NCBI GenBank assembly: GCA_003576755.1
Contig: QEVT01000001.1
Span: forward strand, 641-64,640
Length of the DNA: 64,000 nucleotides
Direction: 5' to 3'
DNA from: a bacterium
Lineage (GTDB): Bacteria > Chloroflexota > Anaerolineae > Epilineales > Epilineaceae
In this document: in pieces, positions 1-64,000 of the stretch
Position numbering within the stretch: position 1 is the first letter of the stretch
How the letters are laid out: each line of letters begins with the position of its first letter
The notes under the pieces: generated by a model
Databases searched by the model: none
Told to the model about the DNA's origin: nothing
What the model saw: the letters and a program-made list of their open reading frames with translations, nothing else
Program-made: the position numbers and the translations under genes

Positions 1-73
1 GCGGCGCGCACGCCGACCGCCGTTCACGCGAGGCGTGCTCCGGAGCCGGCCGACGGCATCGCCACGGCCCGGC

Positions 74-1093
74 TCACCCCCCGACCGGCACCACCAGGCC
101 CATCCGCGCCTTGAGCGCCGCCAGCTTGGGCTCGGCGACGGCGGCCGCCTGAGCCGCGCCGCGCGCCAGGCAGCGCTCGAGCTCGGCCGGGTCCGCCCGG
201 TACTGCGCGTAGCGGGCCTGCAGCGGCGCGAGCTCGGCGACGACGACGTCCGCCACGCGCTGCTTGAGGTCGCCATAGCCGCGCGCCGTCGCGAAGTCGT
301 CCTCGACCTCCGCGGCGCTGCGGCCGGTGATCGCCTTGTAGATCGCCAGCAGGTTGTTGACGCCCGCCTTCTCGGGCGCGTCGCTGAACCGGATCTCTCG
401 CCCCGAGTCGGTCACGGCGCGCTTGAGCGCCCGCTCGATGGCCTTGGGGGGGTCGAGCAGCCGGATGGCATGGCCCTCGACGTGCGCCAGGCTCTTCGAC
501 ATCTTCGCCGTCGGGTCGTCGAGGCCCATGATGCGCGCGCCGATCTCGGGGATGACCGCCCGTGGAAGGGTGAAGAAGTCGCCGTGGTGGTGGTTGAACC
601 GCCCCGCGATGTCGCGCGCCAGCTCGACGTGCTGCTTCTGGTCCTCGCCCACCGGCACCTCGTCGGTGTCGTAGAGCAGGATGTCGCCTGCCATCAACAC
701 GGGATAGTCGAGCAGCCCCGTCAGCACGGTCTCGTGCCTGGCGGACTTGTCCTTGTACTGGGTCATGCGCTGCAGCCACCCGAGCGGCGTGATGCAGTTG
801 AGCAGCCAGCATGCCTCGGCATGGGCACGGACGTGGCTCTGGACGAACAGCGTGCAGCGCGCGGGGTCGAGGCCCGCGGCGAGCAGCAGCGCCGTCATCA
901 TCCAGACCTGCTCGCGCAGCGCGGCGGGATCCTGCGGCACCGTCAGCGCGTGCAGGTCGACGATGCAGAAGTAGTTCTCCTTCTCGTCTTGCCGGGCCAC
1001 CCAGCCCTTGATCGCGCCGAGGTAGTTGCCGATGTGGATGCCCCCGGTCGGCTGGATGCCGCTGAAGACACGGGGACGGGCGTGGGTGCTCAT
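74..1093 (-). CDS. trpS: Tryptophan--tRNA ligase (class I aaRS)
   Basis: Translation contains the class I 'HIGN' signature (FSGIQPTGGIHIGNYLGAI) and the KMSKS motif. The six-frame ORF 74..1192 is trimmed to the internal start MSTHARP. Confidence 0.9.
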   Translation of the reverse strand: MSTHARPRVFSGIQPTGGIHIGNYLGAIKGWVARQDEKENYFCIVDLHALTVPQDPAALREQVWMMTALLLAAGLDPARCTLFVQSHVRAHAEACWLLNCITPLGWLQRMTQYKDKSARHETVLTGLLDYPVLMAGDILLYDTDEVPVGEDQKQHVELARDIAGRFNHHHGDFFTLPRAVIPEIGARIMGLDDPTAKMSKSLAHVEGHAIRLLDPPKAIERALKRAVTDSGREIRFSDAPEKAGVNNLLAIYKAITGRSAAEVEDDFATARGYGDLKQRVADVVVAELAPLQARYAQYRADPAELERCLARGAAQAAAVAEPKLAALKARMGLVVPVGG

Positions 1094-1195
1094 GGATCGC
1101 CTCGAATGGATGCGCTGGGTGTGGGCCTGCGTGTGCGCGGCGCGCCGCGGCCGGTCCAAGTATCGCCACCGGTCACGCGAGTGCAAAGTCACGCC

Positions 1196-1225
1196 GCGGG
1201 CGCGGCGCGGGAACTTTTCTGCGCC
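1196..1225 (-). promoter_or_regulatory. Hairpin in the trpS 5' leader (9-bp GC stem gcgcggcgc / gcgccgcgc, 12-nt loop)
   Basis: Inverted repeat read directly; it lies about 100 nt upstream of the trpS start, in the divergent trpS-prsW intergenic region. Confidence 0.3.
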
Positions 1226-1411
1226 GCGCGTGTATTCTCAAGCGTTGACGCCGATGTCGTCGTCTGGAGTCCACTTGCCGACAAGATCGCCGATGCGTGC
1301 CATCGAGTGCCGACGCGCCGGTCGTCGCGGGTCCCGCGCGCCGCGGGCGGCGACAGGCATCCCTGCGGGGGTGCCTGTTCGTCGTGCGCCGGCGCGAAGG
1401 TTCGGCGCGGC

Positions 1412-2593
1412 ATGACCTGGCTGACGGCGTCGTTCCTGGTGCCCGTGGCCGTCAGCGTCGGCGTCCCGGCGGCGTTCCTGTACTTCGTCCGACGGCTGGA
1501 CCTTTACGCGTCCGGCGGGTTCGCGCTCGTCGTCGGGTGCTTCGTCGCCGGGCTCCTGGCCTTTCCGCTGTCGTTCGCCGCCAACACCGGCGCCCTGCGG
1601 CTCATGACGCTGGGCTGGGGCCTCAGCACGGCCGTCGCCCTCCTCGCGGTCAAGACCAGCGTGGCGCCGCTCGTCGAGGAGGTCGCCAAGTCGCTCGGGC
1701 TGGTCTACGCGGTCCGGCGACCCGACTTCACGTACTTCGTCGACGGCGCCATCTTCGGCTTTGCCGCCGGGACGGCCTTCGCCATCATCGAGAACCTCTT
1801 CTACCTCGGCAACGCGCGCGATCCCCTCGGCATGGCCGTCAACCGGGCCTTCAGCACGTCGCTGATGCACGGCACGGCGAGCGCCCTGGTCGGCGTCGCG
1901 CTCGGCCGGCTGCGGTTCGGGCACGGGCGGCAGCGTTTCGCGGCCCTCCTCGTCGGCTGGGCGTCGGCGATGGCGCTGCACATGGCGTTCAACCGGCTGG
2001 TCAACAGCGGGCCGCTGACGCCGGCCCACCTCGCGGGGGCCATCGCCATCGGGATCGGCGGGGTGGTCTTGACCGCCGCCTGCATCTTCTGGGGCCTGCG
2101 CGAGGAGCGCGCGTGGCTGCGCGAGACGCTGGGGCTCGGCGTCGGCGTGTCGGCCGGCGAGGCCAACGTCGTCCACCGCATGGCCGACATCGACACGCTG
2201 CTGGCCCCGATCGAACAGCACTTCGGCGCCGAGCGGCGCAAGCAGGTGCAGCGCTTCCTGCAGCTCCAGGCCCAGCTCGGCCTGAAGACCAAGGGGGCGG
2301 CGCTGGCCGCCGACCCCAAGCTGCGGGCCGCGCTCGAGGCCCAGGTCGCCGACCTGCAGGCGCAAACCGACGCCCTGCGCCGCGCCGTCGGGCTATACTG
2401 CATGTCGTACGTCCGATCGATCCTGCCGGACGAGGGCGAGCCGCTGTGGGATCGCCTCAACACCGCGCTGGCCCAGGCGGGCACCGCCGAGCCGAGCATG
2501 AACCTGTGGCAGTCCCTGGCGGACCGGACCGGCTCCGGCGCGACCGACGCCGGATCGGGGCCAACCCTGCCCGACCCGCGGCCCGAAGCCTGA
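1412..2593 (+). CDS. PrsW-family intramembrane protease with a C-terminal coiled-coil extension
   Basis: Multi-TM N-terminal half with PrsW-like motifs (FAAGTAFAIIENLFY, HGTASALVG). It is the 3' portion of the long 35..2593 ORF, starting at MTWLTASF. Confidence 0.7.
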   Translation: MTWLTASFLVPVAVSVGVPAAFLYFVRRLDLYASGGFALVVGCFVAGLLAFPLSFAANTGALRLMTLGWGLSTAVALLAVKTSVAPLVEEVAKSLGLVYAVRRPDFTYFVDGAIFGFAAGTAFAIIENLFYLGNARDPLGMAVNRAFSTSLMHGTASALVGVALGRLRFGHGRQRFAALLVGWASAMALHMAFNRLVNSGPLTPAHLAGAIAIGIGGVVLTAACIFWGLREERAWLRETLGLGVGVSAGEANVVHRMADIDTLLAPIEQHFGAERRKQVQRFLQLQAQLGLKTKGAALAADPKLRAALEAQVADLQAQTDALRRAVGLYCMSYVRSILPDEGEPLWDRLNTALAQAGTAEPSMNLWQSLADRTGSGATDAGSGPTLPDPRPEA

Positions 2594-2631
2594 CCACGGG
2601 CGCACACCGAAACAGCGAGGAGCACACCGCC

Positions 2632-3387
2632 ATGGCGCGCATCGTCTCGGTCCACTCGTTCCGCGGGGGGACCGGCAAGTCCAACATCACCGCCAGCCTG
2701 GCCACCGACGTGGCCAGGCGCGGCCACCGGGTCGGGATCGTCGACACCGACATCCAGTCGCCGGGCATCCACGTCCTCTTCGGCATGGAGGAGCAGCGCA
2801 TCACCCACGCCCTCAACGACTACCTGTGGGGGCGGTGCGCGATCGAGCAGGCCGCCTACCCCGTCGACCTCGAGGCGGTGGCGGGCAAGCTGTACCTCAT
2901 CCCGTCGAGCCTCAAGACCGGCGAGATCGCGCGCGTCCTGCGGGAGGGGTACGACGTCACGCTGCTCAACGACGGGTTCCGCGACCTCATCGACCGCCTC
3001 GCGCTGGACTACCTGTTCATCGACACGCATCCCGGCCTCAACGAGGAGACGCTGCTCTCGATCGCCATCAGCGACGTCCTGTTCATCGTCATGCGGCCGG
3101 ACCGGCAGGACTACCAGGGCACCGGCGTGACCGTCGAGGTGGCGCGCAAGCTCGACGTGCCGCACCTCTACGTCGTCGTCAACAAGGTGTTGCCGTCCTT
3201 CGACTTCGACGCGGTCCGCCGGGAGGTCGGGCAGACCTACCAGGCCGAGGTGATCGCCGTGCTGCCGCAATGCGACGAGATGATGCAGCTGGCCAGCGCC
3301 GGGGTCTTCGTGTTGGCCTACCCGGATCACCCGCTGACCCGCTCGTTGGCCACGATGGCCGACGCCGTGGTCGCCCTTCGCGACTGA
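2632..3387 (+). CDS. MinD/ParA-family P-loop ATPase
   Basis: Deviant Walker A motif SFRGGTGKS near the N-terminus and a MinD-like fold. GAGGAG RBS at 2617-2622. ATG at 2632 lies in the 1297..3387 frame. Confidence 0.8.
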   Translation: MARIVSVHSFRGGTGKSNITASLATDVARRGHRVGIVDTDIQSPGIHVLFGMEEQRITHALNDYLWGRCAIEQAAYPVDLEAVAGKLYLIPSSLKTGEIARVLREGYDVTLLNDGFRDLIDRLALDYLFIDTHPGLNEETLLSIAISDVLFIVMRPDRQDYQGTGVTVEVARKLDVPHLYVVVNKVLPSFDFDAVRREVGQTYQAEVIAVLPQCDEMMQLASAGVFVLAYPDHPLTRSLATMADAVVALRD

Positions 3388-3479
3388 GCCGCCGGCGGCG
3401 CCCGGCCGGCGGGCGCGGCGGGGCGCGCCCGCGACGGTTCGCCGCACCGTTCGTTCGCACGCTGATTGGGAGGCGATGC

Positions 3480-3692
3480 ATGCGCTGTCACAAATGCCGG
3501 GGCGAGCCGATCGGCATCTGCCAGTTCTGTGGCCGGGCCGTGTGCGAGCGCTGCCACGGGCCCCTGCCCTTCATCCTCACGATCTTCGTCGGCAAGGACC
3601 AGATCCCCAAGGCGGTCGTGGTCGCCGACGCGCTGTGGTGCGGCGCCTGCCGGCCGCAGCCCGAGCCGCTGCCCATGCCCGAGATGGCGTGA
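3480..3692 (+). CDS. Small 4xCxxC zinc-ribbon protein (70 aa), hypothetical
   Basis: MRCHKCRG...CQFCGRAVCERCHG...CGAC gives four CxxC pairs. GGGAGG RBS at 3468-3473. It is the 3' tail of ORF 2826..3692 and sits 92 nt after the MinD-like gene. Confidence 0.5.
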   Translation: MRCHKCRGEPIGICQFCGRAVCERCHGPLPFILTIFVGKDQIPKAVVVADALWCGACRPQPEPLPMPEMA

Positions 3693-3716
3693 CGGCGCGC
3701 CAGCGAGGAGTTGACC

Positions 3717-4097
3717 ATGCCCGGCCTGTTCGACCGATTGCAGACCGAGATCGACCAGCGCGAGCGATCCGCCGGCTACTCGCCGGCCGATCTGCTGACG
3801 CTGTCCCCCGAGCTGCGCAAGCTGATCCAGACGCTGACCCGCAAGGGCGCGTCGACCACCGACGTCCTGGCGGCGGAGATCGACATGCCCGCCGCCGAGC
3901 TCGGCCCGCTCCTCGACGCGCTGATCGAGAAGGGCTTCGTCGCGGCCGTCGACGTCGCCGGCACGACGTGGTACAAGGCCGTGCTGGCCCGCCGCCGGGG
4001 ACGCGAGGTGCCGTTCAACATCTGGGAGGCGCTCCAGGAGAAGACGTCCGCCGACCCGGCGCCGCCCGATCCGCCCGCCGCGCCCGAGGGAGGCTGA
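3717..4097 (+). CDS. Hypothetical protein, possible winged-helix/HTH
   Basis: GAGGAG RBS at 3705-3710 precedes the ATG at 3717. The 'TDVLAAEIDMPAAELGPLLDALIEKGFV' segment looks HTH-like. It lies 24 nt after the previous gene. Confidence 0.5.
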   Translation: MPGLFDRLQTEIDQRERSAGYSPADLLTLSPELRKLIQTLTRKGASTTDVLAAEIDMPAAELGPLLDALIEKGFVAAVDVAGTTWYKAVLARRRGREVPFNIWEALQEKTSADPAPPDPPAAPEGG

Positions 4098-4104
4098 GGT
4101 CGCC

Positions 4105-4827
4105 ATGGACACCGATCGCCAGCGGATGCACGACCAAGTCCTCGCCCTGCCGGCGCTCGACGGCTGCTGGCAGACCATCGACCTGCCCGCCGACGCGCAC
4201 GTGTTCCACCGGGGCGACCCGGGCGACGCCCTGTACGCCGTCGTCTCCGGCACGCTCGAGGTGTATACCGCCGACGCCAACGGCCGGCGCGTCGTCCTCG
4301 AGCGGATCGGCCCCGGGCAGACCGTCGGCGAGCTGGCGCTGCTCGACGGCGGCGTGCGGTCGGCGAGCCTCGTCGCGGTGGCGCCGAGCTGCCTCAAGGT
4401 GCTGCGCCGGGACGACTTCCTGGCCACGCTGCGGCGGTCGCCCGAGCTGGCGGAGCTGACGATCGACCTGCTCAGCGCCCGGATGCGCCGCTCCGCCGAG
4501 TACCTGGCGCTCGTCACCCGTTGGTCCCGCCAGGTGGCGCGCGGCGAGTACCGCGCCGCGGAGACCGGCATCCAGGCCGCCGGCGCGGCGGCGGACGACC
4601 CGAACCTGGCGCGGTTCATCGAGACGTTCACCGAGATGGTCAGCGCGGTCCGGGCGCGCGAAGCCGAGCTGAAGCGCGAGCTGCACGAGCTGCGCATCGA
4701 GATCGACGGCCAGAAGTACCAGCGTCAGCTGAGCGAGATCACCGAGACCGAGTTCTTCCAGGACTTGCAGGTCAATGCCCGCAGAATGCGTCGGCGGGCC
4801 CACGGCGAGGCCGACCGAGACGCGTGA
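4105..4827 (+). CDS. Cyclic nucleotide-binding domain protein with C-terminal coiled coil
   Basis: cNMP-binding signature (FHRGDPGDALYAVVSGTLEV...IGPGQTVGELALLDGGVRSASLVA), followed by a heptad-rich region (ELKRELHELRIEIDGQKYQRQL). Lies 7 nt after the previous gene. Confidence 0.8.
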   Translation: MDTDRQRMHDQVLALPALDGCWQTIDLPADAHVFHRGDPGDALYAVVSGTLEVYTADANGRRVVLERIGPGQTVGELALLDGGVRSASLVAVAPSCLKVLRRDDFLATLRRSPELAELTIDLLSARMRRSAEYLALVTRWSRQVARGEYRAAETGIQAAGAAADDPNLARFIETFTEMVSAVRAREAELKRELHELRIEIDGQKYQRQLSEITETEFFQDLQVNARRMRRRAHGEADRDA

Positions 4828-4989
4828 GCGGCGGGAACTTTCGCCGCCGGCAAGGGGTATCTCCTACGCACGCGATCGCCGGCGGGCGCCGCACCGGAGC
4901 CGATCGTGGTCCGGTGCGCCAACACCGCGCAGCCCGTGATTCGCCCATCTCGAAGCGGCCCGCACGTCATTCGCCCAGGGACGGCACAC

Positions 4990-5745
4990 ATGAGCGCGAA
5001 CGAAGACAACGCCCTCACATGGCTTGAACAGCTCATGAGCGACACCACGCCGGCGTCGCGCCGGGCCGAGATCGAGGCGCGGCTGGCCGGCACGGAAGCC
5101 GGCCGACGGGCCTTGGCACGGGTGCAGATGCTGCGGCTGGAGCCGCCTGCCGACGACGTCGACGTCGAGACCACCGTCATGGCGCGCCTGCCGGACGGCC
5201 CCCTGGCCTTGTATCGCGACATGGCGGCGGTGGTGGTCCGTGCCTGGGCCGACCCGGCGTTCCGCGAGGTGTTGCGCCGCGATCCGCGGGCCACGCTGGC
5301 CGCCGAAGGCGTGGCCCTGCCCCCCGGCGTCGCGATCCGTGTCGTCGGCGCGACCGAGGCCGGGCTGCCCGGGCCCGCGGAGGTCACCCTCCCGCTCCCG
5401 GCGGCCGCGCAGCGCGCCATCGCGGCCGACGAGGCCGTCCGCCGGTTGCGCCGCACGCCCTTCGGCTGGATCTGGGGAGTGCCGTGGGCCGCTCCGGCGC
5501 CCACCGAAGCCGGTGCGTCGTTTGCGGATCGGGTGCGGGCATGGCTTGCCAGGCCCAGGGGCGTGGCGCTGGCCTTGGCCGGCACGGCGGCGGCCATCGC
5601 CATCTGGGTCGCGACGCGGACCCCGGGGGCGGGACCGGTGTCTGGCACGGCGGCGGGCGACGGCGCGCTTGGCCCGGCCGCCGCCGCGGCCGTCGTGCTC
5701 GCCCTCGTCGCCGGGGCGGCGTACTGGGCCCACCGCCGGGGATAG
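4990..5745 (+). CDS. Membrane protein containing an NHLP (nitrile-hydratase-leader-peptide)-like domain
   Basis: Internal segment MAAVVVRAWADPAFREVLRRDPRATLAAEGVALPPGVAIRVV matches the NHLP/Nif11 leader family pattern. C-terminus has two hydrophobic helices. Start chosen at MSANEDN (ATG 4990); an alternative ATG is at 5179. Confidence 0.55.
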   Translation: MSANEDNALTWLEQLMSDTTPASRRAEIEARLAGTEAGRRALARVQMLRLEPPADDVDVETTVMARLPDGPLALYRDMAAVVVRAWADPAFREVLRRDPRATLAAEGVALPPGVAIRVVGATEAGLPGPAEVTLPLPAAAQRAIAADEAVRRLRRTPFGWIWGVPWAAPAPTEAGASFADRVRAWLARPRGVALALAGTAAAIAIWVATRTPGAGPVSGTAAGDGALGPAAAAAVVLALVAGAAYWAHRRG

Positions 5746-5845
5746 CCGCGCAGGGCGCGGCGAGCCGCCGCGACGGCGGCCGACCCTGCCGACGGCGGCC
5801 CCGGCCGGCTTGCCGTCGGGCCCACATTGTGGGACACTCTGCGCG

Positions 5846-6412
5846 ATGAAGGGCGAGGACCCAACCGACCAGGCGGTGGTGTCGGCGGTGATGGCGGGGG
5901 ATCGCGACGTTTTCGCCGTGCTGGTGCAGCGCCATCAACGACGGATCTACCACGCGCTTTGGCGCATGTGCGGCGACGCCGAGGAGGCCGAGGAGCTGAC
6001 TCAGGGCGCGTTCGTGCGCGCGTACTTCGCCTTGGGCAGCTACAAGCCCGAGTACCCGTTCTCGACGTGGTTGTTCCGGATCGCCTACCACCTGTTTCTC
6101 AACGAACGGCGCGACCACCGCCGCGAGGTCGGGTTCGACGACGGTGGGGACGCCGACGACGACCCCGCGCAGCGGGTCGAAGACCCCGCCGCGCCGCCGC
6201 ACGCCCTGGTCGAGGCACGCGACCTGCGCCGAACCGTCTGGCAAGCCGTGACGGCGCTGCCCGAGGACTACCGAACGGTCATCGTCCTGCGGCACATGCA
6301 GGAGCTGTCGTACGCCGAGATCTGCGAGATCACCGGGCTGCCGGTGGGCACCGTCAAGAGCCGCCTGGCGCGGGCCCGGCACCAGCTCGCGGGGCTGCTG
6401 GAAGCGGACTGA
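5846..6412 (+). CDS. ECF-type RNA polymerase sigma-70 factor
   Basis: Sigma-70 region 2 (YHALWRMCGDAEEAEELTQGAFVRAY) and region 4 (LSYAEICEITGLPVGTVKSRLARARHQL). ATG at 5846. Confidence 0.85.
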   Translation: MKGEDPTDQAVVSAVMAGDRDVFAVLVQRHQRRIYHALWRMCGDAEEAEELTQGAFVRAYFALGSYKPEYPFSTWLFRIAYHLFLNERRDHRREVGFDDGGDADDDPAQRVEDPAAPPHALVEARDLRRTVWQAVTALPEDYRTVIVLRHMQELSYAEICEITGLPVGTVKSRLARARHQLAGLLEAD

Positions 6413-6579
6413 AGCGGGTAGACCCTGCGCGCCGCGTCAGAATTTGACAATACATGGACAGATGGGTACCTTTGGGCGCGGTCAGGGAGTAGTCAGCCGC
6501 ACCGAGCGGATCGATCGGCCGTCAATCCGGGGCCTGGGCCTCCGGTCGATCGGCAACGCGTCGCCTGCGACGCATGCGT

Positions 6580-6630
6580 GACGAGACTGCCACGGAGCAA
6601 GGCTTCCGTACGGCGTCTCGTCTTTTGTTG
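6580..6630 (+). terminator. Intrinsic-terminator-like hairpin (gacgagac...gtctcgtc) followed by TTTTGTTG
   Basis: 8-bp stem followed by a U-rich tract on the + strand. It sits between the sigma-factor stop (6412) and the P-type ATPase start (6723). Confidence 0.45.
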
Positions 6631-6722
6631 TCGAGCGCCGGAGCCATGCGGCCGGTCGATCCCGATCCGCCACGGGCTGCGCCAGGCGGCCCGCCACGCC
6701 CCATGACGCGAGGCACACCCAG

Positions 6723-9560
<2,838 letters not shown>

Positions 9561-9569
9561 GGACCCCGA

Positions 9570-10934
9570 TCAGTCGGGCTCCCCGCCCTCGGCCGCCACA
9601 TGGTGGTAGACCTCGTAGACGCTGGCGTTCTGGAAACGATAGCCCTGCCCGCGCAGGCTCTCGATGTGCTGGAACGACGAGCTCGGCGCATCGACCTCCT
9701 TGCGCAGCCGGCTGATCGTCTTCTGGATCATGGCGTCGGTCACCCCGAGGGTGTCGAGCGCGTACTCCGGCCAGACGGCAGCGGCGATGTCGTCCTTGCT
9801 GACGACCTCGCCCGACTTCGTGAGCAGGAAGCGCAGGAGCGCGAACTCCTTCGGAGGCAGCTCGACGGCCTGGCGCTCGATGCGCACGGCGCCGGTGTCG
9901 GGGTTGAGCTCGATGCGCGGGATCTGGCGGCGTACGTAGTCCGCGAACGCGCTCGAGAAGACGCGCCCGGCGACGAGGTAGCCGCGCCGCTCGAGCACGG
10001 GCCGCGCCTGGTTGAACGCCAGGGCGTCGCGCCCTTCCGGCGCGGCGCCCACCGCCAGCCAGGCCAGCGCGTCGCGCTCGGCCACCGGCAGCTTGTGCCA
10101 CGTGTCCTCGAAGTGCGGCGCGTTGCGGACCGCGAAGGCGCGGCCGGCTTCTTCCACCTGGTCCGCGCTGCCGGTCAGCGGCTCGCGCTGTGCGATCTCG
10201 TGGAAGATGGCGGCGGCGACCTGGAGGTAGAACGGGAACCGCCCGGCGAGGTCGTCGATGGCGGCGCGGACCGGCGTGAAGTCCACACCGGCGATCTCGC
10301 CGGTCCGCGCCAGGAAGGCGTTGACCTCTGCGGCGGTGAACGAGCCGATATAGATGTTGCGGAACATGTTGAAGAACGGTGATCCCGTGCCCCACTCTTC
10401 GCGGAACTCTCCGAGCTCCACTCGGGTGGCGACCACGATCGACAGGTCGTACTCGATGATCAGGCCGCGGTACCACTCCCAGAAGCTCGCCTTGAAGTCC
10501 GCCAGCACCTCGAACTCGTCCATCAGCATCACCAGCCGCAGGCCACGCCCGCCGAGGTCCTCGAGGTAGTCCTCGATGCCGAACTGGTCGACGTCGTCCT
10601 CGATGTCGATCTCGGCCTCGGGGTCCGCGCGTTTGATGGCGCGGGCCACGCGGCGGAAGAAGGCGTCCGGTCCCTCGGCGGCCAATTGGGCGTTGACGAA
10701 GGCGAAGACCAGGCGCGCGTCCTCGGCGGCCGGCAGGTGCCGCGCCCGCACGTCGGGGTGCATGAGCTGGTAGAGCAGGCTGGTGTTGCCGCAGCGGTGC
10801 TCACCGACCAGGGCAACCGGCTGCATGTTGGCGATGGACTCGAACAGCTCGCGCAGGGCGTCTCCCCGGCCGTGGAAGTCCGCGGGATCCTTGATCGGTT
10901 TGCCGAGCACGAACGGGTTGCGGCGAGCGGTCAT
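9570..10934 (-). CDS. P-loop (AAA-type) ATPase fused to a C-terminal OmpR/PhoB-type winged-helix DNA-binding domain
   Basis: N-terminal ATPase with Walker-A-like VALVGEHRCGNTSLLY and Walker B VMLMDEFE. C-terminus has a trans_reg_C-like region (ELPPKEFALLRFLLTKSGEVVSKDDI...RLRKEV...GYRF). GAGGAG RBS 8 nt upstream. Confidence 0.8.
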   Translation of the reverse strand: MTARRNPFVLGKPIKDPADFHGRGDALRELFESIANMQPVALVGEHRCGNTSLLYQLMHPDVRARHLPAAEDARLVFAFVNAQLAAEGPDAFFRRVARAIKRADPEAEIDIEDDVDQFGIEDYLEDLGGRGLRLVMLMDEFEVLADFKASFWEWYRGLIIEYDLSIVVATRVELGEFREEWGTGSPFFNMFRNIYIGSFTAAEVNAFLARTGEIAGVDFTPVRAAIDDLAGRFPFYLQVAAAIFHEIAQREPLTGSADQVEEAGRAFAVRNAPHFEDTWHKLPVAERDALAWLAVGAAPEGRDALAFNQARPVLERRGYLVAGRVFSSAFADYVRRQIPRIELNPDTGAVRIERQAVELPPKEFALLRFLLTKSGEVVSKDDIAAAVWPEYALDTLGVTDAMIQKTISRLRKEVDAPSSSFQHIESLRGQGYRFQNASVYEVYHHVAAEGGEPD

Positions 10935-10962
10935 CCGCCTGGCTCCTCGGGTGGCGTGTGGG

Positions 10963-13900
10963 TCAGCTTGGTGCCTGCATCAGCAGGCGCGAGTACTCGT
11001 CGTTCTGTTCCAGCCAGATGCGCACCAGGTCCATGGCGAACCCGTACTGCCGGCCCGCGCTGTCGCCCCCGCGCTCCAGGATGAAGTCGCGGGCCTTCAG
11101 CCCGGGCATGAGCTCCTGAAGGTCCAGAAGCGTCAGCGTCATGTCGTCCTGCCCCAACGTCTCCGACACGTCCTCGAGGCTGACGAACGGGCGGCCGTCG
11201 TCGGTGATCCGCGCCATCGCCGCCAGCGCGAGCTGCTCGTCGCGCGAGAGCGACATGTACCCGTGGCGGATGATGCCCGTGGTCTCCTGGACCGTGGTCT
11301 GGAGCGCCCGGTCGACGTCGCGCAGCGTGACGAAGTTCTTCTGGTCGCGGCGGGCCAGGTTGACGATCTCATGGCAGATGTACTGGATGAAGTACGGCTG
11401 CCCGGCCGTCACGCGCAGGATCTTCTCCACCGCGAGATCATCGTACCACAGCACGTCCGCCACGGGCTCGCGGATCAGCCGCTCGGCCTCGTCGCGCTCG
11501 AGGAAGCTCACCTTGCGCCGCAGCGCCGTGTTGAACAGGATCGACCGCGGGTCCTTGAGCATCGCGGTCACGGCGTGCGCCCCGGCGAAGATGAACGACA
11601 GCCCGTCCTGATGCTGCATCAGCCCGCGGATGCAGTCGAACACGTAGGCGTTGACGTTCCCCTTGTCGACCGCCTCGATCAGGAGGTCGAACTCGTCGGC
11701 GATCAGCACGGCCCGTCGTCCGAGCTGGATCGCCATGTCGCCGATCGTCTCGCCGAGGATCTGGAACTGTTCGATGGGGCGTTCGGTGTACTCCTCGCGC
11801 TCCGGACGCGGCAAGTCGAACCCTGCCCGGCGCAGCCCGTTCACGGCCTTGCGCGCCATCGCGTACAGGAGGTCGGACGTCGACTCCAGTGCGTACGCGA
11901 TCGACTGCAGGTCGATCAGCACGAACGCGTAGAGCTCCGGGAGGTGGTACTGGAGCTGGTAGAGGACGCTGGTCTTGCCGGTGCGCCGCTCGCCGTACAG
12001 CACGAGCACGTTGTCCTGGTAGGTGCCCGACACGTTCTCCTGGATCCAGTTGAAGACCGACTGGCGGCCGTAGAACATCTGCGGGGTCTTGACCGGCGGG
12101 CCGGCGATGTAGGGGCTCGGGCCGATGTCGCGGTACTCGGCCTGCTCGACGAAGAAGCGCACCTCGCGGTTGAAGACCTTGGACTGGTTCTCCTTCTGCG
12201 GGTCGTCGTAGCGCACCTCCACCGTGACCGGCACCACGCCGGCGCCCTGGCGGCGGACGGTGTACTCGGTCGAGATGCGGTCGCCCTGACCGAGCGGTGG
12301 GAGGTAGTGCGTGGGGGGCGACTCGAGCTGCAGCGCGTCGGGCTCGACGTTGAGGGTCAGGCGCACGTTGGAGGCCAGGCCTTCGCGTCGGTTGAGGAGC
12401 TCGAACACCAGCACCGCGGCGGCGTCGACGTCGCGGATCCTGACGTGCTCGGTGCGGATGTCGAGGTCGAGGTCCGCCCGCCCCTGGAGCTCGCGGATGG
12501 CGTGGTTGATGAGCCCGTTCCAGTGCTCGGCCACCGCGTGGAACACCCGTGTGTGCGGCTCGCCCATCTCGCCGATCAGCGTGCGGAGCGTGTTGAGCCG
12601 GTCGGCGGCCGCCAGAAGCCCCTTCTCCTTGGAGCGCCGGGTGGCGCCGCGGTTGTAGTACTGCACGGCCTGCGAGATCATCCGCAGCTGGCGGAACACC
12701 CGGCGGGCGGCGGGGCGCAGCCACTCCTCGACCTCGTCGACCCATTCCAGCCCCGCCTCGGCGGCTCCGATCCCGCCCAACGTGGTGTACTGCAGGAACT
12801 GCCGGGCCGTGACGAAGGTGCGGTGCAGCTCGACGGCCGGCGGCCACCATTCGATGGTCGTCGTCAGATACACCAGCTCGTCGACGTCGAGCGGCTCGAC
12901 CAGCAGCCGGTGGTAGGCGCGTGCGAGGTTGGCCGGCGCGCGGCCGTCGGCGCGCGCCGCCGCGCCGGCCTGTTCGAGCACGCGCAGCGCGCCCTCGAGG
13001 TCGATCTCGGCCGGCCGGGCGTTCAGTCCCACCACCAGCGGCACCACAGCCGGCTCGCCGATGCCCCCCAGGAGCGCGGCGGCCTCGTGTCGGATGTCGC
13101 GGTTGTCGGACGCCAGCGCGTCGATCAACGTCGGGATGGCGTCCGACGGCGCGATTTCGGCGAGGGCGTTGAGGATCGCCAGCGCCGTGTCGTGATCGGT
13201 CTCGACCGCCCACTGGCGGATCAACGCGTTGGCCGCCGTAGGGTCGTCCATCCCGCCGAGCCGCGCCACGGCGTTGCGTCGCACCATCGGGTCGGCGTCG
13301 CCGCTGGCCTGCTCGAGCAGGGCGCGGACGTCGGGGCCGGTCAGCTCGCCGAGGGCGCCGACGGCGCGCCGCCGCACGGCGACGTCTTGCACGCCGAGCA
13401 TGTCGCGGAACACGGCCAGGAGCGGCGCCATCGGCGGCGACGGCAGCGCCATCACCACCTGGGCGAGCTCCCACCGCAGGTTCGGGTCGGGGCTGTGGTC
13501 GAGGGCATCGAGGAGCGCCGCCGTCGCCGCTCCGCCCAGACGCCGGAGGCTGCGGCGGGTCTCCCATCGCACTTCGAAGCGCGCGTCGGCCAGCGCTCGG
13601 ACGAGGAACGGGGCGGCCTGCTCGCCGGCGTCGTCGAACTCGCCGAGCAGCGCGGCGGCCGTGGTGGCCAGCGGGTAGTCCGGCGTGTCGAGGGCGGCGC
13701 CCAGCGCGGCGATGGCATCCGGTCCGATCGACTTGAGGATCGCGACCACCTGGCGCGCGGTGACCGGGCCGGCCGTGGCATGCAGCGCGATCAGCGCCGT
13801 CACCGACGTCCGGCCGATGCGCGCCAACGCGTCGGCGGCCCCGTCGACCTGTTCGGGCGTGCGGTCACCCTGGGGCGGTGCGCCGCCGAGCACCTCGATC

Positions 13901-15693
13901 AGCATCGGCACGGCCTCGGGCCCGATCAGGGCCAGCGCTTCGGCCGCCTCGTGGCGGACCACGTTCGCGCTGGCGTCGAGGAGCGCCACCAGCGGTGCGA
14001 CCGCCTTGGGCCCCTGCCGCGCCAGCGCGTGCATCGCGGCGCGGCGCACGGCCTCGTTCGGCACGTTGAGCTGCCGCACCAGCGGCTGGAGCGTGCGGTC
14101 GCCGAACGTCGCCAACGCGTCGGCGGCCGCGATGCGCACGCCCTCGTCGGCGTCGCCGAGCGCGGTCAACAGCGACGCGATCGCGCTGGGGTCTCCAAGC
14201 CGGGCCAGGGCCTCGGCGGCGGCGCGCTGGACGGCCGGCTGCGGCTCGGCCAGCGCGGCGAGCACCGGCGCCACGATGCCGGTGCGCTTGACGGTCTCGC
14301 TGCCCAGGAGGCCCGCCAAGGGGATGGCGACCTTTCGATCGGTGTCGCGGTCCTTGCGGCCGAGGTAGTCGAGAAGCGCCAGGAGCGCCTGCTCGCGCAG
14401 ATCGGTCGGCACCGGGCGGACCTCGGCCAGCGCCAGCGTGGCCAGGACAGGGTGCCCGGCGGCGAGCAGCGACGCGATGAGCGCGCGCGGATCGCGGCTC
14501 TGCCCGGCCGAGAACACGATGACCGGGTCCCACCATGGGTCCCCGGCATGGCCGACCAGCGTGGGGATGTCGTCGGACATGGCGCGGGCCGCGAAGAGCA
14601 CCTGCACGGCCGGGTGGACGAAGCGGAACGTGTCGCTCGAGAGCCACTGCAGGAGCCCCGAGGACTGTCGCTCGGGCGGCACCAGGCTGGCCGCGCCGAC
14701 CCGGGTCTTGCCCTCGTGCAGCGCGCGCGCGATCGGCGGCCAGATCGCGTCGGGCTCGCCGTCGAGCTGCCGGACGAAGCCGTCGACGATGTCGTGGGTC
14801 CGGATGGGCTCGGACTGGCGGGCGACGCCGGCCAGGGCCGTGGCGAGCCAGCCCGGGCGCGCCACGAGCGAACGCACCAGCGACGAGCGCTCCATCACCT
14901 GCATGAAGCCGCTGGTGTTGGCGACCTGTCCGTATCCCCAGCGGCCGGCAAGGGTCTCCACCCGGCTGGGGTCGACGCCGGCCACCTCGACGACCACGAA
15001 GTCCGAGAGCCAGACGCGGTCGGCGAAGTCGCGCGTGGCCACCACCACGCGGTTGGCGGGGTAGCGCGCCACCAGGTCGGCGATCCGCTCGGCAGCCGCC
15101 TGCCGCTCCGTCGGCGGGAGCGTGTCGAGGTCGTCGAACAGGAGCACGGTGCGGCCACTGGACAGGTGCGTGTCGAGGAAGGCGCCGGCCCCCTCGAAGC
15201 CGGCGCGGCCGAGGATCGCCTCGGCATAGGCCTCGATGGACTGGTGTGCCGGGATCGCGGTCAACGGGACGTAGACCGGGAGCGGCGGCGGGCCGCCCTC
15301 GGCCAGGAGCACGCGCCGGCCGGCTTCGACGACGGCGCGCGCGGACTGGATCGCGTGCCAGCGCAAGAGCGCGCTCTTGCCGGTGCCAGCCGGGCCGATC
15401 AGGAGGACGTGCGCGTTCTCCGCCAGGGCTTCGGCCAGCGTGAGCGGCCGGACCCCCGTGGCGCCGTCGTCGGCGCCCGGCGCGCTCTCCTCGCTCCAGC
15501 GCTGGAGCTCGATCGGCACGTACGAGTCGTCGAGCCGCAGCTCGCCGAGGGCCGGCAGGTGCATGGCGCCGAGCTGCCGATCGATGGTTTCCAGGTAGTT
15601 GACGTACGCGCTCCAGTGGGTGGCGACCTGCCACCAACGGCTGCCCGGTCGACCGAGCCGCCGCGAGACATTGGATGTGAGCTGCGTGGCCAT
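10963..15693 (-). CDS. STAND NTPase: NACHT-like ATPase + HEAT/PBS-lyase repeats + second C-terminal P-loop ATPase module (1576 aa)
   Basis: N-terminal Walker A VLLIGPAGTGKSALL and Walker B VLLFDDLD. Central repeats (LARLGDPSAIASLLTALGDADEGVRIAAADAL...). Second Walker A VLVLYGERRTGKTSVLYQL with Walker B VLIADEFD. Start trimmed to MATQLTS (ATG 15693, AGGAG RBS). Confidence 0.8.
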   Translation of the reverse strand: MATQLTSNVSRRLGRPGSRWWQVATHWSAYVNYLETIDRQLGAMHLPALGELRLDDSYVPIELQRWSEESAPGADDGATGVRPLTLAEALAENAHVLLIGPAGTGKSALLRWHAIQSARAVVEAGRRVLLAEGGPPPLPVYVPLTAIPAHQSIEAYAEAILGRAGFEGAGAFLDTHLSSGRTVLLFDDLDTLPPTERQAAAERIADLVARYPANRVVVATRDFADRVWLSDFVVVEVAGVDPSRVETLAGRWGYGQVANTSGFMQVMERSSLVRSLVARPGWLATALAGVARQSEPIRTHDIVDGFVRQLDGEPDAIWPPIARALHEGKTRVGAASLVPPERQSSGLLQWLSSDTFRFVHPAVQVLFAARAMSDDIPTLVGHAGDPWWDPVIVFSAGQSRDPRALIASLLAAGHPVLATLALAEVRPVPTDLREQALLALLDYLGRKDRDTDRKVAIPLAGLLGSETVKRTGIVAPVLAALAEPQPAVQRAAAEALARLGDPSAIASLLTALGDADEGVRIAAADALATFGDRTLQPLVRQLNVPNEAVRRAAMHALARQGPKAVAPLVALLDASANVVRHEAAEALALIGPEAVPMLIEVLGGAPPQGDRTPEQVDGAADALARIGRTSVTALIALHATAGPVTARQVVAILKSIGPDAIAALGAALDTPDYPLATTAAALLGEFDDAGEQAAPFLVRALADARFEVRWETRRSLRRLGGAATAALLDALDHSPDPNLRWELAQVVMALPSPPMAPLLAVFRDMLGVQDVAVRRRAVGALGELTGPDVRALLEQASGDADPMVRRNAVARLGGMDDPTAANALIRQWAVETDHDTALAILNALAEIAPSDAIPTLIDALASDNRDIRHEAAALLGGIGEPAVVPLVVGLNARPAEIDLEGALRVLEQAGAAARADGRAPANLARAYHRLLVEPLDVDELVYLTTTIEWWPPAVELHRTFVTARQFLQYTTLGGIGAAEAGLEWVDEVEEWLRPAARRVFRQLRMISQAVQYYNRGATRRSKEKGLLAAADRLNTLRTLIGEMGEPHTRVFHAVAEHWNGLINHAIRELQGRADLDLDIRTEHVRIRDVDAAAVLVFELLNRREGLASNVRLTLNVEPDALQLESPPTHYLPPLGQGDRISTEYTVRRQGAGVVPVTVEVRYDDPQKENQSKVFNREVRFFVEQAEYRDIGPSPYIAGPPVKTPQMFYGRQSVFNWIQENVSGTYQDNVLVLYGERRTGKTSVLYQLQYHLPELYAFVLIDLQSIAYALESTSDLLYAMARKAVNGLRRAGFDLPRPEREEYTERPIEQFQILGETIGDMAIQLGRRAVLIADEFDLLIEAVDKGNVNAYVFDCIRGLMQHQDGLSFIFAGAHAVTAMLKDPRSILFNTALRRKVSFLERDEAERLIREPVADVLWYDDLAVEKILRVTAGQPYFIQYICHEIVNLARRDQKNFVTLRDVDRALQTTVQETTGIIRHGYMSLSRDEQLALAAMARITDDGRPFVSLEDVSETLGQDDMTLTLLDLQELMPGLKARDFILERGGDSAGRQYGFAMDLVRIWLEQNDEYSRLLMQAPS

Positions 15694-15971
15694 CGGCGTT
15701 GCTCCTGTGCCAGCCGGCCCGCGGGATTGCCGCCGGGCAGGGTGTCCGCGTGGTCCCAAACAAAACAAACCTGACAAGACGGACATTCGGGCACCCCGCT
15801 TCAGGCGGGCTTGCACGATCGTGGGATGTAATATAACCTAGCCGAGTGCCGGAAGCAATCGCCGTTCGGCACGCCGGCACGCTCTCTGTAGTCAGCGTTC
15901 TGTCAGGGATTGGTAAGGCGGCGGTCAGGGGGCAGTCAAGCGTTGCGCTGGCGCGCGATGCTACCATAGCT

Positions 15972-15977
15972 GATAAT
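15972..15977 (+). promoter_or_regulatory. Candidate -10 element (GATAAT) in an AT-rich patch of the STAND/tad divergent region
   Basis: gctaccatagctGATAATtcgg read directly; about 255 nt upstream of tadZ. The -35 element is weak. Confidence 0.25.
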
Positions 15978-16194
15978 TCGGGGACGGAGACTCCCGAATC
16001 TCCCAGCCGCCATGTCAGGGCGGCGGCGCTCGACGGCCCGATCGGCGATCCGCCCGAGCGTCTCCCGGTGTTGAACGCCGCCGTGTCGGGTGAGGGTTGG
16101 TATGCCGTGGTCGGATCGGCCGACGCTGCGTCGTCGGCGGAGGTCCGAGCCATGGTCCCGCGCGTCGCCGCGGCGATGTCTGAAGTCGTCATCA

Positions 16195-16218
16195 TCTCAA
16201 GAGGAATCTCAAGAGGAA
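16195..16218 (+). repeat. Perfect 12-bp tandem duplication (tctcaagaggaa x2) overlapping the tadZ RBS region
   Basis: Direct read: atcaTCTCAAGAGGAATCTCAAGAGGAAgaggtgccgccccGTG. Confidence 0.7.
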
Positions 16219-16231
16219 GAGGTGCCGCCCC

Positions 16232-17209
16232 GTGAAAGTTCTTGTCGCAACCAAGGATCTGGCCGTATTTGACGCGCTTCAGGGGCTGACGGGCCTCGAG
16301 TACTCCGAGGCCTTGTTCACCGGCCAGATCTACGAGAGCCTGCCAGGCGCGCGGTTGGTGATCGTCGACTTCGACGATCTCGTCGAGCATCCGTACAGCG
16401 TCAACATGCTGCGCGGCATCCTGTCGGACAGCGACGTGCCGTTCGTGTCGAGCGAGGAGTTTCTCGCCGAGCCCGAGGCGTGGCTCAACGAGGCTCGCCG
16501 GCTGGGCGGCGACACCACGGAGCTGCCGACCAAGCGGACCGTCGCGTTCGTGTCGTACTCGGGCGGCGTGGGCAAGACGGTGCTCGCGATGGACACCGCG
16601 GTGCACTTTGCCCGGCGCGCCAAGCTGCCGGTGGCGCTTCTGGAGTTCACATACGGCGAGTCTGCCGTCGGCGCGCTGGTCGGAGCACAGATCCCGGCCC
16701 TCTTCGAGCTCGCCACCCAGCCCGACGTCGATCCCGTCGTCTGGAACGGTGTCACGCTGGTGCCGATGGACTACGACAACAGCCGAGACCTTTCGATTCA
16801 GCTCCTCGGCAAGTACCTCAAGGACGTCATGCGCGAGCACGTGCTCACCGTCATCGACGCCCACTGGCCGCATGCCTTGATCGGCGCGGTGCGCGACGAG
16901 ATCGACCGATGGTACGTCGTGGCCACGCCGCGGCCGGACGCGGTCGAGAACGCCGAGAAGCTCGCCGCCGAGCTGGGGCCCAAGGCCGCCATCGTGCTCA
17001 ACCAGAAGGGCGGCATGGTGGACTCGCTGGCGCTGTCGGGGGTCGAGCGGGCGGTCGAGCTGCCTACCGTGCGCGAGGCCGACCGCTGGAACGGCGAGCT
17101 CGGCAAGCGCATCTTGCTGCACACCTACGGCCAGGGCACGTGGGGCCAATACGAGCCGAAGAAGATGTTCGCCGACCTTCGCAAGCGGTTCTCGCGGTCC
17201 AAGGACTGA
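16232..17209 (+). CDS. tadZ: Flp pilus assembly ATPase-like protein TadZ/CpaE (receiver-like N-terminus + ParA/MinD-like domain)
   Basis: VAFVSYSGGVGKTVLAMDTA deviant Walker A. GTG start follows the AAGAGGAAGAGG RBS. First gene of the tad operon. Confidence 0.75.
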   Translation: MKVLVATKDLAVFDALQGLTGLEYSEALFTGQIYESLPGARLVIVDFDDLVEHPYSVNMLRGILSDSDVPFVSSEEFLAEPEAWLNEARRLGGDTTELPTKRTVAFVSYSGGVGKTVLAMDTAVHFARRAKLPVALLEFTYGESAVGALVGAQIPALFELATQPDVDPVVWNGVTLVPMDYDNSRDLSIQLLGKYLKDVMREHVLTVIDAHWPHALIGAVRDEIDRWYVVATPRPDAVENAEKLAAELGPKAAIVLNQKGGMVDSLALSGVERAVELPTVREADRWNGELGKRILLHTYGQGTWGQYEPKKMFADLRKRFSRSKD

Positions 17210-17275
17210 GCCTCTCCGGCTCGCCCCTTCCTGCGTGAAGCGCTCGTCTAATCATACATGTGACTGGGAGAGGAC

Positions 17276-18124
17276 ATGAATCCACGATCGCTCGTCCTGT
17301 TGCTGGCCGTGCTCTTGTTCGGGGTCGGCGTGATCTCGCTGATCTCCGGCTTGTTCGCCGAGGCCCCGCCGAGCCGCACCCTGGTGCCGGCCGTGGCCGC
17401 GATGCAAGTCAAGCCCTATACCGTGATCACGCAGGATATGGTGCGGGCCGGCAATCCCGTCCCGGCCGACGAGTTCGTGGAGAAGGGCATGTACCCGTTC
17501 GACAGCGTGGTCGGCCTGATGTCGACGGACCAGCTGCTGCCGGGCGCGACGCTGACCGGCGTCAACGCCAAGCCGGTCGAGGAGGTTCGCTTCGTCGAGG
17601 ACCTCGGCCTGGAAGTGATCTCGTTCACCACCGGCGTCGACCGGGCGGTGGGCGGCCAGCTCAGGCCCGGCCACATCGTCAACCTCTACGGCTTCGGCCG
17701 CGACCGCGAGACCAACGAGCCGTTCACCAGGATCATCGAGCCGCGGCTGTGGGTCGTCAAGGTGGCCGCCGGCAGCTCGGCGATCTCGAACGCGACGCCG
17801 CGTCCGGACCCCGAGACCGGTGAGTACCAGGTCGAGGGCGGCGATCGCGAGGGCCAGGCCACGCTCATCACGGTGGCGGTCCAGCCTCAGCAAGCCTACA
17901 ACATCGTCAACACGCTCGGCGCCGACGGCCTGCAGGCTTGGGTGACGCTGGCCGCCAACCAGACCGCCGACGCGGCGCTGGCCACCCCGGTGGCCACCGC
18001 GGCGCCGCCGCCGACGGCCGGCCTCTCGGCGGAGCTCTCGCTCACCGCGACCGCCTTGTGGAACCTGGTCAACGCCACGCGCCCGGCCAGCGCACCGCGG
18101 ACCGGCTACGGGGGCGTGCGATGA
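17276..18124 (+). CDS. cpaB: Flp pilus assembly protein CpaB/RcpC (SAF domain)
   Basis: N-terminal TM helix followed by a SAF-like domain. Position between tadZ and tadA. Confidence 0.7.
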   Translation: MNPRSLVLLLAVLLFGVGVISLISGLFAEAPPSRTLVPAVAAMQVKPYTVITQDMVRAGNPVPADEFVEKGMYPFDSVVGLMSTDQLLPGATLTGVNAKPVEEVRFVEDLGLEVISFTTGVDRAVGGQLRPGHIVNLYGFGRDRETNEPFTRIIEPRLWVVKVAAGSSAISNATPRPDPETGEYQVEGGDREGQATLITVAVQPQQAYNIVNTLGADGLQAWVTLAANQTADAALATPVATAAPPPTAGLSAELSLTATALWNLVNATRPASAPRTGYGGVR

Positions 18125-19329
18125 GCGCTGTCGCCCGGTACGACTACAACGAGCTCGTCAGACGGGTGCAGGACTACTGCGTCCAGCGCGAGATCCCGGT
18201 TCCGCGCTGGCGGCGCAACGTCAACCAGGAAGAGGAGCTGGCGTTTCACGCCAACGTCCTGCGGGCCATGAAGGACCTCGGCTTCCAGATCGCCGAGGAG
18301 GATCGCCAGGCCGTGGCGCGCGAGGTGGCCAACCGTATCACGGGCCTAGGCGTGCTGCAGCCCTATCTCGAGCAAGAGGGCATCGAGGAGATCATCGTCC
18401 GCAAGGGGTTCGTCCAGGTCGAGCGAAACGGCCAGATCCACGACGTGGGCGACCTGGCGCCGGACGTCTACTTCTACCGCCTGACGCGGCGCATCGCCGA
18501 CCTCGAAGGCAAGGAGATCGGCGCCGAGGACCCGCAGATCAAGCTCGGTCTCCCGGACGGAAGCCGCTTCACGGCGGCCATCCCGCCGCTGTCGCGCGAG
18601 GGCACGGCGATCAACATCCGCCGCTTCAGCCGCAAGAAGCTGACGTTCGAGGATCTCATCTCGTACGGTGCGATCGACGAAGAGGCGGCCGAGTTTCTCA
18701 AGGACGTGTCGCGGGCGATGGCCAAGAGCGTGATCTTCAGCGGCCGCCCGGGTGCCGGCAAGACCACGATCCTCAACGCATTCACGCAGTACCTGCCGCC
18801 GCACTGCCAGCTTTCGCTGGTCGAGACGTTCCAGGAGGTGCAGCCGCAGCTCGGGCACTACAACCACCTGGTGGTGGACGAGGGCCTGGGCGAGGTCGGC
18901 CGCGTCGTCAACGTGGTGTTCCTCCGGATGCGCCCGGACGTCATGATCATCGGCGAGACGGTGTCGGAAGAGGCGATCGAGTTCATCATGGGCCTCAACC
19001 TCGGCATCACCGCGTTCACGACCACCCACGCGCACTCGGCGCGCCTCGCGATGACGCGCATCGAGACGCTGTCCCGCGGGTCCGGAATCCCGCTGGACGA
19101 GCGCCGCGAGATCATCGGCTCGGGATTGGGGCTGGCGGTGCACATCCACAAGGGCTACGACCCCGACTCCCAGACGTATCGCCGCTACATGCGCGAGATG
19201 ATCGCGGTGCACGGGGTCAAGCGCTCGGCGGAGGGTGGCGTGGAGTATGACTACGAGGTGATCAAGGAGTTCGACCCGCGCCGCAAGACATGGACGCCGC
19301 TGCGCGAACCGAAGAACTGGTTGGACTGA
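18121..19329 (+). CDS. tadA: Type II/IV secretion system ATPase TadA/CpaF
   Basis: Walker A FSGRPGAGKTT plus the secretion-ATPase His/Asp boxes. Its ATG overlaps the cpaB stop (ATGA). Confidence 0.9.
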   Translation: MSAVARYDYNELVRRVQDYCVQREIPVPRWRRNVNQEEELAFHANVLRAMKDLGFQIAEEDRQAVAREVANRITGLGVLQPYLEQEGIEEIIVRKGFVQVERNGQIHDVGDLAPDVYFYRLTRRIADLEGKEIGAEDPQIKLGLPDGSRFTAAIPPLSREGTAINIRRFSRKKLTFEDLISYGAIDEEAAEFLKDVSRAMAKSVIFSGRPGAGKTTILNAFTQYLPPHCQLSLVETFQEVQPQLGHYNHLVVDEGLGEVGRVVNVVFLRMRPDVMIIGETVSEEAIEFIMGLNLGITAFTTTHAHSARLAMTRIETLSRGSGIPLDERREIIGSGLGLAVHIHKGYDPDSQTYRRYMREMIAVHGVKRSAEGGVEYDYEVIKEFDPRRKTWTPLREPKNWLD

Positions 19330-19363
19330 TGAGCCCGCGCATTCCGAAAGTCGAGGTGGCGGT

Positions 19364-20251
19364 GTGAGCGGTGGCATGATGATCCTGATCGGCGGCGGAG
19401 GGCTGCTGGCCTACTTGATCTATGACTGGCTGCAGTACCGCATGCGGTCACGTTTGCGCCGTGAGTCCAAGGAAAAGGGCGTGGCCAAGCGGGTGAGCTA
19501 CGACTGGCGGGTCTACTTCATGGTCGGGTTCACCGTGCTGCTCACCTATCTCTTCGCCAGGCCGATCGAACGCGAGATCCCGGTGGCGCGCGGCCTTCCG
19601 CCGGACATCATCATCGGGCGCTGCCTGTTGGTGGCAGGCTACATCCTGCTGATCGGCCTGATCTGGGCCTACCGCCAAGCCGGCAAGGAGGCGGTGTCCG
19701 AGCGCCGCCTGATCAACGAGCAGGTGGCCGAGCTCGTGGCCGCGTTCCGCAGCGTGTTCCGGATTCGCCCGACGGTGTTCAGCGCCCTCGAGGAGTCCAA
19801 CAAGAAGATCGACCCTCCCACCGGCACCGCGGTGGCGCACGCCGTGACCACGTTCTACGTGACGGCGCTGCCCCGCCGGGCGCTCGAGGAGCTGCAGGCG
19901 CGCATCCAGAACGCGTACATGGACCAGTTCATCTACATCCTGGAGCGCGGCGAGGACGCCAAGCACGAGGACATCATGACGGCGCTCGACGGCTTGCTGA
20001 TCCGTCTCCGGCGCGCCCGTGAGCTGCGCGACCAGTCCGAGGTCAACATGACGGTCGTGTCGGGGCAGACGCGGGTCATCCAGGGCATCGCCATCACGAT
20101 GGTGCTGGTGGTCGGCATCTTCGAACGCCTGCGGGTGGCCTACGAGTCGGTGCCGGGCCAGCTCGTCTTCGTGTTCTTCGCGACCATCGGCGTCGTCACG
20201 AGCTGGTACATCGACAGCCAGGCCCAGAAGCTCAAAGAGAAGGTTCTCTGA
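19364..20251 (+). CDS. tadB: Flp pilus assembly membrane protein TadB (T2SS F-like)
   Basis: Polytopic membrane protein immediately after tadA. GAGGTG RBS 6 nt before the GTG start. Confidence 0.75.
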   Translation: MSGGMMILIGGGGLLAYLIYDWLQYRMRSRLRRESKEKGVAKRVSYDWRVYFMVGFTVLLTYLFARPIEREIPVARGLPPDIIIGRCLLVAGYILLIGLIWAYRQAGKEAVSERRLINEQVAELVAAFRSVFRIRPTVFSALEESNKKIDPPTGTAVAHAVTTFYVTALPRRALEELQARIQNAYMDQFIYILERGEDAKHEDIMTALDGLLIRLRRARELRDQSEVNMTVVSGQTRVIQGIAITMVLVVGIFERLRVAYESVPGQLVFVFFATIGVVTSWYIDSQAQKLKEKVL

Positions 20252-20252
20252 C

Positions 20253-20900
20253 ATGCTGCAACAGCTGCTGCTCCTGCTGGCCTTGATGGGAGGGTTCCTC
20301 CTCCTCTTGATCCTCTTCGGGGGCGAGATCTGGACCCGGGTGTGGCGCTTTCAGCGCAAGCGCCGCATGGCGCGGCTCGAGCGCTACCGCCCGCGCAACA
20401 TGTGGCGCCGGTTGCGCAAGAAACCGGTGTACGAGGTCGACCTGACGACCATCCGCGACTTCGTGCTGACGCTGCAGCTCTCGCTTTCGCTGGCCGAGAC
20501 ACTGGCCGGCGCGCTCGTGCAGGCCTCGCGGCAGTTCGGCGAGCGCGGCACCTTCGGCGAGCGCCTGACGGTGCGCGTCCGCAGCCAGTTGCAGGTCGAG
20601 CCCGAAGCCGTCATCCGTGCCCTGGCCGAGGACTTCAGCTCGCCGCACATGCACGAGCTGGCGGATCGCCTGGACCTGGCGCACGAGGGCGGCCTGTCGT
20701 ACAGCGAGGCGGTCAACACCACCCTCGACGACATCGAGGAGGAGATCCGCATCGGGGTCGAGAAGGAGATCGAGCGGGCACCGGTCATGTTGACCATCCC
20801 GATGATCATGGGCGTGTTCTTCGCGGCGCTGGCGCTCCTGGGCTACCCCCTGATCATCCTGATGTTCGACGCCGCGGGCGCCGCTCAAGGCGGGCGCTGA
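20253..20900 (+). CDS. tadC: Flp pilus assembly membrane protein TadC
   Basis: Second T2SS-F-like membrane protein; starts 1 nt after the tadB stop. Confidence 0.75.
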   Translation: MLQQLLLLLALMGGFLLLLILFGGEIWTRVWRFQRKRRMARLERYRPRNMWRRLRKKPVYEVDLTTIRDFVLTLQLSLSLAETLAGALVQASRQFGERGTFGERLTVRVRSQLQVEPEAVIRALAEDFSSPHMHELADRLDLAHEGGLSYSEAVNTTLDDIEEEIRIGVEKEIERAPVMLTIPMIMGVFFAALALLGYPLIILMFDAAGAAQGGR

Positions 20901-21185
20901 GCCCGAGCGGCTCGAGCGCCGGCGCGGACGGCGGACGCCGGGGCGTGGACGATCGGCCGAGCGGCGCGAGTCAACCGAAACCCACCGGAAGGAACCCGGC
21001 CGGGCCAGCGCCCGGCCGGGTTTTCTGTTGCCGAGGCCGGCTCGGTCGTGCGCCAAGGGCAGGGGATCTCACAGGTCTGCCGGCGGTCACCGTGATCCGT
21101 GGCGTGTCGCGTCCGGCGACCGGCCGCGCTAGCTGACGTCTTGCTGACAATTGCCCGCGACAAGCCTGACAACGGCGCCTGGCAC

Positions 21186-21214
21186 TTGCCAAGCTTGCCG
21201 CTTCGTGATAGAAT
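21186..21214 (+). promoter_or_regulatory. Sigma-70-like promoter upstream of flp1 (TTGCCA - 17 nt - TAGAAT)
   Basis: Hexamers and spacer read directly. The element ends 43 nt before the flp1 ATG at 21258. Confidence 0.45.
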
Positions 21215-21257
21215 GGTGGCTAGTTCATCCGTTTTCACTCGAGGAGGTACCTTCCCA

Positions 21258-21518
21258 ATGGTTAATTCCCTGAAGCGCTTCTGGAACGACGAGAGCGGTC
21301 CGGAGCTGGTGGAGTGGGCGGTCGTGACCATCATCCTGTTGGTGGCGGCGATCGTGCTCTACATCGCGGTGGGCAAGCTTCTCGGCAACGTGATCTGCGG
21401 CATTCAGTGCTGGCTGAGCAAGGCCGCGTCGTCCGAGGGCCACAAGGCCGCTGCCGGCACGGGCATGGGCACGTGCGACAAGGCCGAGCGCAACGACGAC
21501 GGCAGCTGCAACTTCTAG
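21258..21518 (+). CDS. flp: Flp-family prepilin (Flp1) with a C-terminal Cys-containing extension
   Basis: GAGGAGG RBS. The Flp-type motif G-PELVEWAVVTIILLV (G/xxxxEY-like cleavage region) is followed by a hydrophobic segment. Confidence 0.7.
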   Translation: MVNSLKRFWNDESGPELVEWAVVTIILLVAAIVLYIAVGKLLGNVICGIQCWLSKAASSEGHKAAAGTGMGTCDKAERNDDGSCNF

Positions 21519-21606
21519 TCTGAATGCGGCGCTTCACGGCGCCGGACAACGCGCCCACGGCGGGTTTCGCTCGCGAGACCGCCAGGCGTCGACACACAGC
21601 AGCAAA

Positions 21607-21638
21607 CCGGGCAGGGCTGGCATCACGGCCCTGCCCGG
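21607..21638 (+). terminator. Hairpin (11-bp stem ccgggcagggc / gccctgcccgg, 10-nt loop) followed by tctgtatct
   Basis: Perfect inverted repeat 89 nt after the flp1 stop. Typical position for a pilin-gene attenuator/terminator. Confidence 0.5.
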
Positions 21639-21830
21639 TCTGTATCTGGCGGACGGAGCACCCTCCGCGGGTCGCTTGAGCCTGCCGGCTGCGGGGACAC
21701 CGGTCTGCGGCGAGAGGCGGCGCTTCGGCGGTCCGGAGCGGCCCGCGACCACCGTGGCATCATTCTTGCTATATCGATCTTGCGGGTGCCGGCGCCGGCC
21801 GGCGCACCACCGATGGGAGGTGACCTAATC

Positions 21831-22061
21831 ATGCGTGCATCATTCGCTTTCAGGCGGTTCTGGGACGACGACCGCGGCGCCGAGATGGTCGAGTGGGCGC
21901 TGGTGACGCTCATCCTGCTCATCGCCACGTCCAGCGTGATCATCGGGCTGCGCGAGATGATCGTCGACGCGCTCAAGTCGATCTTCGCCGCCCTGCAGGA
22001 GGACCCGGCGGACGCGTGGACGACTGGCTCGGTGGCGCCGCCGCCGACCCCGAACCCGTGA
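21831..22061 (+). CDS. flp: Flp-family prepilin (Flp2)
   Basis: GGGAGG RBS. MRASFAFRRFWDDDRGAEMVEWALVTLILLIA is paralogous to Flp1. Confidence 0.65.
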   Translation: MRASFAFRRFWDDDRGAEMVEWALVTLILLIATSSVIIGLREMIVDALKSIFAALQEDPADAWTTGSVAPPPTPNP

Positions 22062-22101
22062 CCCTGGCCGCCCTTCGTCACGGCCACGACAGGCGCGCCC
22101 C

Positions 22102-22626
22102 ATGCCGCAATGGCTGAATCCCGAGGCCACCCTGTGGATCGTCAAGATCGTCATCACGCTGTGGATGGTCGCGGTGTCCGTGCTGGACCATCGCGACGGA
22201 CGCATCCCCAACCGCCTGACGGGGCCGGTCTTTCTGGGTGTGGGGGCGTATCGGATCCTCTGGGAGGGGTTGTGGCAGGGCGAACATGTCCGCCTGTGGT
22301 TGCTGGCGGCATGGGCCGTCGTCTACGGGCTGTGGATGCTGCACTTCATCGGGGGCGGCGACGGCAAGTTCCTGATGGCGCAGCTCGCGCTGTTCCCGAG
22401 CATGGAGTACGTGGCGGTGTTGGCCCTGGTCCTGCTGGTGCTGACGGTGCCGTTGCTGGTGTGGACGATGCGGGGCCGCTCGCCGGGCGCTTTGCTGCGC
22501 GGGGTTTGGGCCCGGCTGCAAACCGGCGAGGTGCTGCCGACGGAAGAAGAGCTCCAAACGCACGGCAAGCGCTACGCGTGGACCTATGCCGTGCCGGGGA
22601 TCGTGTACACGTGGGTGTACTGGTGA
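22102..22626 (+). CDS. tadV: Prepilin peptidase TadV/CpaA (A24 family)
   Basis: Catalytic-Asp-containing segments (DHRDGRIPN, GGGDGKF) and a multi-TM protein. Confidence 0.75.
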   Translation: MPQWLNPEATLWIVKIVITLWMVAVSVLDHRDGRIPNRLTGPVFLGVGAYRILWEGLWQGEHVRLWLLAAWAVVYGLWMLHFIGGGDGKFLMAQLALFPSMEYVAVLALVLLVLTVPLLVWTMRGRSPGALLRGVWARLQTGEVLPTEEELQTHGKRYAWTYAVPGIVYTWVYW

Positions 22627-22686
22627 CGGACCGTGGGCGGGGTCGTGTCCGCATCGGTGTCCGTTGAGCGAACAGGTGGTGTGGAG

Positions 22687-23223
22687 ATGAGGCATCCGAT
22701 GACACGGTTTTCAAGATACCGTGACGGGGTTCGGGCGGTGTGCCGCCGAGCCTGGGGGTCGGCCGCGCGATTCGGCGGCGATCGCCAGGGTGGCACCGCC
22801 GTGCAGGCGATCATGTTCCTGCCGGTCATCGCGGTGGCCATGTTCGGCCTGATCCGCGTGTGGCAGGTGATCCAGGTCCGCGACTCGCTGCACACCGGCA
22901 CGTACCTCGCCACGCGCTACATGTCGCTGTACACGCCGGAGACGTCGGATCCGGTGTTCTGGGAGGACATCGCTTACAAGTTCATCCTCGCCGAGCTCGA
23001 GGCCAACCCGTGGGTGGACAAGATGCGCCTCATCCCGGGCAGCCCGACGATCGGGGTGACGGTCGTGCTGACCGACGGCGGCTACGAGTGCACCAACGAC
23101 TTTACGGTCGAAGCCAAGTACACGATGAACGTCATGGGCGGCGATCCCGGCCAGAACGGCCTGCCCGGGCTGTCCGACATCACGCTCGTCGACCTTCGGA
23201 AGGGTGAGGTCCTGTGCAAATGA
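22687..23223 (+). CDS. tadE: TadE/TadG-like pseudopilin 1
   Basis: TadE-like N-terminus (GGTAVQAIMFLPVIAVAMFGLI). Start trimmed to MRHPMTRF. Confidence 0.6.
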   Translation: MRHPMTRFSRYRDGVRAVCRRAWGSAARFGGDRQGGTAVQAIMFLPVIAVAMFGLIRVWQVIQVRDSLHTGTYLATRYMSLYTPETSDPVFWEDIAYKFILAELEANPWVDKMRLIPGSPTIGVTVVLTDGGYECTNDFTVEAKYTMNVMGGDPGQNGLPGLSDITLVDLRKGEVLCK

Positions 23224-23942
23224 ACGCCTATCTCGAGCGCTTGCGGTCCAGGGTGGCCGGCGCGGTGGCGTCGCGCTGGGCGATGGCGCGGGCCGAAACG
23301 CGGCGCTGGCATGGCGACCGGAGTGGCGCGACGCTCGTCCAGTTCATCGTCGTCCTCCCGGTCTTCATCATGGTCGTCATCGGCATGTACGGCGTGTTCA
23401 CGGTCATGTCGTCACGTGACATGCTGTGTCAGGCGGCGTGGGAGGCCTCGCGCTACCTGCAGGTCGAGGGCCCGTTCTTCCCCGACAATGATCCGGCCTA
23501 CAACTACCCCGATGGTTGGGAGAGCATCGCCCGGCAGATCGTCGACCAGCAGCTCGCGTCGCGCACATACACCCTGCTGTACCCCGTCGACAAGGTCGAC
23601 ATCACGCCCGACATCATCCGGACGTCGCCGAAAGACTCGCTGGCGGTCAGCCCGGCCGAGGTCGACAACGGACGTTTCGAGATCCAAGTGTCCAAGGCCA
23701 TCACCAACCCGATGGGCGTCATGCTGGGGGTGGACCCCGGGCTCGAGAAGATCAACCTGACGTGCAAGGTCGGCGGGTTCTACGAGGGGCCGCCGGTCGG
23801 GCCGACCGACACCGGCCGTGGCCAGGCGGGCTGCCCGCGGGTATCGGTGCAGTGCCCGCCCAACCGGGGCGAGACCAACACGCCGACGCCGCGCCGGGGC
23901 GACCCGACGCAGTGCCCGGTCTGCGCGACGGCGCGGCCGTAG
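23214..23942 (+). CDS. tadE: TadE/TadG-like pseudopilin 2
   Basis: SGATLVQFIVVLPVFIMVVIGMYGVF TadE-like motif. GGAAGGGTGAGG RBS. Confidence 0.6.
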   Translation: MQMNAYLERLRSRVAGAVASRWAMARAETRRWHGDRSGATLVQFIVVLPVFIMVVIGMYGVFTVMSSRDMLCQAAWEASRYLQVEGPFFPDNDPAYNYPDGWESIARQIVDQQLASRTYTLLYPVDKVDITPDIIRTSPKDSLAVSPAEVDNGRFEIQVSKAITNPMGVMLGVDPGLEKINLTCKVGGFYEGPPVGPTDTGRGQAGCPRVSVQCPPNRGETNTPTPRRGDPTQCPVCATARP

Positions 23943-23955
23943 CGGCGAAGGAGGC

Positions 23956-24795
23956 ATGATGAACATGTGGCAGCGATGCAAGGCCGCCGGGCGGCACTGG
24001 ACGGCCGACTGGCACGACGACGAGCGCGGCACCTCGATGATCACCACCGTGGTCACCCTGCCGTTGTTCCTCGTCATCCTGCTCGGCATCTTCGGCCTGT
24101 TCCGGGTGCTGGCGGTCAAGTGGGTGATGAACCGCGGCGTCCAGGAGGCGGCACAGTACCTCAGCGAGGACGGACGTTACTGGGAGCTGAACCAGACGGT
24201 CGGGGGCACGGCGGGCGTCTCCAACACACTCCTGCCGGCCGACTACTACGACATCGAAGCCAGGCGCATCGTCATCAGCCGGTTGCGCGATGTCTTCAAC
24301 GATGACCAGATCTACAACTTCGTCACCGATACGCTCGTGGTCAACGTCACCGAGCCGATCCTGGCCGAGGTTCCCGGTGCCACGCCCGACCCCGACCGGA
24401 TCGAGATCGGCCAGATCGACGACATCTGCGACAAGCCGCGGATCTACAAGGCCGAGGAGCCCGGCGAGTTCCGCCACTGGAACAACATCCGTTTCCGGGT
24501 GTACGCCGAGCTCGAGATGCCGCTGCCGTGGATGCCGTTCATCCCGTTTACGACACAGATCACGCCGACGCTGAAGTTCCAGAATCGTGCCGTGGGCTAC
24601 GTGCAGTGCCCGCGCTGGAACGGGACACGCGAGGGCATGGAAATCGACAAGTCGAAGGAGCTGGCACGCGAGGGTCCGGGCCTCAAGTACCGCAACATGG
24701 CCACGCCGTGGTTCCCGACCGTCACGCCGCTGCCGGCGCCGACCAACCCGATCACACCGACCGTTACGGTGCCGACGATCACGCCGCCCCCGTAA
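23956..24795 (+). CDS. tadE: TadE/TadG-like pseudopilin 3
   Basis: AAGGAGG RBS. RGTSMITTVVTLPLFLVILLGIFGLF TadE-like N-terminus. C-terminal PT-rich tail. Confidence 0.6.
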   Translation: MMNMWQRCKAAGRHWTADWHDDERGTSMITTVVTLPLFLVILLGIFGLFRVLAVKWVMNRGVQEAAQYLSEDGRYWELNQTVGGTAGVSNTLLPADYYDIEARRIVISRLRDVFNDDQIYNFVTDTLVVNVTEPILAEVPGATPDPDRIEIGQIDDICDKPRIYKAEEPGEFRHWNNIRFRVYAELEMPLPWMPFIPFTTQITPTLKFQNRAVGYVQCPRWNGTREGMEIDKSKELAREGPGLKYRNMATPWFPTVTPLPAPTNPITPTVTVPTITPPP

Positions 24796-24882
24796 CGGGG
24801 ATGTACCGGCTGCTCTCGGCAGGTCGCTTCTGATGTCGCAGCCGGCCCTTTGCCGAGCGTGAGGCATGCTACTTCGCAGGGA

Positions 24883-24909
24883 CAGGCTCCCCGGTTGTCG
24901 GGGAGCCTG
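24883..24909 (+). terminator. Hairpin (11-bp stem caggctccccg / cggggagcctg, loop gttgt) after the tad operon
   Basis: Perfect inverted repeat between the tadE3 stop (24795) and the next gene's start (24927). Confidence 0.5.
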
Positions 24910-24926
24910 CTGCGTGGCGGCGCCGC

Positions 24927-25712
24927 ATGGCGCGGCCGCCGGTAGCCGCTGAGCCCATGGCCGCCTTTCCACCCTTCCCTCCCGACACCGATGCTGGCGG
25001 CGTCGCCGGGCGCCTCGCGGCGGTCCCGTTCTTCGCGGCGCTCTCGGCGACCGAGCTCGCCGCCATCGCGCCGTGCTTCGCGTACCGTGCATGCGCCGCG
25101 CACGACGTGCTCTTCTTCGAAGGCGAGCCGCCGCACCGGCTGTACGTCGTCCTCGACGGGTTCTTCAAGCAGGTCAAGCACGCCGACGACGGCCGCGATG
25201 TCATCCTGCACATCGCCATGGCAGGCGACCTCGTCGGCGGGGTGGCCGCCTTCGGCCGGCGCCCCCATCCGTTTACGGCGCGGGCCATGACGCCGAGCGC
25301 GGTGCTCGCGGTGGCCGGCGCAGCGTTCGCGCAGATCATGGAGCGGCACCCCAGCGTGGCGCGGCGTACCGTCGACGACCTGAGCGCGCGCCTCATCGAC
25401 GCCCACGAAGACCTCAAGAGCCTTGCCGTCGAGCGGGTCGACCGCCGGATCGCCCGCCACCTGCTTCGCCTGGCGGCGCAGGCCGGGCGGCCGGTGCCGG
25501 GCGGCACCGCCATCGGGATGCCACTCACCCGCCAGGACGTGGCCGACATGGCGGGCACGACCGTCGAGACAGCCATCCGCGTGCTGAGCCGCTGGCGCCG
25601 GGAAGGGATGGTCGTCACGGCCGGCGGCTGCCTGGTCATCGCCGACCGCGCCGCGCTGGAGGCCGCCGCGGACATGACCGCCGTCATGGCGGCCGGCCGC
25701 CCGGCCGGCTAG
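24927..25712 (+). CDS. Crp/Fnr-family transcriptional regulator
   Basis: N-terminal cNMP-binding-like beta-roll (LFFEGEPPHRLYVVLDGFFK) and a C-terminal HTH (LTRQDVADMAGTTVETAIRVLSRW). Confidence 0.75.
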   Translation: MARPPVAAEPMAAFPPFPPDTDAGGVAGRLAAVPFFAALSATELAAIAPCFAYRACAAHDVLFFEGEPPHRLYVVLDGFFKQVKHADDGRDVILHIAMAGDLVGGVAAFGRRPHPFTARAMTPSAVLAVAGAAFAQIMERHPSVARRTVDDLSARLIDAHEDLKSLAVERVDRRIARHLLRLAAQAGRPVPGGTAIGMPLTRQDVADMAGTTVETAIRVLSRWRREGMVVTAGGCLVIADRAALEAAADMTAVMAAGRPAG

Positions 25713-25817
25713 AATGGAATCGATGTGGGCGAGCCGCCGCCGCGCCGAGGTGCACCGGTATCTCTGAGCGTGGCGCCCCACGCCTGCCACCGCCGATCCG
25801 AACGAGGAACACGAGCC

Positions 25818-26114
25818 ATGACCCACGTCATCACCCAACTCTGCACCCGCGAAGCCGACTGTGTCGATGTGTGCCCCGTGAACTGCATCGTGCCCGGCCA
25901 CCCCGAGGCCGAATGGCCGCTCTTCTACATCGACCCGGACATCTGCATCGACTGCGGCGCGTGTGTGCCGGTGTGCCCACCCGAGGCGATCTTCCCGGAG
26001 ATGGACGTGCCCGCTCAGTACGCGGCCGACACGGCGCTCAACGCCCGCTTCTTCACCGAAGGCCCAGGGTACGCGGCCGGCGTCGCGCTCTACGAGCTCG
26101 GGCGCCACAAGTAA
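25818..26114 (+). CDS. Ferredoxin (4Fe-4S, 7Fe-type)
   Basis: MTHVITQLCTREADCVDVCPVNCI...CIDCGACVPVCP cysteine clusters. GAGGAA RBS. Confidence 0.85.
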   Translation: MTHVITQLCTREADCVDVCPVNCIVPGHPEAEWPLFYIDPDICIDCGACVPVCPPEAIFPEMDVPAQYAADTALNARFFTEGPGYAAGVALYELGRHK

Positions 26115-26164
26115 GCGCACCCGCCGGCATCCGGGGCGCGGGCTCCGGCCCTCTCCGCGGGCTG

Positions 26165-26193
26165 TTGACAGCCCCGACACGCGTGTTTATACT
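26165..26193 (+). promoter_or_regulatory. Near-consensus sigma-70 promoter (TTGACA - 17 nt - TATACT) upstream of phzF
   Basis: Hexamers read directly at 26165-26170 and 26188-26193. Confidence 0.5.
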
Positions 26194-26276
26194 GCGCAGC
26201 CGGCGGCCGATTCTCGGCGTGCCGGCGTGCCGTGCGCGATCGGCCCGGTGCCGCCGCCCAGCGTAGGAGACCGTGT

Positions 26277-27185
26277 GTGCGCAAAGTGCACTTCATCCAG
26301 GCGGATGTGTTCAGCGACAGCCCGTTCGGCGGCAACCCCGTGGTGGTGGTGCCGGACGCCCGGGGCATGACGGCGGACGAGATGCAGGCGTTGGTCCGCG
26401 GCATGAGCTTCGCCGAGACCGCGTTCGTCGTGCCCCCGAGCCGACCGGATGCCGCGTTCGCGCTGCGCTGCTTCACGCCGACCACCGAGGTGGCGTACTC
26501 CGGCCACCAGCTCCTCGGCGCGACGTTCGTGATGGCCGGGCGCGGCCCGTTGCCGCTTGCCGACGGCCGATCTCAGGTGATGGTCCAGATCGCGGACGAT
26601 GTCGTGCCCGTGACGATCGGGCACGGACCGGACGGACGCATCCTGCGGGTGGCCGCCCTCGACCAGCCCGCGCAGTTCGTCCGGGTCGTCGACGACTTCA
26701 GCACGACCGCCGCCGCGTTGTCCACCGATCCCCTGGAGATCCTCCACACGGGGTTGCCGATCCAGGTGGTGCAGACGGGCCTGTCGTGCCTCATCGTGCC
26801 GATGCGGTCGTTGCGCACGGTGCGGGCCGTCATGCCGATGCGCCAGGCCCTCGACGCGGTGCTGCAGGACGTCGGCGCGGTGTGTGCGCTGGTGTTCACC
26901 ACCGAGACCCTGGCGGCGCGCAACGACGTTCACGTTCGGGTGTTCGCGCCGCCGCTCGGTGTCGACGAGGACCCTGCCACGGGCAGCGCGAATGGTGCGC
27001 TTGCGGCCTACCTGTGGCGGCACGGCGTCAAGACGGCCCCGCGGGCCCGGTTGCGGTGCGAGCAGGGAAGCGAGATCGGTCGCCCGAGCGTCGTCGAGAT
27101 CGAGGTCGATGCCGCGGCGCAGCCCATGTCGATCCTTGTCGGCGGCCGGGTGGCACGCAGCGTCGAAGGCAGCGTGTTCTTCTAG
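26277..27185 (+). CDS. PhzF-family isomerase (phenazine biosynthesis-like protein)
   Basis: PhzF/DapF-fold hallmarks (FIQADVFSDSPFGGNPVVVV...). AGGAGA RBS 6 nt before the GTG at 26277. Confidence 0.75.
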   Translation: MRKVHFIQADVFSDSPFGGNPVVVVPDARGMTADEMQALVRGMSFAETAFVVPPSRPDAAFALRCFTPTTEVAYSGHQLLGATFVMAGRGPLPLADGRSQVMVQIADDVVPVTIGHGPDGRILRVAALDQPAQFVRVVDDFSTTAAALSTDPLEILHTGLPIQVVQTGLSCLIVPMRSLRTVRAVMPMRQALDAVLQDVGAVCALVFTTETLAARNDVHVRVFAPPLGVDEDPATGSANGALAAYLWRHGVKTAPRARLRCEQGSEIGRPSVVEIEVDAAAQPMSILVGGRVARSVEGSVFF

Positions 27186-27232
27186 GTGCGCCCGCCCGAT
27201 CGCCAACCGTCGACCATCCGGGCCGGCCGGGC

Positions 27233-28546
27233 ATGTCGGTGGCGGCCGAACGCCGGCTCGGCATGATCGCCGACCTCGTCATCGAGCACGCCACGCTCGT
27301 CACGGTGGCGGGGGGCACCGGGCCACTGCGGGGAGCGCGCCAGGCGGACCTCGGCGTCGTCCCCGACGGCGCCGTGGCCGTGGCGGATGGGCGCATCGCG
27401 GCGGTTGGGCCGCGTGCGGCGGTGCTGCGCGCGCTGTCGGGGGTGCCTGCCGCGGTGTTCGACGCCGGAGGGCGCGTGGTGTTGCCGGGCTTCGTCGACG
27501 CGCACACCCATCCGGTGTGGGCGGGCAGCCGTGCGGAGGAGCTCGAGCAGCGGATCGCCGGCGCCACGTACGTCGAGATCATGGCCGGCGGCGGCGGCAT
27601 CGGCAGCACCGTGCGCGCCACGCGCGCCGCGTCGGAGACCCGGCTGCTGGCAGACCTTCTCGGCCGTCTGGACCGCCTGCTCGCCTTCGGGGTGACCACG
27701 GTCGAGGCCAAGACCGGCTACGGTTTGTCGACCGAGGAGGAGCTGCGCCACTTGGCGCTGCTGGCCGAGGCCGATCGCCGGCATCCGGTGCGCATCGTTC
27801 CGACCTTTCTCGGCGCCCATGCCGTGCCCGACGGGTTCCGCGGCCGTCCGGATGCCTACGTGGACCTGGTCGTCGACGAGATGCTGCCGGCCGTGGCGAC
27901 GGCGTGGCCCGGCGTGTTCTGTGACGTGTTCTGCGACGACGGCGCGTTCACGCTCGCCCAAGCCGAGCGCATCCTCCGGCGTGCGGCGGCGCTCGGGCTG
28001 GGGCTGAAAGCGCATGCCGACGAGTTCGCCAACCTCGGCTGCACGGCGCTGGCGGCCGGGCTCGGGGCCACGAGCGTCGATCACCTGGTGGCGACCACGG
28101 CGGAAGACGTTGCCGTCCTCGCTGCTCGCGGCAGCGTGGCGGTCCTCCTGCCGGGGACGACGTTCGGGCTCGGCTCGACACGCTTTGCTCCGGCGCGCGC
28201 CATGGTGGCGTCCGGTGTGCCGGTGGCGCTCGGCACCGACCTCAACCCCGGCACGTGCCCCAGCGAGAGCATGCCGCTCATGCTGGCGCTCGCCACGCGC
28301 TACCTCCGCCTGTCCACCGCCGAAGCCATCGTCGCCGCCACGCGCAACGCGGCCTACGCGTCGGGCCGCGGCGAGATGGCCGGACGGCTGGAGCCGGGGT
28401 TCGCCGCCGACGTGATCGTGATCGACGGCGACGACTACCGTGACCTTGCCTACCGCTTCGGCGGCAACCCGGTCGTGCGGGTGATGGTCGGGGGCCGGTG
28501 GGTGGCCGGCGACGGCGTGCCCAATGCCGAGCGGCGCGCTAGTTGA
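27233..28546 (+). CDS. hutI: Imidazolonepropionase (amidohydrolase superfamily)
   Basis: LPGFVDAHTHPVW metal-binding motif plus the HutI-like C-terminus (DLNPGTCPSESMPLMLALA). Tail of ORF 26273..28546. Confidence 0.8.
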   Translation: MSVAAERRLGMIADLVIEHATLVTVAGGTGPLRGARQADLGVVPDGAVAVADGRIAAVGPRAAVLRALSGVPAAVFDAGGRVVLPGFVDAHTHPVWAGSRAEELEQRIAGATYVEIMAGGGGIGSTVRATRAASETRLLADLLGRLDRLLAFGVTTVEAKTGYGLSTEEELRHLALLAEADRRHPVRIVPTFLGAHAVPDGFRGRPDAYVDLVVDEMLPAVATAWPGVFCDVFCDDGAFTLAQAERILRRAAALGLGLKAHADEFANLGCTALAAGLGATSVDHLVATTAEDVAVLAARGSVAVLLPGTTFGLGSTRFAPARAMVASGVPVALGTDLNPGTCPSESMPLMLALATRYLRLSTAEAIVAATRNAAYASGRGEMAGRLEPGFAADVIVIDGDDYRDLAYRFGGNPVVRVMVGGRWVAGDGVPNAERRAS

Positions 28547-28655
28547 GCATCACCGCGAAGCCGCTGATCACCATGCTGATCGCGACGAGGATGCCGACGA
28601 CGATCAGGATCTTCTCGTTGCGGGTGCGCTTGGTCGCACGGCGCTTGCGGGCCAT
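28539..28655 (-). CDS. Possible small membrane protein (38 aa; MARKRRATKRTRNEKILIVVGILVAISMVISGFAVMLN)
   Basis: Hand-translated. GGAG RBS upstream, basic N-terminus plus one TM helix. Converges on and overlaps the hutI stop by 8 nt. Absent from the ORF track because it is under 60 aa. Confidence 0.25.
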   Translation of the reverse strand: MARKRRATKRTRNEKILIVVGILVAISMVISGFAVMLN

Positions 28656-28812
28656 GTCCGTTCACTCCCCCGGCCGCGGTCGCGCGGCCGTCCAATGGTC
28701 TGGCGATATCGGTGGACCGCTGCAGCGGTCTGTGTTCGGCCCACAATCATAGCCACGGCGAAGCGCGGCAGGCAACCTGCACGGCGCCCCGAGGGTGCCG
28801 TACGGTCGTCCG

Positions 28813-29895
28813 TCACGGCAAGATCGGGCGCAGCGGCGATGGGGGGGGGCCGATGAGGGGCACGGGCTGTTCCGGCACCGTGGTGCTGTCCGTCCCCGCC
28901 AGGTCGGACCACGGGTCGAACGGGCGCAGCGGGGAGGGAGGATAGAGGATGACCGGGACGCGCGGGATACCCATCGCGTCCACCAGCCCGAACTCGAGCT
29001 CGGTGGAGTAGGCTTCGGGTGCGAAGTCTCCGGCCGTGTCCAGCACCGATGTCGGCTCCGGGGTGGCGGCGATGCCGGCGACGATCATGGCCAGAGCCAC
29101 CAGGGCGACGGAGCCGAACTCCGCGGCCACCGATCGGTTCAGGCGTCCGGCGAGGTGCTGCTGCGTCAGGCCCGTGAGCGTGTAGAACGCGAGCAGGATC
29201 AACGCCCCGCCGTAGAGCGCGCTCAGGCCAAGCGCGTTCAACGGCCAGCTGACCTGGCCGGCGACGATGGCGATGACGAACGCGTACAGCCACGTGGTCT
29301 CGAGGTTCTCCTCGGTGCTGCGCAGGAGCTCGAGCGCGAGCGGAAACGTGACGACGATCACCGCCGTCGACGAGATCAGGCTGCGTGCCTGAAGGCTGTA
29401 GATGAACGCGTAGAGGGCAAGGGCCGCGCCGTAGGTGGCGATGTTGAGCCCGAGGCGCGCCGTGCGGTACCACGGTGTGTCGAGGCGGACCGTCCCGCAT
29501 TCGCCCACGACGACCAGCGACAACAGGACTCCGAGGAGGACGATGTCGCCCAGCCAGACGCTGGGGCTGCCGAACTGCCGGGGGACGACGGTGGCCGCGG
29601 CAAGCGTGACCAGCCCGGGCAAGATCCAGAACGTGGTGGAATAGCGCAGGTCGATGCGCCGATGGCCGGAGATGTGGCGGACCAGCCCATCCATCCCGAA
29701 CGCGACGAGCAGGATCAGGAGGCCGGCCAGCGTCCAGCGAGCGCTGACGTCGATGCCCAGCGGTGAGCCGAGCACGTGGAACGCGATCGTGCGGGTCGGG
29801 AACACCGCGGCCGACGACAGCACCACGCCGGACATGACGAGGCACACCAGGAGCATGATCCGGTCTTCGGGGAACGCGCGCGGTTCGTCCGTCAT
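28813..29895 (-). CDS. Polytopic integral membrane protein, hypothetical
   Basis: About eight hydrophobic helices and a Pro-rich C-terminal tail. No recognisable family. Confidence 0.5.
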   Translation of the reverse strand: MTDEPRAFPEDRIMLLVCLVMSGVVLSSAAVFPTRTIAFHVLGSPLGIDVSARWTLAGLLILLVAFGMDGLVRHISGHRRIDLRYSTTFWILPGLVTLAAATVVPRQFGSPSVWLGDIVLLGVLLSLVVVGECGTVRLDTPWYRTARLGLNIATYGAALALYAFIYSLQARSLISSTAVIVVTFPLALELLRSTEENLETTWLYAFVIAIVAGQVSWPLNALGLSALYGGALILLAFYTLTGLTQQHLAGRLNRSVAAEFGSVALVALAMIVAGIAATPEPTSVLDTAGDFAPEAYSTELEFGLVDAMGIPRVPVILYPPSPLRPFDPWSDLAGTDSTTVPEQPVPLIGPPPSPLRPILP

Positions 29896-29986
29896 GGCTA
29901 CAATCCTACCGCGACGCGCCGCAATCGCTAAACACGAACCAGCCGTGGATGTGCCCTGGCTGCCGGCGCGGCCCTCAGAGACGGGC

Positions 29987-30634
29987 CTACGACGTGGGCG
30001 GCCCCGGCGGGACCACCGAGCGCCAATCGGGGATCTTCATCGTGAACGGGTCGCGCGTGCGGCTGTACATCGGGCCGCCCATGCGCGCGATCGCGCCGAG
30101 CGCGGCCTGATCGACTTTGAGCTCGGCATCGACGAGGTCGGCGCGGATGTGCCACATCACGATGCGCGCCACGAACAGCGCGCTGACGCGCGGCGGCTCG
30201 CCGAGGTGCAGGGTGTGCATCACACGGCACTCGATGTGGATCGGCGATTCGGCGATGCGCGGCGGCCGGACGACGGCTGACGGCAGCGGTGTGAGCCCCG
30301 CGACCGCAAGCTCGTCGATGCCGGGAGGGAAGTCGGCCGCCGTGAGGTTCATGCGCTCGGCGAGGTCCTCGGTGACCATGTTGACGACGAGCTCGCCGGT
30401 GGCCTCGATGTTGGCACGCGTGTCCTTGGGCTGCCCTCCCCGGCTGCCGATGCTGATCGCCAGCGCCGGCACGTAGGAGTGGCAGCCCATGAAGTAGCTG
30501 AACGGCGCGAGGTTCACGCGCCCGTCGGCGTCCACGCTCGTGGTCCAGGCGATGGGCCGGGGCACGATGGTGCCGATCGTGAGCTTGTGCCTCTGTTCGG
30601 GCGTCAGGCGGGTGGGGTCGAGCGCGACGTGCAT
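29987..30634 (-). CDS. Flavin reductase-like (FMN-binding split-barrel) protein
   Basis: LTIGTIVPRPIAWTTSVDADGRVNLAPFSYF motif. Start trimmed to MHVALDP, with a GAGGA RBS. Confidence 0.7.
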   Translation of the reverse strand: MHVALDPTRLTPEQRHKLTIGTIVPRPIAWTTSVDADGRVNLAPFSYFMGCHSYVPALAISIGSRGGQPKDTRANIEATGELVVNMVTEDLAERMNLTAADFPPGIDELAVAGLTPLPSAVVRPPRIAESPIHIECRVMHTLHLGEPPRVSALFVARIVMWHIRADLVDAELKVDQAALGAIARMGGPMYSRTRDPFTMKIPDWRSVVPPGPPTS

Positions 30635-30644
30635 GCGGGTGTCC

Positions 30645-31628
30645 TCAAACGGCCGGCGCGGGCACGAGACGTGCCGCGCCACCGGCGTGGTTGTGGAGCC
30701 ATGATTCGACATAATCGAGCTGGCGCAGGCAGCCCTCGACGTCGCCTGCCGCCGCCCCATCGCAGATCAGGTGGACGTTGGGACCGGCATCCAGTGTGAA
30801 CCACACCGGCAGGCCGGCGTCGCGCCACGCGTGGACCTGGTGAAGCAGGGCCACGGTCGCGGGCGCCCAGTAGAGCAGCGCCGGCCGGCCGGTCAGCGCG
30901 ATGGCGTGCAGCGCCAGTGCCTCGGCCTCGATGGCCGGGCCGAGCACCGCCATGTCGCGGTCGAGGATGGCCTGGCGCACCCGCGGCACCTCGGCCTGCA
31001 GCCCGGCGATGCGTGCCGCGAAGAACGGGCTGGCCAGCGCGGCGCCGTGGCCGTCGGTCGAGCCCGTGCGTTTGTGGTCTCGGCTGACCACGGCGACGAT
31101 GTCGCGCAGATCCCAATGTTCGGGCGGGGCGAACGATGCGGCGAACGAGGCCGCGTGGTCGCCGGCGGCGTGCCACTCGACAAAGCCGGGCGGCACCGAG
31201 CGCGCCGCCGATCCCGATCCTCGGCGCGCGAGCGCCGAGAGCTCCGGTTCCGGCAGCGACAGGCCGGCGGCTGCCGTCGCCGCCAGCGAGAGCGCGGCGA
31301 AGGCCGAGGCCGACGAGGCGATCCCCGTGCCCATGGGGAAGCTGTTGGACGACTCGACCGCCGCGTGGGTGCCGATGCCGGCCCGCGCACGGACGAGGTC
31401 GAGGTGGTGCGCCACACGATCGCGCGGCGCGCCAGCACGCGCCTCGCCGTCGATCACCACGTGGTCCGACGCCAGGCCAGGGTCGAACCGTACCGTCGTG
31501 GTGGTGGTGGCGGCGCTGAGGTTCATCGACAAGCTGCTGTTGAAGGGCAGCCGCAGGTCGGGGGACAGGTTGCCCCAGTATTTCACGAAGGCGATGTTCG
31601 CACACGCAACGGCGGTGGCAGAGGTCAT
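30645..31628 (-). CDS. Mevalonate (di)phosphate decarboxylase family (GHMP kinase fold), possibly a phosphomevalonate decarboxylase
   Basis: ANIAFVKYWGN N-terminal motif plus the GHMP motif PMGTGIASSAS. Confidence 0.8.
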   Translation of the reverse strand: MTSATAVACANIAFVKYWGNLSPDLRLPFNSSLSMNLSAATTTTTVRFDPGLASDHVVIDGEARAGAPRDRVAHHLDLVRARAGIGTHAAVESSNSFPMGTGIASSASAFAALSLAATAAAGLSLPEPELSALARRGSGSAARSVPPGFVEWHAAGDHAASFAASFAPPEHWDLRDIVAVVSRDHKRTGSTDGHGAALASPFFAARIAGLQAEVPRVRQAILDRDMAVLGPAIEAEALALHAIALTGRPALLYWAPATVALLHQVHAWRDAGLPVWFTLDAGPNVHLICDGAAAGDVEGCLRQLDYVESWLHNHAGGAARLVPAPAV

Positions 31629-31668
31629 GAGGCAAGACCGGCGCTGGTGACGGGCGGGACGGGCGCGG

Positions 31669-31926
31669 TCAACGGATGAGGCGGGCGACGAGCAGCAGCA
31701 CGACGGCGCCGATGAACGCCACGACGACGTCGCCCACCATGCCGGCGGGCGCGATCGCCAGGTTCAGCTGGCGCAACAGCCAGCCGCCGACGAACGAGCC
31801 GATGATGCCGGTGAGCACCGTGGCGAGCAGCCCGCCGCGGATGCCCCCGACGACGAGGTTGGCCAGCCAGCCGGCGACGGCGCCGATGATGATCCAGATC
31901 ACGATGGTCTCGACCGAGAGCGTCAT
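31669..31926 (-). CDS. GlsB/YeaQ/YmgE-family transglycosylase-associated membrane protein
   Basis: IIIGAVAGWLANLVVGG...GIIGSFVGGWL glycine-zipper helices. AAGGAG RBS. Confidence 0.7.
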   Translation of the reverse strand: MTLSVETIVIWIIIGAVAGWLANLVVGGIRGGLLATVLTGIIGSFVGGWLLRQLNLAIAPAGMVGDVVVAFIGAVVLLLVARLIR

Positions 31927-32129
31927 GGGAGGGCTCCTTTCGTGGGGTGCGTTGCGACGGGCACGCGACCACGGGGCCGGCATGCGGTCGCGTGCAGGCG
32001 CCGGGCGCCTCGTCTGCGCGGGGCACAGGCCCGCATGGGCTCAGTGTATCGCGGTGGGGCAGGATGGTCCAGTCGTGCGCGTCGTGCCGTGCGTGCGTCA
32101 CTCCGCGCGTGCCGCGCGAGCGGGCGGCG

Positions 32130-32936
32130 TCATGCGCGGATCGTCGTCCCGCCGGCGGCGCGGTCGCCGGCCAGCGCCGCGGCGACGGCGCCGGGCCGCA
32201 ACCCCGAGACGATGTGGACGACGAGCCCGGGATGACGTTGCACGGCGTCGAGCATCGCGCCGACCTTGGACGCCATGCCCCCGGTCACGTCGACCACACC
32301 GGCGCGGGCGCCCGAGAGGGCGGCGGCCAGGGCCTCGCGGTCGCGCGGCGTCACCTGGTCGAATCGGCGTGCGCCCGGGTGGGCATGGGGGTCGGCGTCG
32401 AACACGCCGTCGACGTCGGTGGCCAGCACGATGCGCGTGGGGCGGAGGGCATCGGCCAATGCGGCCAGGAGGGGCTCGGTGCTGACGATGGTGCCGCCTC
32501 GCGCGCGGTCGAGCGCGGCGTCGCCGTACGTCACCGGCACCAGGCGCGCCGCCAGACGCTCGGCGATCAGCGCGCCGCGGACGGCGACGACCCGGCCGGC
32601 GTCGCACGTGGCCACCAACCCGCCCGGCACGGCCACCGCCGGCAGGTCGGCGGCGATGAGGGCGTCGACGACGGCGGCGTTCAGGCGACCGGCGGCGGCG
32701 GCCACGCGCGCGAGCGCCATGGCGTCCGCGGGGCGGTCGAGGAAGCCGGTCTCTCGCGCCGCCACGTGCCCGAACGAGCCGCTGCCGTGAGCCACCACGA
32801 GCCGGCCGTCACGCGCGCCGGGCCATGCGGCCACCTCGCCCGCCAGGCGCACCAGCACCGCGCCGCGCACGGCCTCGTGCCCGTGCTTCTCGGTCAGGAG
32901 CGCGCCGCCGAGCTTCAGGAAGACGGTACCGGTCAC
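32130..32936 (-). CDS. Isopentenyl phosphate kinase (amino-acid kinase family)
   Basis: VFLKLGGALLT...VVAHGSGSFGH motifs. Start placed at the GTG 17 nt after the mvk stop; the start is uncertain. Confidence 0.7.
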   Translation of the reverse strand: MTGTVFLKLGGALLTEKHGHEAVRGAVLVRLAGEVAAWPGARDGRLVVAHGSGSFGHVAARETGFLDRPADAMALARVAAAAGRLNAAVVDALIAADLPAVAVPGGLVATCDAGRVVAVRGALIAERLAARLVPVTYGDAALDRARGGTIVSTEPLLAALADALRPTRIVLATDVDGVFDADPHAHPGARRFDQVTPRDREALAAALSGARAGVVDVTGGMASKVGAMLDAVQRHPGLVVHIVSGLRPGAVAAALAGDRAAGGTTIRA

Positions 32937-32955
32937 GCCCGTGGTCCCGCCGTCG

Positions 32956-33927
32956 TCAGCGATCGTCAGCCACGCGCCAGACGGCGGCTGCGTCGGCTTG
33001 GCGCAGCGCAGACGTGACCGCAGCCTCGGTTCCCGGCGCTGCGAGCGCGACGACGACGCCACCGCCGCCCGCGCCGCTGAGCTTGGCCCCAAAGGCGCCC
33101 GCCCCTCGCGCGGCGCCGACGAGCGCGTCGAGGCGCGGCGTCGAAACCCCCATCGCCTGGAGCACGAGGTGGTTCTGGTTCATCAGCCAGCCCACACGGT
33201 GGAGCGATCCCTCGGCGAGCGCTGCCACGGCTTCGTCGACGAGCTTGCCGATGCGGCGGAACCAGTCGTCGTACACGTCGGGATGGGCCTGTCGCCGGGC
33301 GCGCACGCCCGCCACGACCTCGCGGGTGAGGCCAGCCGTGCCGGAATCGGCGGCCAGCACGCACCACGGGGCCCCGAAGCCGATCGGCGTCGCGCGACCC
33401 TGCTGGAAGCGGATGGGCCGACCGAATGCGATGACGGTGTTGTCGATGCCGCTGGGGGTGCCGTGCGCGTGCTTCTCGGCCACATAGGCCAGCGATGCCA
33501 CGGTCGCGTCGTCCCAATCCTCGCCGGCGGCCTCGCCGATCGCCCGGACGAGCGCCACCGCCACCGCGGCGCTCGAGCCCATTCCCCGGCCGGTCGGGAT
33601 GCTGCTGGTGACCTCGACGTGCCACGGCGTGCGCGGGGTGCGCCCAGCGTGCTCGAGCGCCGCGCGCGCCGCCGCGGCCAGGGGGCTGTCGGCCGGCGCC
33701 GAGGCGACGTCGATCTCGAGCGGCGGCCGCTGGTCGGCGGGCGGGTGGTGCGCGGTGATCGACAGCGGCCCGCCCGATGGGAACACCGTGGCGCGCGCGC
33801 CGACGGCGTGGCACGCCACGGCGATCGCCGGATGGCCGTACACCACCGCGTGCTCGCCCAGCAAGATGAGCTTGCCGGGCGCGGTTGCCGTGGCGAGGGG
33901 GGCCGGGTCGGTGTCGTGGGCGGCCAC
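32956..33927 (-). CDS. mvk: Mevalonate kinase (GHMP)
   Basis: APGKLILLGEHAVVYG and GMGSSAAVAVALV GHMP motifs. Confidence 0.85.
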   Translation of the reverse strand: MAAHDTDPAPLATATAPGKLILLGEHAVVYGHPAIAVACHAVGARATVFPSGGPLSITAHHPPADQRPPLEIDVASAPADSPLAAAARAALEHAGRTPRTPWHVEVTSSIPTGRGMGSSAAVAVALVRAIGEAAGEDWDDATVASLAYVAEKHAHGTPSGIDNTVIAFGRPIRFQQGRATPIGFGAPWCVLAADSGTAGLTREVVAGVRARRQAHPDVYDDWFRRIGKLVDEAVAALAEGSLHRVGWLMNQNHLVLQAMGVSTPRLDALVGAARGAGAFGAKLSGAGGGGVVVALAAPGTEAAVTSALRQADAAAVWRVADDR

Positions 33928-33931
33928 GGCT

Positions 33932-36049
33932 TCAGTACGCCAACAGCGTGGCCATCCGGTCCCGCATCTGGGCCACCGAAGGCACCACCCCGTTCATCAT
34001 CCGCACGTTGTACGGCACCGGGCAGTCCGCGCCGCCGACGCGCAGCACCGGTGCGTCGAGGTGCTCGAAGGCCTCGGCGGTCACGCGCGCCACGACCTCG
34101 GCACCGAAGCCGGCCGTCACGTGGTCCTCGTGAATCACGAGGCAACGCCCGGTCCGGCGCACGCTGGTCAGGACGGACTCGGCGTCCCACGGAACCAGGG
34201 TCCGCAGGTCGATCACCTCGACTGCGCCGCCGAAGGCGTCGGCCGCCTCGATCGCCCGGTGCACCATCGCGCCCCACGTCACCACCGTCAGGTCCGTGCC
34301 TGGCCGACGGACCGCCGCCTGGCCGAAGGGGATCATGTAGCCGTCGCCAGGGTATGGGCGGCGCGCCTCGGCGCCGAAGTACAGCGCGCGATGCTCGAGG
34401 AAGTAGACGGGGTCGTCGGATCGCAGGGCCGTCCGCAGCAGCCCGGCCGCGTCCTCCGCGTCCGACGGGAACACGACCTTCCAGCCCACGCTGTGCGCGA
34501 ACACGACCTCGTCGCACACGCTGTGCCATGGGTCGCCGGTGGCCGGTGAGAAGCCGACCGGGATGCGTACGACGATCGGGGCCGCGAAGCGGTTGTGGGT
34601 CCGCCAGCGAATCGTCCCGCAGTCGTTGAGCTGTTCGGTGGCGGGGTCGGCGTACTTGCGGAACTGGAGCTCGGGCACCGGCACCAGGCCCGCCAGGGCC
34701 AGGCCCACCGCTCGGCCGATGATCCCCTCCTCGCAGAGCGCCGTGTCCGAGACCCGGTCGGCCCCGAAGCGCAGCTGCATGTCGCGCGTGGCGCCGTGCA
34801 CACCGCCCTTGGCGCCGACATCCTCGCCGAACACCAGCACGCGCTGTGTGGCGCGCATCTCGGCCTCGAGCGTCATCCGCACGGTGTCGACGAGGTTGAG
34901 CCGCACGGGCTCGGGCGGGTTCGGACGCGCGCCGAAGTCGACGGACAGCCCGGCCCCTTCGGGACGCGTGCCGCCGACCGTCTGGGGGTGGGCGGCATCC
35001 GAGAAGACGAACGCGTGGGCGTCGTCGGGTCGGCCCTCGGCCTGCGCCGCCGCTCGGTCGCGCGCGGCAGCGACCTCGGCCTCGGCCTCGGCCTCGACCG
35101 CCGCCCAGTCGGCGGCCGTCAGCACTTCGGGCACGAGAAAGTCGCGCAGCCTGGGCAGCGGGTCGCGCGCGGCCTCGCGGGCGCGCAGCTCGGCCGGCTT
35201 GTAGGCCTGGTTGTCTTGCACCGAGTGGCCGAGCAGCCGCGGCACCACGAGACGCAGGAGCGCCGGGCCGCTGCCGCCCCGGATGTGCCCAATGGCGCGG
35301 TCTACCAGAGCGGCGCACGCCGCCGGATCGGTGCCGTCGCCGTCGAGCACGAGGAGGTTGCGGAAGCTGGCCAGGTTGGCGGCGATGTTGGCGCCGGGGG
35401 TCTGGAACGACGACGCCACCGAGATCGCGTAGCCGTTGTCCTCGATGAAGAAGAGATACGGCAGGCGGGCGGTGGTGGCCATGTTCAGCGCAGCCCAGAA
35501 GCCCGGCGTGGCGCAGGCACCGTCGCCGCCGAGCGCGACGGCCACCGCCCCATCCCAATCGGCCTCGCCCATCACGGTGGTTCGGTAGCGGATGGCGTGG
35601 GCCCAGCCCAACGCCGGCGTGAACTGCGCGCCGACATCCCCCGACATCGGGAGGATCGTCGCGCGCTCGCGCCGGGGCAGGTTGAAGACCACGCCGATGT
35701 CGCGCCCGCCGTTGGGCGAGCCGACGCGCCCCATCGTGGCGGCCAGGCCCTCTTCGGGGGTGAGGCCGTTGGTCAGCATGAACGGCCGCGACCGGTAATA
35801 GACCGCGGCGGCGTCGCGCGGGTGGTCGAGCGCCAGGCCGAGCAGGACCTGGCCGAGCTCGTGGCCCCCGGCCGAGAACTGGTACTTGACCAGGCCCGCC
35901 GGCACGAGGTCGTCGACCTCGACGCGGTCCAGCGCGCGGCTGGTCAGCATGATCCGCGCGACGGTCCGCCAGTCCACGTCCGGCGGGGGCGTGGCCGCCG
36001 CAGGCTTGCGGGAGCGGGTGGCACGGGGCGCGGCGGCTTGTACGGTCAC
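33932..36049 (-). CDS. 2-oxoacid dehydrogenase E1 component, fused alpha+beta subunits (TPP-dependent)
   Basis: E1-alpha TPP motif region (GGDGACATPGFWAALNMA) followed by E1-beta transketolase-like C-terminal domains. GTG start with a GGAGGA RBS. Confidence 0.8.
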   Translation of the reverse strand: MTVQAAAPRATRSRKPAAATPPPDVDWRTVARIMLTSRALDRVEVDDLVPAGLVKYQFSAGGHELGQVLLGLALDHPRDAAAVYYRSRPFMLTNGLTPEEGLAATMGRVGSPNGGRDIGVVFNLPRRERATILPMSGDVGAQFTPALGWAHAIRYRTTVMGEADWDGAVAVALGGDGACATPGFWAALNMATTARLPYLFFIEDNGYAISVASSFQTPGANIAANLASFRNLLVLDGDGTDPAACAALVDRAIGHIRGGSGPALLRLVVPRLLGHSVQDNQAYKPAELRAREAARDPLPRLRDFLVPEVLTAADWAAVEAEAEAEVAAARDRAAAQAEGRPDDAHAFVFSDAAHPQTVGGTRPEGAGLSVDFGARPNPPEPVRLNLVDTVRMTLEAEMRATQRVLVFGEDVGAKGGVHGATRDMQLRFGADRVSDTALCEEGIIGRAVGLALAGLVPVPELQFRKYADPATEQLNDCGTIRWRTHNRFAAPIVVRIPVGFSPATGDPWHSVCDEVVFAHSVGWKVVFPSDAEDAAGLLRTALRSDDPVYFLEHRALYFGAEARRPYPGDGYMIPFGQAAVRRPGTDLTVVTWGAMVHRAIEAADAFGGAVEVIDLRTLVPWDAESVLTSVRRTGRCLVIHEDHVTAGFGAEVVARVTAEAFEHLDAPVLRVGGADCPVPYNVRMMNGVVPSVAQMRDRMATLLAY

Positions 36050-36264
36050 GGGTGAGGTTCCTCCGTGGCGTGGTCTTGGCGGTCAACGGCGCTGCACCCG
36101 AGCGGAACGCGCCGGGCCTTGGCGATGCGCCGAGGGATTATAGCGGGGGGAGGGAAAGAGGGAAGCGGCACGACGTGCGCGGGAAACGTCGAGGGCGGGA
36201 GGCGTTCTCGACGTGTCATCAAGCCGCGCTGCCCGCCCCCGCCCTCGTCCCACTGCTGCCGACC

Positions 36265-38787
36265 TCAGGTCGTCGAGGCCACGCCCTCCGACGCCGACTC
36301 CGAGCGGTCCGATTCCTGGATCACGTCGCCGAGCGGGATCGGCTCGGCCTCGTGGCGCTCGAACGCCAGCCCCTCGCCCGACGCGTCGAGCTTGACCACC
36401 ACGGTGTCGCCGATCTCGAAGCCGTTGGCGATGATCTGCCGCGACAACGGCGTCTCGATCTGGCGCTGCACCAGCCGGCGCAATGGCCGGGCGCCGTACT
36501 GCGGGTCGAAGCCCTTGTCGGCCAACCACGCCCGGGCCGCGTCATCGAGGGTGAGCTTGAGCCCGTGGTCCGCCAACCGTGCGGTGACCTTGGCCAGCTG
36601 CAGGTCGACGATGCGGAGGATGTGGTCGCGGTCCAGCGGGTGGAACACGATCACCTCGTCGATGCGGTTGAGGAACTCCGGGCGGAAGGCGCGCTTGAGC
36701 GCGTCGCGCACATCGCCGGCGAAGCGGTCGTCGATGCCGGCCTCGCCCCCGCCGAACCCCAGCCGGCCGCCACGCACGCTGAGCTCGGTGCCGATGTTCG
36801 ACGTCATGATGATGACGGTGTTGCGGAAGTCGACCACGTGGCCTTGGGCATCGGTGAGCCGGCCCTCGTCGAGCACCTGCAGGAGGATGTTCCACACCTC
36901 GGGGTGTGCCTTCTCGATCTCGTCGAACAGGACCACCTGGTACGGCCGGCGGCGGACCGCCTCGGTCAGCTGGCCGCCCTCGTCGTAGCCCACGTACCCG
37001 GGCGGCGCGCCGACCAGGCGGCTGACGGTGTGGCGCTCGCGGTACTCGCTCATGTCGAGCCGCACCAGCGCCTCGTCGCTCTGGAACATGAACGCGGCCA
37101 GCGCCTTGGCGAGCTCGGTCTTGCCGACGCCCGTGGAGCCGAGGAAGATGAAGCTCCCGATGGGCCGAGCGGGATCCTTGAGCCCGCTTCGGCTGCGGCG
37201 GATGGCGTCGGCGACCGCGCGGATGGCCTCGTCCTGGCCGATGACGCGCTGGTGGAGCGCCTCCTCCATGCCGAGCAGGCGCTCGGCCTCGGTCTGGATC
37301 ATGCGGACCACGGGGATGCCGGTCCAGGTCTGGACCACCTCGGCGATGTCCTCTTCGTCCACGACGTCGTCGACGGCGTTCTCGGCGCGCCACGCCGCCA
37401 CCTCGGCGTCGTGCTCGGTCTTGAGCTGGATCCGCTTGCTCTTGACGCGCGCCGCACGCTCGTAGTCGCGGGCCTGCCACGCCTTCTCTTCCTCTTCGAG
37501 CAGGCTGCCGATCCGGGCCGCTTCGCGCCGCAGCGGCGGCGGCATCTGGAACATGTCCATGCGCAGCTTGGCGGCCGCCTCGTCCATGAGGTCGATGGCC
37601 TTGTCGGGCAGGGCGCGGCTGGTGACGTAACGGTGCGACAGCTCGACGGCGGCCCGCAGGGCTTCGTCCGTGATGCGCACCTGGTGGTGCTTCTCGTAGC
37701 GCTCGCGCAGCCCCTTGAGCATCTCCATCGACTGGTCGAGGCTCGGCTGCTCGACGAACACCGGCGCGAACCGGCGTTCGAGCGCACGGTCCTTCTCGAT
37801 GTGCTGGCGGTACTCGTCGAGGGTGGTCGCGCCGATGCACTGCAGCTCGCCGCGCGCGAGCGCCGGCTTCATCAGGTTGCTCGCATCCATCGCGCCTTGC
37901 GCCGAGCCGGCGCCGACCACGTTGTGGAGCTCGTCGATGAACACGATGGCCTGGCCCTCGGCGTTGCGGATCTCGTCGAGCACGGCCTTGAGGCGCTCTT
38001 CGAACTCACCGCGAAACTTCGAGCCCGCGACCATGGCGCCGAGGTCGAGCTCGATGACGCGCTTGCCGGCCAGCGACTCGGGCACGTCACCGTTGGCGAT
38101 CATCTGGGCCAGCCCTTCGACGACCGCGGTCTTGCCGACGCCCGGGTCGCCGATGAGCACGGGGTTGTTCTTCGAACGGCGCATGAGCACGCGCATCAGC
38201 CGCACGAGCTCGGTCTCGCGCCCCACCACCGGATCCAGCTTCCCCTCGCGCGCCAGCGCCGTCAGGTCGCGCCCGTACTTCTCGAGCACGCGGTAGCGCG
38301 TCTCGGCGCGCGGGTCGGTGACCCGCTGGCCGGCCCGCAGCTCGTCGATGGCCAGGCGGGCGTCTTCCTTGTCGATGCCGGCCTCGGCCAAGAGGCGCGT
38401 GGCATGCCCGCGCTCCTCGCTGATGATGGCCAACAGCAGGTGTTCGGTGGAGATGTAATCGTCGCCCATCGACTGCGCTTCGCTCAGCGCCACCTGGCTG
38501 AGGCGCTGGATGCGGGGCGTGACGTAGATCTGGCCGCTGCCGGAACGCCCGGGCACGTTGAGCTTGCGGTTGTTGGCGAGGTACTCGTCGAGCTGCATCG
38601 CGAGCAGCTCGCTGTTGACCCCGAGCATGTCCTCGAGAACCACGGTGGCGATCCCGTCGGGCTGCTCGAGAAGCGCCAGGAACACGTGCTCGGTGTCCAT
38701 CTGGTTGTGGGCGTAGCGCAAGAGCAGCTCTTGTGATCGGGCGATGACGTCCTGGGCACGTTCGGTGAAGCGGTCGAACGGTATCAT
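36265..38787 (-). CDS. clpB: ATP-dependent chaperone ClpB
   Basis: Two AAA modules ([18 protein letters not shown]), a long middle coiled-coil domain and Clp-N repeats. Start trimmed to MIPFDRF, with a GGGGGAG RBS. Confidence 0.9.
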
Positions 38788-39014
38788 CTGATGCTGTTGC
38801 TCCCCCACGCCGGCGGGCGTACCGACCGGCGCGCGTGCCGCCCGTTGCAACCAGGGCGGCGTGGTGGTCTCCCGAAGCACGGGAGTCGGACGACATTATA
38901 CCGTTCTGCCGGGAGCCTTCGCAAGCCCCTGGCGCGAGCCGCGCTAGTATCGTGTTAGAACGCCGGCGACATCCTGGCCGTAACAAGCTCGCGGCCCGTG
39001 CGTCTTAAGCCGAC

Positions 39015-41564
39015 GTGATGCAAACGGGCGATCCGCGCTGGCGGCCCTACCTGCCCCTGACGCTCTTGGTGTTCGTCGTGGTCGTGCTCGGCCTCGCCGC
39101 CCAAGGCGGTGCGCCGGTTCACGCCCAGGCCTGCCCGCCGTATTGCCAGACCCCCGTCATCACGCCGGCCTGGCACCTGCACATGTGCGACGAGCCCTAT
39201 CAGGAGCAGCTCGACGACAACCACTGCATGCGCGGGCCGGGTGTCACCGAGTTCCCGGCCGGCACCAGCCGGGTCTACATCATCTACTGCCACCAGCTGT
39301 CCGACACCGTCGTCGTGCAGGTCAAGGATTCCGGCGGGGGGCTGCAGTTCGTCAACCACCCCGACGGCATCACGTACAGTGGGAACGGCTGCGAGACGCT
39401 GATCTACCAGCACCCCAACCAGATCCCGCCGGCCGGAAGCCCGTACTACACGTCGGCGTGGTGGCCGGAGGGCCCGTTCACCGGCGTCGGGGCCGGCATC
39501 GAGTGGTACATCGGCCTGTTCCTGGCCTTCGACCACGAGACGTACTACGGCAACAGCGCCGAGGCCTATCTGACGGCACGCGATCCCGCCGCGAACGCGG
39601 ACCCGACGGTCCGCGAGGTCATCACCGTGCAGGTCTCGAGCACGAGTGACCCGACCGGCATCGCCATGGCGCTCCGCGAGCAGTCGCCGGGGTCGAGCGT
39701 GTTCAAGTCCGACACGCCGCTGCGCTTCTCGCAGTTCGCGTCCAACGCGGCGCAGGGCGTGATCCGGGTGGCCAACCGCGACGTCATCACGGCCCGCTAC
39801 TGCCCGCGGAGCTGCACCACGCCGTACGTCGACACCGCCACGTGGTACCAGCTAGAGGTGACCATCACGCCCACGCCGCTGCCGACGTGGGAGGGTCCGC
39901 CCCCCACGCCGACCAACACGCCGCCGCCGGACCTGCCCGTGCAGTACATGACGCTCCGCCCGGCGCCTGCGGACGTGGGCTATGCCCCTCAGATCGGCTC
40001 GAACAAGGACCGCCCCAACCATCTCGGATACCCCACGATCTACGCCGGCATGTGGACGCACGGCCGCAACCTGCACCACGGCATGGTGCAGTTCGACCTG
40101 TCGGATCTGCCGCCGGGCGCCATCGTCCGCGAGGGGCGCCTCGACCTCGTGGGGCGCGAGAGCCGATACACCAAGCCGGGCGCATGGGCCATCCAGCTCC
40201 TCGACGCCAGCATCGACGCCGGCTGGCGCGACGCGTCGTACGAGCGCGTCCACAGCACCACGGTGCTCGAGCGGCTCGAACCGGTGCTGCAGGACCACGA
40301 CCTCGGCGTGGGTCGGCGCAACAGCTTCGGCTTGTCGGCCGCTGCGGTCGGCCACCTCAACGCGCGCCTGGCCACCACGCGCCGCGCGAGCTTCCGGGCC
40401 GACGGCCCGGCCGGCGAGGACAACAACCTGTTCGCCTGGGAGTCGGGCGTCGACGTGTACAACCGCGCGACCGAGCCTCCCGATCCGGCGCTCGGCCCGG
40501 CGCTGCACCTGGCGTACGTGGTGGTGCCCGAGACGACTCCGACACCGCTCGCGACGACCCCCCTCGCGTCGCCGGGCACGACCGCGAGCGCCACGCCGAC
40601 GGCGCCGACTCCGATCCTGCCGACCGCCGGCGCGAGCACCTCGCCGACGGCCACGCGCACCCCGACGGTCGGCGCTTCGGGCACTCCCGCGGCGCCGCCC
40701 ACCCCCGGCCCCGGCACGCCGTCGGCCTCGCCGACGCCGGCATCCACCGCTGCCGTGGTGGCCACGCCGACGGCGACCGGCCCCGCCAACCAGCGGCAGG
40801 TGTGCGTGGTGGCGTTCGACGACCGCGACGGGGATGGCCGGCTCGGGCCCGGCGAGCGTTTCCTGGCAGGCGTGACGTTGCGGTTGACGCATGTCCGCAC
40901 CGGCGTGTTCGACAGCTGGACGACCGACGGCGCGAACGACCCCGACTATTGCTGGAACGGTCTCATCGACGGGCCGTACACGTTGAAGGCCGTCTCGCTG
41001 CCGCGTGGCCATGTCGGAAGCGGCGTGCTCGAGCACGCGTTCGAGGTGCCGTTCCCCGGCGCCCCGGCCCGCTACACCTTCGGTGCCCGGCGCCCCGAGG
41101 TGCCGACGCCGACGCCGACGCCGATGCCGACGCGTCCGCCCACCCCTACGCCGTCGCCGACCCTGTCGCCGACACCGTCGCCCGAGCCGACCGTGGACGG
41201 GCCGAGCGGCGAGATCTGCCTGGGGGTGTTCGACGACCGCAATCACGACGGCGCGCGGGCAGCGGGCGAGCCGTGGCTCGAGGGCATGCGGGTGCGCGTG
41301 CTGGCCGAGGACCGCCAGGAGGTGCGGGTGCTGGCCTCGCGCTCGGATGGGCCGCGGTGCACGCGCCTGGCGGCCGGCGTCTACTACGCGGGGATCGCTG
41401 CGCCCGAAGGATGGATCGTGATCACGCCCCGCGAGGAAGCGGTGCTCCTCACCGACGGCGTGCGCCGGACCGTGGTGTTCGGGGTGTACCGCCCGGGCGG
41501 CGTGTGGCGTGCCTTCATGCCGTGGGCTCGCCGCGACGTCCTCCGCCCGCGCGGTGGCCGATAG
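39015..41564 (+). CDS. Secreted multi-domain protein (signal peptide, PT-rich linkers, two SdrD-B/carboxypeptidase-regulatory-like domains, one copy of an unassigned 'QFDL...LPxGA' module)
   Basis: N-terminal TM/signal. VCVVAFDDRDGDGRLGPGE and CLGVFDDRNHDGARAAGE Ca-binding-like repeats. The module VQFDLSDLPPGAIV is shared with the S8 protease at 47183-50914. Confidence 0.6.
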   Translation: MMQTGDPRWRPYLPLTLLVFVVVVLGLAAQGGAPVHAQACPPYCQTPVITPAWHLHMCDEPYQEQLDDNHCMRGPGVTEFPAGTSRVYIIYCHQLSDTVVVQVKDSGGGLQFVNHPDGITYSGNGCETLIYQHPNQIPPAGSPYYTSAWWPEGPFTGVGAGIEWYIGLFLAFDHETYYGNSAEAYLTARDPAANADPTVREVITVQVSSTSDPTGIAMALREQSPGSSVFKSDTPLRFSQFASNAAQGVIRVANRDVITARYCPRSCTTPYVDTATWYQLEVTITPTPLPTWEGPPPTPTNTPPPDLPVQYMTLRPAPADVGYAPQIGSNKDRPNHLGYPTIYAGMWTHGRNLHHGMVQFDLSDLPPGAIVREGRLDLVGRESRYTKPGAWAIQLLDASIDAGWRDASYERVHSTTVLERLEPVLQDHDLGVGRRNSFGLSAAAVGHLNARLATTRRASFRADGPAGEDNNLFAWESGVDVYNRATEPPDPALGPALHLAYVVVPETTPTPLATTPLASPGTTASATPTAPTPILPTAGASTSPTATRTPTVGASGTPAAPPTPGPGTPSASPTPASTAAVVATPTATGPANQRQVCVVAFDDRDGDGRLGPGERFLAGVTLRLTHVRTGVFDSWTTDGANDPDYCWNGLIDGPYTLKAVSLPRGHVGSGVLEHAFEVPFPGAPARYTFGARRPEVPTPTPTPMPTRPPTPTPSPTLSPTPSPEPTVDGPSGEICLGVFDDRNHDGARAAGEPWLEGMRVRVLAEDRQEVRVLASRSDGPRCTRLAAGVYYAGIAAPEGWIVITPREEAVLLTDGVRRTVVFGVYRPGGVWRAFMPWARRDVLRPRGGR

Positions 41565-41743
41565 CCGTGCGCCTCGGTGTCCGGGGCACCTCGCGAGCGG
41601 GCGGCCGATGGTCCCCACCAGGCCGATGTGCTATGCTCTTGGACTCGATGCGCAACCCTACCGCGGGCGATCGCCGGGTTGGCTCCGCCCGCCGCCGTGC
41701 CCCAGCCGCCTACCGTAAGCCCGCTTGCAGGAGGTAGACCCGC

Positions 41744-42589
41744 ATGAAGTCGCTTCGCATCGCGTTGCTCGCCCTCGGGTTGACGCTGACGTGCCAGCCC
41801 GCCGCGGCCCGCCCCGGGGCAGGCCCCGACGACGAGAAGGTCCGCATCTCCGACCTTCGCCTGGCGCGCACGCCCGACGCGGCCCAGGGCAGCGTGATCT
41901 TCCCGGAAGACACCCGCGAGCTCTTTGTCAGCTTCGCGTATGCCGGCGGCACCAGCGAGCCCGTGACGTTCATCGTCATCGGCCCGGGCGGCGTCGAGGC
42001 CGCCCGCTTGACCGGCCGTTACCGCGGCGACGGCACGGCCACCCTCAAGATCAGCGGTGCCGACATGCTCCGTCGGCTGTCGCAGGCGCTCGACGAGGCC
42101 GTGCGTGCCGGACAGGCCAACGCGCGCGACGCCGCGGCGCAAGCCGTCGGCCCGCGCGAGTACCTTCTGACGACCCAGTACCACGTGCACCGCGCCATCC
42201 AGACCCTTGACCTTCTGAACCACGCCCAGCTCGGACCCGACCTCGACCCACCGCTGCGCCTTGTCGGCGATCGGTTGTCGGTGCTCTCCGCCTTGGTGGG
42301 CGATGCCCTGCGTCTGCCGCCCGACGAGATCCAGGCGATGCGCGCCGCCGCCCAGAAGATGTCCGCACCGTTCGCGCAGGCCGTCGGCGCGTCGGGCAGC
42401 GTGGTCACCGGAGCCACGCCGGTCAAGGATGCGGTGCTGCCCAGCACGGGCACCGATGCTCGCCGTGCCTACACCCTGAACGTCGAGATCAGCGGCGACC
42501 CGTCGAACAGCCTGGAGTTTTGGGTGCAGCGCACCACCAAGCTCTACCTGCCCAACACCCGCCTGCGTCACGTCGAGCCCGGCCGCTGA
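41744..42589 (+). CDS. Secreted hypothetical protein, paralog family member A
   Basis: GGAGG RBS and a signal peptide. The N-terminal domain motifs (DLRL..., FVSFAYAGG, GDGTAT) are shared with the next three genes. Confidence 0.5.
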   Translation: MKSLRIALLALGLTLTCQPAAARPGAGPDDEKVRISDLRLARTPDAAQGSVIFPEDTRELFVSFAYAGGTSEPVTFIVIGPGGVEAARLTGRYRGDGTATLKISGADMLRRLSQALDEAVRAGQANARDAAAQAVGPREYLLTTQYHVHRAIQTLDLLNHAQLGPDLDPPLRLVGDRLSVLSALVGDALRLPPDEIQAMRAAAQKMSAPFAQAVGASGSVVTGATPVKDAVLPSTGTDARRAYTLNVEISGDPSNSLEFWVQRTTKLYLPNTRLRHVEPGR

Positions 42590-42930
42590 GCCCTTGAGCC
42601 GTGATCGTCCATTTGGCCTTCGGCGCTCGCACGCCTAACATTGAGCGACCGACACGGCCTCGCACCACGGCGCTCACCAACGGTGCGGGGCCGTTGCTTG
42701 GGCCGGGCTCCGCGCCAAGGGGCGGCGCCTGCTCACAGCCACCTAAGCCGCCTTTCATCCGAAGCTTAGCTGGAACCTCGAAACTGCCACCGACGACGGC
42801 GCGCGCCATGCCCCGGAGCGCGCCGCGCGGCCGCCACAGCGGCCAGGCCGGCTCACCGGCACCGCCCGTTCCGGCGCTGGCCTTCCATGGCCCCGCCCGG
42901 CGCCGTGGCCGAGAGTCCAGGGAGGAGGGA

Positions 42931-43575
42931 ATGTTCAGCATGAAGACGCATCGGCCGCTCGCCGCCGTGGCGCTGGCCGTCGCCGTGATCGCCATGTGGG
43001 TGCCTCGGCCCGCCGCCGGCCAGGCCACCGTAGCCGACCTTCGTCTGGTGGCCGACGCGAGCGGCACGCCGATCGAACCCGCGCCGGCGCCACCCGGCGA
43101 GAAGCTCTACCACTTCGACACCGGCGTCGACAAGATCCACGTGGCCTTCGACATCGACGGCGCCGAGCCCACCGAGGTCGAGATCCGCATCACCGGCCTC
43201 ATGGGCGCGATCCTGTACCAGGAACCGTTCTCGTACGACAGCCCCGGCACCAAGATCGTGACCTTCGACAACAAGGGTGTGGCGCTCGAGGACAACGAGT
43301 ACGTCGTCAACGCGTATGTCGGCGCCGATCGTTACCTCGCCGACAGCCTCCAGCTCACCATCGGTCAGGCGGTGATCCCGACGTCGCAAGTCGGCGCCCA
43401 GGCGCCGTCCGTGCCCACGCCGCAGGCGACGCTGGGGGCCACCAGCGGCCCGACGACGGGTTCCGCAGGCACGGGCCCGCTGTCCGGATGGACGCTCGTG
43501 GCGGCCGTCGCCGGGATGCTGGCGCTCTTCGGCGTGGTGGTCTGGGCCGGCTGGTCGGCGATGAGGCGCGGGTGA
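42931..43575 (+). CDS. Secreted hypothetical protein, paralog B, with C-terminal TM anchor
   Basis: GGAGGAGG RBS, a signal peptide, ADLRLV...KLYHFDTG, and a C-terminal hydrophobic helix plus an RRG tail. Confidence 0.5.
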   Translation: MFSMKTHRPLAAVALAVAVIAMWVPRPAAGQATVADLRLVADASGTPIEPAPAPPGEKLYHFDTGVDKIHVAFDIDGAEPTEVEIRITGLMGAILYQEPFSYDSPGTKIVTFDNKGVALEDNEYVVNAYVGADRYLADSLQLTIGQAVIPTSQVGAQAPSVPTPQATLGATSGPTTGSAGTGPLSGWTLVAAVAGMLALFGVVVWAGWSAMRRG

Positions 43576-43604
43576 GGCCCGCCCGTGAAGGAGGACTGCT
43601 AGCC

Positions 43605-44921
43605 ATGCACAAGCCCGCGTTCACCGTTGCTGCCGCCGCGGCCGCCATATGGCTGGCCGGAGCCACCTCGGCGCAGGCGCTCGCCAAGGTCGACCAGGTG
43701 CGTGCCAGCCTCACCGAAGGCGCGTCCGACGCGTTCCCGTTCCCGGTCGGCGGCACGGCGTCGATTCCGAGCGGATCCGAGAAGCTGTACGTCACCTTCG
43801 ACTACACGGCGGCGGCGCGCGACGACATCGGCGTCGAGATGAAGTCCGGGGGTCTCCTGGTCTTCCGATCGACCAAGCGCTACACCGGCAGCGGCACGGC
43901 AACCGTGGAGGTGACGGGGCTGGCGGTGTTCCAGGAGTTGACCGACCAGATCGCCGACTACGCCGACGCCTGCCAGGACAACATCGACAACGCGCGCAAG
44001 AGCGGCAACCGCGAGTACGTGCAGAACACCATCGGGCTCGTCAACTCCATTCGGACGGCGCTTCAAATCGTGGACCGTGCGGGCCTGGGCGGCGATTTCA
44101 AGACCAGCCGCGACAGCTTGGATGCCGCGCTCGGCAAGCTCGAAGACCTGTCCAACGACCTGCCCGGCGGCGCCAACACCGATGCCATCAAGGCGTTGGC
44201 GGCTCAGATGGAGCCTTATGTGGCCCAGGCCTCGGAGGCCGCCATCAGCCTGGACAAGGCGGGCCAGTCGGCCACGGCGGTCGCCCTGCCGGACACCGGC
44301 ACCGACCGTGGTGCCGCGTGGACCATCAACGTGACCGTCGGCGGCTCGCCGGCCTACTCCGGCGAGCTGTGGATCACCAGCCAGGCAGTCGCCCAGCCGT
44401 CGGCGACGGTTGCCAGCGGCGCCACCGCCGTCCCCGGCCAGGCCACCCGCACCAGCGCGCCTGCCGCTGGCAACGCCCCCACGGCCACGCCAGCGCCGGG
44501 AGCCACCGCGGCGGGTGGGCGCAACCCGTCGTCCGACCAGGGCCGGACCGCTTCTTCGGGGAGCGCCGCGACGTCGGCGGCGGGTCGGGCGACCGCCCCG
44601 GCCGGCGGTGCGGGGACCGGCTTCGCGACCCTCGACCAGCCCTCCGCCCCCGCGGCCGCCATCGAGCCGACGGTGCCATCGGTGTCGGACGCGCCCACCG
44701 GGGGCGACGAACCGGCCGCGTCGACGCTGGAGGCACCCGCGCCCGTCGCCACGTGGACGCTGCCGGCGGGCGCCGCTGCCGCGGGAGACACGCGCCCGGC
44801 GGCGCCGACGGACGAGGACACGCCGGTGGCGCCGGGCGGCGCCGGCCCCAGCCTCGCCGTGCTCGGCCTCGGCGTGATGGCCTTGATGGCCATCGGGCTC
44901 TGGCTGCGCCGACGGATGTGA
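43605..44921 (+). CDS. Secreted hypothetical protein, paralog C, with low-complexity Ala/Thr/Pro region and C-terminal TM anchor
   Basis: GAAGGAGG RBS, a signal peptide, KLYVTFDY...GSGTATVEV, and a C-terminal LAVLGLGVMALMAIGLWLRRRM. Confidence 0.5.
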   Translation: MHKPAFTVAAAAAAIWLAGATSAQALAKVDQVRASLTEGASDAFPFPVGGTASIPSGSEKLYVTFDYTAAARDDIGVEMKSGGLLVFRSTKRYTGSGTATVEVTGLAVFQELTDQIADYADACQDNIDNARKSGNREYVQNTIGLVNSIRTALQIVDRAGLGGDFKTSRDSLDAALGKLEDLSNDLPGGANTDAIKALAAQMEPYVAQASEAAISLDKAGQSATAVALPDTGTDRGAAWTINVTVGGSPAYSGELWITSQAVAQPSATVASGATAVPGQATRTSAPAAGNAPTATPAPGATAAGGRNPSSDQGRTASSGSAATSAAGRATAPAGGAGTGFATLDQPSAPAAAIEPTVPSVSDAPTGGDEPAASTLEAPAPVATWTLPAGAAAAGDTRPAAPTDEDTPVAPGGAGPSLAVLGLGVMALMAIGLWLRRRM

Positions 44922-45135
44922 TGTCGGCGCCCCTGCCGGCCGTCGCGGCAGCGATGGCGGGCAGGCGGTCCGCGGCGGCGCCGGCATCGACGTGCCGGCG
45001 GCCCCGCGTCTCGAACGTCGGTCGCAGCCATCGCGCCGCGCGATGGCTGCGAATGGCCCCGCTCGGCCTGCTTTCTGCGGCGACCTTCAGCCTGCACACC
45101 TGACACGACCCATGCAAACCAGTAAGGAGTCTTCC

Positions 45136-46971
45136 ATGCACCGCCTCTCCCCTGCCCTCGTGGCGGCACTGGCGCTGACGACGGCGCTGGCCGGCATGTC
45201 GTGGGCCTCGCGCGCCGCTGCATCGGCGCCGGCTCCCGGCACGGACGGCACGGCCCAGCAGACCAGCCTCGAGGTCTTCATGAGCGACGCCGCGGACGGT
45301 CCGCGCCGGCACAGCTTCGCCAGCACCACCGGCAGTGTCTTCGCCGTGGTGGCGCACACCAATGCCGCCGGCGAGCGTTACCGGATTCGCATCCGAGACC
45401 TGTCGGGCATCACCGTCAAGGTCCACGACACCGACGCCTTGCGCGGGGACGGGCGCGCCACCGTCAGTGTCGGCGCCGCCGACTTCGTGGCGAGCTACAA
45501 GGGTGCGGTGGCCACGGCCGGCACCTTGCTTCGCGAGAACGGCACCAAGCTCACCGCCAAGTGCGCCAGCATCCCCTCGGGCAGCGAGTTCGAGGAATGG
45601 CGCAAGGACATGCTCAGCACGGTGGAGTCGTCGCGCACGGCCACGACCGAGGTGACCAAGACGCTGCAGGCGGTGTTGGTGATGCCGGACGCGGGGGCGA
45701 TCGAGGGCATCCAAGCGGCCGTCGGTCAGTCGAGCGCCACGTTGGGCGAGGGCCATGCCAAGCTTGGCGACGCCAAGCTGAAGCTCCAGCCGGCCACGGG
45801 CCGACCGGACGCGCCAGCCGCGTGCACGCTGCTCGGCGAGGCCAACGCCAAGACGATCGCCGGGCTCGACCAGGGCGATTCGGCCCTCGCCCTGTTGCCG
45901 GCCGACACGTCCGGCTGGCGGCTGCCCAAGACACAGGCGATCTACAACGGCACGCAGTTCCGCTTCTGCACGCAGTACACGACCGACATCGCGGCGATCA
46001 AGAACAACCAGGCGGGCGACACCGCCGCGTCGAGCTCGTGGTCGGTCGGCGATGCCGGACCGCCGGCGCTGATGTTCCAGAGCCCGCGCGACGTCGGCGA
46101 GGCTGGCAAGCTTCGCCTCAGCTACGATGGTGACGCCGACGCCATGTATGCCCAGACGGTCACGGTGCCCGGTGTGAACCGCTCGGCGAGCGTGACGGCC
46201 TTCGTCACCGATGCGCAGTGCATCCCTGTCGACGGGGTCGACGTCACGTTAAGCGTCGAGCCCTCGACGGCGGGGTCGGTGACGCCCGCCCGGGTCACCG
46301 CGTCCGACGGCGTGGTGCAGGCGACCGTCGCCAGCGGCAACGAGGCCGCGCTGGCCAAGGTCAATGCCGTGGTGTGCGTCGGGCCGTGCGGCGAGGGCGG
46401 CAACGACGTCAAGGGCAGCGCGTCGTTCGACGTGATCGGCACCACGAAGAACCCGGACCTCAAGATCATCCCGCATACTCGGCTCAACCCGCTCAGCAGC
46501 GTCGTCGCCTACCGCAAGGGCATGATCTCGGCGTTCCCGAAGGACGCGTTCAGCCGATCGGTGGCGCCGGGCACGACCATGGTGGTGCGGATTCAGTCCG
46601 GCCCTGGTGAGCTGGCGTACAACCGCACGCGCATCGTGAACGGGCGCCCGGTCGGCGACGAGCAGGTCATCGTCTTGGGCAAGAAGGCCGACCTCTTGGT
46701 CATGGACAACGGCACGACGCGCATCCCGCCGGGCGAGCCGGGGTACAGCTACGGCAACCTCTACCTCCAGAAGGGCAGCGACGGCGAGGGCAAGCTGGTG
46801 TTGTCGGCCGAGGCGGACGGTGTCTCCCAGACACTCGAGTACGAGATCGCCAGCCGGATGTCGATCTACCTTCCGATCGCTGCCAAGTCGTACGACATCC
46901 GCATCCCTTTACCCACGCCGACCCGTCGGCCGCCGCTGCCGACTGAGACGCCCGGCGCTCAGTCGCGATAG
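45136..46971 (+). CDS. Secreted hypothetical protein, paralog D, with Ig-like (Big) region
   Basis: AAGGAG RBS and a signal peptide. RIRIRDLSG...GDGRATVSV N-terminal domain and a later Big-like beta region. Confidence 0.5.
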   Translation: MHRLSPALVAALALTTALAGMSWASRAAASAPAPGTDGTAQQTSLEVFMSDAADGPRRHSFASTTGSVFAVVAHTNAAGERYRIRIRDLSGITVKVHDTDALRGDGRATVSVGAADFVASYKGAVATAGTLLRENGTKLTAKCASIPSGSEFEEWRKDMLSTVESSRTATTEVTKTLQAVLVMPDAGAIEGIQAAVGQSSATLGEGHAKLGDAKLKLQPATGRPDAPAACTLLGEANAKTIAGLDQGDSALALLPADTSGWRLPKTQAIYNGTQFRFCTQYTTDIAAIKNNQAGDTAASSSWSVGDAGPPALMFQSPRDVGEAGKLRLSYDGDADAMYAQTVTVPGVNRSASVTAFVTDAQCIPVDGVDVTLSVEPSTAGSVTPARVTASDGVVQATVASGNEAALAKVNAVVCVGPCGEGGNDVKGSASFDVIGTTKNPDLKIIPHTRLNPLSSVVAYRKGMISAFPKDAFSRSVAPGTTMVVRIQSGPGELAYNRTRIVNGRPVGDEQVIVLGKKADLLVMDNGTTRIPPGEPGYSYGNLYLQKGSDGEGKLVLSAEADGVSQTLEYEIASRMSIYLPIAAKSYDIRIPLPTPTRRPPLPTETPGAQSR

Positions 46972-47061
46972 TCGGCGCCCCTCACGGGTCCTGGGGGTGC
47001 GGCGGCCCGCCGCCGCATCCCCTCTCCGCCGGGGCAACCCGGACCGCTTCACTCAAGTGCA

Positions 47062-47099
47062 CAGCGCCCCCGGGCCGGTCCTCCGGCCCGGGGGCGCTG
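47062..47099. terminator. Bidirectional terminator hairpin (17-bp perfect stem, loop TCCT) between convergent genes
   Basis: cagcgcccccgggccgg-tcct-ccggcccgggggcgctg read directly. It sits between the 45136..46971 (+) stop and the 47183..50914 (-) stop. Confidence 0.6.
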
Positions 47100-47182
47100 T
47101 CGTCACTGCGCGTGTGCGCGAGGATCGCCGGAGGGTGGTCCGCGTCGCCGTCCCCACGCGCCCGCGCCGGGCGCGGATGCGC

Positions 47183-50100
47183 CTACGGCGCCGCGGCTGC
47201 CAGGTCCACCGTCCAGTAGTGGCCGAGCGGCGAGCCCGGCGCGTGGTCGTAGAACGCCCCGATGTGCGTCATCTGCCGGCTCAGGATGCGGTCGCGGTGC
47301 GCCGCCGAGCCCATCCAGGCGGCCACGACCAGCTCGGCGCTGCCGCTGTTGCCGGCGATGAGCTGTTCGACGGCCGAGGCCCGGAAGCCCGCGCGCGCCA
47401 CGCGCTCGGCCGGCGTGGAGCCGTCGCTGCCGATGTGGTCGAAGAAGCGGTGTGACGTCATGTCCCAAGTGTGCTGTTCGGCCGCGCGGCGGAGCGCTGC
47501 GCTCAGGGCCAGGCCCGGCAGCCCTGCCTTGGCCCGCTCGGCGTTGATGCCGTCGACGATGGCCTGGATGCGCTGCTCGTCGGTGGGCACGTTCGGCAGC
47601 GGCTGGTCGCTGCGCGGCGGGCCGTAGACGATCGACAGGCGGGGTGGCGTGCCGCTGGGACCGGCGTCCCAGCTGAAGATGTTGCTCGGCCCCACGCGCG
47701 GCCCGTCGAAACGGAAGCTGACCTTGCCCGTCGTGGCAGCCCGCCACTCGACCTCGCGCACCTCGCTCTCGCGCAGGGCGAACACGTTGGCCCGACCGGC
47801 GTCGAGGTCGCTCTGTCGCAGCACCGGCAGGAGCGTGGCCAGCTCGTCGGCGTCCGAGATGCGGTCGAAGCCGTGGAGCTGCCACCCTGGATCGACGTCG
47901 GCGGCGAGCAGGCGGATCTCCCACTGGCCGTTCCCGTACGGCGACAGCCGTTCGGCATAGTTGCCGGTGAGGATCAGGTGGACTTCCTGGATGCTTGCCC
48001 CGGGCGGGACCGCCGAGAGGTCGAACTGCGTCATGCCGTGGTACACCGTGCGTTGGTAGACGCCGGTGTAGGTGTTGGGGTCGCCGAGGTGGTTGCCGAC
48101 CTCGAACTGCCGGACCCAGCCGGTGTCGGACGGCAGCGCCGGGATGTCGATGGCGTTGAAGCCCGGCGTGGGCGGCGTGACGAGCGGCGGGATCAGGGTC
48201 GCCGTCGGCAGGGCGGTGGGCAGCGGCGGGGGCGCCGTGGCCGTGGCCGTCGGCGGCGGGCTGGTCTCGGTGGGGGTGGGCGACGGGCCCGCGGTGGGCG
48301 GCAGCGGTGTGGCGCTGGGCGGGAGCGGCTCCGTCGCGGTCGCGGTCGGCACGGCCTGCGGCGTGCCGATGGTGTAGTTGATCCAGAGCTCCGGCGCGAG
48401 GTCGATCTGGCTGTCCGGCCCGTAGCCGGTGTGCCACGAGGCCAAGTTGGCGAAGTCGCCCCCCGTGGGGCCGTCCATGCGCAGCGAAAGACGCCGCGAG
48501 CCGGCCAGGCGCGCTTGCAGCACGGCCAGCTGCGACGGGCTCAGGCTGAACACGTTGCGCACCCCGTTGTCGATGTCGTCGGCGTTGAGCAGCGGCAAGA
48601 GCTTGGCATCCACGACGGCGCCGTGGATCCGCGGGTAGGCGTGGGCCTCGAAGCCGGCGTCGACATCGGTCTCGAGCACGTTGACCGACCACGTGCCAAG
48701 CTTGTTGACACGGTCGGAGGGCTGGCCGGTCAGGGTAAGGCGCGCGAAGTGGATGTACGCGCCGGCCGGCAGCTCCCCGAGGTCGAACTGCATGGCGCCG
48801 TGGTAGTACCGGTCGTTCCACGTGCCGGTGTAGGTGTACGAGCTGTCGAAGTGGTTGCCGGTGGGCTCGCTGCTCACGACCCAGCCGATGCGATTGCGCG
48901 CCGGCCGGAGGACGACGTCGACGTGGCCCGGGATCGACGTCGGGATGGCCGTGGGCGGCGGCGGGGTCGGGCTCGCCGCGGGCTTGGTGGGGGTGGGCGT
49001 GCCCGATGGTCGGGGTGGGAGCGTCGGCGACGGGGCCGTGACCCGCGCCGAGCCGAAGTTCACCGCCCAGTAGAAGCGGTAGCCGTCGCTGGTGGTGCGG
49101 CAGCCGGCCCCCACCTCGGTGCAGCGCGGGCACAGGATGATGGCACGGTGCCCGGCGCTGTTCATCCAGGCCTGGACGGCGGCATCCGGTGAGGTCTGCC
49201 CGCAGGCCACGATCTCGCCGTACGGCGAGGCGTAGCCCTGCTCGGTCATGCGGTCGAACGGGTCGCTGCCGTTGGACCCGGTGTGCGTGCAGCGGCGCAT
49301 GATCGCCATGTCGAGGGCGTGGCCGTCGGCGGCGCGGCGCAGCGCCGGGTTGCTGGCCAGTGGGCCGAGGTTGAAGTTCGCCCGCTGACGGTTGATCAGC
49401 CCCTCTACCTGGGCGCTGCAGTCGCCGTTGGGCGGCGGCACCGCCGACGGTGGAGGCGTCGGGGCACCCGGCGTGGCGGTGGACCCGACCGGATTGGGAT
49501 CGGACGTCGCAACCGGCGTCCCCGGGCCGCCGCAGGGGTTCGTCTGCAGCGCAAGGGCCTTGCCGGCGTTGATGCGGCCGGCGCCGAAGTACTGGTCGGG
49601 CCCGCGCGTGCCGATGTCGTCGGCGGTTTGCTCGAGGATCTCCTCGACCTGCTTGGGGGTGCGGCATGGCCCCTGGGCCATCAGCAGGCCGGCCACGCCG
49701 GCCACCACCGGCGACGCCATGCTCGTGCCGCTCCACGCCTGGTAGCTGCCGCCGCGCACGGTCGAGAGGATGCCGACGCCGGGGGCCGCGACGTCGACGT
49801 ACGACCCGTAGTTCGAGAAGCTGGCGCGGGTGTCGGACTGCGTGGTCGCCGCCACGCCGACGACGCCGGTGTACGAGGCCGGGTACGTCGGGTTCGAGGT
49901 CGACTCGTTGCCGGCGGCCGCGATCACCGGCACGTTGCGCCCGATGGCGTAGGCGACCGCGTCCTGCAGCGCGCGCGACGTGAAGAAGCCGCCGAGGCTC
50001 ATGTTGATCACGTCGGCCTCGTGGTCGGCGGCCCAGACGACGGCGTTGCCGATCGCGGCAAGGCCCCCGTTGCCCGAAGACCCGAGGGCCTTGACCGGCA

Positions 50101-50914
50101 TGATCCTGGCGTTCCAGCCCGTCGCGGCACCGCCGATGGCGTTGTTGGTCAGCGAGGCCGCGATCCCCGCGACGTGGGTGCCGTGCCCGTGATCGTCGCG
50201 GGGGTCGGGGTCGTTGTTGAAGTGGTCGTAGCCGGCGACGCACTTGCCGCGGAGGTCCGGATGGTCGCAATCCACGCCGGTGTCGATGATGGCGATCGTG
50301 ACCCCGTCGCCGTGACTGAAGTCCCACGCTCGGCTGCTGTCGATCTTGGCATGGTGCCACTGCTGGGCATACAGCGGGTCGTTGGGCACTTCCTGCGGGC
50401 CGGCGGGCCCGTCGCCGCGTGGGCCCGCCGCCTCGGAAGGCGCGATCGGCGGCCCGTCCGGCCAGCCGAACACCGACGCCAGGTAGTCCGGTTCGGCGTA
50501 CCGCACCACCTTCTCGTTGGCGTACACGTTGGCCATCGCCAGCGCGTCCGCCGAGAGCTTGAGGACCTGCACGCCGATCTGCGGGATCTCCCGGATGACC
50601 TGGGCACCGTACTGCTCGTGCAGTGCCTGCTTCACCGAGTCGCTGACGCCGGGCTCAAACCGCACGATGAGGTGATCCGGGATGTAGCCCGGATCGGCCG
50701 GCGGGGTGGGGTCGTCGTCGCGTCGAGCCGCAGACGGGTCGGCCGGTGGGATCCCCAAGGGCGCCGGCGGCACGACCCACGGTCCGGGCAAGGGGGCTGC
50801 GGGGCCTGTCGGCGGCTCTTGGCCGTGCACCTGGCCCGGCAGCGGCCGACCCATCGGCATTCCCAGGCCGACCAACATGCTTGCGACGACGACGACTTTC
50901 CGGCACATTATCAT
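47183..50914 (-). CDS. Secreted subtilisin-like S8 peptidase fused to two CAP/SCP(PR-1-like) domains and two copies of the 'QFDL...LPxGA' module
   Basis: Catalytic triad motifs DTGVDCDHPDL, HGTHVAG and GTSMASP. Two CAP-like segments (...MNSAGHRAIIL... and ...WMGSAAHRDRIL...). PT-rich linkers. Start trimmed to MIMCRK, with an AAGGGGG RBS. Confidence 0.8.
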   Translation of the reverse strand: MIMCRKVVVVASMLVGLGMPMGRPLPGQVHGQEPPTGPAAPLPGPWVVPPAPLGIPPADPSAARRDDDPTPPADPGYIPDHLIVRFEPGVSDSVKQALHEQYGAQVIREIPQIGVQVLKLSADALAMANVYANEKVVRYAEPDYLASVFGWPDGPPIAPSEAAGPRGDGPAGPQEVPNDPLYAQQWHHAKIDSSRAWDFSHGDGVTIAIIDTGVDCDHPDLRGKCVAGYDHFNNDPDPRDDHGHGTHVAGIAASLTNNAIGGAATGWNARIMPVKALGSSGNGGLAAIGNAVVWAADHEADVINMSLGGFFTSRALQDAVAYAIGRNVPVIAAAGNESTSNPTYPASYTGVVGVAATTQSDTRASFSNYGSYVDVAAPGVGILSTVRGGSYQAWSGTSMASPVVAGVAGLLMAQGPCRTPKQVEEILEQTADDIGTRGPDQYFGAGRINAGKALALQTNPCGGPGTPVATSDPNPVGSTATPGAPTPPPSAVPPPNGDCSAQVEGLINRQRANFNLGPLASNPALRRAADGHALDMAIMRRCTHTGSNGSDPFDRMTEQGYASPYGEIVACGQTSPDAAVQAWMNSAGHRAIILCPRCTEVGAGCRTTSDGYRFYWAVNFGSARVTAPSPTLPPRPSGTPTPTKPAASPTPPPPTAIPTSIPGHVDVVLRPARNRIGWVVSSEPTGNHFDSSYTYTGTWNDRYYHGAMQFDLGELPAGAYIHFARLTLTGQPSDRVNKLGTWSVNVLETDVDAGFEAHAYPRIHGAVVDAKLLPLLNADDIDNGVRNVFSLSPSQLAVLQARLAGSRRLSLRMDGPTGGDFANLASWHTGYGPDSQIDLAPELWINYTIGTPQAVPTATATEPLPPSATPLPPTAGPSPTPTETSPPPTATATAPPPLPTALPTATLIPPLVTPPTPGFNAIDIPALPSDTGWVRQFEVGNHLGDPNTYTGVYQRTVYHGMTQFDLSAVPPGASIQEVHLILTGNYAERLSPYGNGQWEIRLLAADVDPGWQLHGFDRISDADELATLLPVLRQSDLDAGRANVFALRESEVREVEWRAATTGKVSFRFDGPRVGPSNIFSWDAGPSGTPPRLSIVYGPPRSDQPLPNVPTDEQRIQAIVDGINAERAKAGLPGLALSAALRRAAEQHTWDMTSHRFFDHIGSDGSTPAERVARAGFRASAVEQLIAGNSGSAELVVAAWMGSAAHRDRILSRQMTHIGAFYDHAPGSPLGHYWTVDLAAAAP

Positions 50915-51475
50915 GACCCCCTTCGTGGGTACGGCGCGCACCGCCCGAGCACCCGGCGCCACCACGGCCGCCCAAACGGGCGTAACGACCGGGCGTGCGG
51001 CGCCGTTACGTCTTCCCGAGAGACACCCGCGCGGATCAGGTCCCTCCAAGAGCTCGGGCAGGGGCAGACCTGGGACCCTTCAGCGAGGGTGTCTCTCGCT
51101 TTGTTTACCTCTTGCGTCGCCGGCCCGATCGCGCGACTGCCGCGCGGGGTGTCCTCGCCCCGCGAACAACACGACCGATCCCGCCTCGCGAAGAGGCTGG
51201 CAGCCCTGGATTGCGCGGACGGCCCGACTCGCGGTCGGTGCCCGCGCGGCTTGCTGGCGGCTGTGGGGTGGGGTGCGCCGCCTCGCTGCCCGGCGTACGG
51301 GCGACCGGAGCGGCGAGCGACGTGGGGTGTTACGACGTTCATAATAATAGCACGCCCGCGATTCTGCGTGACGCCCGCCCCGTCGCGTGCCGACGGCCTA
51401 CCGACGCCCGTCCGACGGCCTGCCGGCGAAGCCAGTCGGGTCGTGGCCGGCCCAGGCGTCGGCTATACTCTAGCC

Positions 51476-54241
51476 ATGACCGCGTCCCCCGCTTTCCGGC
51501 GCGTCTGCGCCGCTGCGGCCGTGCTCGCCGTCGCGTTCCTCGGAGGGGGGAGCGAGACGGAGGTCGGCGCACAGTCCCCCTCCGCCGACGAGGCGATCGC
51601 CCGTGCCGTTGACGAGGCGGCCCGAGCGATGTCGCCCGAGCAGCGCGTCGGGCAGCTCTTCCTGGTGTCGTTCGACGGTTCGGACGCCGGCGATGGCACC
51701 GCGGTGGCCGCGCTGATCGACGAGCAGGCGGTTGGAGGCGTGGTCCTCGATCCGGCGCGCGACAACTTCAGCAACGCGCCCGACGCCCCCGTGCAGGTGG
51801 CCCGACTTGCCAACGCGCTCCAGTCACGGGCCGCGCGGCGAGGGGCACCCCACGTCCCGCTCTTCATCGCGCTGCCGCAGGTCGGCGACGCCTTTCCGGA
51901 CAGCCCGCTCTATGGCGGCATGACGCCGCTGCCCAGCCCGATGGCGCTCGGCGCGACGTGGCGCGTCGACCATGCCGAGATCGTCGGTGCTCGCCTCGGC
52001 GTCGAGCTGGCCGCTGTCGGGGTCAACCTGCTCCTGGCGCCGAACGTCGACGTGATCGCCGTGCCGCGCTCGTCGACGTCCGGCGATCTCGGCGTGCGGG
52101 CGTTCGGCGGCTCGCCGGCCTGGGTGGGGCAGATGGCCCGCGCGTACATCGCCGGCGTGCACCGGGGCAGCGAGGGACGGGTGGCGACCGCGGCCGGCAG
52201 CTTCCCCGGCACCGGCGCCGCCGACCGCAGCCCATCCGACGAGTTCGCGGTGGTCGAGGGTGCGTTCGAGCAGCTGGCGGCGGTCGAGCTGCCGCCGTTC
52301 GTCGCCATCGCCCGCAAGGATGGCGACGGCACGACCGACGCCATCGTGACGAGCCACGTGCGATACCGCAACATCCAGCAGCAAGCGGATCGGCCGTTCT
52401 CGCTGGACAGCGGCGGCCTGCGTTACCTGCTCGGCCAGCTTCCGGAGCTCGACGCGTGGCGCCATCCGGCCGCCGATTCGGGCGCGGTGGGCGGGGTCTT
52501 CGTCAGCCCCGGCTTGGGGCAGGCCGTCGTGCGGCGTTACATCGACCCGGAGCAGGCGGTGTTCAGCCCCCGGCGACTGGTGCGTGAGGCCCTCCTGGCC
52601 GGCAACGACGTGCTGGTGGTGACGGGCTTCGGCCCGCCGGGGCAGGTCACGGATGACCGCGCCAACATCGCCGACGCCGTGGGCTGGCTCGTCGGCGAGT
52701 ACCACGCCGACGAGGCCGTGCGGTCGCGGGTCGACGACGCGGTGCGGCGGATCCTGGCGCTCAAGTATCGCCTCTACGGCGGCCTGCCGGCCGAGCCGGT
52801 GACCGTCGATGCCGAGGGGGCGGTTGGGCAGACTGGGCTGGGCGGCGACGAAGTGGCGGCGGTGGCGCGGGACGCGGTGACCCTGATCTCGCCGGCAGAC
52901 GGCGCGGCCGTCCGATCGCCCCAGCCCGGCGACCAGATCCTCTTCGTGGTCGACGCGCGCCCGATCCGAGAGTGCGCCACGTGCGACGTCCGGCTGTCGC
53001 CCGACCCCGAGCAGGTGCTCGGCATCGTGCGGCGGGCGTACGGGCCGGAAGGCAGTGGCACGGCCCGGCTGCGGCGCAACGAGGACGTGGCGGCCATCAC
53101 GTTCCGCGATCTCAAGCTGTGGTTGCAGGCGACCGGCAGCGTGCGGGCCGAGGACACGACCGCGCTGGTCGAACGCACCGCGGACGACACCCCGGCCGCG
53201 GCCATCGCCGAGCGTATCGCCGCCGCCGATTGGCTGGTGTTCGCGATGCGCGACGTGCGGCCCGCCGACGCGCCTGCTTCGGACGCGCTGCGGCTCTTCC
53301 TCAAGGCCGAGGTGTCGCAGGCCGAAGGCCGACGCCTGGTGGCGTTCGCCCTCGGCGCACCCTATCACCTCGACACCACCGAGATCGCCAACCTGTCGGC
53401 CTACCATGCGGTCTACGCGAGGACGGCACCGTTCATCGAGACCATGGTTCGCACCCTGTTCGGCGACGTGTCGCCGCATGCGGCCAGCCCGGTCTCGGTG
53501 CCCGGCATCAGCTACGACCTGACCGACCGACTCGAGCCGGCGCTCGACCAGCGCGTGAGCCTCGAAGCAGTGGGATGGGACGGCGAACGGCCGATCGAGC
53601 TCGGCGGGACGTTCCGGATGCGGACCAGCCCGATCCACGATACCAACGGCAACATCATCGCCGACGGCACGGGCATCACCTTCCGGCGCTACGACCGCGT
53701 CGACGACGTTTACCTGGCCGACGTGACCGCCCACACCCTCGCCGGGCGAGCGATGGTCACGCTGCGGGCCGAGCGCCCGGGGGAGATCGAGGTCACGGTG
53801 GCGCGCGACAACACGCTGCTCAGCGAGCCGCGTGTGGTTCGGATCGTCGGAGACCTGGGTGCCGTCGGGAGCACGCCTCCAGGTGACACCGATGGGCCAT
53901 CCGCGCTGCTCCGCCCGCGCGTGGCGGTGGATTGGGGCATCCTGTTCCTGAGCCTGAGCCTCGTCCTGCTGGCCGGCGTGCTCGTGTACGGGGCCGACGC
54001 GGAGGCCGCGCGCTCCCCGACCCGCCTCGTGCGGCTGTTCCTGATCAGCGTCGCGTGGGGGCTCGCCGGCTACCTCCTGGTGGCGGCCGGCGGCGTGCAG
54101 CTCGGCGCGCTGCCGCTCGGCGCTGACCTGTGGCCCAACGGCTGGAACGTGGCCTATCAGGCGCCGATCGCAAGCTTCGTCTTCGGGCTTCTCCCGGTGG
54201 TTCCGACGCTCGGGCGGGCGCTGCGGCGCGGACGCCCGTGA
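51476..54241 (+). CDS. Glycoside hydrolase family 3 protein (NagZ/beta-glucosidase-like) with extra domains and C-terminal TM helices
   Basis: A signal-peptide-like N-terminus, a GH3 N-terminal domain (EQRVGQLFLVSF...VGGVVL), and three C-terminal hydrophobic helices. It is the 3' portion of the huge 49283..54241 ORF, whose N-terminal part is antisense to the S8 gene. Confidence 0.75.
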   Translation: MTASPAFRRVCAAAAVLAVAFLGGGSETEVGAQSPSADEAIARAVDEAARAMSPEQRVGQLFLVSFDGSDAGDGTAVAALIDEQAVGGVVLDPARDNFSNAPDAPVQVARLANALQSRAARRGAPHVPLFIALPQVGDAFPDSPLYGGMTPLPSPMALGATWRVDHAEIVGARLGVELAAVGVNLLLAPNVDVIAVPRSSTSGDLGVRAFGGSPAWVGQMARAYIAGVHRGSEGRVATAAGSFPGTGAADRSPSDEFAVVEGAFEQLAAVELPPFVAIARKDGDGTTDAIVTSHVRYRNIQQQADRPFSLDSGGLRYLLGQLPELDAWRHPAADSGAVGGVFVSPGLGQAVVRRYIDPEQAVFSPRRLVREALLAGNDVLVVTGFGPPGQVTDDRANIADAVGWLVGEYHADEAVRSRVDDAVRRILALKYRLYGGLPAEPVTVDAEGAVGQTGLGGDEVAAVARDAVTLISPADGAAVRSPQPGDQILFVVDARPIRECATCDVRLSPDPEQVLGIVRRAYGPEGSGTARLRRNEDVAAITFRDLKLWLQATGSVRAEDTTALVERTADDTPAAAIAERIAAADWLVFAMRDVRPADAPASDALRLFLKAEVSQAEGRRLVAFALGAPYHLDTTEIANLSAYHAVYARTAPFIETMVRTLFGDVSPHAASPVSVPGISYDLTDRLEPALDQRVSLEAVGWDGERPIELGGTFRMRTSPIHDTNGNIIADGTGITFRRYDRVDDVYLADVTAHTLAGRAMVTLRAERPGEIEVTVARDNTLLSEPRVVRIVGDLGAVGSTPPGDTDGPSALLRPRVAVDWGILFLSLSLVLLAGVLVYGADAEAARSPTRLVRLFLISVAWGLAGYLLVAAGGVQLGALPLGADLWPNGWNVAYQAPIASFVFGLLPVVPTLGRALRRGRP

Positions 54242-54292
54242 ACGGCGACGCCTGGCGAAAGGATGCGCGCTGCGCGAGCGTCGGCGCGGGGC

Positions 54293-55345
54293 TTACGGTC
54301 CGGCTTCGGCGGTGCCCGTGGCCTGCACGGCGCCCTCGAGCAGAACGCCGCGCTGGCGCTCCGCCTGCCACGTCGTCAAGATGGTGAGGAGCAGCAGGAG
54401 TCCGACGAGCGCGAACAGCGCCGCGTTCTCCCACAGAGCCGCACGCCAGGCTGCCGGCGCCGTGCCGAGGTCGATATCCGCTTCGATGGGGGCGCTGCCG
54501 ACGAGCAGGCCGCGCAGCGCTTCGACGTTGGCCGGGCGTTTCTCGGGGTGCAGGGCCATGGCGGCGAGGATGGCGCCCTCGACGCGGCCGGAGATGTCGG
54601 GGTTAAGCCTTCGCGGGCGCACCAGCGCGTTGGGGAGGAGAAACCGTTCCTGGGCGGTGGCGGGCGGCCGTCCGGTCAGCAGGTGGTAGAGGGTGGCCCC
54701 GACGCCGTAGATGTCGGCCCGGTGGTCGGTATGCCCGTTGTCGCCGGCGTACTGCTCGAGCGGCGTGTACGGCAGCGAGCCCACCCCGCGGGCGACGGTG
54801 AGCGTGCGTGGATCTTGCGGGTCGAGCGGTTTGACGAGCCCGAAGTCGACGAGCTTGATCCGGTCGCCTTCCATCAGCTTGATGTTGGCCGGCTTGATGT
54901 CACGGTGGAGCACCGGGGGGTCCTGGCGGTGCAGGTACCCGACGACGTCGAGGATCTGCTCGGCCCACTGGAGCACGCGCGCCTCCGGGAGCATCTCGTT
55001 CTCGGCCCGGGTATCGTCCACGACTTGACGCAAATCGGGACCGGCCACAAAATCCATCACCAAGTAGTCGAACTCATCGCGCTCGAAGTAGTCCGACACC
55101 TTCGGCAACGCCGGGTGATCCAATCGGGCCAGCACGCTGGCCTCGCGCCGGAACTGCTCTTGCGACTCCTTGAGCATGTCGTCCGATTCGTAGGCATCCG
55201 GCCGGATCTCCTTGACGGCCGTGACGCGGCCTGGCAGCCTCAGGTCGTCGGCGCGGTAGACCGCACCGGCGCCGCCTTGGCCGACGAGCTCGACGATACG
55301 ATAGCGCCCGCGCAGCACGGTGCCGCCGGGCAGCGGAGTTCTCAC
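54293..55345 (-). CDS. Hanks-type Ser/Thr protein kinase with C-terminal TM helix
   Basis: ELVGQGGAGAVY glycine loop, VAVK-like lysine (VTAVKEI), HRDIKPANI catalytic loop and a DFG motif. The start is uncertain; I used the GTG at 55345. Confidence 0.7.
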   Translation of the reverse strand: MRTPLPGGTVLRGRYRIVELVGQGGAGAVYRADDLRLPGRVTAVKEIRPDAYESDDMLKESQEQFRREASVLARLDHPALPKVSDYFERDEFDYLVMDFVAGPDLRQVVDDTRAENEMLPEARVLQWAEQILDVVGYLHRQDPPVLHRDIKPANIKLMEGDRIKLVDFGLVKPLDPQDPRTLTVARGVGSLPYTPLEQYAGDNGHTDHRADIYGVGATLYHLLTGRPPATAQERFLLPNALVRPRRLNPDISGRVEGAILAAMALHPEKRPANVEALRGLLVGSAPIEADIDLGTAPAAWRAALWENAALFALVGLLLLLTILTTWQAERQRGVLLEGAVQATGTAEAGP

Positions 55346-55457
55346 GGAGCCAACCTTACGGTCGTCCCGGGCGGGTGTCAAGTCCACCCGGACGCGACGC
55401 AAACACCCACGAGCGGCGCGATGCCGCCTCCGCCGATGATGCGCCCGGCGGAGGGTC

Positions 55458-57008
55458 ATGGATGCAAGGAACACACCGGTGAAACAGAAGCACGGTCGCG
55501 GTGATGCGCGACTGGCCCGCGCGCGGGAGCTGATCGAGCTCGGTCGGCCCGAGGGCGCCCTGCCGCTGCTCGACGCCTGCCTGGCCGGCCCGGGGCGGGG
55601 CGAGGCTTTGGCGTGGCTGCTGCGCGCCGAGGCCCGGCGCCTGGTCGGCCAGGCGGCCGCCGCCGTGGAGGATTACGAGGCCGTGTTGGCCCATGCCTCC
55701 GACCTGCCGGCTGAGCACTGGCCCGTTTGGGTGCGCGGCCTGGCCCGCATGCCGGCACCTGCCGCGTGGTGGGCGGGGACCGGCCGGATGGCGGCCGAGC
55801 TCGATGCGGCCGTCGAGCGGGAGCCGGAGCAGCCGGCGCTGTACCGCGCGCGCGGCGAGTGGCTGCGTGCGCGCGGCATGCTCGAGAGCGCACTGAGCGA
55901 GTTCGTCTACGCCGCCGAGATCGACGACGACGATCTCGAGGCCTGGCTCGGCCAGGCCGACTGCGCCCTCGCCCTCGCCCAGATGGACATCGTGGTGGAC
56001 GCGTTGGACCGGGCCGTCGACCTCGACCCCAACAACATCGACCTGTTCGTGCGGTTGGCGGAGGCCCGCCTGGCGTACGGCGACGCCAGCGGGGCCATCG
56101 CGGCGTGCGAGGAGGGCATGGAGCTGGCGCCCGACCACGTCGACCTTCGCCTGAGCCGTGCCCGCGCGGCCTTGGCCCTCGATCTGCCGGCCGATGCCGT
56201 GGAGGACTGCCGGGCGGTTCTGGCGCGGGCGCCGCGACGGCTGCCGGCGTTGTTCCTGCTGGCCCAGGGCCTGTTCCATGTCGGTGACGACGACGCCGCG
56301 CTGGCGGCGGTGGAGGAGGTGGTGGCGCGTGCGCCGGACCATGTCGCGGCGCTGCGCCTCCGGGGAGGCGTAAGGGCGGCGCGTGGCGATATCACCGGCG
56401 CGGAAGAGGACTTCGAGCGGGTGCTCACCCTTGCTCCCGGTGACCTGGAGGCCCAGATCAGCCTGGTCGAGACACGGCTGGCCCGCGGCGATCGCCACGG
56501 CGCCGCGACCGCGGCGCTCGACCTGGTGGCCCGCCACCCGGATCGGCCCGACGTGTGGCTCGTCGCGGCCGACGCCCAGGCCGCGCTCGACGCCCCGGCC
56601 GCCGTTCGCGACCTCCTGGATCGAGGCATCGACCGCCACCCGGACGTGCCGGAGCTGTACGCCGAGCGGGCCGAGTGGCTCTTGGGCGTGGGGCTGAATC
56701 AGCTCGCGATGCGCGATGCGCGGTGGGCGGTGGAGCTCGATCCCGACGACGTCGAGGCCCATGTGCTGGCGGCGCGGGCGGCGATCGAGGTGGGAGACGG
56801 CACCGAGGCGCTCGCGGACCTCGACATGGCCCTCGAGATGCAGCCGGAACACGGCCAGGCCCTGGCGTGGCGCGGGCGGGCGCTGGCCGTCGAAGGCGAT
56901 CGCGAGGCGGCCGAGGCGAGCTGGGCGCGGGCCGAGGCCGTGTTGCCGGCAGACGACCCGTTGCGGGACGCGATCGCAACTTGGCGGCGCCAGGCGCGGC
57001 GTCGCTGA
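55458..57008 (+). CDS. TPR-repeat protein
   Basis: Repeated about 34-aa Ala/Leu/Asp-rich TPR-like units throughout the protein. Confidence 0.65.
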   Translation: MDARNTPVKQKHGRGDARLARARELIELGRPEGALPLLDACLAGPGRGEALAWLLRAEARRLVGQAAAAVEDYEAVLAHASDLPAEHWPVWVRGLARMPAPAAWWAGTGRMAAELDAAVEREPEQPALYRARGEWLRARGMLESALSEFVYAAEIDDDDLEAWLGQADCALALAQMDIVVDALDRAVDLDPNNIDLFVRLAEARLAYGDASGAIAACEEGMELAPDHVDLRLSRARAALALDLPADAVEDCRAVLARAPRRLPALFLLAQGLFHVGDDDAALAAVEEVVARAPDHVAALRLRGGVRAARGDITGAEEDFERVLTLAPGDLEAQISLVETRLARGDRHGAATAALDLVARHPDRPDVWLVAADAQAALDAPAAVRDLLDRGIDRHPDVPELYAERAEWLLGVGLNQLAMRDARWAVELDPDDVEAHVLAARAAIEVGDGTEALADLDMALEMQPEHGQALAWRGRALAVEGDREAAEASWARAEAVLPADDPLRDAIATWRRQARRR

Positions 57009-57691
57009 TGGCCCGGATCCTTGTCGTCGACGACGATGTCGACATCGTCGATCTGGCCGAGCTCTACCTGCGTGGCGAGGGCTTCGACGTCGTGCGCGCG
57101 GCCACCGGCCCCGAGGCGCTGGCGCGCGCCGCGAGCGATCGGCCGGACCTCGTGATCCTCGACCTCATGCTGCCCGGCCTCGACGGGTGGGAGGTGTGCC
57201 GACGGCTGCGGGCCGAGAGCCGGGTTCCGATCATCATCGTGACGGCCCGCGGCGACCCTGTCGACCGGGTGGTCGGCCTCGAGCTCGGCGCCGACGATTA
57301 CATGGTCAAACCGTTCTTCGGGCGCGAGCTCGTGGCGCGCGTCAAGGCAGTGCTGCGGCGCAGCGACGTCGCGCCGGTTGGCGACGGCACGGTGCGCGTG
57401 GGCAAGGTGGTCATCGACCCCGCTCGGCGCACCGTGATGGTCGAGGACGAGCCCGTGACGCTGCGGGCCCGCGAGTTCGACCTCTTGCACTACCTGGCGC
57501 GCAACGAGGGGTTGGTCCTCTCGCGCGACCAGCTGCTCGACAACGTCTGGGGCTTCGATTTCCTCGGCGACAGTCGGACGGTCGACGTGCACATCGCCCA
57601 CCTGCGCAGTCGGATCGACGGGACCCGATCGGTGGCGATCGAGACGGTGTGGGGTGTGGGGTACAAGCTGGTGGTGAAGGGCGACGGTTGA
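57008..57691 (+). CDS. OmpR-family response regulator
   Basis: Receiver domain (ILVVDDD...DLMLPGLDG) plus a trans_reg_C wHTH domain. The ATG overlaps the upstream stop (TGATG). Confidence 0.9.
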   Translation: MARILVVDDDVDIVDLAELYLRGEGFDVVRAATGPEALARAASDRPDLVILDLMLPGLDGWEVCRRLRAESRVPIIIVTARGDPVDRVVGLELGADDYMVKPFFGRELVARVKAVLRRSDVAPVGDGTVRVGKVVIDPARRTVMVEDEPVTLRAREFDLLHYLARNEGLVLSRDQLLDNVWGFDFLGDSRTVDVHIAHLRSRIDGTRSVAIETVWGVGYKLVVKGDG

Positions 57692-57872
57692 GCGTGCCGA
57701 CCGGCACGGGCGGCATCCCCGTGACCGGCACGCCCCGGCGCCCGACGGTTGCGCTACAATCACGGGCATCGACCATGCGCAGGCGCCAGACGAGCCGCGT
57801 CCGGCGTTGTCTGCCGCCGGATGTGCAACGCGCCCGGGTGCTCGTTGCCGGCCGCACGCTCAGGCTCCGGAC

Positions 57873-59570
57873 ATGCCCATTCCATCCCGTCGGTCGCCAT
57901 CCTCCATCCGCCGGCGTCTCTTCGTCTCGTACGCCGTGTTGTCGTCTTTGCTCGTCACGGTCGCCACCGGCGTGCCGTTGGCGCTGTACGCGGCCCGGAT
58001 GATCCAGGCGGCCCGGTCCGAGATGATCGACCGGGGCACGACGCTCGAGAACGTTGTCGCCGCGGTCCACGATCCCACGCACCCGATCTCGCCGTCGATG
58101 CTGGCCCGGTTGGTGTACGCCGACCCGCGCATGCGCGGCCGCTCCCGCCCGCTGCTCATCGTCGACAACATCGGCCGCCCGATCTTCGCCCTGTACGCGC
58201 CTCCGCAGCGCACGGGACGCCAGTCGACCACGCTCGCCGTGGTGGGGCAGCCGACCGCCCCGGCCGCCCCGGACGCCGACGCCGGCATGGCGGTCGGAAC
58301 CACGGGGCAGGCCCTGCTCCGCCGACCGACCTACCCCCCCGGCAGCCGCCTGCCGCCGCTGCCGCGCGACCGGGCGGGGCGACCGCGCATCGGCGACATC
58401 CAGACCGCCGACGGCGTGCGACTGTCGTACGTCACCGTGCCGTTGCCGGTGAACATCGACACGACATCCGTCGATCCGTCGTGGCTGGCCGCACCGCCTG
58501 AGCCGCCGTTGCACCTGGCCTACGTCCGGCCGCGGGCCGAGATGCGCGACCTGTGGTGGCCGTTGGTGCCGTCGGCCGCGCTGACCGGGTCGTTCGCCCT
58601 GGTGCTCGCCGGGTTGCTGGCCTACGTGCTGGCGCGGTCGATCACCCGTCCGATCGAGGCCGTCACGCGCGCCAGCGAGCGGGTGGCCGCAGGGGACTAC
58701 GGCGCGCGCGTCGCGACGGGTGGCACCGACGAGCTTGACCGCCTCGCCGCGGCGTTCAACCGCATGGCGGCCGACGTGGGTGACGCTCACGAACGCCAGC
58801 GGGAGTTCGTCGTCAACGTCAGCCACGATCTGCGAACGCCGTTGACGACGCTCCGAGGGTTTGCCCGCTCGCTGGCGGACGGGACGGTGCGGACCGAGGC
58901 CCAGCGCGCCCGGGCGGTCGAGGCCATCGAGAGCGCCGGCGCGCGGATGCACGAGATGGTCGAGTCGCTCATCGACCTGGCGCGCCTCGACGCACAGCGC
59001 GGCGGGATGCGGCAGCAGGCGGTGCCCGCGACACACCTGCTCGAACGGGTGCGGGCCGCCCACGCAGCCGCCGCCGAGGAGGCCGGGGTCACCGTGACGG
59101 TCGACGCTTCGGACGACGCGGTGCTCTGGGTCGACCCGGTGTGGATGGAGCGGGCCGTCGGCAACCTTCTGGACAACGCCGTCAGGCACAGCGTGCCGCG
59201 GTCCACCGTCGAGCTGTCGGTGACCCGCGCCGGCGACACCGGTGCCGAGATCCGGGTTTCCGACCATGGCTCCGGGATCCCGCCGGAAGACCTGCCGCGC
59301 GTGTTCGACCGCTTCTTCCGCGGTGATCGCGCGCGGGCGACGAACGGCAGCGGTCTGGGGATGGCGATTGCCCGGGAGATCGCCGAGGGCCACGGCGGGA
59401 GCATTGCGGTCGAGAGCGCACCCGGCGTGGGCACGCGGGTGACGATCGGCCTGCCGTTGCCGTCAGGCGCCGCGGCCGTCCTGGCGCGCCACGACGGCGA
59501 TCACGCTCCCGTGCCCGGTGCGGTTGATCGCCCAGAACAGCGGCTCGACGGCGAAACGCAGGCCGGGTAG
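57873..59570 (+). CDS. Sensor histidine kinase (HAMP + HisKA + HATPase_c)
   Basis: H-box VSHDLRTPL, N-box DNAVRHS, and G boxes DHGSGI / GSGLGMAI. Two TM segments. Start trimmed to MPIPSRR. Confidence 0.85.
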   Translation: MPIPSRRSPSSIRRRLFVSYAVLSSLLVTVATGVPLALYAARMIQAARSEMIDRGTTLENVVAAVHDPTHPISPSMLARLVYADPRMRGRSRPLLIVDNIGRPIFALYAPPQRTGRQSTTLAVVGQPTAPAAPDADAGMAVGTTGQALLRRPTYPPGSRLPPLPRDRAGRPRIGDIQTADGVRLSYVTVPLPVNIDTTSVDPSWLAAPPEPPLHLAYVRPRAEMRDLWWPLVPSAALTGSFALVLAGLLAYVLARSITRPIEAVTRASERVAAGDYGARVATGGTDELDRLAAAFNRMAADVGDAHERQREFVVNVSHDLRTPLTTLRGFARSLADGTVRTEAQRARAVEAIESAGARMHEMVESLIDLARLDAQRGGMRQQAVPATHLLERVRAAHAAAAEEAGVTVTVDASDDAVLWVDPVWMERAVGNLLDNAVRHSVPRSTVELSVTRAGDTGAEIRVSDHGSGIPPEDLPRVFDRFFRGDRARATNGSGLGMAIAREIAEGHGGSIAVESAPGVGTRVTIGLPLPSGAAAVLARHDGDHAPVPGAVDRPEQRLDGETQAG

Positions 59571-60422
59571 CCGCAGCACGCGCATCAACGGACCGGCGGC
59601 GCGAGGCGCCGTCGCGCGCAGCCAGCGCTCGATGCTCAGGATGAACGTGAAGTACGACGGCATGATGCAGCGCCACGCCACCGGTGTCAGCCCGGCGCCG
59701 CGGAGCAGCGCCTCGAGCGTGGTTCGGTCGAAGACGTAGAGGTGGCGGGGGGGGTCCCAACCCTGCCAGTGGCGGCCGAACAGCCGACGGTCCGGGCTGT
59801 CCCAGTTGGGGATGTTGACCACCACGACGCCGCCGGAAGCGAGCAGCGCCGCCGCCCGTGCCAGCGCGTCGGCCGGGCTGTAGACGTGTTCGAGGACATC
59901 CCAGAACGTCACGGCGTCGAACGCGCCGTCTTCCAGCGGCGCGTCCTCGAGCCGGCCCTGGAACACGTCCAACCCGAACCGGTCGCGCGCGTAACGTGCC
60001 GCGCTCGGCGCGAGCTCGATGCCCCGCGTGTCCCATCCGGCGAGGGCCATCTCGTGCAGGAAGAGACCCGTGCTGCAGCCCACGTCCAGCACGGCGCGGC
60101 GCCCGGCACGCACGTGGTGCTCGACCAGCCGGCGCCGGTGGGCCAGCTTGCGCCGGCGCAGCCATCGCAGCACGGCCCACCGTTCGTCCTCGATGGCCGG
60201 GCGGAACGGGGCGTAGTCGGGGGGGTAGAACCGCCCGATCGCCGCGGGGGTCGGTCGCGGCCGCAGGTACATCAGGCCGCACCGCCGGCATCGGACCATC
60301 GCCGTGCCGTCGGGCGCATCGTGCGGCCAGTCGCGGTGCGTGTGGAGCGTGGCGGCGTCGTCTGCCCCGCACAGGTCGCACACCGGCGACTCGAGCTCGA
60401 GGTCCGTCGTGTTCATCGGCAT
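59463..60422 (-). CDS. Class I SAM-dependent methyltransferase with N-terminal Cys4 zinc ribbon
   Basis: CDLCG...CRRCG zinc-ribbon motifs and a SAM motif I (VLDVGCSTGLF). Start trimmed to MPMNTTD. Confidence 0.7.
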   Translation of the reverse strand: MPMNTTDLELESPVCDLCGADDAATLHTHRDWPHDAPDGTAMVRCRRCGLMYLRPRPTPAAIGRFYPPDYAPFRPAIEDERWAVLRWLRRRKLAHRRRLVEHHVRAGRRAVLDVGCSTGLFLHEMALAGWDTRGIELAPSAARYARDRFGLDVFQGRLEDAPLEDGAFDAVTFWDVLEHVYSPADALARAAALLASGGVVVVNIPNWDSPDRRLFGRHWQGWDPPRHLYVFDRTTLEALLRGAGLTPVAWRCIMPSYFTFILSIERWLRATAPRAAGPLMRVLRLPGLRFAVEPLFWAINRTGHGSVIAVVARQDGRGA

Positions 60423-60498
60423 GGCATCCTGTGGCAGGTCGCCCTCTTCGGGCCGGGCCGGTTTAGCATTCCCACCGGCGCGCGGTAATATTGCACGT

Positions 60499-61269
60499 GT
60501 GACGGGCGAAACCACAACTGCGTTGCGGGCGGACGGCCGCTCGGCCGACGCCCTGCGGCCGGTGGAGATGCTTCCCGGCTGGACCTCGACGGCGGCGGGC
60601 AGCGTGTTGATGAAGCAAGGGCGAACGTGGGTGCTGGCCACCGTGAGCGTCGAGCCACGCGTGCCGCGCTGGCGGGTTCGATCGGGCCGTGGGTGGCTGA
60701 CTGCGAGCTACAACCTGCTGCCCGGGGCGACCGCCGTCTGGACGCCCCGCGATCGCGGCGGAGCCAACGGTCGCACCCACGAGATCGAGCGCCTCGTCGG
60801 GCGCAGCTTGCGTGCGGCCATCGACGTCGATCGGTTGCCCGAGCTGACGCTCCACGTGGACTGCGACGTCCTGCAGGCCGACGGCGGAACCCGGACCGCC
60901 GCCGTCACCGCCGGTTGGCTGGCATTGGCGCTGGCCCTCGGACCGCTCGGCGCGGCGGGCCGCGTGCCAGCCGACCTGCTGTGCCAGCAGGTCGCCGCCG
61001 TCAGCGTCGGCATCGTCGATGGCCGGCCGATGCTCGACCTGTCGTACGACGAAGATGTGCGCGCAGAGACCGACATGAACGCCGTCATGACGCACGACGG
61101 GGGTTTCGTCGAGCTTCAGGGCACCGCCGAACGCCGTGTCGCGTTCTCCCGGGCGGATCTCGACGCGCTGGTGGCGCTGGCCGACGCCGGCGCGCGGTCG
61201 TTGATGGCGGTACAGACGGAGGTGCTGGATGGCGTTGAACCCTCGCCCGTCCGCGCGGCGCTGCCCTAG
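60499..61269 (+). CDS. rph: Ribonuclease PH
   Basis: ADGRSADALRPV...GSVL...GTRTAAVTAGWLALA...AVSVGIV...ETDMNAVMT; collinear with the Rph family. GTG start. Confidence 0.85.
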   Translation: MTGETTTALRADGRSADALRPVEMLPGWTSTAAGSVLMKQGRTWVLATVSVEPRVPRWRVRSGRGWLTASYNLLPGATAVWTPRDRGGANGRTHEIERLVGRSLRAAIDVDRLPELTLHVDCDVLQADGGTRTAAVTAGWLALALALGPLGAAGRVPADLLCQQVAAVSVGIVDGRPMLDLSYDEDVRAETDMNAVMTHDGGFVELQGTAERRVAFSRADLDALVALADAGARSLMAVQTEVLDGVEPSPVRAALP

Positions 61270-62542
61270 CTGCGGCTCGCGTTTGGAGGCCGAAGCGCGC
61301 GTCTGCGCGATCTGCGGCACGGCCGTGCCTTGGCGAATGACGCCGCGCGGGGTCGTGGTGGAGAGCCTGCTGGCGGTGGGCCTCGCGGCGGTGATCGTCG
61401 GCGGCCTCCTGTGGGTCCGTCGCTGGCGTGCCGTCCCGGTCTCGCCGCAAGAGGCGGTCGTGGGCGAGCTCGTCGGCGTGACGCCCACGGACATGCCGAC
61501 GCTGACGCCGGCGATCGCCGCCATCGGGACCGCTCCGGCCGCCGATCCTGGGCCGCCGGGCCATCTTGCCGCCGCCCCCGGCGACGCGGGCGTTGGATCG
61601 GCCACCCTGCCGCCGCCCGGCGAGACGCCGGCGGCGGTGGAGGCACCGCCTTCGCCGTCAGCAGCGCCTGGCGTCACCACCCACGTCATCGAGAGCGGCG
61701 ACTCGCTGTACGCGATCGCCATCGCGAACGGTATCACGCTCGACGACCTGCTGGCCGCCAACCCCGGCATGACCACCGACAGCTTCCTGGCGATTGGCCA
61801 GAGCATCAACGTTCCCGCCGATGCGGCGGAGGTCGATTCGGGCGCCGCACCACCGACCGCGTCGCCGGCGCCGACCACCGTGCTCCCCGCAGCCACGGGG
61901 TTGCCGGCCGTGCCCGTGACGCACACCATTGCCGCAGGCGACACGCTCGTGGCCCTCGCCGCCGGGAACGGTGCGACCGTCGATGACCTCGTGGCATGGA
62001 ACGGCTTGAGCGGGCCGGACGCCGTGTTGCGGGTCGGCGACGCCCTCGTGGTGCGCCCCGCCGCCACCGGGGGCGCCGTGTCGGCCAGCCCGATCGGCGG
62101 CGCGGCTGGCCTGAGACCCGAACTGGGTGAGCCGTCGGCCCTGGTCGGGGACTACCCGGCGCCCGACCTCCTCGCGCCGGGGGTGGCTGCCGTGGTCACC
62201 GACGAGGCGCCTTACCTGCGCTGGGCTTCGGTCGGGGTGCTGCCCGAAGACGTGTACTACGTGGTGATGGCGCGTGCGGTGCCCGACGACGTCGATGCCG
62301 CCGGTGCCAACCCGCCGCCGCCCGTCGACCTCGACGACGTCGAGGTGATCTGGGCGCTCAACAACATCACGGCGGTTCGCGTGCCATCGCGGTTCCGCCC
62401 GGCGTTTGGCGCCGAAGAGCGGATCCAGTGGGCGGTGTCGATCCGTCGGCGGGCCGACGGGCTCCTCGCCGATGGTGTCGGCAAGGCGCTGAGCGTGTAC
62501 TCCCCGTGGCGGACGTTCACGTGGGCGCCCGGCGGCGGGTGA
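61229..62542 (+). CDS. LysM-domain membrane-anchored protein with N-terminal zinc ribbon
   Basis: CPSCGS...CAICGT motifs, one TM helix, and two LysM domains (HVIESGDSLYAIAIANGITLDDL; HTIAAGDTLVALAAGNGATVDDL). GGAGG RBS. The start overlaps the rph 3' end by 41 nt. Confidence 0.7.
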   Translation: MALNPRPSARRCPSCGSRLEAEARVCAICGTAVPWRMTPRGVVVESLLAVGLAAVIVGGLLWVRRWRAVPVSPQEAVVGELVGVTPTDMPTLTPAIAAIGTAPAADPGPPGHLAAAPGDAGVGSATLPPPGETPAAVEAPPSPSAAPGVTTHVIESGDSLYAIAIANGITLDDLLAANPGMTTDSFLAIGQSINVPADAAEVDSGAAPPTASPAPTTVLPAATGLPAVPVTHTIAAGDTLVALAAGNGATVDDLVAWNGLSGPDAVLRVGDALVVRPAATGGAVSASPIGGAAGLRPELGEPSALVGDYPAPDLLAPGVAAVVTDEAPYLRWASVGVLPEDVYYVVMARAVPDDVDAAGANPPPPVDLDDVEVIWALNNITAVRVPSRFRPAFGAEERIQWAVSIRRRADGLLADGVGKALSVYSPWRTFTWAPGGG

Positions 62543-62595
62543 CGCGGCGCGGTTCGCGCCCGCGAAACGGCGCGCCTCCGGCGGGTGGCGGCCTC

Positions 62596-63003
62596 TCAGC
62601 CGTCGCGCAGCCAGGCCCCCAAGGCGTCCCACCGCGACGGCGGCGACGGCGACGGGGCCGGTGACGGCGTCGGCGTCGCGGCGACGCCGACGATCACGCG
62701 ATCGCCCGGCCTTGCCCACCCGTGATCGCGGGCCCACCGCTCGGCGGCTGCGTTCCCCGCGGCGTCGGCGCGCGCCGTCTCGACGGCGTCGACCTCGGCG
62801 TGCAAGGCGGCCACGTCGGTCGCCAGCCGGTCGGCGGTGACAGCGCTCTGGCGGACCGACCAGGCCAGGCTGGCCAACCGGACGACGTAGACGCCGGCCA
62901 GCGTGAGGACAACGACGGCCACGATGCGGTGCCGACCCCGGCGTCGGGGCGCGGAACGGTCGGCGGGGCCCGCCGGCGGCCGTGGATCGGGGGAGCGGTT
63001 CAT
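62596..63003 (-). CDS. Septum formation initiator (FtsB/DivIC-like) protein
   Basis: A TM helix, a coiled-coil segment, and a C-terminal ...RWARDHGWARPGDRVIV resembling the FtsB family tail. ATGA overlap with the upstream gene. Confidence 0.5.
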   Translation of the reverse strand: MNRSPDPRPPAGPADRSAPRRRGRHRIVAVVVLTLAGVYVVRLASLAWSVRQSAVTADRLATDVAALHAEVDAVETARADAAGNAAAERWARDHGWARPGDRVIVGVAATPTPSPAPSPSPPSRWDALGAWLRDG

Positions 63004-64000
63004 CGACGGTCGCTGGCTTCGCCGAAGACCCGTTCGACCCGTACGAACCAGCTCGGCAGCGTCGCGAATCGATCGGCCGGTTCCACCACGAGCGCCGGCA
63101 GCTGGATGCCGCCGACGTTGTCGTCCACCACCGCGTAGTTGTACACCGGATGCCAAAGCACCAATGCCGGCTGCTCCGCGGCGAAGATGCGCTGGAACTC
63201 CGCGTAGAGCTGGCGGCGCCGCTCGTGATCGTTGACCGGGTGGGCCTGGCGGGCCTCGACGAGAATGCGGTCGGCGTCGGTGTTCTTGAATCCGGCGTAG
63301 TTCTGGCCCGGGAAGTCGGCCTGGGAGGAATGCCACAGCGCGTAGGGATCGGGGTCGTAGTCGCGCAGGTCCCAGCTGAACAGCAGGGCGGAGTACGACC
63401 GGTTGCGCAGCGTCGATGCGAGGTCGGACGGCCCGATCGGAAGGATCTCCGCCGCCACGCCGATCTGCTGCCAGTCTTCCCGGAGGCGCTCGGCGATGGC
63501 CAGCATCACCGGATCGTCGCCCTTGACGCTCAACCCGAAGCTGAGCGGCTGCCCGTCGCGATCGCGGACGCCGTCGCCCTCGCTGTCGATCCAGCCGGCC
63601 TCGTCGAGCATGCGCCGGGCCTGCTCGGGGTCGTGGATGGGCGTGCCGAGCCCGGCGAAGTACGCCCATGATCCCGGTGCGATGGGGCCGGCGGCGGGGA
63701 CGGCCTGCCCGTCGAGCAAGGCGGGGTCGTCGATGATGCGCTGGCGGTCGAGCGCCATGGCCAGCGCCTGCCGCACCGTCTTGTTGGTGAACGGCTCGAC
63801 CGGGCTGAGGTAAACCAGCGTGTAGCCGGTCTTGATCGCAGAGAAGAACTGGATCGGCGTCTCGCTTCCCAGCCGTGACAGCACCTTGGTCGGCACCCAG
63901 CCCAGCCCTTGGGCCGAGCGCTGTCCGAGCGCCTCGAGGGCCAGCTCGCGATTCGGATAGTGCTGGAACACGATGCTGTCGAGGTAGGGCTGCCCCTCGG
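63000..64000 (-). CDS. ABC transporter substrate-binding protein, family 5 (C-terminal part; gene continues beyond the window end)
   Basis: SBP family-5-like C-terminal region. The ORF is open to the window edge. Confidence 0.65.
   Translation of the reverse strand, partial: EGQPYLDSIVFQHYPNRELALEALGQRSAQGLGWVPTKVLSRLGSETPIQFFSAIKTGYTLVYLSPVEPFTNKTVRQALAMALDRQRIIDDPALLDGQAVPAAGPIAPGSWAYFAGLGTPIHDPEQARRMLDEAGWIDSEGDGVRDRDGQPLSFGLSVKGDDPVMLAIAERLREDWQQIGVAAEILPIGPSDLASTLRNRSYSALLFSWDLRDYDPDPYALWHSSQADFPGQNYAGFKNTDADRILVEARQAHPVNDHERRRQLYAEFQRIFAAEQPALVLWHPVYNYAVVDDNVGGIQLPALVVEPADRFATLPSWFVRVERVFGEASDRR

What the first reader, a model, noticed from the sequence alone, without database searches (positions are those of the whole stretch)
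2632..4827. Operon-like module: MinD/ParA ATPase, 4xCxxC mini-protein, wHTH protein, cNMP-binding coiled-coil protein
Four co-directional genes sit with 92-, 24- and 7-nt gaps, each with its own Shine-Dalgarno. The components are a deviant-Walker-A MinD/ParA ATPase, a 70-aa double zinc ribbon, a small HTH-like protein, and a cyclic-nucleotide-binding protein with a long C-terminal coiled coil. Upstream is a PrsW-type intramembrane protease. Downstream are an NHLP-like membrane protein and an ECF sigma factor. The ParA/MinD ATPase with small partner proteins plus a second-messenger receptor looks like a cyclic-nucleotide-regulated positioning or switch system. It does not correspond to a module I can name.
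Basis: partly seen in the sequence, partly recalled or inferred. Interest (0 to 1): 0.6.

Follow-up and report, generated by a model that had tools for sequence, protein, structure and literature searches.

The report
Sensor-coupled MinD-like ATPase signalling module
The four genes are real and stay together across many Chloroflexota genomes; they are one variant of a very large, unstudied gene module of Chloroflexota and Cyanobacteria in which a MinD-type ATPase is paired with a small winged-helix protein and with sensor proteins that all end in the same unannotated tail, which may be a new way for bacteria to relay signals.

Summary
Four co-directional genes sit at 2632-4827 with gaps of 92, 24 and 7 nt and their own ribosome-binding sites, and public gene calls on the same DNA agree. 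Neither small protein is an artefact. The 70-aa zinc protein has about 600 fixed-length relatives. The 126-aa protein models as a winged helix.

Synteny holds. PrsW, MinD-like, Zn, wHTH and cNMP genes occur in the window's order in four other genomes, and in a different order in Anaerolineales.

The main new result concerns the cNMP protein. Its C-terminal 110 residues are a mobile module also found at the end of Cache, GAF, CHASE, receiver and other sensor proteins. These have almost no other output domain and are encoded next to MinD-like genes. MinD-wHTH fusions also exist.

A GGGAAC...GTAT promoter-like motif marks two units, prsW-to-cNMP and membrane protein plus ECF sigma.

My best reading is a sensor to MinD-type ATPase switch to winged-helix relay, coupled here to cAMP and to PrsW/ECF-sigma proteolysis. 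A cargo-positioning role is the main rival. No interaction has been shown, and I found no description in the literature.

The parts
1209..1235 (+). Promoter-like element P1 (GGGAACTTT-N14-GTAT), 177 nt upstream of the prsW start codon
   Evidence: GGGAACTTT occurs only twice in 64 kb (0.04 expected), and both copies are followed by GTAT. The same motif sits upstream of prsW in L004 and L170. An AAC-containing -35 element is typical of ECF sigma promoters (my own knowledge).
1412..2593 (+). PrsW-family intramembrane protease (393 aa) with a conserved cytoplasmic C-terminal domain of about 150 aa
   Evidence: Pfam PrsW-protease, 84.7 bits. Present in 20/29 Zn-gene loci. The C-terminal domain is conserved among cluster-associated PrsW proteins. 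Gene call.
2632..3387 (+). MinD-like P-loop ATPase (251 aa). Walker A is FRGGTGKS, with Arg in place of the signature Lys. There is no C-terminal membrane-targeting helix.
   Evidence: Relatives are 60-86% identical in Chloroflexota and Cyanobacteria. The best solved relative is archaeal MinD 1HYQ (E 2.7e-21, full length).
3480..3692 (+). 70-aa protein with two predicted zinc sites (C3, C6, C14, C17, C22, C/H25, C54, C57) and a conserved PQPEPxxMPE tail
   Evidence: 603 clusters of 70-71 aa, with only borderline C5HCH/B-box-like hits. AF2 pLDDT 83.5 and no PDB fold match. Always adjacent to the wHTH gene (29/29).
3717..4097 (+). Winged-helix protein (126 aa). It has an N-terminal GLFDRLQxEI helix, a wHTH core, a basic disordered linker and a C-terminal IWxxLQ helix.
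   Evidence: AF2 pLDDT 82. Foldseek finds ArsR/SmtB/MarR-type wHTH proteins. Family alignment. Fused to MinD-like proteins in 7 loci.
4105..4827 (+). cNMP-binding domain (residues about 27-111) followed by a HAMP-like region and the conserved tail ELRIEID...EITETEFFQDLQ ('cC' module, residues 126-240)
   Evidence: Pfam cNMP_binding, 82 bits. The phosphate-binding cassette GE(L/M)(A/S)(L/I)...RS(A/L) is kept in 21/21 orthologues. The cC module has 1122 representatives and is almost always C-terminal. Architectures.
4833..4860 (+). Promoter-like element P2 (GGGAACTTT-N15-GTAT), 6 nt after the cNMP gene's stop codon
   Evidence: The same position is occupied in L004 and L170.
4990..5745 (+). 251-aa membrane protein with a sub-threshold NHLP-like segment. 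It is a candidate anti-sigma factor or PrsW substrate (inferred).
   Evidence: A homologue sits at the same place in L004. In Anaerolineales an unrelated 150-190-aa single-pass protein lies between the ECF sigma and PrsW genes.
5846..6412 (+). ECF-type sigma factor (188 aa)
   Evidence: Sigma70_r2 and r4_2. An ECF sigma lies next to MinD-like genes in about 20 loci.

Best explanation
What it is. The four genes, together with prsW upstream, form one probable operon. It is a Chloroflexota-specific elaboration of a widespread three-part module of Chloroflexota and Cyanobacteria:
1. An input protein whose variable sensor domain (here a cyclic-nucleotide, probably cAMP, binding domain) is followed by a shared HAMP-like region and a 45-residue tail.
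2. An archaeal-type MinD-like ATPase.
3. A small ArsR/MarR-like winged-helix partner with short terminal helices.

Proposed mechanism (inferred).
- The ATPase is a nucleotide-dependent dimerisation switch.
- The sensor tail and the partner's terminal helices dock on the ATP-bound dimer, and ligand binding to the sensor changes the ATPase cycle.
- The cycle holds or releases the winged-helix protein, with the zinc mini-protein as its cofactor, and so changes what that protein does (DNA binding or effector control). This parallels the MinD-like FleN acting on FleQ.
- In this subtype the relay is coupled to PrsW-dependent proteolysis that frees the ECF sigma factor. The sigma factor in turn drives both transcription units from GGGAAC...GTAT promoters.

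Shown: gene linkage, fusions, domain anatomy and the promoter-like motif. Inferred: every physical contact, the direction of signal flow and the ligand.
For: Synteny with shuffled order.
- The window's order is found in L004, L170, L171 and L172.
- Anaerolineales have ECF, anti-sigma-like, PrsW, cNMP, MinD, Zn, wHTH in that order, with gaps of 9-17 nt or overlaps.

Core pair.
- 55 of 106 MinD-like genes have a wHTH gene within 400 nt or fused.
- There are 7 MinD-wHTH fusions.

Shared sensor tail.
- 59 of 106 MinD-like genes have a cC-tail gene within 3 kb.
- Searching from the tail instead, 11 of 15 loci with 3 kb or more on both flanks hold a MinD-like gene within 3 kb.
- The tail follows cNMP, dCache, GAF, CHASE2/3, receiver, Tll0287 and 4HB domains, usually after HAMP, with almost no standard output domain.

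ATPase. Catalytic residues are intact: K16, D38, D40, D131.

Partner. wHTH fold with a disordered basic linker and a terminal helix. The terminal motif is duplicated in some relatives.

Cyclic nucleotide. The binding cassette is conserved in 21/21, and class III cyclases are encoded in 21 related loci.

Promoter-like motif. It sits at both unit starts and is conserved in two other genomes.

Precedent. A MinD-type ATPase controlling a transcription factor: FleN-FleQ (PMC8528422, PMC10723142).
Against: - No interaction, ATPase effect, DNA binding or ligand binding has been shown.
- ParA/MinD ATPases are best known as positioning devices (PMC10241942).
- In at least nine loci the wHTH-plus-tail unit is embedded in a permease-like membrane protein of about 960 aa. 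There the wHTH may be a docking domain rather than a DNA binder.
- About a quarter of MinD-like genes show neither partner within range, although many contigs are short.
- The promoter-like motif is absent from L171, L172 and Anaerolineales.
- The window protein itself gives no Pfam HAMP hit.
Confidence: 0.45

Rival explanations
1. Positioning system. The MinD-like ATPase spatially organises a cargo, for example clusters of the tail-bearing sensors, PrsW or the permease-like proteins. The wHTH protein acts as the adaptor to the nucleoid or to the cargo. This would parallel ParC-ParP, PpfA-TlpT or archaeal MinD4.
For: Positioning is the family's known behaviour (PMC10241942; MinD4: bioRxiv 10.1101/2020.04.03.021790, PMC11588486). 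The closest solved relatives are archaeal MinDs. The sensors are HAMP/coiled-coil membrane proteins like chemoreceptors. The wHTH unit occurs inside polytopic membrane proteins. The basic linker plus short helix resembles the ATPase-stimulating peptides of ParB, MinE and McdB (my own knowledge).
Against: There is no membrane-targeting helix, and no DNA-binding surface has been tested. Several paralogous triads lie side by side in one locus, which fits insulated signalling lines better than cargo positioning. The soluble 240-aa cNMP receptor is an odd cargo.
Confidence: 0.3
2. Plain ECF sigma stress regulon. The genes are only co-transcribed with prsW under the ECF sigma, and the cNMP receptor and the ATPase do not work on each other.
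For: A shared promoter-like motif stands before both units. ECF sigma, an anti-sigma-like protein and PrsW are in the cluster.
Against: MinD-like, wHTH and cC-tail genes co-occur in Cyanobacteria and Chloroflexia without PrsW or an ECF sigma. MinD-wHTH fusions exist. The reciprocal anchor test is positive.
Confidence: 0.1
3. Metal-handling NTPase. A SIMIBI-class ATPase with the zinc mini-protein delivers a metal, for instance to the PrsW metalloprotease.
For: The top Pfam model is the NUBPL/Mrp-type ParA family. His8, His47, Cys69 and His133 are invariant in the family. A Cys-rich partner is present.
Against: The Zn gene is absent from most family loci (19 of 83). There is no CxxC or CxC dimer-interface motif. 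The linkage to sensors and wHTH proteins is unexplained by this reading.
Confidence: 0.05
4. DNA partition: a ParA with a small wHTH centromere-binding protein.
For: Type Ib ParA proteins pair with small DNA binders. The wHTH model also matches AspA of pNOB8 weakly. One relative is on a plasmid (L054).
Against: There are no centromere-like repeat arrays. Up to three paralogues occur per 16 kb. The location is chromosomal, next to housekeeping genes. The linkage to sensors is unexplained.
Confidence: 0.03
5. Cyclic-nucleotide anti-phage system (Pycsar-like).
For: PADLOC hits to the cNMP domain of PycTIR effectors, and cyclases nearby in relatives.
Against: The hits cover the shared domains only. 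There is no toxic effector domain. Synteny is stable across orders, and the cluster is conserved next to ligA in Anaerolineales.
Confidence: 0.02

Closest known systems
FleN (FlhG)-FleQ of Pseudomonas: a MinD-type ATPase that controls a transcription factor
   Same: A MinD-family ATPase whose ATP-dependent state regulates a DNA-binding regulator rather than cell division (PMC8528422, PMC10723142). FleN is among the solved relatives (E 1.5e-8).
   Different: The partner here is a 126-aa wHTH protein, not an AAA+ enhancer-binding protein. There is no flagellar context. The signature Lys is replaced by Arg. A dedicated family of sensors with a shared tail is linked.
Archaeal MinD proteins (A. fulgidus MinD-1, 1HYQ; H. 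volcanii MinD4/MinD2)
   Same: Best sequence match over the full length. TIGR01969 minD_arch is the best NCBIfam model (100 bits). MinD4 positions chemosensory arrays and archaella (bioRxiv 10.1101/2020.04.03.021790, PMC11588486).
   Different: The score is far below the family cut-off (201.75). The host is bacterial. R11 replaces K11. The partner genes are different.
ParC-ParP and PpfA-TlpT chemoreceptor-array positioning systems
   Same: An A/D ATPase is encoded next to HAMP/coiled-coil sensor proteins, and a partner peptide is expected to stimulate the ATPase (PMC10241942).
   Different: There are no che genes and no MCP signalling domain. The sensors end in the cC tail instead.
PrsW-RsiW-SigW regulated proteolysis of Bacillus subtilis
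   Same: A PrsW-family protease, a membrane protein and an ECF sigma lie in one cluster. References: PMC3498285, PMC10202637.
   Different: PrsW here carries a cytoplasmic domain of about 150 aa. No recognisable anti-sigma domain was found. It is co-operonic with an ATPase, a wHTH protein and a cNMP receptor.
CRP/FNR-type cyclic-nucleotide receptors
   Same: A canonical cNMP_binding domain with an intact phosphate-binding cassette.
   Different: There is no C-terminal HTH_Crp domain. It is replaced by the HAMP-like region plus cC tail.

Membership tests
ParA/MinD (deviant Walker A) ATPases | Walker A GKS/T lysine, switch I aspartates and Walker B aspartate | tested here: met
   K16, D38, D40 and D131 are invariant in 26 relatives and align to 1HYQ over the full length.
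ParA/MinD (deviant Walker A) ATPases | N-terminal 'signature' lysine (KGGxxGK[ST]) | tested here: not met
   The position is an invariant Arg (FRGGTGKS). Whether Arg does the same job is untested.
MinD proper (bacterial TIGR01968, archaeal TIGR01969) | Score above the curated cut-off | tested here: not met
   58.4 bits against 212.9, and 100.4 bits against 201.75.
MinD proper | C-terminal amphipathic membrane-targeting helix | tested here: not met
   The protein ends at residue 251. The 1HYQ alignment covers query residues 1-246, which leaves no room for an extension.
ParABS-type partition | Centromere-like repeats and a ParB or other centromere-binding partner next to parA | tested here: not met
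   Only chance-level GC-rich repeats. No ParB. The wHTH partner is of unknown specificity.
FleN/FlhG | Flagellar gene context and a FleQ/FlhF partner | tested here: not met
   Neighbours are PrsW, Zn, wHTH, cNMP and ECF genes in all loci examined.
CRP/FNR regulators | cNMP_binding domain | tested here: met
   81.9 bits against a cut-off of 27.5. Cassette GE(L/M)(A/S)(L/I)...RS(A/L) in 21/21.
CRP/FNR regulators | C-terminal HTH_Crp DNA-binding domain | tested here: not met
   No HTH hit. The CRP equivalog scores 36.7 against 266.
HAMP-containing transducers | Pfam HAMP domain before the output | tested here: inconclusive
   There is no HAMP hit in the window protein. However, its residues from about 129 onwards align with the region that holds a true HAMP in tail-bearing relatives. 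60 of 101 tail proteins have HAMP.
PrsW / ECF sigma regulated proteolysis | PrsW protease and ECF sigma in one cluster | tested here: met
PrsW / ECF sigma regulated proteolysis | Recognisable membrane anti-sigma factor as substrate | tested here: inconclusive
   The 4990-5745 product has only sub-threshold NHLP-like hits. The Anaerolineales single-pass protein has no domain hit.
ArsR/MarR-type winged-helix regulators | wHTH fold | tested here: met
   AF2 pLDDT 82 with H-H-H plus a beta-hairpin wing. Foldseek top hits are NolR, SrnR, Rv0081 and CzrA (probability 1.0, E about 1e-3).
ArsR/MarR-type winged-helix regulators | Family-level sequence match and DNA binding | tested here: not met
   Only TrmB at 15.7 bits against a cut-off of 25.6 and no PDB sequence match. 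DNA binding is not testable here.
B-box / C5HCH zinc fingers | Score above cut-off; eight Cys/His ligands | tested here: inconclusive
   The window protein gives no significant hit. Relatives score 25.9-26.3 against a cut-off of 26.3. Eight conserved ligand positions are seen. No fold match.
Pycsar or other known defence systems | Cyclase plus cNMP-activated toxic effector | tested here: not met
   PADLOC hits cover shared domains only. There is no effector domain.

The most novel reading that the evidence does not exclude
A previously unrecognised class of prokaryotic signal transduction. Many different sensors (Cache, GAF, CHASE, receiver, cNMP and others) share one C-terminal docking tail and signal through a dedicated MinD-type ATPase. 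The ATPase acts on winged-helix 'receiver' modules that are free-standing, fused to the ATPase, or built into permease-like proteins, and possibly also on PrsW proteases through a similar terminal motif. The system would run in parallel to two-component and ECF pathways in filamentous Cyanobacteria and Chloroflexota.
Probability: 0.35. Interest if true: 0.9.

Novelty: new variant of a known kind. Interest (0 to 1): 0.7.

Why it matters
The MinD-like family is large. Its members are 60-70% identical between two phyla. Despite that, the family, its wHTH partner, the zinc mini-protein and the sensor tail carry no functional annotation.

If the ATPase is the relay between modular sensors and wHTH or protease effectors, that would add a new wiring principle to bacterial signalling. 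It would also assign a role to more than a thousand 'output-less' HAMP and sensor proteins. Finally, it would extend ParA/MinD biology from positioning to signal processing.

The idea is testable in culturable hosts that carry the module: Herpetosiphon aurantiacus DSM 785, Scytonema, Nostoc and Leptolyngbya strains.

Tried and rejected
Literature:
- Five full-text searches on the gene combination found nothing relevant.
- The photoglobin paper and the A/D ATPase survey do not mention this module.

Sequence and structure searches that gave nothing:
- PDB sequence searches for the wHTH protein and the cC tail: no hits.
- Foldseek for the Zn protein: nothing below E=1.
- Rfam on the whole window: no family.
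- The 92-nt MinD-Zn gap is no more structured than shuffled sequence.
- No intrinsic terminator or sigma-70-like promoter inside the cluster.
- No centromere-like repeats.
- PADLOC: shared-domain hits only.

Specific ideas tested and dropped:
- No class III cyclase in the window by phmmer with the family found in relatives.
- The cC profile does not match the PrsW C-terminal domain (E>0.4).
- The GGGAAC...GTAT motif was not found in the ECF/MinD intergenic regions of Anaerolineales or in L171 and L172.

Full report
OBSERVATION

The window has about 72% G+C. On the + strand lie:
- a MinD/ParA-like ATPase gene (2632-3387, 251 aa)
- a 70-aa Cys-rich gene (3480-3692)
- a 126-aa gene (3717-4097)
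- a 240-aa cNMP-binding gene (4105-4827)

The gaps are 92, 24 and 7 nt. GAGGAG or GGGAGG boxes lie 6-13 nt before each ATG. Public assemblies of the same organism (MAGs GCA_026645665.1 and GCA_021463285.1) carry identical gene calls. These include PrsW (window 1412-2593), a 251-aa membrane protein (4990-5745) and a 188-aa ECF sigma (5846-6412). Pfam and NCBIfam confirm the domain assignments.

ARE THE SMALL GENES REAL?

Yes.
- The 70-aa protein has 603 clusters of relatives, all 70-71 aa and all named 'hypothetical'. C3, C6, C14, C17, C22, C54 and C57 are invariant, position 25 is Cys or His, and the tail PQPEPxxMPE is conserved.
- It reaches only the borderline of the C5HCH/B-box models. It folds confidently (pLDDT 83.5) but has no fold match in the PDB.
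- The 126-aa protein has more than 200 relatives. It models (pLDDT 82) as an N-terminal helix, a three-helix bundle with a beta-hairpin wing, a low-confidence basic linker (residues 89-101) and a short C-terminal helix (102-110).
- Foldseek places it among ArsR/SmtB/MarR-type winged-helix proteins.

SYNTENY

I analysed 80 of them plus metagenome loci.
- The family is 60-70% identical between Chloroflexota and Cyanobacteria.
- The window's exact order, PrsW, MinD-like, Zn, wHTH, cNMP and then ECF sigma further on, recurs in L004, L170 and L172, whose ATPases are 68-75% identical. L171 has the same five genes in the same order, but its contig ends before any sigma gene. Gaps are a few nucleotides or 4-nt overlaps.
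- Anaerolineales have the same genes in another order: ECF sigma, a single-pass membrane protein, PrsW, cNMP, MinD-like, Zn, wHTH. This is followed divergently by a second MinD-like/wHTH pair.
- Among 29 non-redundant loci that hold the Zn gene, the wHTH gene is adjacent in 29 and a MinD-like gene is within 1.5 kb in 29. PrsW is present in 20, a cNMP protein with the same tail in 18 and an ECF sigma in 10. Several of these contigs are truncated.

Conservation of gene content with shuffled order is the classical sign of functional linkage.

THE WIDER FAMILY

The central new finding concerns residues 126-240 of the cNMP protein (the 'cC' module). This is a HAMP-like stretch followed by ELRIEIDxxKxxxQVxEITETxYFQxLQxKAxxLR. 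It is a mobile C-terminal module.
- In the loci anchored on the ATPase, it ends proteins whose N-terminal parts are Tll0287-like, dCache_1, CHASE2, GAF, receiver or cNMP-binding domains.
- A search of 1.84 billion representatives found 1122 carriers, and the match is almost always at the extreme C-terminus.
- Of 101 carriers scanned: 60 have HAMP, 33 cNMP_binding, 10 dCache_1 and 6 GAF. Fewer have CHASE3, 4HB_MCP, receiver, PG_binding or PrsW domains. Only one has HisKA and one HD. These are sensors without a known output.
- Linkage to the ATPase is reciprocal. 59 of 106 MinD-like genes have a cC gene within 3 kb, and 81 of 106 have a cC or a wHTH gene nearby.
- Anchoring a metagenome scan on the tail instead, 11 of 15 loci with at least 3 kb on both flanks hold a MinD-like gene within 3 kb.
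- The ATPase and the wHTH protein are fused in seven loci. In the five of these I inspected, all cyanobacterial, the P-loop departs from the family's RGGTGKS, from a single Gly-to-His change to loss of the lysine.
- One locus has an apparent cNMP-cC-ATPase fusion (L066). This is a single case and could be an assembly error.
- In at least nine loci the wHTH-plus-tail unit sits inside a permease-like membrane protein of about 960 aa, next to the ATPase gene.
- Loci often hold two or three ATPase, wHTH and sensor sets side by side.

LINK TO PrsW AND THE ECF SIGMA
- The PrsW proteins of these clusters share a cytoplasmic C-terminal domain of about 150 aa. It ends in G-L-(W/F)-x-x-L-x-x-R. This resembles both the N-terminal GLFDRLQxEI helix and the C-terminal IWxxL(D/Q) helix of the wHTH proteins. 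The motif is short, so I treat the resemblance as a lead only.
- GGGAACTTT occurs only twice in the 64-kb window (0.04 expected). Both copies are on the + strand and are followed after 14-15 nt by GTAT. One lies 177 nt upstream of prsW and the other 6 nt after the stop codon of the cNMP gene.
- The same bipartite motif occupies the same two positions in L004 and L170, with a third copy before the next gene. An AAC-containing -35 box is typical of ECF sigma promoters (my own knowledge).
- No terminator, no second motif and no structured RNA lies between prsW and the end of the cNMP gene.
- The simplest reading is two units: prsW-minD-like-zn-wHTH-cNMP, and membrane protein plus ECF sigma. Both would be driven by the cluster's own sigma factor.
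- Class III cyclases are encoded in 21 related loci and next to the cluster in L004 and L172. None was found in the window.
- The cNMP phosphate-binding cassette, GE(L/M)(A/S)(L/I)...RS(A/L), is kept in 21 of 21 orthologues. In the window and most relatives it ends in RSA, which from what I know of CAP and PKA favours cAMP; five relatives have RSL instead.

THE ATPase
- It aligns over its whole length with archaeal MinD (1HYQ, E 2.7e-21). It keeps K16, D38, D40 and D131 but has Arg in place of the signature Lys11.
- The alignment leaves no room for a C-terminal membrane-targeting helix.
- It falls far below the MinD equivalog cut-offs.
- His8, His47, Trp66, Cys69 and His133 are invariant and unexplained.

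MECHANISM

Shown:
- gene linkage
- fusions
- domain anatomy
- a conserved promoter-like motif

Inferred:
- The ATPase is an ATP-dependent dimer switch.
- The sensor tail and the terminal helices of the wHTH protein (and perhaps of PrsW) bind the dimer.
- Ligand binding, here probably cAMP, alters the ATPase cycle.
- The cycle sequesters or releases the wHTH protein, with the zinc protein as its constant companion.
- In this subtype the output is tied to PrsW-dependent activation of the ECF sigma, which feeds back on both units.

The precedent is FleN acting on FleQ (PMC8528422, PMC10723142). I give this reading 0.45. The main rival, at 0.30, is a ParA/MinD-type positioning system for the sensors or membrane proteins, as in ParC-ParP, PpfA-TlpT or archaeal MinD4 (PMC10241942; bioRxiv 10.1101/2020.04.03.021790). 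The two are not exclusive. Mere co-transcription in an ECF regulon, metal delivery, DNA partition and Pycsar-like defence are less likely, for the reasons given under the rival explanations.

COMPARISON AND NOVELTY

The module works most like a MinD/ParA ATPase with partner proteins. It fails the membership tests for MinD proper, ParABS and FleN/FlhG. The cNMP protein is not a CRP-type regulator because it lacks the HTH domain.

The wHTH family, the zinc protein and the cC tail have no Pfam or NCBIfam family and no solved structure. Five literature searches found no description. Subscription-only papers could not be searched.

I file it as a new variant of a known kind: an A/D-ATPase system with new partners and a dedicated sensor family. 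I estimate a 0.35 chance that it is a categorically new signalling architecture.

Noticed in passing
window 1209-1235 and 4833-4860; L004 6802-6829, 10233-10259, 11513-11540; L170 5585-5611, 9226-9252, 10137-10164: A conserved bipartite motif, GGGAAC(W)(W)-N11-14-G(K)GTA(T/C), stands at the start of each transcription unit of the cluster in three genomes. It is probably the promoter recognised by the cluster's ECF sigma. Both window copies also sit in short GC hairpins.
   Followed up: partly
L020 631-1728, L023 6787-7851, L024 6067-7212, L032 3841-5058, L060 3084-4190, L091 957-2081, L097 4997-6124: MinD-like/wHTH fusion proteins of 354-405 aa. In the five inspected (L020, L023, L024, L032, L060) the Walker A departs from RGGTGKS (RHGTGKS, RAGTGQS, RHGLGCS, RHAAGCS). 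Each sits upstream of a canonical MinD-like gene, which suggests pseudo-ATPase partners or heterodimers.
   Followed up: partly
L162 2768-5665 (-), L139 2212-5154, and L088, L100, L107, L111, L112, L127, L137: Permease-like membrane proteins of about 950-1000 aa (weak Trp_Tyr_perm hit) carry an embedded wHTH plus the RxGRxxPxxIWxxLE motif. They are encoded next to a MinD-like gene.
   Followed up: partly
L066 1288-2808: One continuous ORF encodes a cNMP-binding domain, the cC tail and a complete MinD-like ATPase. It is either a true fusion or a lost stop codon in a MAG.
   Followed up: no
L014, L017, L019, L031, L040, L046 (Herpetosiphon and Chloroflexia): Tandem MinD-like genes. The second copy has SFRPGTGKS or is more diverged. 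They are followed by a HAMP-cC sensor and a wHTH protein whose C-terminal motif is duplicated.
   Followed up: no
window 1412-2593 (C-terminal third); L004, L015, L021, L025 and other PrsW genes: Cluster-associated PrsW proteins share a cytoplasmic domain of about 150 aa. It ends in G-L-(W/F)-x-x-L-x-x-R, which resembles the terminal helices of the wHTH proteins.
   Followed up: partly
window 2632-3387 (protein residues 8, 47, 66, 69, 133): His8, His47, Trp66, Cys69 and His133 are invariant across the MinD-like family and have no counterpart in MinD. This could be a metal or partner site.
   Followed up: no
window 4990-5745: The membrane protein between the cNMP gene and the ECF sigma has a sub-threshold nitrile-hydratase-leader-like (NHLP) segment at residues 79-123 and C-terminal hydrophobic stretches. 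It is conserved at the same place in L004 and is a candidate anti-sigma factor.
   Followed up: partly
window about 9570-10934 (-) and from about 10963 onwards (-): Downstream of the P-type cation ATPase (6723-9560) lie an nSTAND2 plus Trans_reg_C protein (454 aa) and a NACHT/HEAT protein of 1576 aa. Positions are taken from the public gene calls on the same sequence.
   Followed up: no
window 24927-25712 (+): A second ORF with a cNMP-binding domain (phmmer E 2.7e-10 to the 4105-4827 product). It lacks the cC tail.
   Followed up: no
L051 1720-3354, L072 10533-14513, L010 3765-7274 and 18 other loci; L172 2910-5159: Class III nucleotide cyclases lie next to the module in many relatives. They have tandem catalytic domains, some with AAA_16/STAND extensions, and one has GAF-PAS. 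L010 also has a TLC/HEAT membrane protein ending in a cNMP-binding domain.
   Followed up: partly

What the first reader, a model, noticed from the sequence alone, without database searches (positions are those of the whole stretch)
9570..15693. Two-gene STAND module: NACHT-HEAT-ATPase giant plus an ATPase-OmpR-wHTH regulator sharing a paralogous ATPase domain
A 1576-aa STAND protein is followed 28 nt downstream, on the same strand and with its own GAGGAG RBS, by a 454-aa protein. The larger protein has a NACHT-type Walker A/B, then HEAT repeats, then a second complete P-loop ATPase module. In the smaller protein the N-terminal ATPase is recognisably homologous to the STAND's C-terminal ATPase module. 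Compare FYGRQSVF...VLVLYGERRTGKTSVLYQL / VLIADEFDLL / AGQPYFIQYICHEI with FHGRGDAL...VALVGEHRCGNTSLLYQL / LVMLMDEFEVL / AGRFPFYLQVAAAIFHEI. The smaller protein ends in an OmpR/PhoB-type winged helix. Bacterial STANDs of this kind include antiviral Avs systems and signal-transduction ATPases. Here the shared module suggests hetero-oligomerisation coupling STAND activation to a transcriptional output. I do not know of a described system with this exact pairing.
Basis: partly seen in the sequence, partly recalled or inferred. Interest (0 to 1): 0.75.

Follow-up and report, generated by a model that had tools for sequence, protein, structure and literature searches.

The report
Split STAND switch beside Tad pilus genes
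A giant sensor ATPase and a small DNA-binding partner with a related but crippled ATPase form a conserved gene pair in filamentous Chloroflexota, sit next to the Tad pilus genes, and most likely control their transcription rather than defend against viruses.

Summary
On the minus strand, a 1576-aa NACHT–HEAT–second-ATPase protein (10963-15693) is followed after 28 nt by a 454-aa ATPase–OmpR-wHTH protein (9570-10934). The giant's C-terminal ATPase and the small protein's ATPase are paralogous (BLASTP 2e-12; hhalign 1.4e-24 over 317 columns).

New findings:
- The pair is co-inherited in every orthologous locus recovered from Anaerolineae, Caldilineae and Ardenticatenales MAGs. The genes usually overlap by 4 or 8 nt.
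- The pair always lies divergent from a Tad pilus locus, not in a defence island.
- The small protein's Walker A is invariantly GEHRCGNTS, with Asn in place of the lysine.
- Five direct CTGAC-type repeats at exact 11-bp phase lie between tadZ and the giant. They are conserved in all orthologous loci. A related site lies upstream of the flp1 pilin gene.
- Relatives carry the same pairing logic with a Ser/Thr kinase output.

Kaur et al. (eLife 2021) predicted nSTAND2 two-gene systems in which the partner with eroded NTP-binding motifs carries the effector and the two form a hetero-multimer. This locus is a non-immune, transcription-output variant of that design. It resembles a split AfsR or MalT. 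Hetero-oligomerisation and DNA binding remain inferred.

The parts
10963..15693 (-). Giant STAND protein, 1576 aa (coordinates include the stop codon)
   Evidence: ORF and translation; GC3 0.94; called as a 1576-aa gene in public assemblies; orthologues align from residue 1.
14938..15438 (-). N-terminal NACHT/nSTAND1 NTPase domain (aa 86-252), Walker A GPAGTGKS, Walker B VLLFDDLD
   Evidence: Pfam NACHT 29.3 bits (cut-off 26.7) and nSTAND1 34.8 bits (cut-off 27.1); motifs read from the translation. This is the least conserved part across orthologues (47-62%; 90% in the closest relative L007).
12994..14406 (-). HEAT-repeat region (about aa 430-900), the presumed sensor
   Evidence: Pfam HEAT_2 161.7 bits in six stretches; PDB sequence hits to alphaRep/HEAT proteins; 50-59% identity across orthologues.
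12124..12903 (-). MID region (aa 931-1190): helical bundle plus beta-sandwich, no family assignment
   Evidence: AlphaFold model: helices at model residues 7-140 and strands at 145-252, pLDDT about 88. 65-80% identical across orthologues. Co-occurs with the C-module in about 1085-aa Chloroflexota proteins.
10966..12123 (-). C-terminal ATPase_2/nSTAND2-like NTPase module with helical and winged-helix domains (aa 1191-1576). Canonical Walker A GERRTGKTS, Walker B LIADEFD
10943..10948 (-). GAGGAG ribosome-binding site of the small gene
   Evidence: Sequence. The same GGAGGAG/GAGGAG is conserved inside the giant's 3' end in orthologues where the two genes overlap.
9570..10934 (-). Small protein, 454 aa: nSTAND2-type NTPase module with Walker A GEHRCGNTS (Lys to Asn), helical and winged-helix domains, then OmpR/PhoB wHTH
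9624..9914 (-). OmpR/PhoB-type winged-helix DNA-binding domain (about aa 341-437)
15886..15940 (-). Candidate operator: five direct repeats at exact 11-bp phase (CTTGACTGCCC CCTGACCGCCG CCTTACCAATC CCTGACAGAAC GCTGACTACAG) between tadZ and the giant
   Evidence: It is the only phased array of three or more units in the 64-kb window; 0 of 200 shuffles gave even three units. The core is conserved with variable spacers in all orthologous loci. No such site is found in 266 kb of other loci apart from the homologous position in L033.
15830..15858 (-). Putative activator-dependent promoter of the giant-small operon: TTGCTT, 17-nt spacer, TATATT
   Evidence: Read from the sequence. A TTGC...TATAnT pair recurs 12-27 nt after the array in most orthologues; it was not evident in L011/L012. 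It fails the strict sigma-70 scan because the -35 is weak. Inference only.
21132..21170 (+). Second candidate operator upstream of the flp1 pilin gene: GCTGACGTCTT GCTGACAATTG CCCGCGACAAG CCTGAC, followed by a TAGAAT -10 at 21209-21214
   Evidence: YTGAC-N6-YTGAC occurs four times in the window against 0.30 expected. An equivalent site lies in the tadC-flp1 intergenic region of L053, L007, L016, L017 and L021. Coordinates.
16232..24795 (+). Divergent Tad (Flp) pilus locus. tadZ/cpaE-like 16232-17209; cpaB 17276-18124; tadA/cpaF about 18121-19329; tadB-like 19364-20251; tadC-like 20253-20900; flp1 21258-21518; flp2 about 21831-22061; prepilin peptidase 22102-22626; TadE-like 23214-23942
   Evidence: Pfam T2SSE, RcpC, T2SSF, Peptidase_A24 and TadE. 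NCBIfam CpaB and TadA family, below equivalog cut-offs. Flp G/xxxxEW motifs. Syntenic in all orthologous loci with enough upstream DNA.

Best explanation
This is a vertically inherited signal-transduction STAND module of filamentous Chloroflexota, not an immune system.

The giant protein is the sensor and engine. It has a NACHT NTPase, a HEAT-repeat sensor, a MID domain, and a second, catalytically intact ATPase_2/nSTAND2-like NTPase module. It has no effector domain.

The small protein is the output. It carries a paralogous NTPase module whose Walker A lysine is replaced by Asn, so it is probably hydrolysis-deficient. That module is fused to an OmpR/PhoB winged helix.

Proposed mechanism:
1. 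The two proteins are co-translated.
2. On a signal, their paralogous NTPase modules co-assemble. This step is inferred, following the published prediction for nSTAND2 two-gene systems.
3. The assembly brings several wHTH domains into register.
4. These domains bind head-to-tail on helically phased CTGAC repeats, five units upstream of the module's own promoter in the region shared with tadZ.
5. A shorter array upstream of the flp1 pilin gene is bound in the same way.
6. The result is autoregulation plus control of Tad pilus expression.

Shown here: domain content, paralogy, co-inheritance, gene overlap, Tad synteny, and the conserved phased repeats with their restricted distribution.

Inferred: hetero-oligomerisation, DNA binding by this wHTH, the sign of regulation, and the nature of the signal.
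For: - Co-inheritance: in all 12 species-level genome loci of the orthologous clade that have upstream DNA, plus one metagenome locus, the giant sits directly upstream of the small gene.
- Coupling: the stop and start codons overlap by 4 or 8 nt in 11 of 13 loci.
- Block conservation: the flank beyond the small gene is not conserved, while the tad-giant-small block persists.
- Distant variant: L033 (giant module 39% identical) keeps tad, a split NACHT gene, a HEAT-ATPase gene and an nSTAND2-Trans_reg_C gene, with a phased GCTGAC array in the same intergenic position.
- Second pair: most relatives carry a further pair of the same design downstream, an ATPase-TPR-TM protein followed by an ATPase-Trans_reg_C protein.
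- Kinase output: other relatives pair the large module with an nSTAND2-Ser/Thr kinase.
- Degenerate P-loop: the Lys-to-Asn Walker A is invariant, with Walker B DE retained.
- No own effector: the giant has no effector domain.
- Operator: the array is unique in the window. The repeat cores are conserved while the spacers vary.
- Motif distribution: motif pairs occur only at the tadZ-giant, tadC-flp1 and small-gene3 intergenic regions of orthologous loci. Only one occurs in 266 kb of control loci, at the homologous site of L033.
- Precedent: nSTAND2 two-gene hetero-multimer prediction (PMC8195603). AfsR has an OmpR-type DNA-binding domain on 11-bp phased direct repeats, gated by a NOD and TPRs (PMC10936776).
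Against: - No experiment or multimer model was available to test contact between the two NTPase modules.
- A second paralogue clade of the small protein has the same GEHRCGNTS motif but no conserved partner gene. The degenerate module can therefore exist without an adjacent giant.
- The Walker A change is a single residue and Walker B is intact, so loss of nucleotide binding is not proven.
- Most relatives also encode a second NOD-Trans_reg_C protein that could be the one binding the repeats. Against this, the window, L007 and L012 lack that gene yet keep the array.
- Promoters were not confirmed by the strict scan, so the sign and direction of regulation are open.
- All relatives belong to one part of one phylum, so synteny partly reflects common descent.
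- All genomes are MAGs.
- The flp1-proximal site is degenerate in L037 and L038.
Confidence: 0.5

Rival explanations
1. The two proteins are co-transcribed but work independently. The small protein acts as a self-sufficient homo-oligomeric transcription factor, and the giant NACHT-HEAT protein does something else, for example scaffolding or regulating the pilus machinery directly. No mixed NTPase assembly forms.
For: Orphan paralogues of the small protein with the same P-loop exist in the same genomes without any conserved neighbour. NOD + Trans_reg_C proteins of about 440 aa are common, and most have a canonical Walker A. AfsR and MalT work as single-protein STAND regulators.
Against: Adjacency is strict and start/stop overlap is frequent. 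The giant's most conserved part is exactly the module paralogous to the partner. The same large-module plus small-module pairing recurs with different outputs, wHTH or kinase. The small protein has no sensor repeats and the giant has no output domain.
Confidence: 0.25
2. It is an antiviral or counter-invader STAND system, of the Avs type or the nSTAND2 two-gene conflict type. Its wHTH output switches on a defence or dormancy programme after sensing a phage protein through the HEAT repeats.
Against: The PADLOC hit covers only HEAT repeats and no defence NTPase model matches. There is no toxic effector domain. The neighbours are housekeeping and pilus genes, with no mobile elements. The locus sits at the same place next to tad across orders, with 74-87% identity in the C-module, which indicates vertical inheritance under purifying selection. 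The HEAT region is moderately conserved, not hypervariable.
Confidence: 0.07
3. The phased CTGAC arrays are bound by a different OmpR-family protein, and the small protein regulates unrelated genes elsewhere. Candidates are the fourth-gene NOD-Trans_reg_C protein of relatives or a response regulator. The link to Tad would then be positional only.
For: Eleven-bp phased direct repeats are generic for the OmpR/PhoB family (established knowledge). Another Trans_reg_C domain lies in the window at 57395-57670. Unrelated metagenome contigs also carry CTGAC-phased arrays.
Against: The array is present in lineages that lack the fourth gene: the window, L007 and L012. The wHTH recognition-helix segment DAMIQKTISRLRKE is invariant across the orthologous clade, in parallel with the invariant repeat core. 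The motif is absent from all 13 orphan-paralogue locus records, which represent 11 distinct places since L004/L019 and L006/L025 are duplicates. It is present at the homologous site of the distant L033 system, whose small protein has a similar helix.
Confidence: 0.13

Closest known systems
nSTAND2 two-gene operon of Kaur, Iyer, Burroughs & Aravind (eLife 2021, PMC8195603, Fig. 6C), predicted computationally
   Same: Two adjacent same-strand genes each encode a STAND NTPase module followed by a wHTH. The upstream protein has the form 'unknown region + STAND + wHTH'. The downstream protein matches Pfam nSTAND2, has a degraded NTP-binding motif, and carries the output domain. A hetero-multimer was predicted.
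   Different: The output here is an OmpR-type DNA-binding domain (or a Ser/Thr kinase in relatives), not HEPN or GT4. Only the Walker A Lys is lost, to an invariant Asn, and Walker B is intact. The active partner is fused to a whole extra NACHT-HEAT unit. The locus is not mobile and is fixed beside Tad pilus genes in one Chloroflexota lineage. The published examples read here are from Proteobacteria (including Deltaproteobacteria) plus one Calditrichaeota entry, and were interpreted as counter-invader systems.
AfsR / large SARP regulators of Streptomyces (PMC10936776)
   Same: A STAND NOD and a repeat sensor control an OmpR-type DNA-binding domain that binds direct repeats phased at 11 bp next to a weak -35 promoter. 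Nucleotide binding gates activation.
   Different: AfsR is one polypeptide with an N-terminal DNA-binding domain, BTAD, NB-ARC-type NOD and TPRs. Here the DNA-binding domain is C-terminal, there is no BTAD, and the NOD is of the ATPase_2/nSTAND2 type. Sensor and DNA-binding domain sit on two proteins with paralogous NODs.
MalT / LAL-family STAND transcription activators
   Different: MalT has a LuxR-type HTH, is a single protein and has a canonical P-loop. There is no paralogous pseudo-ATPase partner.
Archaeal Walker-type ATPases PABY2304 (2qen) and SSO1545 (2fna), Pfam ATPase_2
   Different: They are stand-alone proteins of unknown function. They lack sensor repeats, an OmpR domain and a partner gene.
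Avs / bacterial NLR-like antiviral STANDs
   Same: A NACHT-type NTPase followed by helical repeats in a protein of more than 1500 aa.
   Different: No nuclease, protease, SIR2 or TIR effector; no PADLOC match to a defence NTPase; housekeeping context; vertical inheritance.

Membership tests
STAND NTPase, NACHT clade (giant, N-terminal module) | Walker A GxxxxGK[ST] and Walker B hhhhD[DE] | tested here: met
   GPAGTGKS and VLLFDDLD are read in the translation.
STAND NTPase, NACHT clade (giant, N-terminal module) | Score above the curated Pfam threshold for NACHT or a sister STAND model | tested here: met
   NACHT 29.3 bits (cut-off 26.7) and nSTAND1 34.8 bits (cut-off 27.1), both on aa 86-252. 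The margins are small.
STAND NTPase, NACHT clade (giant, N-terminal module) | NTPase followed by a helical/winged-helix arm and a C-terminal repeat sensor | tested here: inconclusive
   HEAT repeats follow. The arm region, about aa 253-430, was neither modelled nor assigned.
nSTAND2 two-gene system (PMC8195603) | Two adjacent co-directional genes, each with a STAND NTPase module plus wHTH | tested here: met
   Winged-helix elements follow both NTPase modules in the models. The pair is conserved.
nSTAND2 two-gene system (PMC8195603) | Match to the nSTAND2 model (PF20702) | tested here: met
   The small protein scores 56.5 bits against a cut-off of 24. The giant's C-module itself is not reported for PF20702, but its 30-34%-identical homologues are annotated with it and it aligns to the small-protein family at hhalign E 1.4e-24.
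nSTAND2 two-gene system (PMC8195603) | One partner has eroded NTP-binding motifs and carries the effector | tested here: inconclusive
   The output-bearing partner has an invariant GEHRCGNTS, with the Lys lost. The rest of the P-loop and Walker B DE are intact. More distant wHTH or kinase partners keep GK[ST].
nSTAND2 two-gene system (PMC8195603) | Effector is a conflict-type domain (HEPN, GT4) and the operon is mobile | tested here: not met
   The output domain is Trans_reg_C. The locus is syntenic next to tad across orders.
nSTAND2 two-gene system (PMC8195603) | Conserved arginine finger in both partners and a toroidal hetero-multimer | not testable with these tools
   No multimer prediction or coordinate access was available. 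Conserved Arg residues exist, but their role was not established.
OmpR/PhoB winged-helix DNA-binding domain | Trans_reg_C sequence and fold | tested here: met
OmpR/PhoB response regulator | N-terminal receiver domain with a phospho-acceptor Asp | tested here: not met
   There is no Response_reg hit. The N-terminus is an NTPase module. NCBIfam response-regulator models match only the C-terminal roughly 100 aa, far below their cut-offs.
OmpR/PhoB winged-helix DNA-binding domain | Binds direct repeats phased by one helical turn | not testable with these tools
   Candidate sites with exact 11-bp phase were found and are conserved. Binding itself needs an experiment.
SARP / AfsR | N-terminal OmpR-type DNA-binding domain plus BTAD, NB-ARC NOD and TPR | tested here: not met
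   The DNA-binding domain is C-terminal, and there are no BTAD, NB-ARC or TPR hits.
Avs / antiviral STAND | Effector domain, match to a defence-system model, defence-island context | tested here: not met
   PADLOC gives only a HEAT-repeat hit and weak P-loop hits. NCBIfam EruA scores 18.7 bits against a cut-off of 1000. Neighbours are tad genes, a P-type ATPase, a sigma factor and a tRNA synthetase.
Tad (Flp) pilus locus (neighbour) | TadA/CpaF ATPase, TadB/C platform proteins, CpaB, TadZ, prepilin peptidase, Flp pilins | tested here: met
   T2SSE 1.8e-19, Peptidase_A24 2.4e-9, and weaker RcpC, T2SSF and TadE hits. NCBIfam TadA family 1.5e-39 and CpaB 1.4e-8, below equivalog cut-offs. Two ORFs carry the Flp G/xxxxEW motif. 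Several individual hits are sub-threshold, so the call rests on the ensemble.

The most novel reading that the evidence does not exclude
This is a heteromeric STAND transcription switch. The giant's active nSTAND2-like module templates a mixed oligomer with an Asn-P-loop pseudo-ATPase partner. About five OmpR winged helices then line up on five helically phased CTGAC repeats. This makes it the first identified regulator of Tad pili in Chloroflexota. It also shows that the nSTAND2 two-gene architecture, so far predicted only as an immune device, is a general split sensor/output signalling design. Its outputs are interchangeable: DNA-binding domain, Ser/Thr kinase, HEPN or GT4.
Probability: 0.35. 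Interest if true: 0.75.

Novelty: new variant of a known kind. Interest (0 to 1): 0.6.

Why it matters
STAND/NLR-type proteins are mostly studied as single-chain immune receptors or single-chain activators such as MalT and AfsR. This locus offers a naturally split version. Sensing and ATP turnover sit on one chain. DNA binding sits on a paralogous, probably inactive chain. A concrete operator of five 11-bp units provides a simple readout for testing.

The locus would allow a direct test of the predicted hetero-multimer logic of nSTAND2 pairs, and of what a Lys-to-Asn P-loop does in such an assembly.

It also gives the first candidate transcriptional control system for Tad pili in filamentous Anaerolineae and Caldilineae. 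These organisms matter for floc and granule structure in wastewater treatment, and no Tad regulator is mentioned in the one Chloroflexota Tad-pilus paper I searched for such terms (paper list).

Tried and rejected
- PADLOC and NCBIfam defence models gave no meaningful match. The defence reading was rejected.
- The PDB sequence search returned only HEAT/alphaRep proteins and OmpR DNA-binding domains. It found no solved relative of either NTPase module by sequence.
- Rfam found nothing in the whole window, so the long tadZ-giant intergenic region holds no known riboswitch or sRNA.
- The strict sigma-70 and terminator scan of 15600-16300 found nothing. The promoter calls are therefore my reading only.
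- A metagenome scan with the four-unit array pattern gave 68 hits, of which only 6 are orthologous loci. Most of the rest are unrelated contigs, many of them pure 11-mer tandem repeats. The pattern alone is not diagnostic. Specificity comes from core-only conservation and position.
- A search for a conserved partner next to the orphan paralogue clade found none.
- The 129-aa ORF at 15846-16235 (+), which overlaps the operator region, was dismissed. It did not pass the GC3 >= 0.85 / GC2 < 0.62 filter, has no Pfam hit and is not called in public assemblies.
- I could not work out a convincing tadZ-directed promoter in the shared intergenic region.
- A literature search for STAND plus OmpR pairings returned nothing relevant.
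- I could not identify an arginine finger from alignments alone.

Full report
**1. The observation**

The window is 72% GC. It comes from a Chloroflexota MAG, and identical loci occur in GCA_021463285.1 and GCA_026645665.1. Both genes lie on the minus strand. The giant runs 10963-15693 (1576 aa) and the small gene 9570-10934 (454 aa). They are separated by 28 nt, with GAGGAG 8 nt before the ATG. Both have GC3 of 0.94, typical of real genes here.

Pfam gives the following for the giant:
- NACHT/nSTAND1 at aa 86-252.
- Six HEAT_2 stretches, placed with the other HEAT/Arm hits at about aa 430-900.
- AAA_22/ATPase_2 at aa 1207-1437.

For the small protein it gives nSTAND2 at aa 42-249 and Trans_reg_C at aa 355-434.

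The giant's C-terminal module aligns to the small protein at E=2e-12. Its N-terminal NACHT does not. A profile-profile comparison of the two ortholog families gives E=1.4e-24 over 317 columns. That span includes the helical and winged-helix domains after the nucleotide-binding domain.

**2.

*(a) A degenerate P-loop.* The small protein's P-loop is GEHRCGNTS, with the Walker A lysine replaced by Asn. All nine residues are invariant in 28 family members spanning 45-80% identity. Walker B (DEF) is also invariant. Among the 150 best cluster representatives of the wider NOD family, 117 keep GK[ST], 9 have GN[ST], 8 have GR[ST] and 1 has GH. Loss of the lysine is therefore derived and recurrent.

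*(b) No effector on the giant.* About 85 residues precede the NACHT P-loop and look like ordinary NACHT lead-in. The region between the HEAT repeats and the second ATPase is a helical bundle plus a beta-sandwich of unknown function.

**3. Co-inheritance**

A scan of one genome per species found 24 loci in Anaerolineae, Caldilineae and Ardenticatenales MAGs. The genomes represented by two loci each carry two paralogues of the small gene: one orthologous to the window's copy (59-93% identity) and one more distant (46-56%).

Every orthologous locus that has upstream DNA carries the giant directly upstream of the small gene. That is 12 genome loci plus one metagenome locus. None of the distant paralogues has a giant, and they have no conserved neighbour at all.

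In 11 of 13 orthologous loci the giant's stop codon overlaps the small gene's start by 4 or 8 nt. A conserved GGAGGAG lies inside the giant's 3' end. The 28-nt gap is peculiar to the window and its closest relative.

Conservation along the giant is uneven:

| Region | Identity across orthologues, excluding the closest relative L007 |
|---|---|
| C-module | 74-87% |
| MID | 65-80% |
| HEAT | 50-59% |
| NACHT | 47-62% |

The part paralogous to the partner is therefore the most constrained.

**4. The pairing is a recurring design**

Most orthologous loci carry a second pair immediately downstream:
- A roughly 650-aa protein with an ATPase like the giant's C-module (about 31% identity), TPRs and two C-terminal transmembrane helices.
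- A roughly 430-450-aa protein with a NOD, Trans_reg_C and a canonical GKT.

The window, L007 and L012 lack this second pair.

More distant relatives of the giant's MID + C unit sit next to nSTAND2 partners with other outputs:
- An nSTAND2-Ser/Thr kinase fusion (L031).
- Separate nSTAND2 and kinase genes (L032).
- In L033, beside a tad locus: a separate NACHT gene, a HEAT-ATPase gene, an nSTAND2-Trans_reg_C gene, and then another NACHT-HEAT-ATPase giant.

**5. Context**

On one side lie a convergent P-type ATPase, an ECF-type sigma factor, a cNMP-binding protein and a class-I tRNA synthetase. On the other side lies a divergent Tad pilus locus:
- tadZ-like gene
- cpaB
- tadA/cpaF
- tadB-like and tadC-like genes
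- two Flp pilins with the G/xxxxEW motif
- prepilin peptidase
- TadE-like gene

The tad genes are syntenic in all nine genome loci with enough upstream DNA, and in further metagenome loci. The P-type ATPase side is shared only with the closest relative.

No mobile-element or defence gene appeared in the annotated neighbourhood, roughly 10 kb on each side. PADLOC gives only a HEAT-repeat hit.

**6. A candidate operator**

The 538-nt tadZ-giant intergenic region holds five direct repeats at exact 11-bp phase on the giant's strand (window 15940-15886): CTTGACTGCCC CCTGACCGCCG CCTTACCAATC CCTGACAGAAC GCTGACTACAG.

Evidence that the array is real and specific:
- It is the only phased array of three or more units in the 64-kb window. 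None of 200 shuffles gave even three units.
- The same array is present in every orthologous locus. The TGAC/TTAC cores are conserved and the spacers are free to vary.
- In most loci it is followed after 12-27 nt by a TTGC...TATAnT pair that faces the giant (not evident in L011/L012). This is a weak -35 with a good -10, and it fails the strict scan.

The two-unit motif YTGAC-N6-YTGAC occurs four times in the window against 0.30 expected:
- Two occurrences lie in the array.
- One lies about 110 nt upstream of flp1 (21132-21170). Cores sit at offsets 0, 11 and 33, ahead of a TAGAAT -10.
- One lies between the sigma factor gene and the P-type ATPase gene.

In orthologous loci the motif is found at only three places: the tadZ-giant array, the tadC-flp1 intergenic region (L007, L016, L017, L021, L053), and the intergenic region between the small gene and gene 3 (L009, L010, L018).

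In 266 kb of control loci (orphan paralogues and kinase-type relatives) it occurs once. That site is at the homologous tad-STAND intergenic position of L033.

Eleven-bp phased direct repeats are the classic binding mode of OmpR/PhoB-type domains and of SARPs (PMC10936776). The segment DAMIQKTISRLRKE corresponds to the OmpR-family recognition helix by my comparison with PhoB from memory. It is invariant across the orthologous clade.

**7. Interpretation**

The best reading is a split STAND transcription switch tied to Tad pili. The giant senses a signal and turns over ATP. The small protein supplies a paralogous, probably non-hydrolysing NOD plus the DNA-binding domain. Co-assembly would array several winged helices on the phased repeats, giving autoregulation and control of the pilin and tad promoters.

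The hetero-multimer step is inferred. It follows Kaur et al. 2021 (PMC8195603, section on GT4 and Fig. 6C). [quoted passage not shown] In these, the partner with eroded motifs carries the effector, and a toroidal hetero-multimer was predicted.

The present locus fits that template in gene order, module type and location of the degenerate P-loop. It differs in four ways:
- The output is a DNA-binding domain.
- The motif erosion is mild.
- The active partner is fused to an extra NACHT-HEAT unit.
- The biology is vertical inheritance beside pilus genes rather than a mobile conflict system.

Functionally, the nearest characterised analogues are AfsR and MalT, but each of those is a single chain.

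**8. Caveats**

- There is no direct evidence for protein-protein contact, DNA binding, the sign of regulation or the signal.
- Orphan paralogues show that the Asn-P-loop module can exist without an adjacent partner.
- Relatives with a fourth gene have a second candidate DNA-binder.
- Several tad assignments rest on sub-threshold hits taken together.
- All relatives are MAGs from one part of one phylum.

**9. Verdict**

The finding is real and the paralogy is real. The pair is a conserved functional unit. I rate it a new variant of a known kind, interest 0.6.

Noticed in passing
window 21258-21518 (+) and about 21831-22061 (+): Two small ORFs between tadC and the prepilin peptidase carry the Flp-pilin motif (SGPELVEWAVV and RGAEMVEWALV) followed by a hydrophobic helix. 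They are likely the major and minor Flp pilins. My GC3 filter did not call them because they are short.
   Followed up: partly
window 6481-6496 (-): A fourth CTGAC-N6-CTGAC pair lies in the intergenic region between the ECF-type sigma factor gene and the P-type ATPase gene, downstream of a TTGACA box. It is conserved in L007, which is only a close relative. It may be a further regulon member or a chance match.
   Followed up: partly
L009 11504-13444 and 13481-14770; L016 11367-13397 and 13407-14762: Most orthologous loci carry a second pair downstream that the window lacks. The first protein is an ATPase-wH-TPR protein with two C-terminal transmembrane helices. The second is a NOD-Trans_reg_C protein with a canonical GKT. 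In L009, L010 and L018 a CTGAC pair lies in the intergenic region before the third gene, on the opposite strand.
   Followed up: partly
L031 4007-9258; L032 4084-9273: Relatives of the giant's MID + C unit (about 1085-1090 aa) are paired with an nSTAND2-Ser/Thr kinase fusion or with separate nSTAND2 and kinase genes. This is the same two-NOD logic with a phosphorylation output.
   Followed up: partly
L033 4628-15340: In a distant lineage the NACHT module is a separate 494-aa gene ahead of a HEAT-ATPase gene. A second full NACHT-HEAT-ATPase giant follows the nSTAND2-Trans_reg_C gene. The whole set lies beside tad genes, with a strong TTGACA-N17-TATAAT promoter after the phased GCTGAC repeats.
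   Followed up: partly
Family-wide (proteins P0218-P0361): In the wider NOD family the Walker A lysine has been replaced repeatedly: Asn in 9, Arg in 8 and His in 1 of the 150 best cluster representatives. This suggests recurrent evolution of non-hydrolysing partners.
   Followed up: partly
Orphan paralogue loci L019, L020, L022-L030, L006: The genomes with two loci recovered also carry a second, orphan paralogue of the small protein with the same GEHRCGNTS P-loop. Some copies lack the wHTH (about 340 aa), and there is no conserved neighbour and no CTGAC array. Its role and partner are unknown.
   Followed up: partly
window 57395-57670 (+): Another OmpR-type winged-helix coding segment, 30% identical to the small protein's DNA-binding domain. 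It is presumably an ordinary response regulator.
   Followed up: no
window 15941-15975 (-), just tadZ-side of the array: A conserved box, ATTATCAG(C/G)TATGGTAGCAT, lies immediately next to the first repeat in several lineages (GATACTACTGTCGGG in the Ardenticatenales-type loci). It could be the tadZ-directed -10 region or another binding site. I could not assign it.
   Followed up: no
L062, L093, L047, L035/L071 (metagenome contigs): Unrelated contigs carry five- or six-unit CTGAC arrays at 11-bp phase with variable spacers, which look like operators rather than tandem duplications. They have no homologue of this system on the contig and may be operators of other OmpR-family regulators.
   Followed up: no
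L009 14855-19612 (-): A 1585-aa Peptidase_C25 (gingipain-like) protein converges on the four-gene STAND operon in the Caldilineae MAG.
   Followed up: no
window 47183-51049 (-): A 1288-aa ORF with coding-type GC3. It was not examined.
   Followed up: no

What the first reader, a model, noticed from the sequence alone, without database searches (positions are those of the whole stretch)
10963..15693. Double-ATPase architecture within a single STAND protein
The protein carries two separate Walker A motifs more than 1100 residues apart. GPAGTGKS is near the N-terminus and GERRTGKTS is near the C-terminus. Each is followed by a hhhhDE/DD Walker B. They flank about 15 HEAT/PBS-lyase-like repeats. 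Most STANDs have one NTPase plus a repeat sensor, so a C-terminal second ATPase after the sensor repeats is unusual. It could act as an effector or as a co-oligomerisation handle.
Basis: seen in the sequence. Interest (0 to 1): 0.55.

Follow-up and report, generated by a model that had tools for sequence, protein, structure and literature searches.

The report
Two-engine STAND sensor beside Tad pilus genes
One real, conserved 1576-residue protein of filamentous Chloroflexota carries two different NLR-type ATP switches, and it is always paired with a related DNA-binding partner next to the Tad pilus genes, so it looks like a new kind of two-protein gene switch rather than a sequencing artefact.

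Summary
Window 10963-15693 (-) is a single 1576-aa gene. It carries GPAGTGKS/VLLFDD at aa 100-188 and GERRTGKTS/VLIADE at aa 1234-1334.

- **Two different modules.** The N-terminal module is a NACHT (the model matches NLRP3 and NOD2). The C-terminal module is an ATPase_2/Orc-Cdc6-like STAND module with a winged helix. About 11-14 HEAT repeats and a helical plus beta-sandwich linker lie between them.
- **Not a frameshift fusion.** The exact protein sits on 18 contigs. Twenty-two other Chloroflexota genomes keep one uninterrupted ORF of 1538-1648 aa.
- **Conservation.** The C-terminal motifs are invariant in all 23 orthologues. The NACHT site has eroded in two.
- **Partner gene.** The next gene (9570-10934) is a paralogue of the C-terminal module fused to an OmpR-type DNA-binding domain. 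Its Walker A lysine is lost (GNTS).
- **Context.** This pair always lies divergent from the tad pilus operon. The intergenic region holds five YTKAC repeats at an exact 11-bp period.

My best reading is an NLR-like sensor whose second NTPase recruits the DNA-binding partner to control transcription. It is a variant of the nSTAND2 two-gene system. The mechanism is inferred, not shown.

The parts
10963..15693 (-). Gene for the 1576-aa double-NTPase protein (NACHT, HEAT, helical and beta-sandwich linker, ATPase_2-like NTPase, wHTH)
   Evidence: ORF and start codon. GC3 is 0.94. The exact product is on 18 contigs. Uninterrupted orthologous ORFs occur in 22 other genomes.
14494..15438 (-). N-terminal NACHT module (NBD, HD1, WHD; aa 86-400)
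   Evidence: Pfam NACHT scores 29.3 bits (cut-off 26.7) and nSTAND1 34.8 bits. The AF2 model has pLDDT 79, and its top 25 PDB matches are all NLR NACHT structures (NLRP3 7alv 1.7e-10, NOD2, NAIP5). The sensor-1 ATR and the WHD His360 are present.
15373..15396 (-). Walker A no. 1, GPAGTGKS (aa 100-107)
   Evidence: It is canonical in 21 of 23 orthologues and eroded in L021 and L022.
15130..15147 (-). Walker B no. 1, VLLFDD (aa 183-188)
12994..14280 (-). HEAT-repeat solenoid (aa 472-900), about 11-14 units of about 31 aa
   Evidence: Pfam HEAT_2 at 5e-48 with six stretches. A self-HMM finds 11 units.
12484..12981 (-). Helical bundle (aa 905-1070), with no Pfam family
   Evidence: AF2 model at pLDDT 88. 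This 'mid' region is detected in 116 of 177 relatives of the C-terminal module.
12148..12471 (-). Eight-stranded beta-sandwich (aa 1075-1182)
   Evidence: DSSP on the AF2 model. The region is conserved with the helical bundle.
10966..12114 (-). C-terminal ATPase_2/nSTAND2-like NTPase with lid and winged helix (aa 1194-1576), starting with the SPYIAGPPV...FYGR motif
   Evidence: Pfam AAA_22 at 7e-12 and ATPase_2 at 1.4e-7. Foldseek matches 2qby_A at 4.9e-11, 2qen at TMt 0.71 and 2fna at TMt 0.63. The family has 7692 representatives.
11968..11994 (-). Walker A no. 2, GERRTGKTS (aa 1234-1242)
   Evidence: G[EQ]RRxGKTS is present in 23 of 23 orthologues.
11692..11709 (-). Walker B no. 2, VLIADE (aa 1329-1334)
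   Evidence: D1333 and E1334 are invariant.
9570..10934 (-). Partner gene, 454 aa, starting 28 nt downstream: nSTAND2 NTPase plus an OmpR-type winged helix
   Evidence: Pfam nSTAND2 at 3.4e-15 (56.5 bits, cut-off 24) and Trans_reg_C at 1.7e-16. It lies directly downstream (-7 to +132 nt) in all 26 loci with downstream DNA. hhalign against the C-terminal module gives 99.9% probability and E 8e-33.
10779..10805 (-). Eroded Walker A of the partner, GEHRCGNTS (aa 44-52, Lys replaced by Asn)
   Evidence: It is identical in all 11 genomes of the near clade, canonical GKTS in the distant clade, and APPRMG[AT]TS in L021-L023.
9633..9872 (-). OmpR/PhoB-type winged-helix DNA-binding domain of the partner (aa 355-434)
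   Evidence: Pfam Trans_reg_C and NCBIfam PhoB-like hits.
15891..15939 (-). Five direct repeats at an exact 11-bp period (TTGAC, CTGAC, CTTAC, CTGAC, CTGAC); candidate operator
   Evidence: There is one match in 64 kb against 0 expected, and even a 3-unit pattern occurs nowhere else. The pentamers are conserved while the spacers vary in 8 near-clade orthologous intergenic regions (L004-L014; L013 with one mismatch). TGAC arrays also occur in the distant clade.
15830..15858 (-). Putative promoter of the STAND operon: TTGCTT, 17 nt, TATATT. This was read by eye and was not found by the consensus scan.
   Evidence: Sequence. ATTGC and TATAnT are conserved in the alignment. The scan was negative.
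15962..15967 (+). Putative -10 (TACCAT) of the divergent tad promoter. The nearest repeat (15935-15939) falls at about -35.
   Evidence: A conserved ATGGTAGC/ATACTAC block sits at a fixed distance (within 1 nt) from GCTTGAC. This is an inference.
16232..23942 (+). Divergent tad/flp pilus operon (cpaE-like, cpaB, cpaF, tadB, tadC, small ORFs, prepilin peptidase, tadE-like)
   Evidence: Pfam finds RcpC, T2SSE, T2SSF, Peptidase_A24 and TadE. The same divergent arrangement occurs in every full-architecture locus with upstream DNA.

Best explanation
**What is there.** The gene encodes one polypeptide with two NTPase switches from different STAND clades.
- An N-terminal NACHT module and its HEAT solenoid form an NLR-like sensor.
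- A helical and beta-sandwich linker leads to a C-terminal ATPase_2/nSTAND2-like module.
- That C-terminal module is the constant, catalytically intact engine.

**The operon.** This gene is the first of a two-gene operon. The second gene encodes a paralogous nSTAND2 module that has lost its Walker A lysine in this clade. It is fused to an OmpR-type winged helix.

**Proposed mechanism (inferred).**
1. A ligand bound by the HEAT array releases the NACHT switch, and the large protein oligomerises.
2. The clustered C-terminal modules form AAA+-type interfaces with the partner's module. This is the hetero-multimer predicted for nSTAND2 gene pairs.
3. Four or five winged helices are thereby lined up head-to-tail on the five 11-bp-spaced TGAC-type repeats that lie between the STAND operon and the tad pilus operon.
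4. Transcription of tad, of the STAND operon itself, or of both is switched.
5. ATP hydrolysis by the C-terminal site resets the complex.

**Shown:** the domains, their conservation, the gene pairing, the synteny and the repeat array.

**Inferred:** the ligand, the hetero-oligomer, DNA binding, and the sign and target of regulation.
For: **One gene.**
- The exact product is on 18 contigs.
- Each orthologue gives a single-frame tblastn HSP and an uninterrupted ORF.

**Two folds.**
- The N-terminal model matches NLR NACHT structures.
- The C-terminal model matches Orc1/Cdc6 and ATPase_2 proteins.

**The C-terminal site is the core.**
- Its Walker A and B are invariant in 23 of 23 orthologues.
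- The NACHT site is eroded in L021 and L022, and the partner site in two lineages.

**Paralogy with the partner.**
- hhalign gives 99.9% probability and E 8e-33 over 311 columns.
- tblastn gives 29% identity and E 4e-10.

**Pairing is general.**
- The partner lies directly downstream in all 26 loci that have downstream DNA, often overlapping by 4-8 nt.
- P0123 (NB-ARC+TPR+module) and P0022 (TIR+nSTAND1+module) are each followed by an nSTAND2 gene.
- P0066 and P0133 are fused tandem versions.

**Output domain.** The partner carries Trans_reg_C at 1.7e-16.

**Link to tad.**
- cpaE, cpaB, cpaF, tadB and tadC lie divergent in every full-architecture locus with upstream DNA.
- This includes loci where the STAND protein is only about 30% identical.
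- The other flank (the P-type ATPase) is conserved only in the 94% relative.

**Operator.**
- Five repeats at an 11-bp period are unique in the window, with 0 expected by chance.
- The pentamers are conserved while the spacers vary.
- In 943 kb of fetched loci, 13 of 15 such arrays lie in this intergenic region. The other 2 lie just after the partner gene.

**Literature.**
- nSTAND2 was defined as a two-gene operon with one eroded NTPase carrying the output domain. It was predicted to form a toroidal hetero-multimer (PMC8195603).
- From my own knowledge, OmpR/PhoB/SARP proteins bind direct repeats spaced one helical turn apart.
Against: - No experiment or complex model supports the hetero-oligomer, and I could not predict a complex.
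- The C-terminal module itself does not reach Pfam nSTAND2 at E < 0.01. It scores best as AAA_22/ATPase_2, and ATPase_2 is 1.2 bits below its cut-off.
- The array was found in only 6 of about 12 distant-clade intergenic regions.
- In the distant clade the array sits closer to the STAND gene than to tad. The regulated promoter may therefore be the STAND operon alone.
- The consensus promoter scan found nothing in the region. My promoter calls are by eye.
- Synteny within one class of bacteria can be inherited without any functional coupling.
- The ligand of the HEAT array is unknown.
Confidence: 0.5

Rival explanations
1. This is a counter-invader (anti-phage) system of the nSTAND2 two-gene type. 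The NACHT-HEAT part senses a phage protein as Avs and bNACHT proteins do, and the winged-helix partner launches a defensive transcriptional response. That response could be shutting off the Tad pilus as a phage receptor. Adjacency to tad would then be secondary.
For: The nearest outside relatives of the N-terminal module are NACHT+FGS and SIR2+NACHT proteins, which are typical conflict architectures. nSTAND2 pairs were predicted to be counter-invader systems (PMC8195603). Relatives of the C-terminal module carry TIR domains (P0022). Kibby et al. list wHTH domains as adaptor-type effectors of bacterial NACHT proteins. The host lineage is filamentous and multicellular, where such systems are enriched (PMC7159879 abstract).
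Against: Neither protein has a toxic effector domain. PADLOC gives only repeat-level or P-loop-level hits. The neighbourhood is housekeeping (ClpB, E1 dehydrogenase, histidine kinase, P-type ATPase) and not a defence island. The pair has a fixed position beside tad across relatives from 94% down to about 30% identity, which is vertical inheritance rather than mobility.
Confidence: 0.2
2. The two NTPases do not talk to the partner through NTPase-NTPase contacts. The partner oligomerises on DNA by itself. The large protein is an independent regulator or scaffold whose two modules act in cis, for example the C-terminal module homo-oligomerises and the NACHT gates it.
For: The C-terminal module has its own winged helix. 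About 1090-aa relatives with the same module lack any partner gene (L033-L083), so the module can work alone. In the distant clade the partner keeps a canonical Walker A and could be autonomous.
Against: The gene pair is strictly adjacent and often overlaps wherever the NACHT-HEAT, NB-ARC-TPR or TIR-nSTAND1 versions occur. Fused tandem versions exist (P0066, P0133). The partner's catalytic lysine has been lost repeatedly while Arg156 stays invariant. That pattern fits a subunit that contributes to a neighbour's active site.
Confidence: 0.15
3. The large protein is a structural or assembly factor of the Tad machinery, such as a cytoplasmic HEAT scaffold or localisation factor, and not a transcriptional sensor. 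The partner is an ordinary regulator that happens to be co-transcribed.
For: The protein is invariably linked to the tad operon. HEAT solenoids are common protein-protein scaffolds.
Against: The NACHT and ATPase_2-like switch modules, the paralogy with the DNA-binding partner and the conserved operator are hallmarks of signalling, not of pilus assembly. From my own knowledge, no such component is known in characterised Tad systems.
Confidence: 0.1
4. This is an artefact: two genes joined by a sequencing frameshift or assembly error.
For: One related contig (L001) shows the orthologue split into three frames.
Against: The identical 1576-aa product is called on 18 contigs from different assemblies. 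Twenty-two other genomes have an uninterrupted ORF of 1538-1648 aa, collinear over the full length, with no N runs. GC3 is uniform at 0.94. L001 also fragments the downstream gene, which points to indel errors in that contig.
Confidence: 0.01

Closest known systems
nSTAND2 two-gene operon (Kaur, Iyer, Burroughs and Aravind, eLife 2021, PMC8195603, Fig. 6C)
   Same: There are two adjacent genes whose constant cores are related STAND NTPase modules. One module has eroded NTP-binding motifs and carries the output domain, and the arginine is retained. A hetero-multimer is predicted. The partner here passes the Pfam nSTAND2 threshold.
   Different: The output domain is an OmpR-type winged helix instead of GT4 or HEPN. 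The active subunit carries a complete NACHT-HEAT sensor in front, which gives three NTPase sites in the system. It scores as AAA_22/ATPase_2 and not as nSTAND2. The locus is not mobile and is fixed next to the tad operon.
STAND transcription factors: AfsR/SARP-LAL (OmpR wHTH, BTAD, NB-ARC, TPR) and MalT
   Same: An NLR-type NTPase switch and a repeat sensor control an OmpR-type (AfsR) DNA-binding domain that recognises direct repeats near the -35. Activity depends on oligomerisation. AfsR is described as an NLR-type regulator in bioRxiv 10.64898/2026.09.02.748808.
   Different: In those proteins everything is in one polypeptide with a single NTPase. Here the DNA-binding domain is on a separate paralogous STAND protein and the sensor protein has two NTPases.
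Bacterial NACHT proteins and Avs antiviral STANDs (Kibby et al., bioRxiv 10.1101/2022.07.19.500537; PMC13581612)
   Same: The N-terminal module has the NACHT fold and motifs, with a C-terminal HEAT 'antigen-receptor-type' repeat array. The closest outside relatives are NACHT+FGS and SIR2+NACHT.
   Different: There is no N-terminal effector domain, a second NTPase follows the sensor, and there is no defence-island context. No phage phenotype has been tested.
Plant NLRs with tandem NB-ARC domains (rice Pib, wheat WTN1; papers listed)
   Same: They are a precedent for two nucleotide-binding modules in one STAND/NLR polypeptide.
   Different: Those are adjacent duplicates of the same clade in eukaryotes. 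Here the two modules belong to different clades, are separated by about 1000 residues, and the second has its own partner gene.
Archaeal ATPase_2 proteins PAB2304 (2qen) and SSO1545 (2fna), and Orc1/Cdc6 (2qby)
   Same: They are the best structural matches to the C-terminal module: a P-loop core, a helical lid and a winged helix (TM 0.63-0.71 normalised to the target).
   Different: Sequence identity is only 14-16%. Those are stand-alone proteins of about 350 aa with no repeat sensor or partner subunit.
PhoB/OmpR/SARP operators (own knowledge)
   Same: They are short direct repeats spaced one helical turn (11 bp) apart, with the promoter-proximal unit at the -35 position.
   Different: There are five units instead of the usual two to four, the core is TGAC, and binding has not been tested.

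Membership tests
NACHT clade of STAND NTPases (N-terminal module) | Pfam NACHT model above its gathering score | tested here: met
   PF05729 scores 29.3 bits against a cut-off of 26.7. nSTAND1 scores 34.8 against 27.1.
NACHT clade of STAND NTPases (N-terminal module) | NBD-HD1-WHD fold like the NLRs | tested here: met
   The AF2 model has pLDDT 79. Its top 25 PDB matches are all NLRs (NLRP3 at 1.7e-10, NOD2, NAIP5).
NACHT clade of STAND NTPases (N-terminal module) | Walker A GxxxxGK[ST], Walker B with the D[GAS]hDE signature, sensor-1 Arg and WHD His | tested here: inconclusive
   Walker A, sensor-1 (ATR) and His360 are present. The signature reads DDLDT in the window. It is DGLD in several orthologues and DGLDE in P0038 (signature as stated by Kibby et al.).
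ATPase_2 (PF01637) / MNS-type STAND (C-terminal module) | Pfam model above its gathering score | tested here: inconclusive
   ATPase_2 scores 32.0 bits against a cut-off of 33.2. AAA_22 scores 46.2 against 27. Of 24 relatives, 23 hit ATPase_2 at E < 0.01.
ATPase_2 (PF01637) / MNS-type STAND (C-terminal module) | P-loop core, lid and winged helix, as in solved members | tested here: met
   The model has pLDDT 88. Matches are 2qen at TMt 0.71, 2fna at 0.63 and 2qby_A at E 4.9e-11.
nSTAND2 two-gene system (PMC8195603) | Two adjacent genes, each with an nSTAND2-type NTPase module | tested here: inconclusive
   The partner passes nSTAND2 (56.5 bits against a cut-off of 24). The C-terminal module of the large protein gives no PF20702 hit at E < 0.01. 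It is nevertheless homologous to the partner over 311 columns (hhalign 99.9%).
nSTAND2 two-gene system (PMC8195603) | One of the two NTPases has eroded nucleotide-binding motifs but keeps the arginine | tested here: met
   The partner reads GEHRCGNTS in the window clade and APPRMG[AT]TS with DNFE in L021-L023. R156 is invariant. In the distant clade both sites are canonical.
nSTAND2 two-gene system (PMC8195603) | The eroded subunit carries a variable effector (GT4 or HEPN) | tested here: not met
   It carries an OmpR-type winged helix instead.
nSTAND2 two-gene system (PMC8195603) | Mobile operon | tested here: not met
   The position next to tad is fixed in all loci, and the context is housekeeping.
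nSTAND2 two-gene system (PMC8195603) | Toroidal hetero-multimer of the two proteins | not testable with these tools
Avs / antiviral STAND defence systems | Match to a known defence-system model, a cell-killing effector domain, and a defence-island context | tested here: not met
   PADLOC gives only HEAT-ARM repeat hits and P-loop-tip hits. There is no effector domain. The neighbours are housekeeping genes.
Avs / antiviral STAND defence systems | Protection against phage, or activation by a phage protein | not testable with these tools
   This requires an experiment.
OmpR/PhoB-family DNA-binding output (partner protein) | Trans_reg_C winged helix above threshold | tested here: met
   PF00486 scores 60.4 bits against a cut-off of 26.2.
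OmpR/PhoB-family DNA-binding output (partner protein) | Binds direct repeats spaced about one helical turn apart | not testable with these tools
   A conserved five-unit array at an 11-bp period exists in the adjacent intergenic region. Binding has not been tested.

The most novel reading that the evidence does not exclude
The ATPase_2/nSTAND2-like module is a general 'second-stage' switch that classical STAND sensors plug into, forming a STAND-to-STAND relay. Complete sensors of three different clades (NACHT-HEAT, NB-ARC-TPR, TIR-nSTAND1) have been fused in front of it independently. In each case it hands the signal to a paralogous partner subunit encoded by the next gene. In Anaerolineae this three-NTPase relay has been domesticated as the dedicated transcriptional switch of the Tad adhesion pilus. 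That would be the first NLR-like regulator of a pilus, and the first STAND in which a second NOD acts as the output adaptor.
Probability: 0.3. Interest if true: 0.75.

Novelty: new variant of a known kind. Interest (0 to 1): 0.6.

Why it matters
NLR/STAND proteins are normally described as effector, one NOD and a sensor. This family instead has a full NACHT sensor followed by a second NOD of a different clade, and that second NOD has its own paralogous partner subunit. The family is conserved in at least 23 species-level genomes. It implies that STAND oligomerisation can be relayed from one NTPase ring to another.

The pattern of motif erosion gives a natural experiment on which sites must hydrolyse ATP. 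The C-terminal site is always intact, while the NACHT and partner sites are lost in different lineages.

The family also gives a concrete, testable candidate for the unknown regulation of Tad pili in filamentous Chloroflexota, which are important for floc and granule formation in wastewater systems. The candidate comes with a defined operator sequence.

The limits are clear. All the hosts found here are uncultured MAGs, and the mechanism rests on comparative genomics only.

Tried and rejected
- **Frameshift or gene-fusion artefact: rejected**. The split orthologue in L001 is best explained by indel errors in that contig, because the downstream gene is fragmented there too.
- **Sequence search of both modules against PDB chains:** no hits at E <= 1. 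Fold comparison was needed instead.
- **Word-indexed homologue search with the N-terminal 470 aa:** nothing found. The same search with a 7-sequence profile gave only two NACHT proteins. That tool also never returned the window's own protein.
- **PADLOC:** no defence-system assignment.
- **NCBIfam:** only sub-threshold HEAT hits (NblB, CpcE) and OmpR-family hits.
- **Rfam on the intergenic region** (testing for, say, a c-di-GMP riboswitch upstream of tad): no match at E <= 1.
- **Consensus sigma-70 and terminator scan of 15600-16300:** nothing found.
- **Literature search for double-NACHT or double-STAND proteins.** The first attempt was swamped by 'two stand...'. The second found only plant tandem NB-ARC NLRs. 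No paper linking a STAND protein to tad in Chloroflexota was found.
- **The long antisense ORF 10783..15774 (+, 1663 aa):** it fails the GC3 coding test and is a high-GC artefact.
- **The idea that the NACHT is the primary engine:** rejected because it erodes in some orthologues while the C-terminal site never does.
Full report
**1. The observation**

The minus-strand ORF 10963..15816 has an ATG at 15693 that gives a 1576-aa protein.
- G....GK[ST] occurs exactly twice: GPAGTGKS at aa 100-107 and GERRTGKT-S at aa 1234-1242.
- hhhhD[DE] also occurs exactly twice, each at the expected distance after a Walker A: VLLFDD at 183-188 and VLIADE at 1329-1334.
- Pfam finds NACHT/nSTAND1/AAA_16 at aa 86-252, six HEAT_2 stretches between about 470 and 900, and AAA_22/ATPase_2 at 1207-1437.
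- A repeat HMM built from the protein itself detects 11 HEAT units. The length of the region allows about 14.

One addition is needed: a helical bundle and a beta-sandwich (aa 905-1182) separate the repeats from the second NTPase.

**2. One gene, not two**

- The exact 1576-aa product is called on 18 contigs from different assemblies, including NCBI GCA_021463285.1 and a Logan assembly.
- A scan of one genome per species returned only Chloroflexota: Anaerolineae/Anaerolineales, Ardenticatenales, Caldilineae and Thermoflexales.
- In 17 of these genomes the whole protein aligns in a single frame from within the first 100 residues to the end. In 22 the corresponding ORF is uninterrupted at 1538-1648 aa. 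Identity ranges from 94% down to 29%.
- GC3 is 0.94.
- One contig (L001) shows the orthologue in three frames. The downstream gene is fragmented there too, so I attribute this to indel errors in that contig.

**3. What the two modules are**

*N-terminal module.* An AlphaFold model of aa 1-470 (pLDDT 79) has NLR NACHT structures as its top 25 PDB matches, including NLRP3, NOD2 and NAIP5. The sensor-1 arginine and the winged-helix histidine are present. A profile search found only NACHT+FGS and SIR2+NACHT proteins as outside relatives.

*C-terminal module.* A model of aa 905-1576 (pLDDT 88) shows a helical bundle, an eight-stranded beta-sandwich, then a P-loop core, a lid and a winged helix. Its best matches are Orc1/Cdc6 and the archaeal ATPase_2 proteins PAB2304 (TM 0.71) and SSO1545 (TM 0.63).

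The two NTPases therefore belong to different STAND clades.

**4. Which one is the core**

The C-terminal module belongs to a large family. It has 7692 cluster representatives at E < 1e-3, and 923 at E < 1e-30.
- In most of the best 150 hits the module sits at the extreme C-terminus of proteins of 800-2700 aa.
- The N-terminal regions of these proteins vary: HEAT, WD40/Reg_prop propellers, TPR, multi-TM segments and MshEN.
- The helical and beta-sandwich 'mid' region accompanies the module in 116 of 177 sequences.

Among 23 full-architecture orthologues the pattern of conservation is uneven.
- The C-terminal Walker A (G[EQ]RRxGKTS) and Walker B (hhhhDE) are invariant.
- The NACHT Walker A and B are destroyed in L021 and L022, and degenerate in P0034, P0036 and P0040.

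The C-terminal NTPase is therefore the constant engine, and the NACHT is the more dispensable addition.

**5. The partner gene**

A 454-aa gene (9570-10934) starts 28 nt downstream. It combines nSTAND2 (56.5 bits) with an OmpR-type Trans_reg_C domain.
- A profile of C-terminal modules aligns with a profile of partner orthologues at 99.9% probability and E 8e-33 over 311 columns. The alignment covers the NPY..G.P/FxGR lead-in, the NTPase and the winged helix.
- The partner lies directly downstream (-7 to +132 nt) in all 26 loci that have downstream DNA.
- In the window clade its Walker A reads GEHRCGNTS, with Lys replaced by Asn. This is identical in the 11 genomes of that clade.
- In L021-L023 it reads APPRMG[AT]TS with DNFE. 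In the remaining distant clade it is canonical. Arg156 is invariant.

This matches the nSTAND2 two-gene operon of Kaur et al. (PMC8195603). There, both proteins have the NTPase core, one is eroded and carries the output domain, and a toroidal hetero-multimer is predicted. Here the output is a DNA-binding domain instead of GT4 or HEPN.

**6. The double-STAND theme recurs**

- P0123 is NB-ARC + TPR + the same C-terminal module.
- P0022 is TIR + nSTAND1 + the module.
- Each is followed by a 428-aa nSTAND2 gene.
- P0066 and P0133 are single-chain tandems of the two module types.
- About 1090-aa relatives lack the partner. Their closest protein homologues (P0015, P0016) begin with a multi-TM region.

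Complete STAND sensors of three different clades have therefore been placed in front of this module independently.

**7. Genomic context and a cis element**

The tad/flp operon lies upstream and divergent. It comprises a cpaE-like gene, cpaB, cpaF, tadB, tadC, a prepilin peptidase and a tadE-like gene.
- The same arrangement holds in every full-architecture locus with upstream DNA. This includes loci where the STAND protein is about 30% identical and CpaF is 54-65% identical.
- The other flank is conserved only in the 94% relative.
- The rest of the window is housekeeping.

The 538-bp intergenic region holds five direct repeats at an exact 11-bp period, at 15891-15939 on the minus strand: TTGAC, CTGAC, CTTAC, CTGAC, CTGAC.
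- The array is unique in the 64-kb window, with 0 expected by chance. Even three units occur nowhere else.
- In 8 near-clade intergenic regions the pentamers are kept while the spacers vary.
- TGAC arrays with the same period and orientation occur in 6 distant-clade regions.
- Across 943 kb of fetched loci, 13 of 15 such arrays lie in this intergenic region. The other two lie just after the partner gene.

By eye I see two candidate promoters.
- TTGCTT-17-TATATT (15858-15830, minus strand) would serve the STAND operon.
- A conserved TACCAT (15962-15967, plus strand) would put the nearest repeat at about -35 of a tad promoter.
- The consensus scan did not call either, so these are leads only.
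- No Rfam family matches the region.

**8. Mechanism and rivals**

*Best-supported reading (confidence about 0.5).*
- It is an NLR-like sensor whose second NTPase recruits the paralogous DNA-binding subunit.
- The complex would bind the 11-bp repeat array.
- It would then switch transcription of tad, of its own operon, or of both.

*Shown:* the architecture, folds, conservation pattern, pairing, synteny and repeat array.

*Inferred:* the ligand, the hetero-oligomer, DNA binding, and the target and sign of regulation.

*Rivals:*
- A counter-invader system with a transcriptional output (about 0.2).
- Independent action of the two proteins (about 0.15).
- A structural Tad factor (about 0.1).
- An artefact (about 0.01).

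**9. Comparison, novelty and score**

The system works like AfsR or MalT, in that a STAND switch drives a DNA-binding domain. It also works like the nSTAND2 pair, in that two paralogous NTPase subunits are present and one is eroded. It is not a clean member of either.
- It fails the 'mobile' and 'GT4/HEPN effector' features of the nSTAND2 system.
- The large protein's C-terminal module does not reach the Pfam nSTAND2 model.

Tandem NB-ARC plant NLRs are the only double-NBD precedent I found. I found no description of a NACHT...ATPase_2 double STAND or of a STAND regulator beside tad. The supplementary tables of the Aravind-group papers were not checked.

My verdict is a real feature and a new variant of a known kind, with interest 0.6.

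Noticed in passing
L001:8976-15076 (ENA ERZ25039586 contig_57544): The orthologous STAND gene is split over three reading frames, and the downstream partner gene is also fragmented into small calls. This is probably indel errors in that assembly and not a pseudogene.
   Followed up: partly
L007:12099-15459, L008, L010, L013, L014; L001:17154-20202: Several relatives carry a second, paralogous pair 1.4-2.7 kb downstream: an ATPase_2-like NTPase gene (fused to TPR in L001) followed by a weaker match to the partner gene (partial in L013 and L001). The window lacks this second pair. In L006 (about 5559) and L014 (about 12124) a TGAC x4 array at an 11-bp period lies just after the first partner gene.
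   Followed up: partly
L033-L083; P0015, P0016: A very widespread Chloroflexota family of about 1090 aa carries the same helical and beta-sandwich 'mid' region plus the C-terminal NTPase, and has no partner gene downstream. Its closest protein homologues (P0015, P0016) begin with a long multi-TM hydrophobic region. Function is unknown.
   Followed up: partly
P0066, P0133, P0136, P0153, P0159: These single polypeptides contain two tandem ATPase_2/nSTAND2-type modules (P0066 has TPR between them). They look like fused versions of the two-gene system.
   Followed up: partly
window 10783-15774 (+): A 1663-aa ORF lies antisense to the STAND gene. It fails the GC3 coding test and is a by-product of 72% G+C, not a gene.
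   Followed up: yes
window 4105-4827 (+) and 57807-59570 (+): Other signalling genes are present in the window: a cNMP-binding-domain protein and a HAMP-HisKA-HATPase histidine kinase. No link to the STAND pair was examined.
   Followed up: no
window 47183-51049 (-): A 1288-aa protein combines a fervidolysin-type prodomain, a subtilase S8 domain and two CAP (cysteine-rich secretory protein) domains. This is an unusual combination.
   Followed up: no
window 15968-16231: If the tad -10 is at 15962-15967, the tad operon would have a 5' leader of about 255 nt. The leader is poorly conserved among relatives and has no Rfam match.
   Followed up: partly
tool behaviour (versus 12): The word-indexed homologue search never returned the window's own protein or its 94% relative, although the exact sequence is in the collection. 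N-terminal searches therefore looked emptier than they really are.
   Followed up: no
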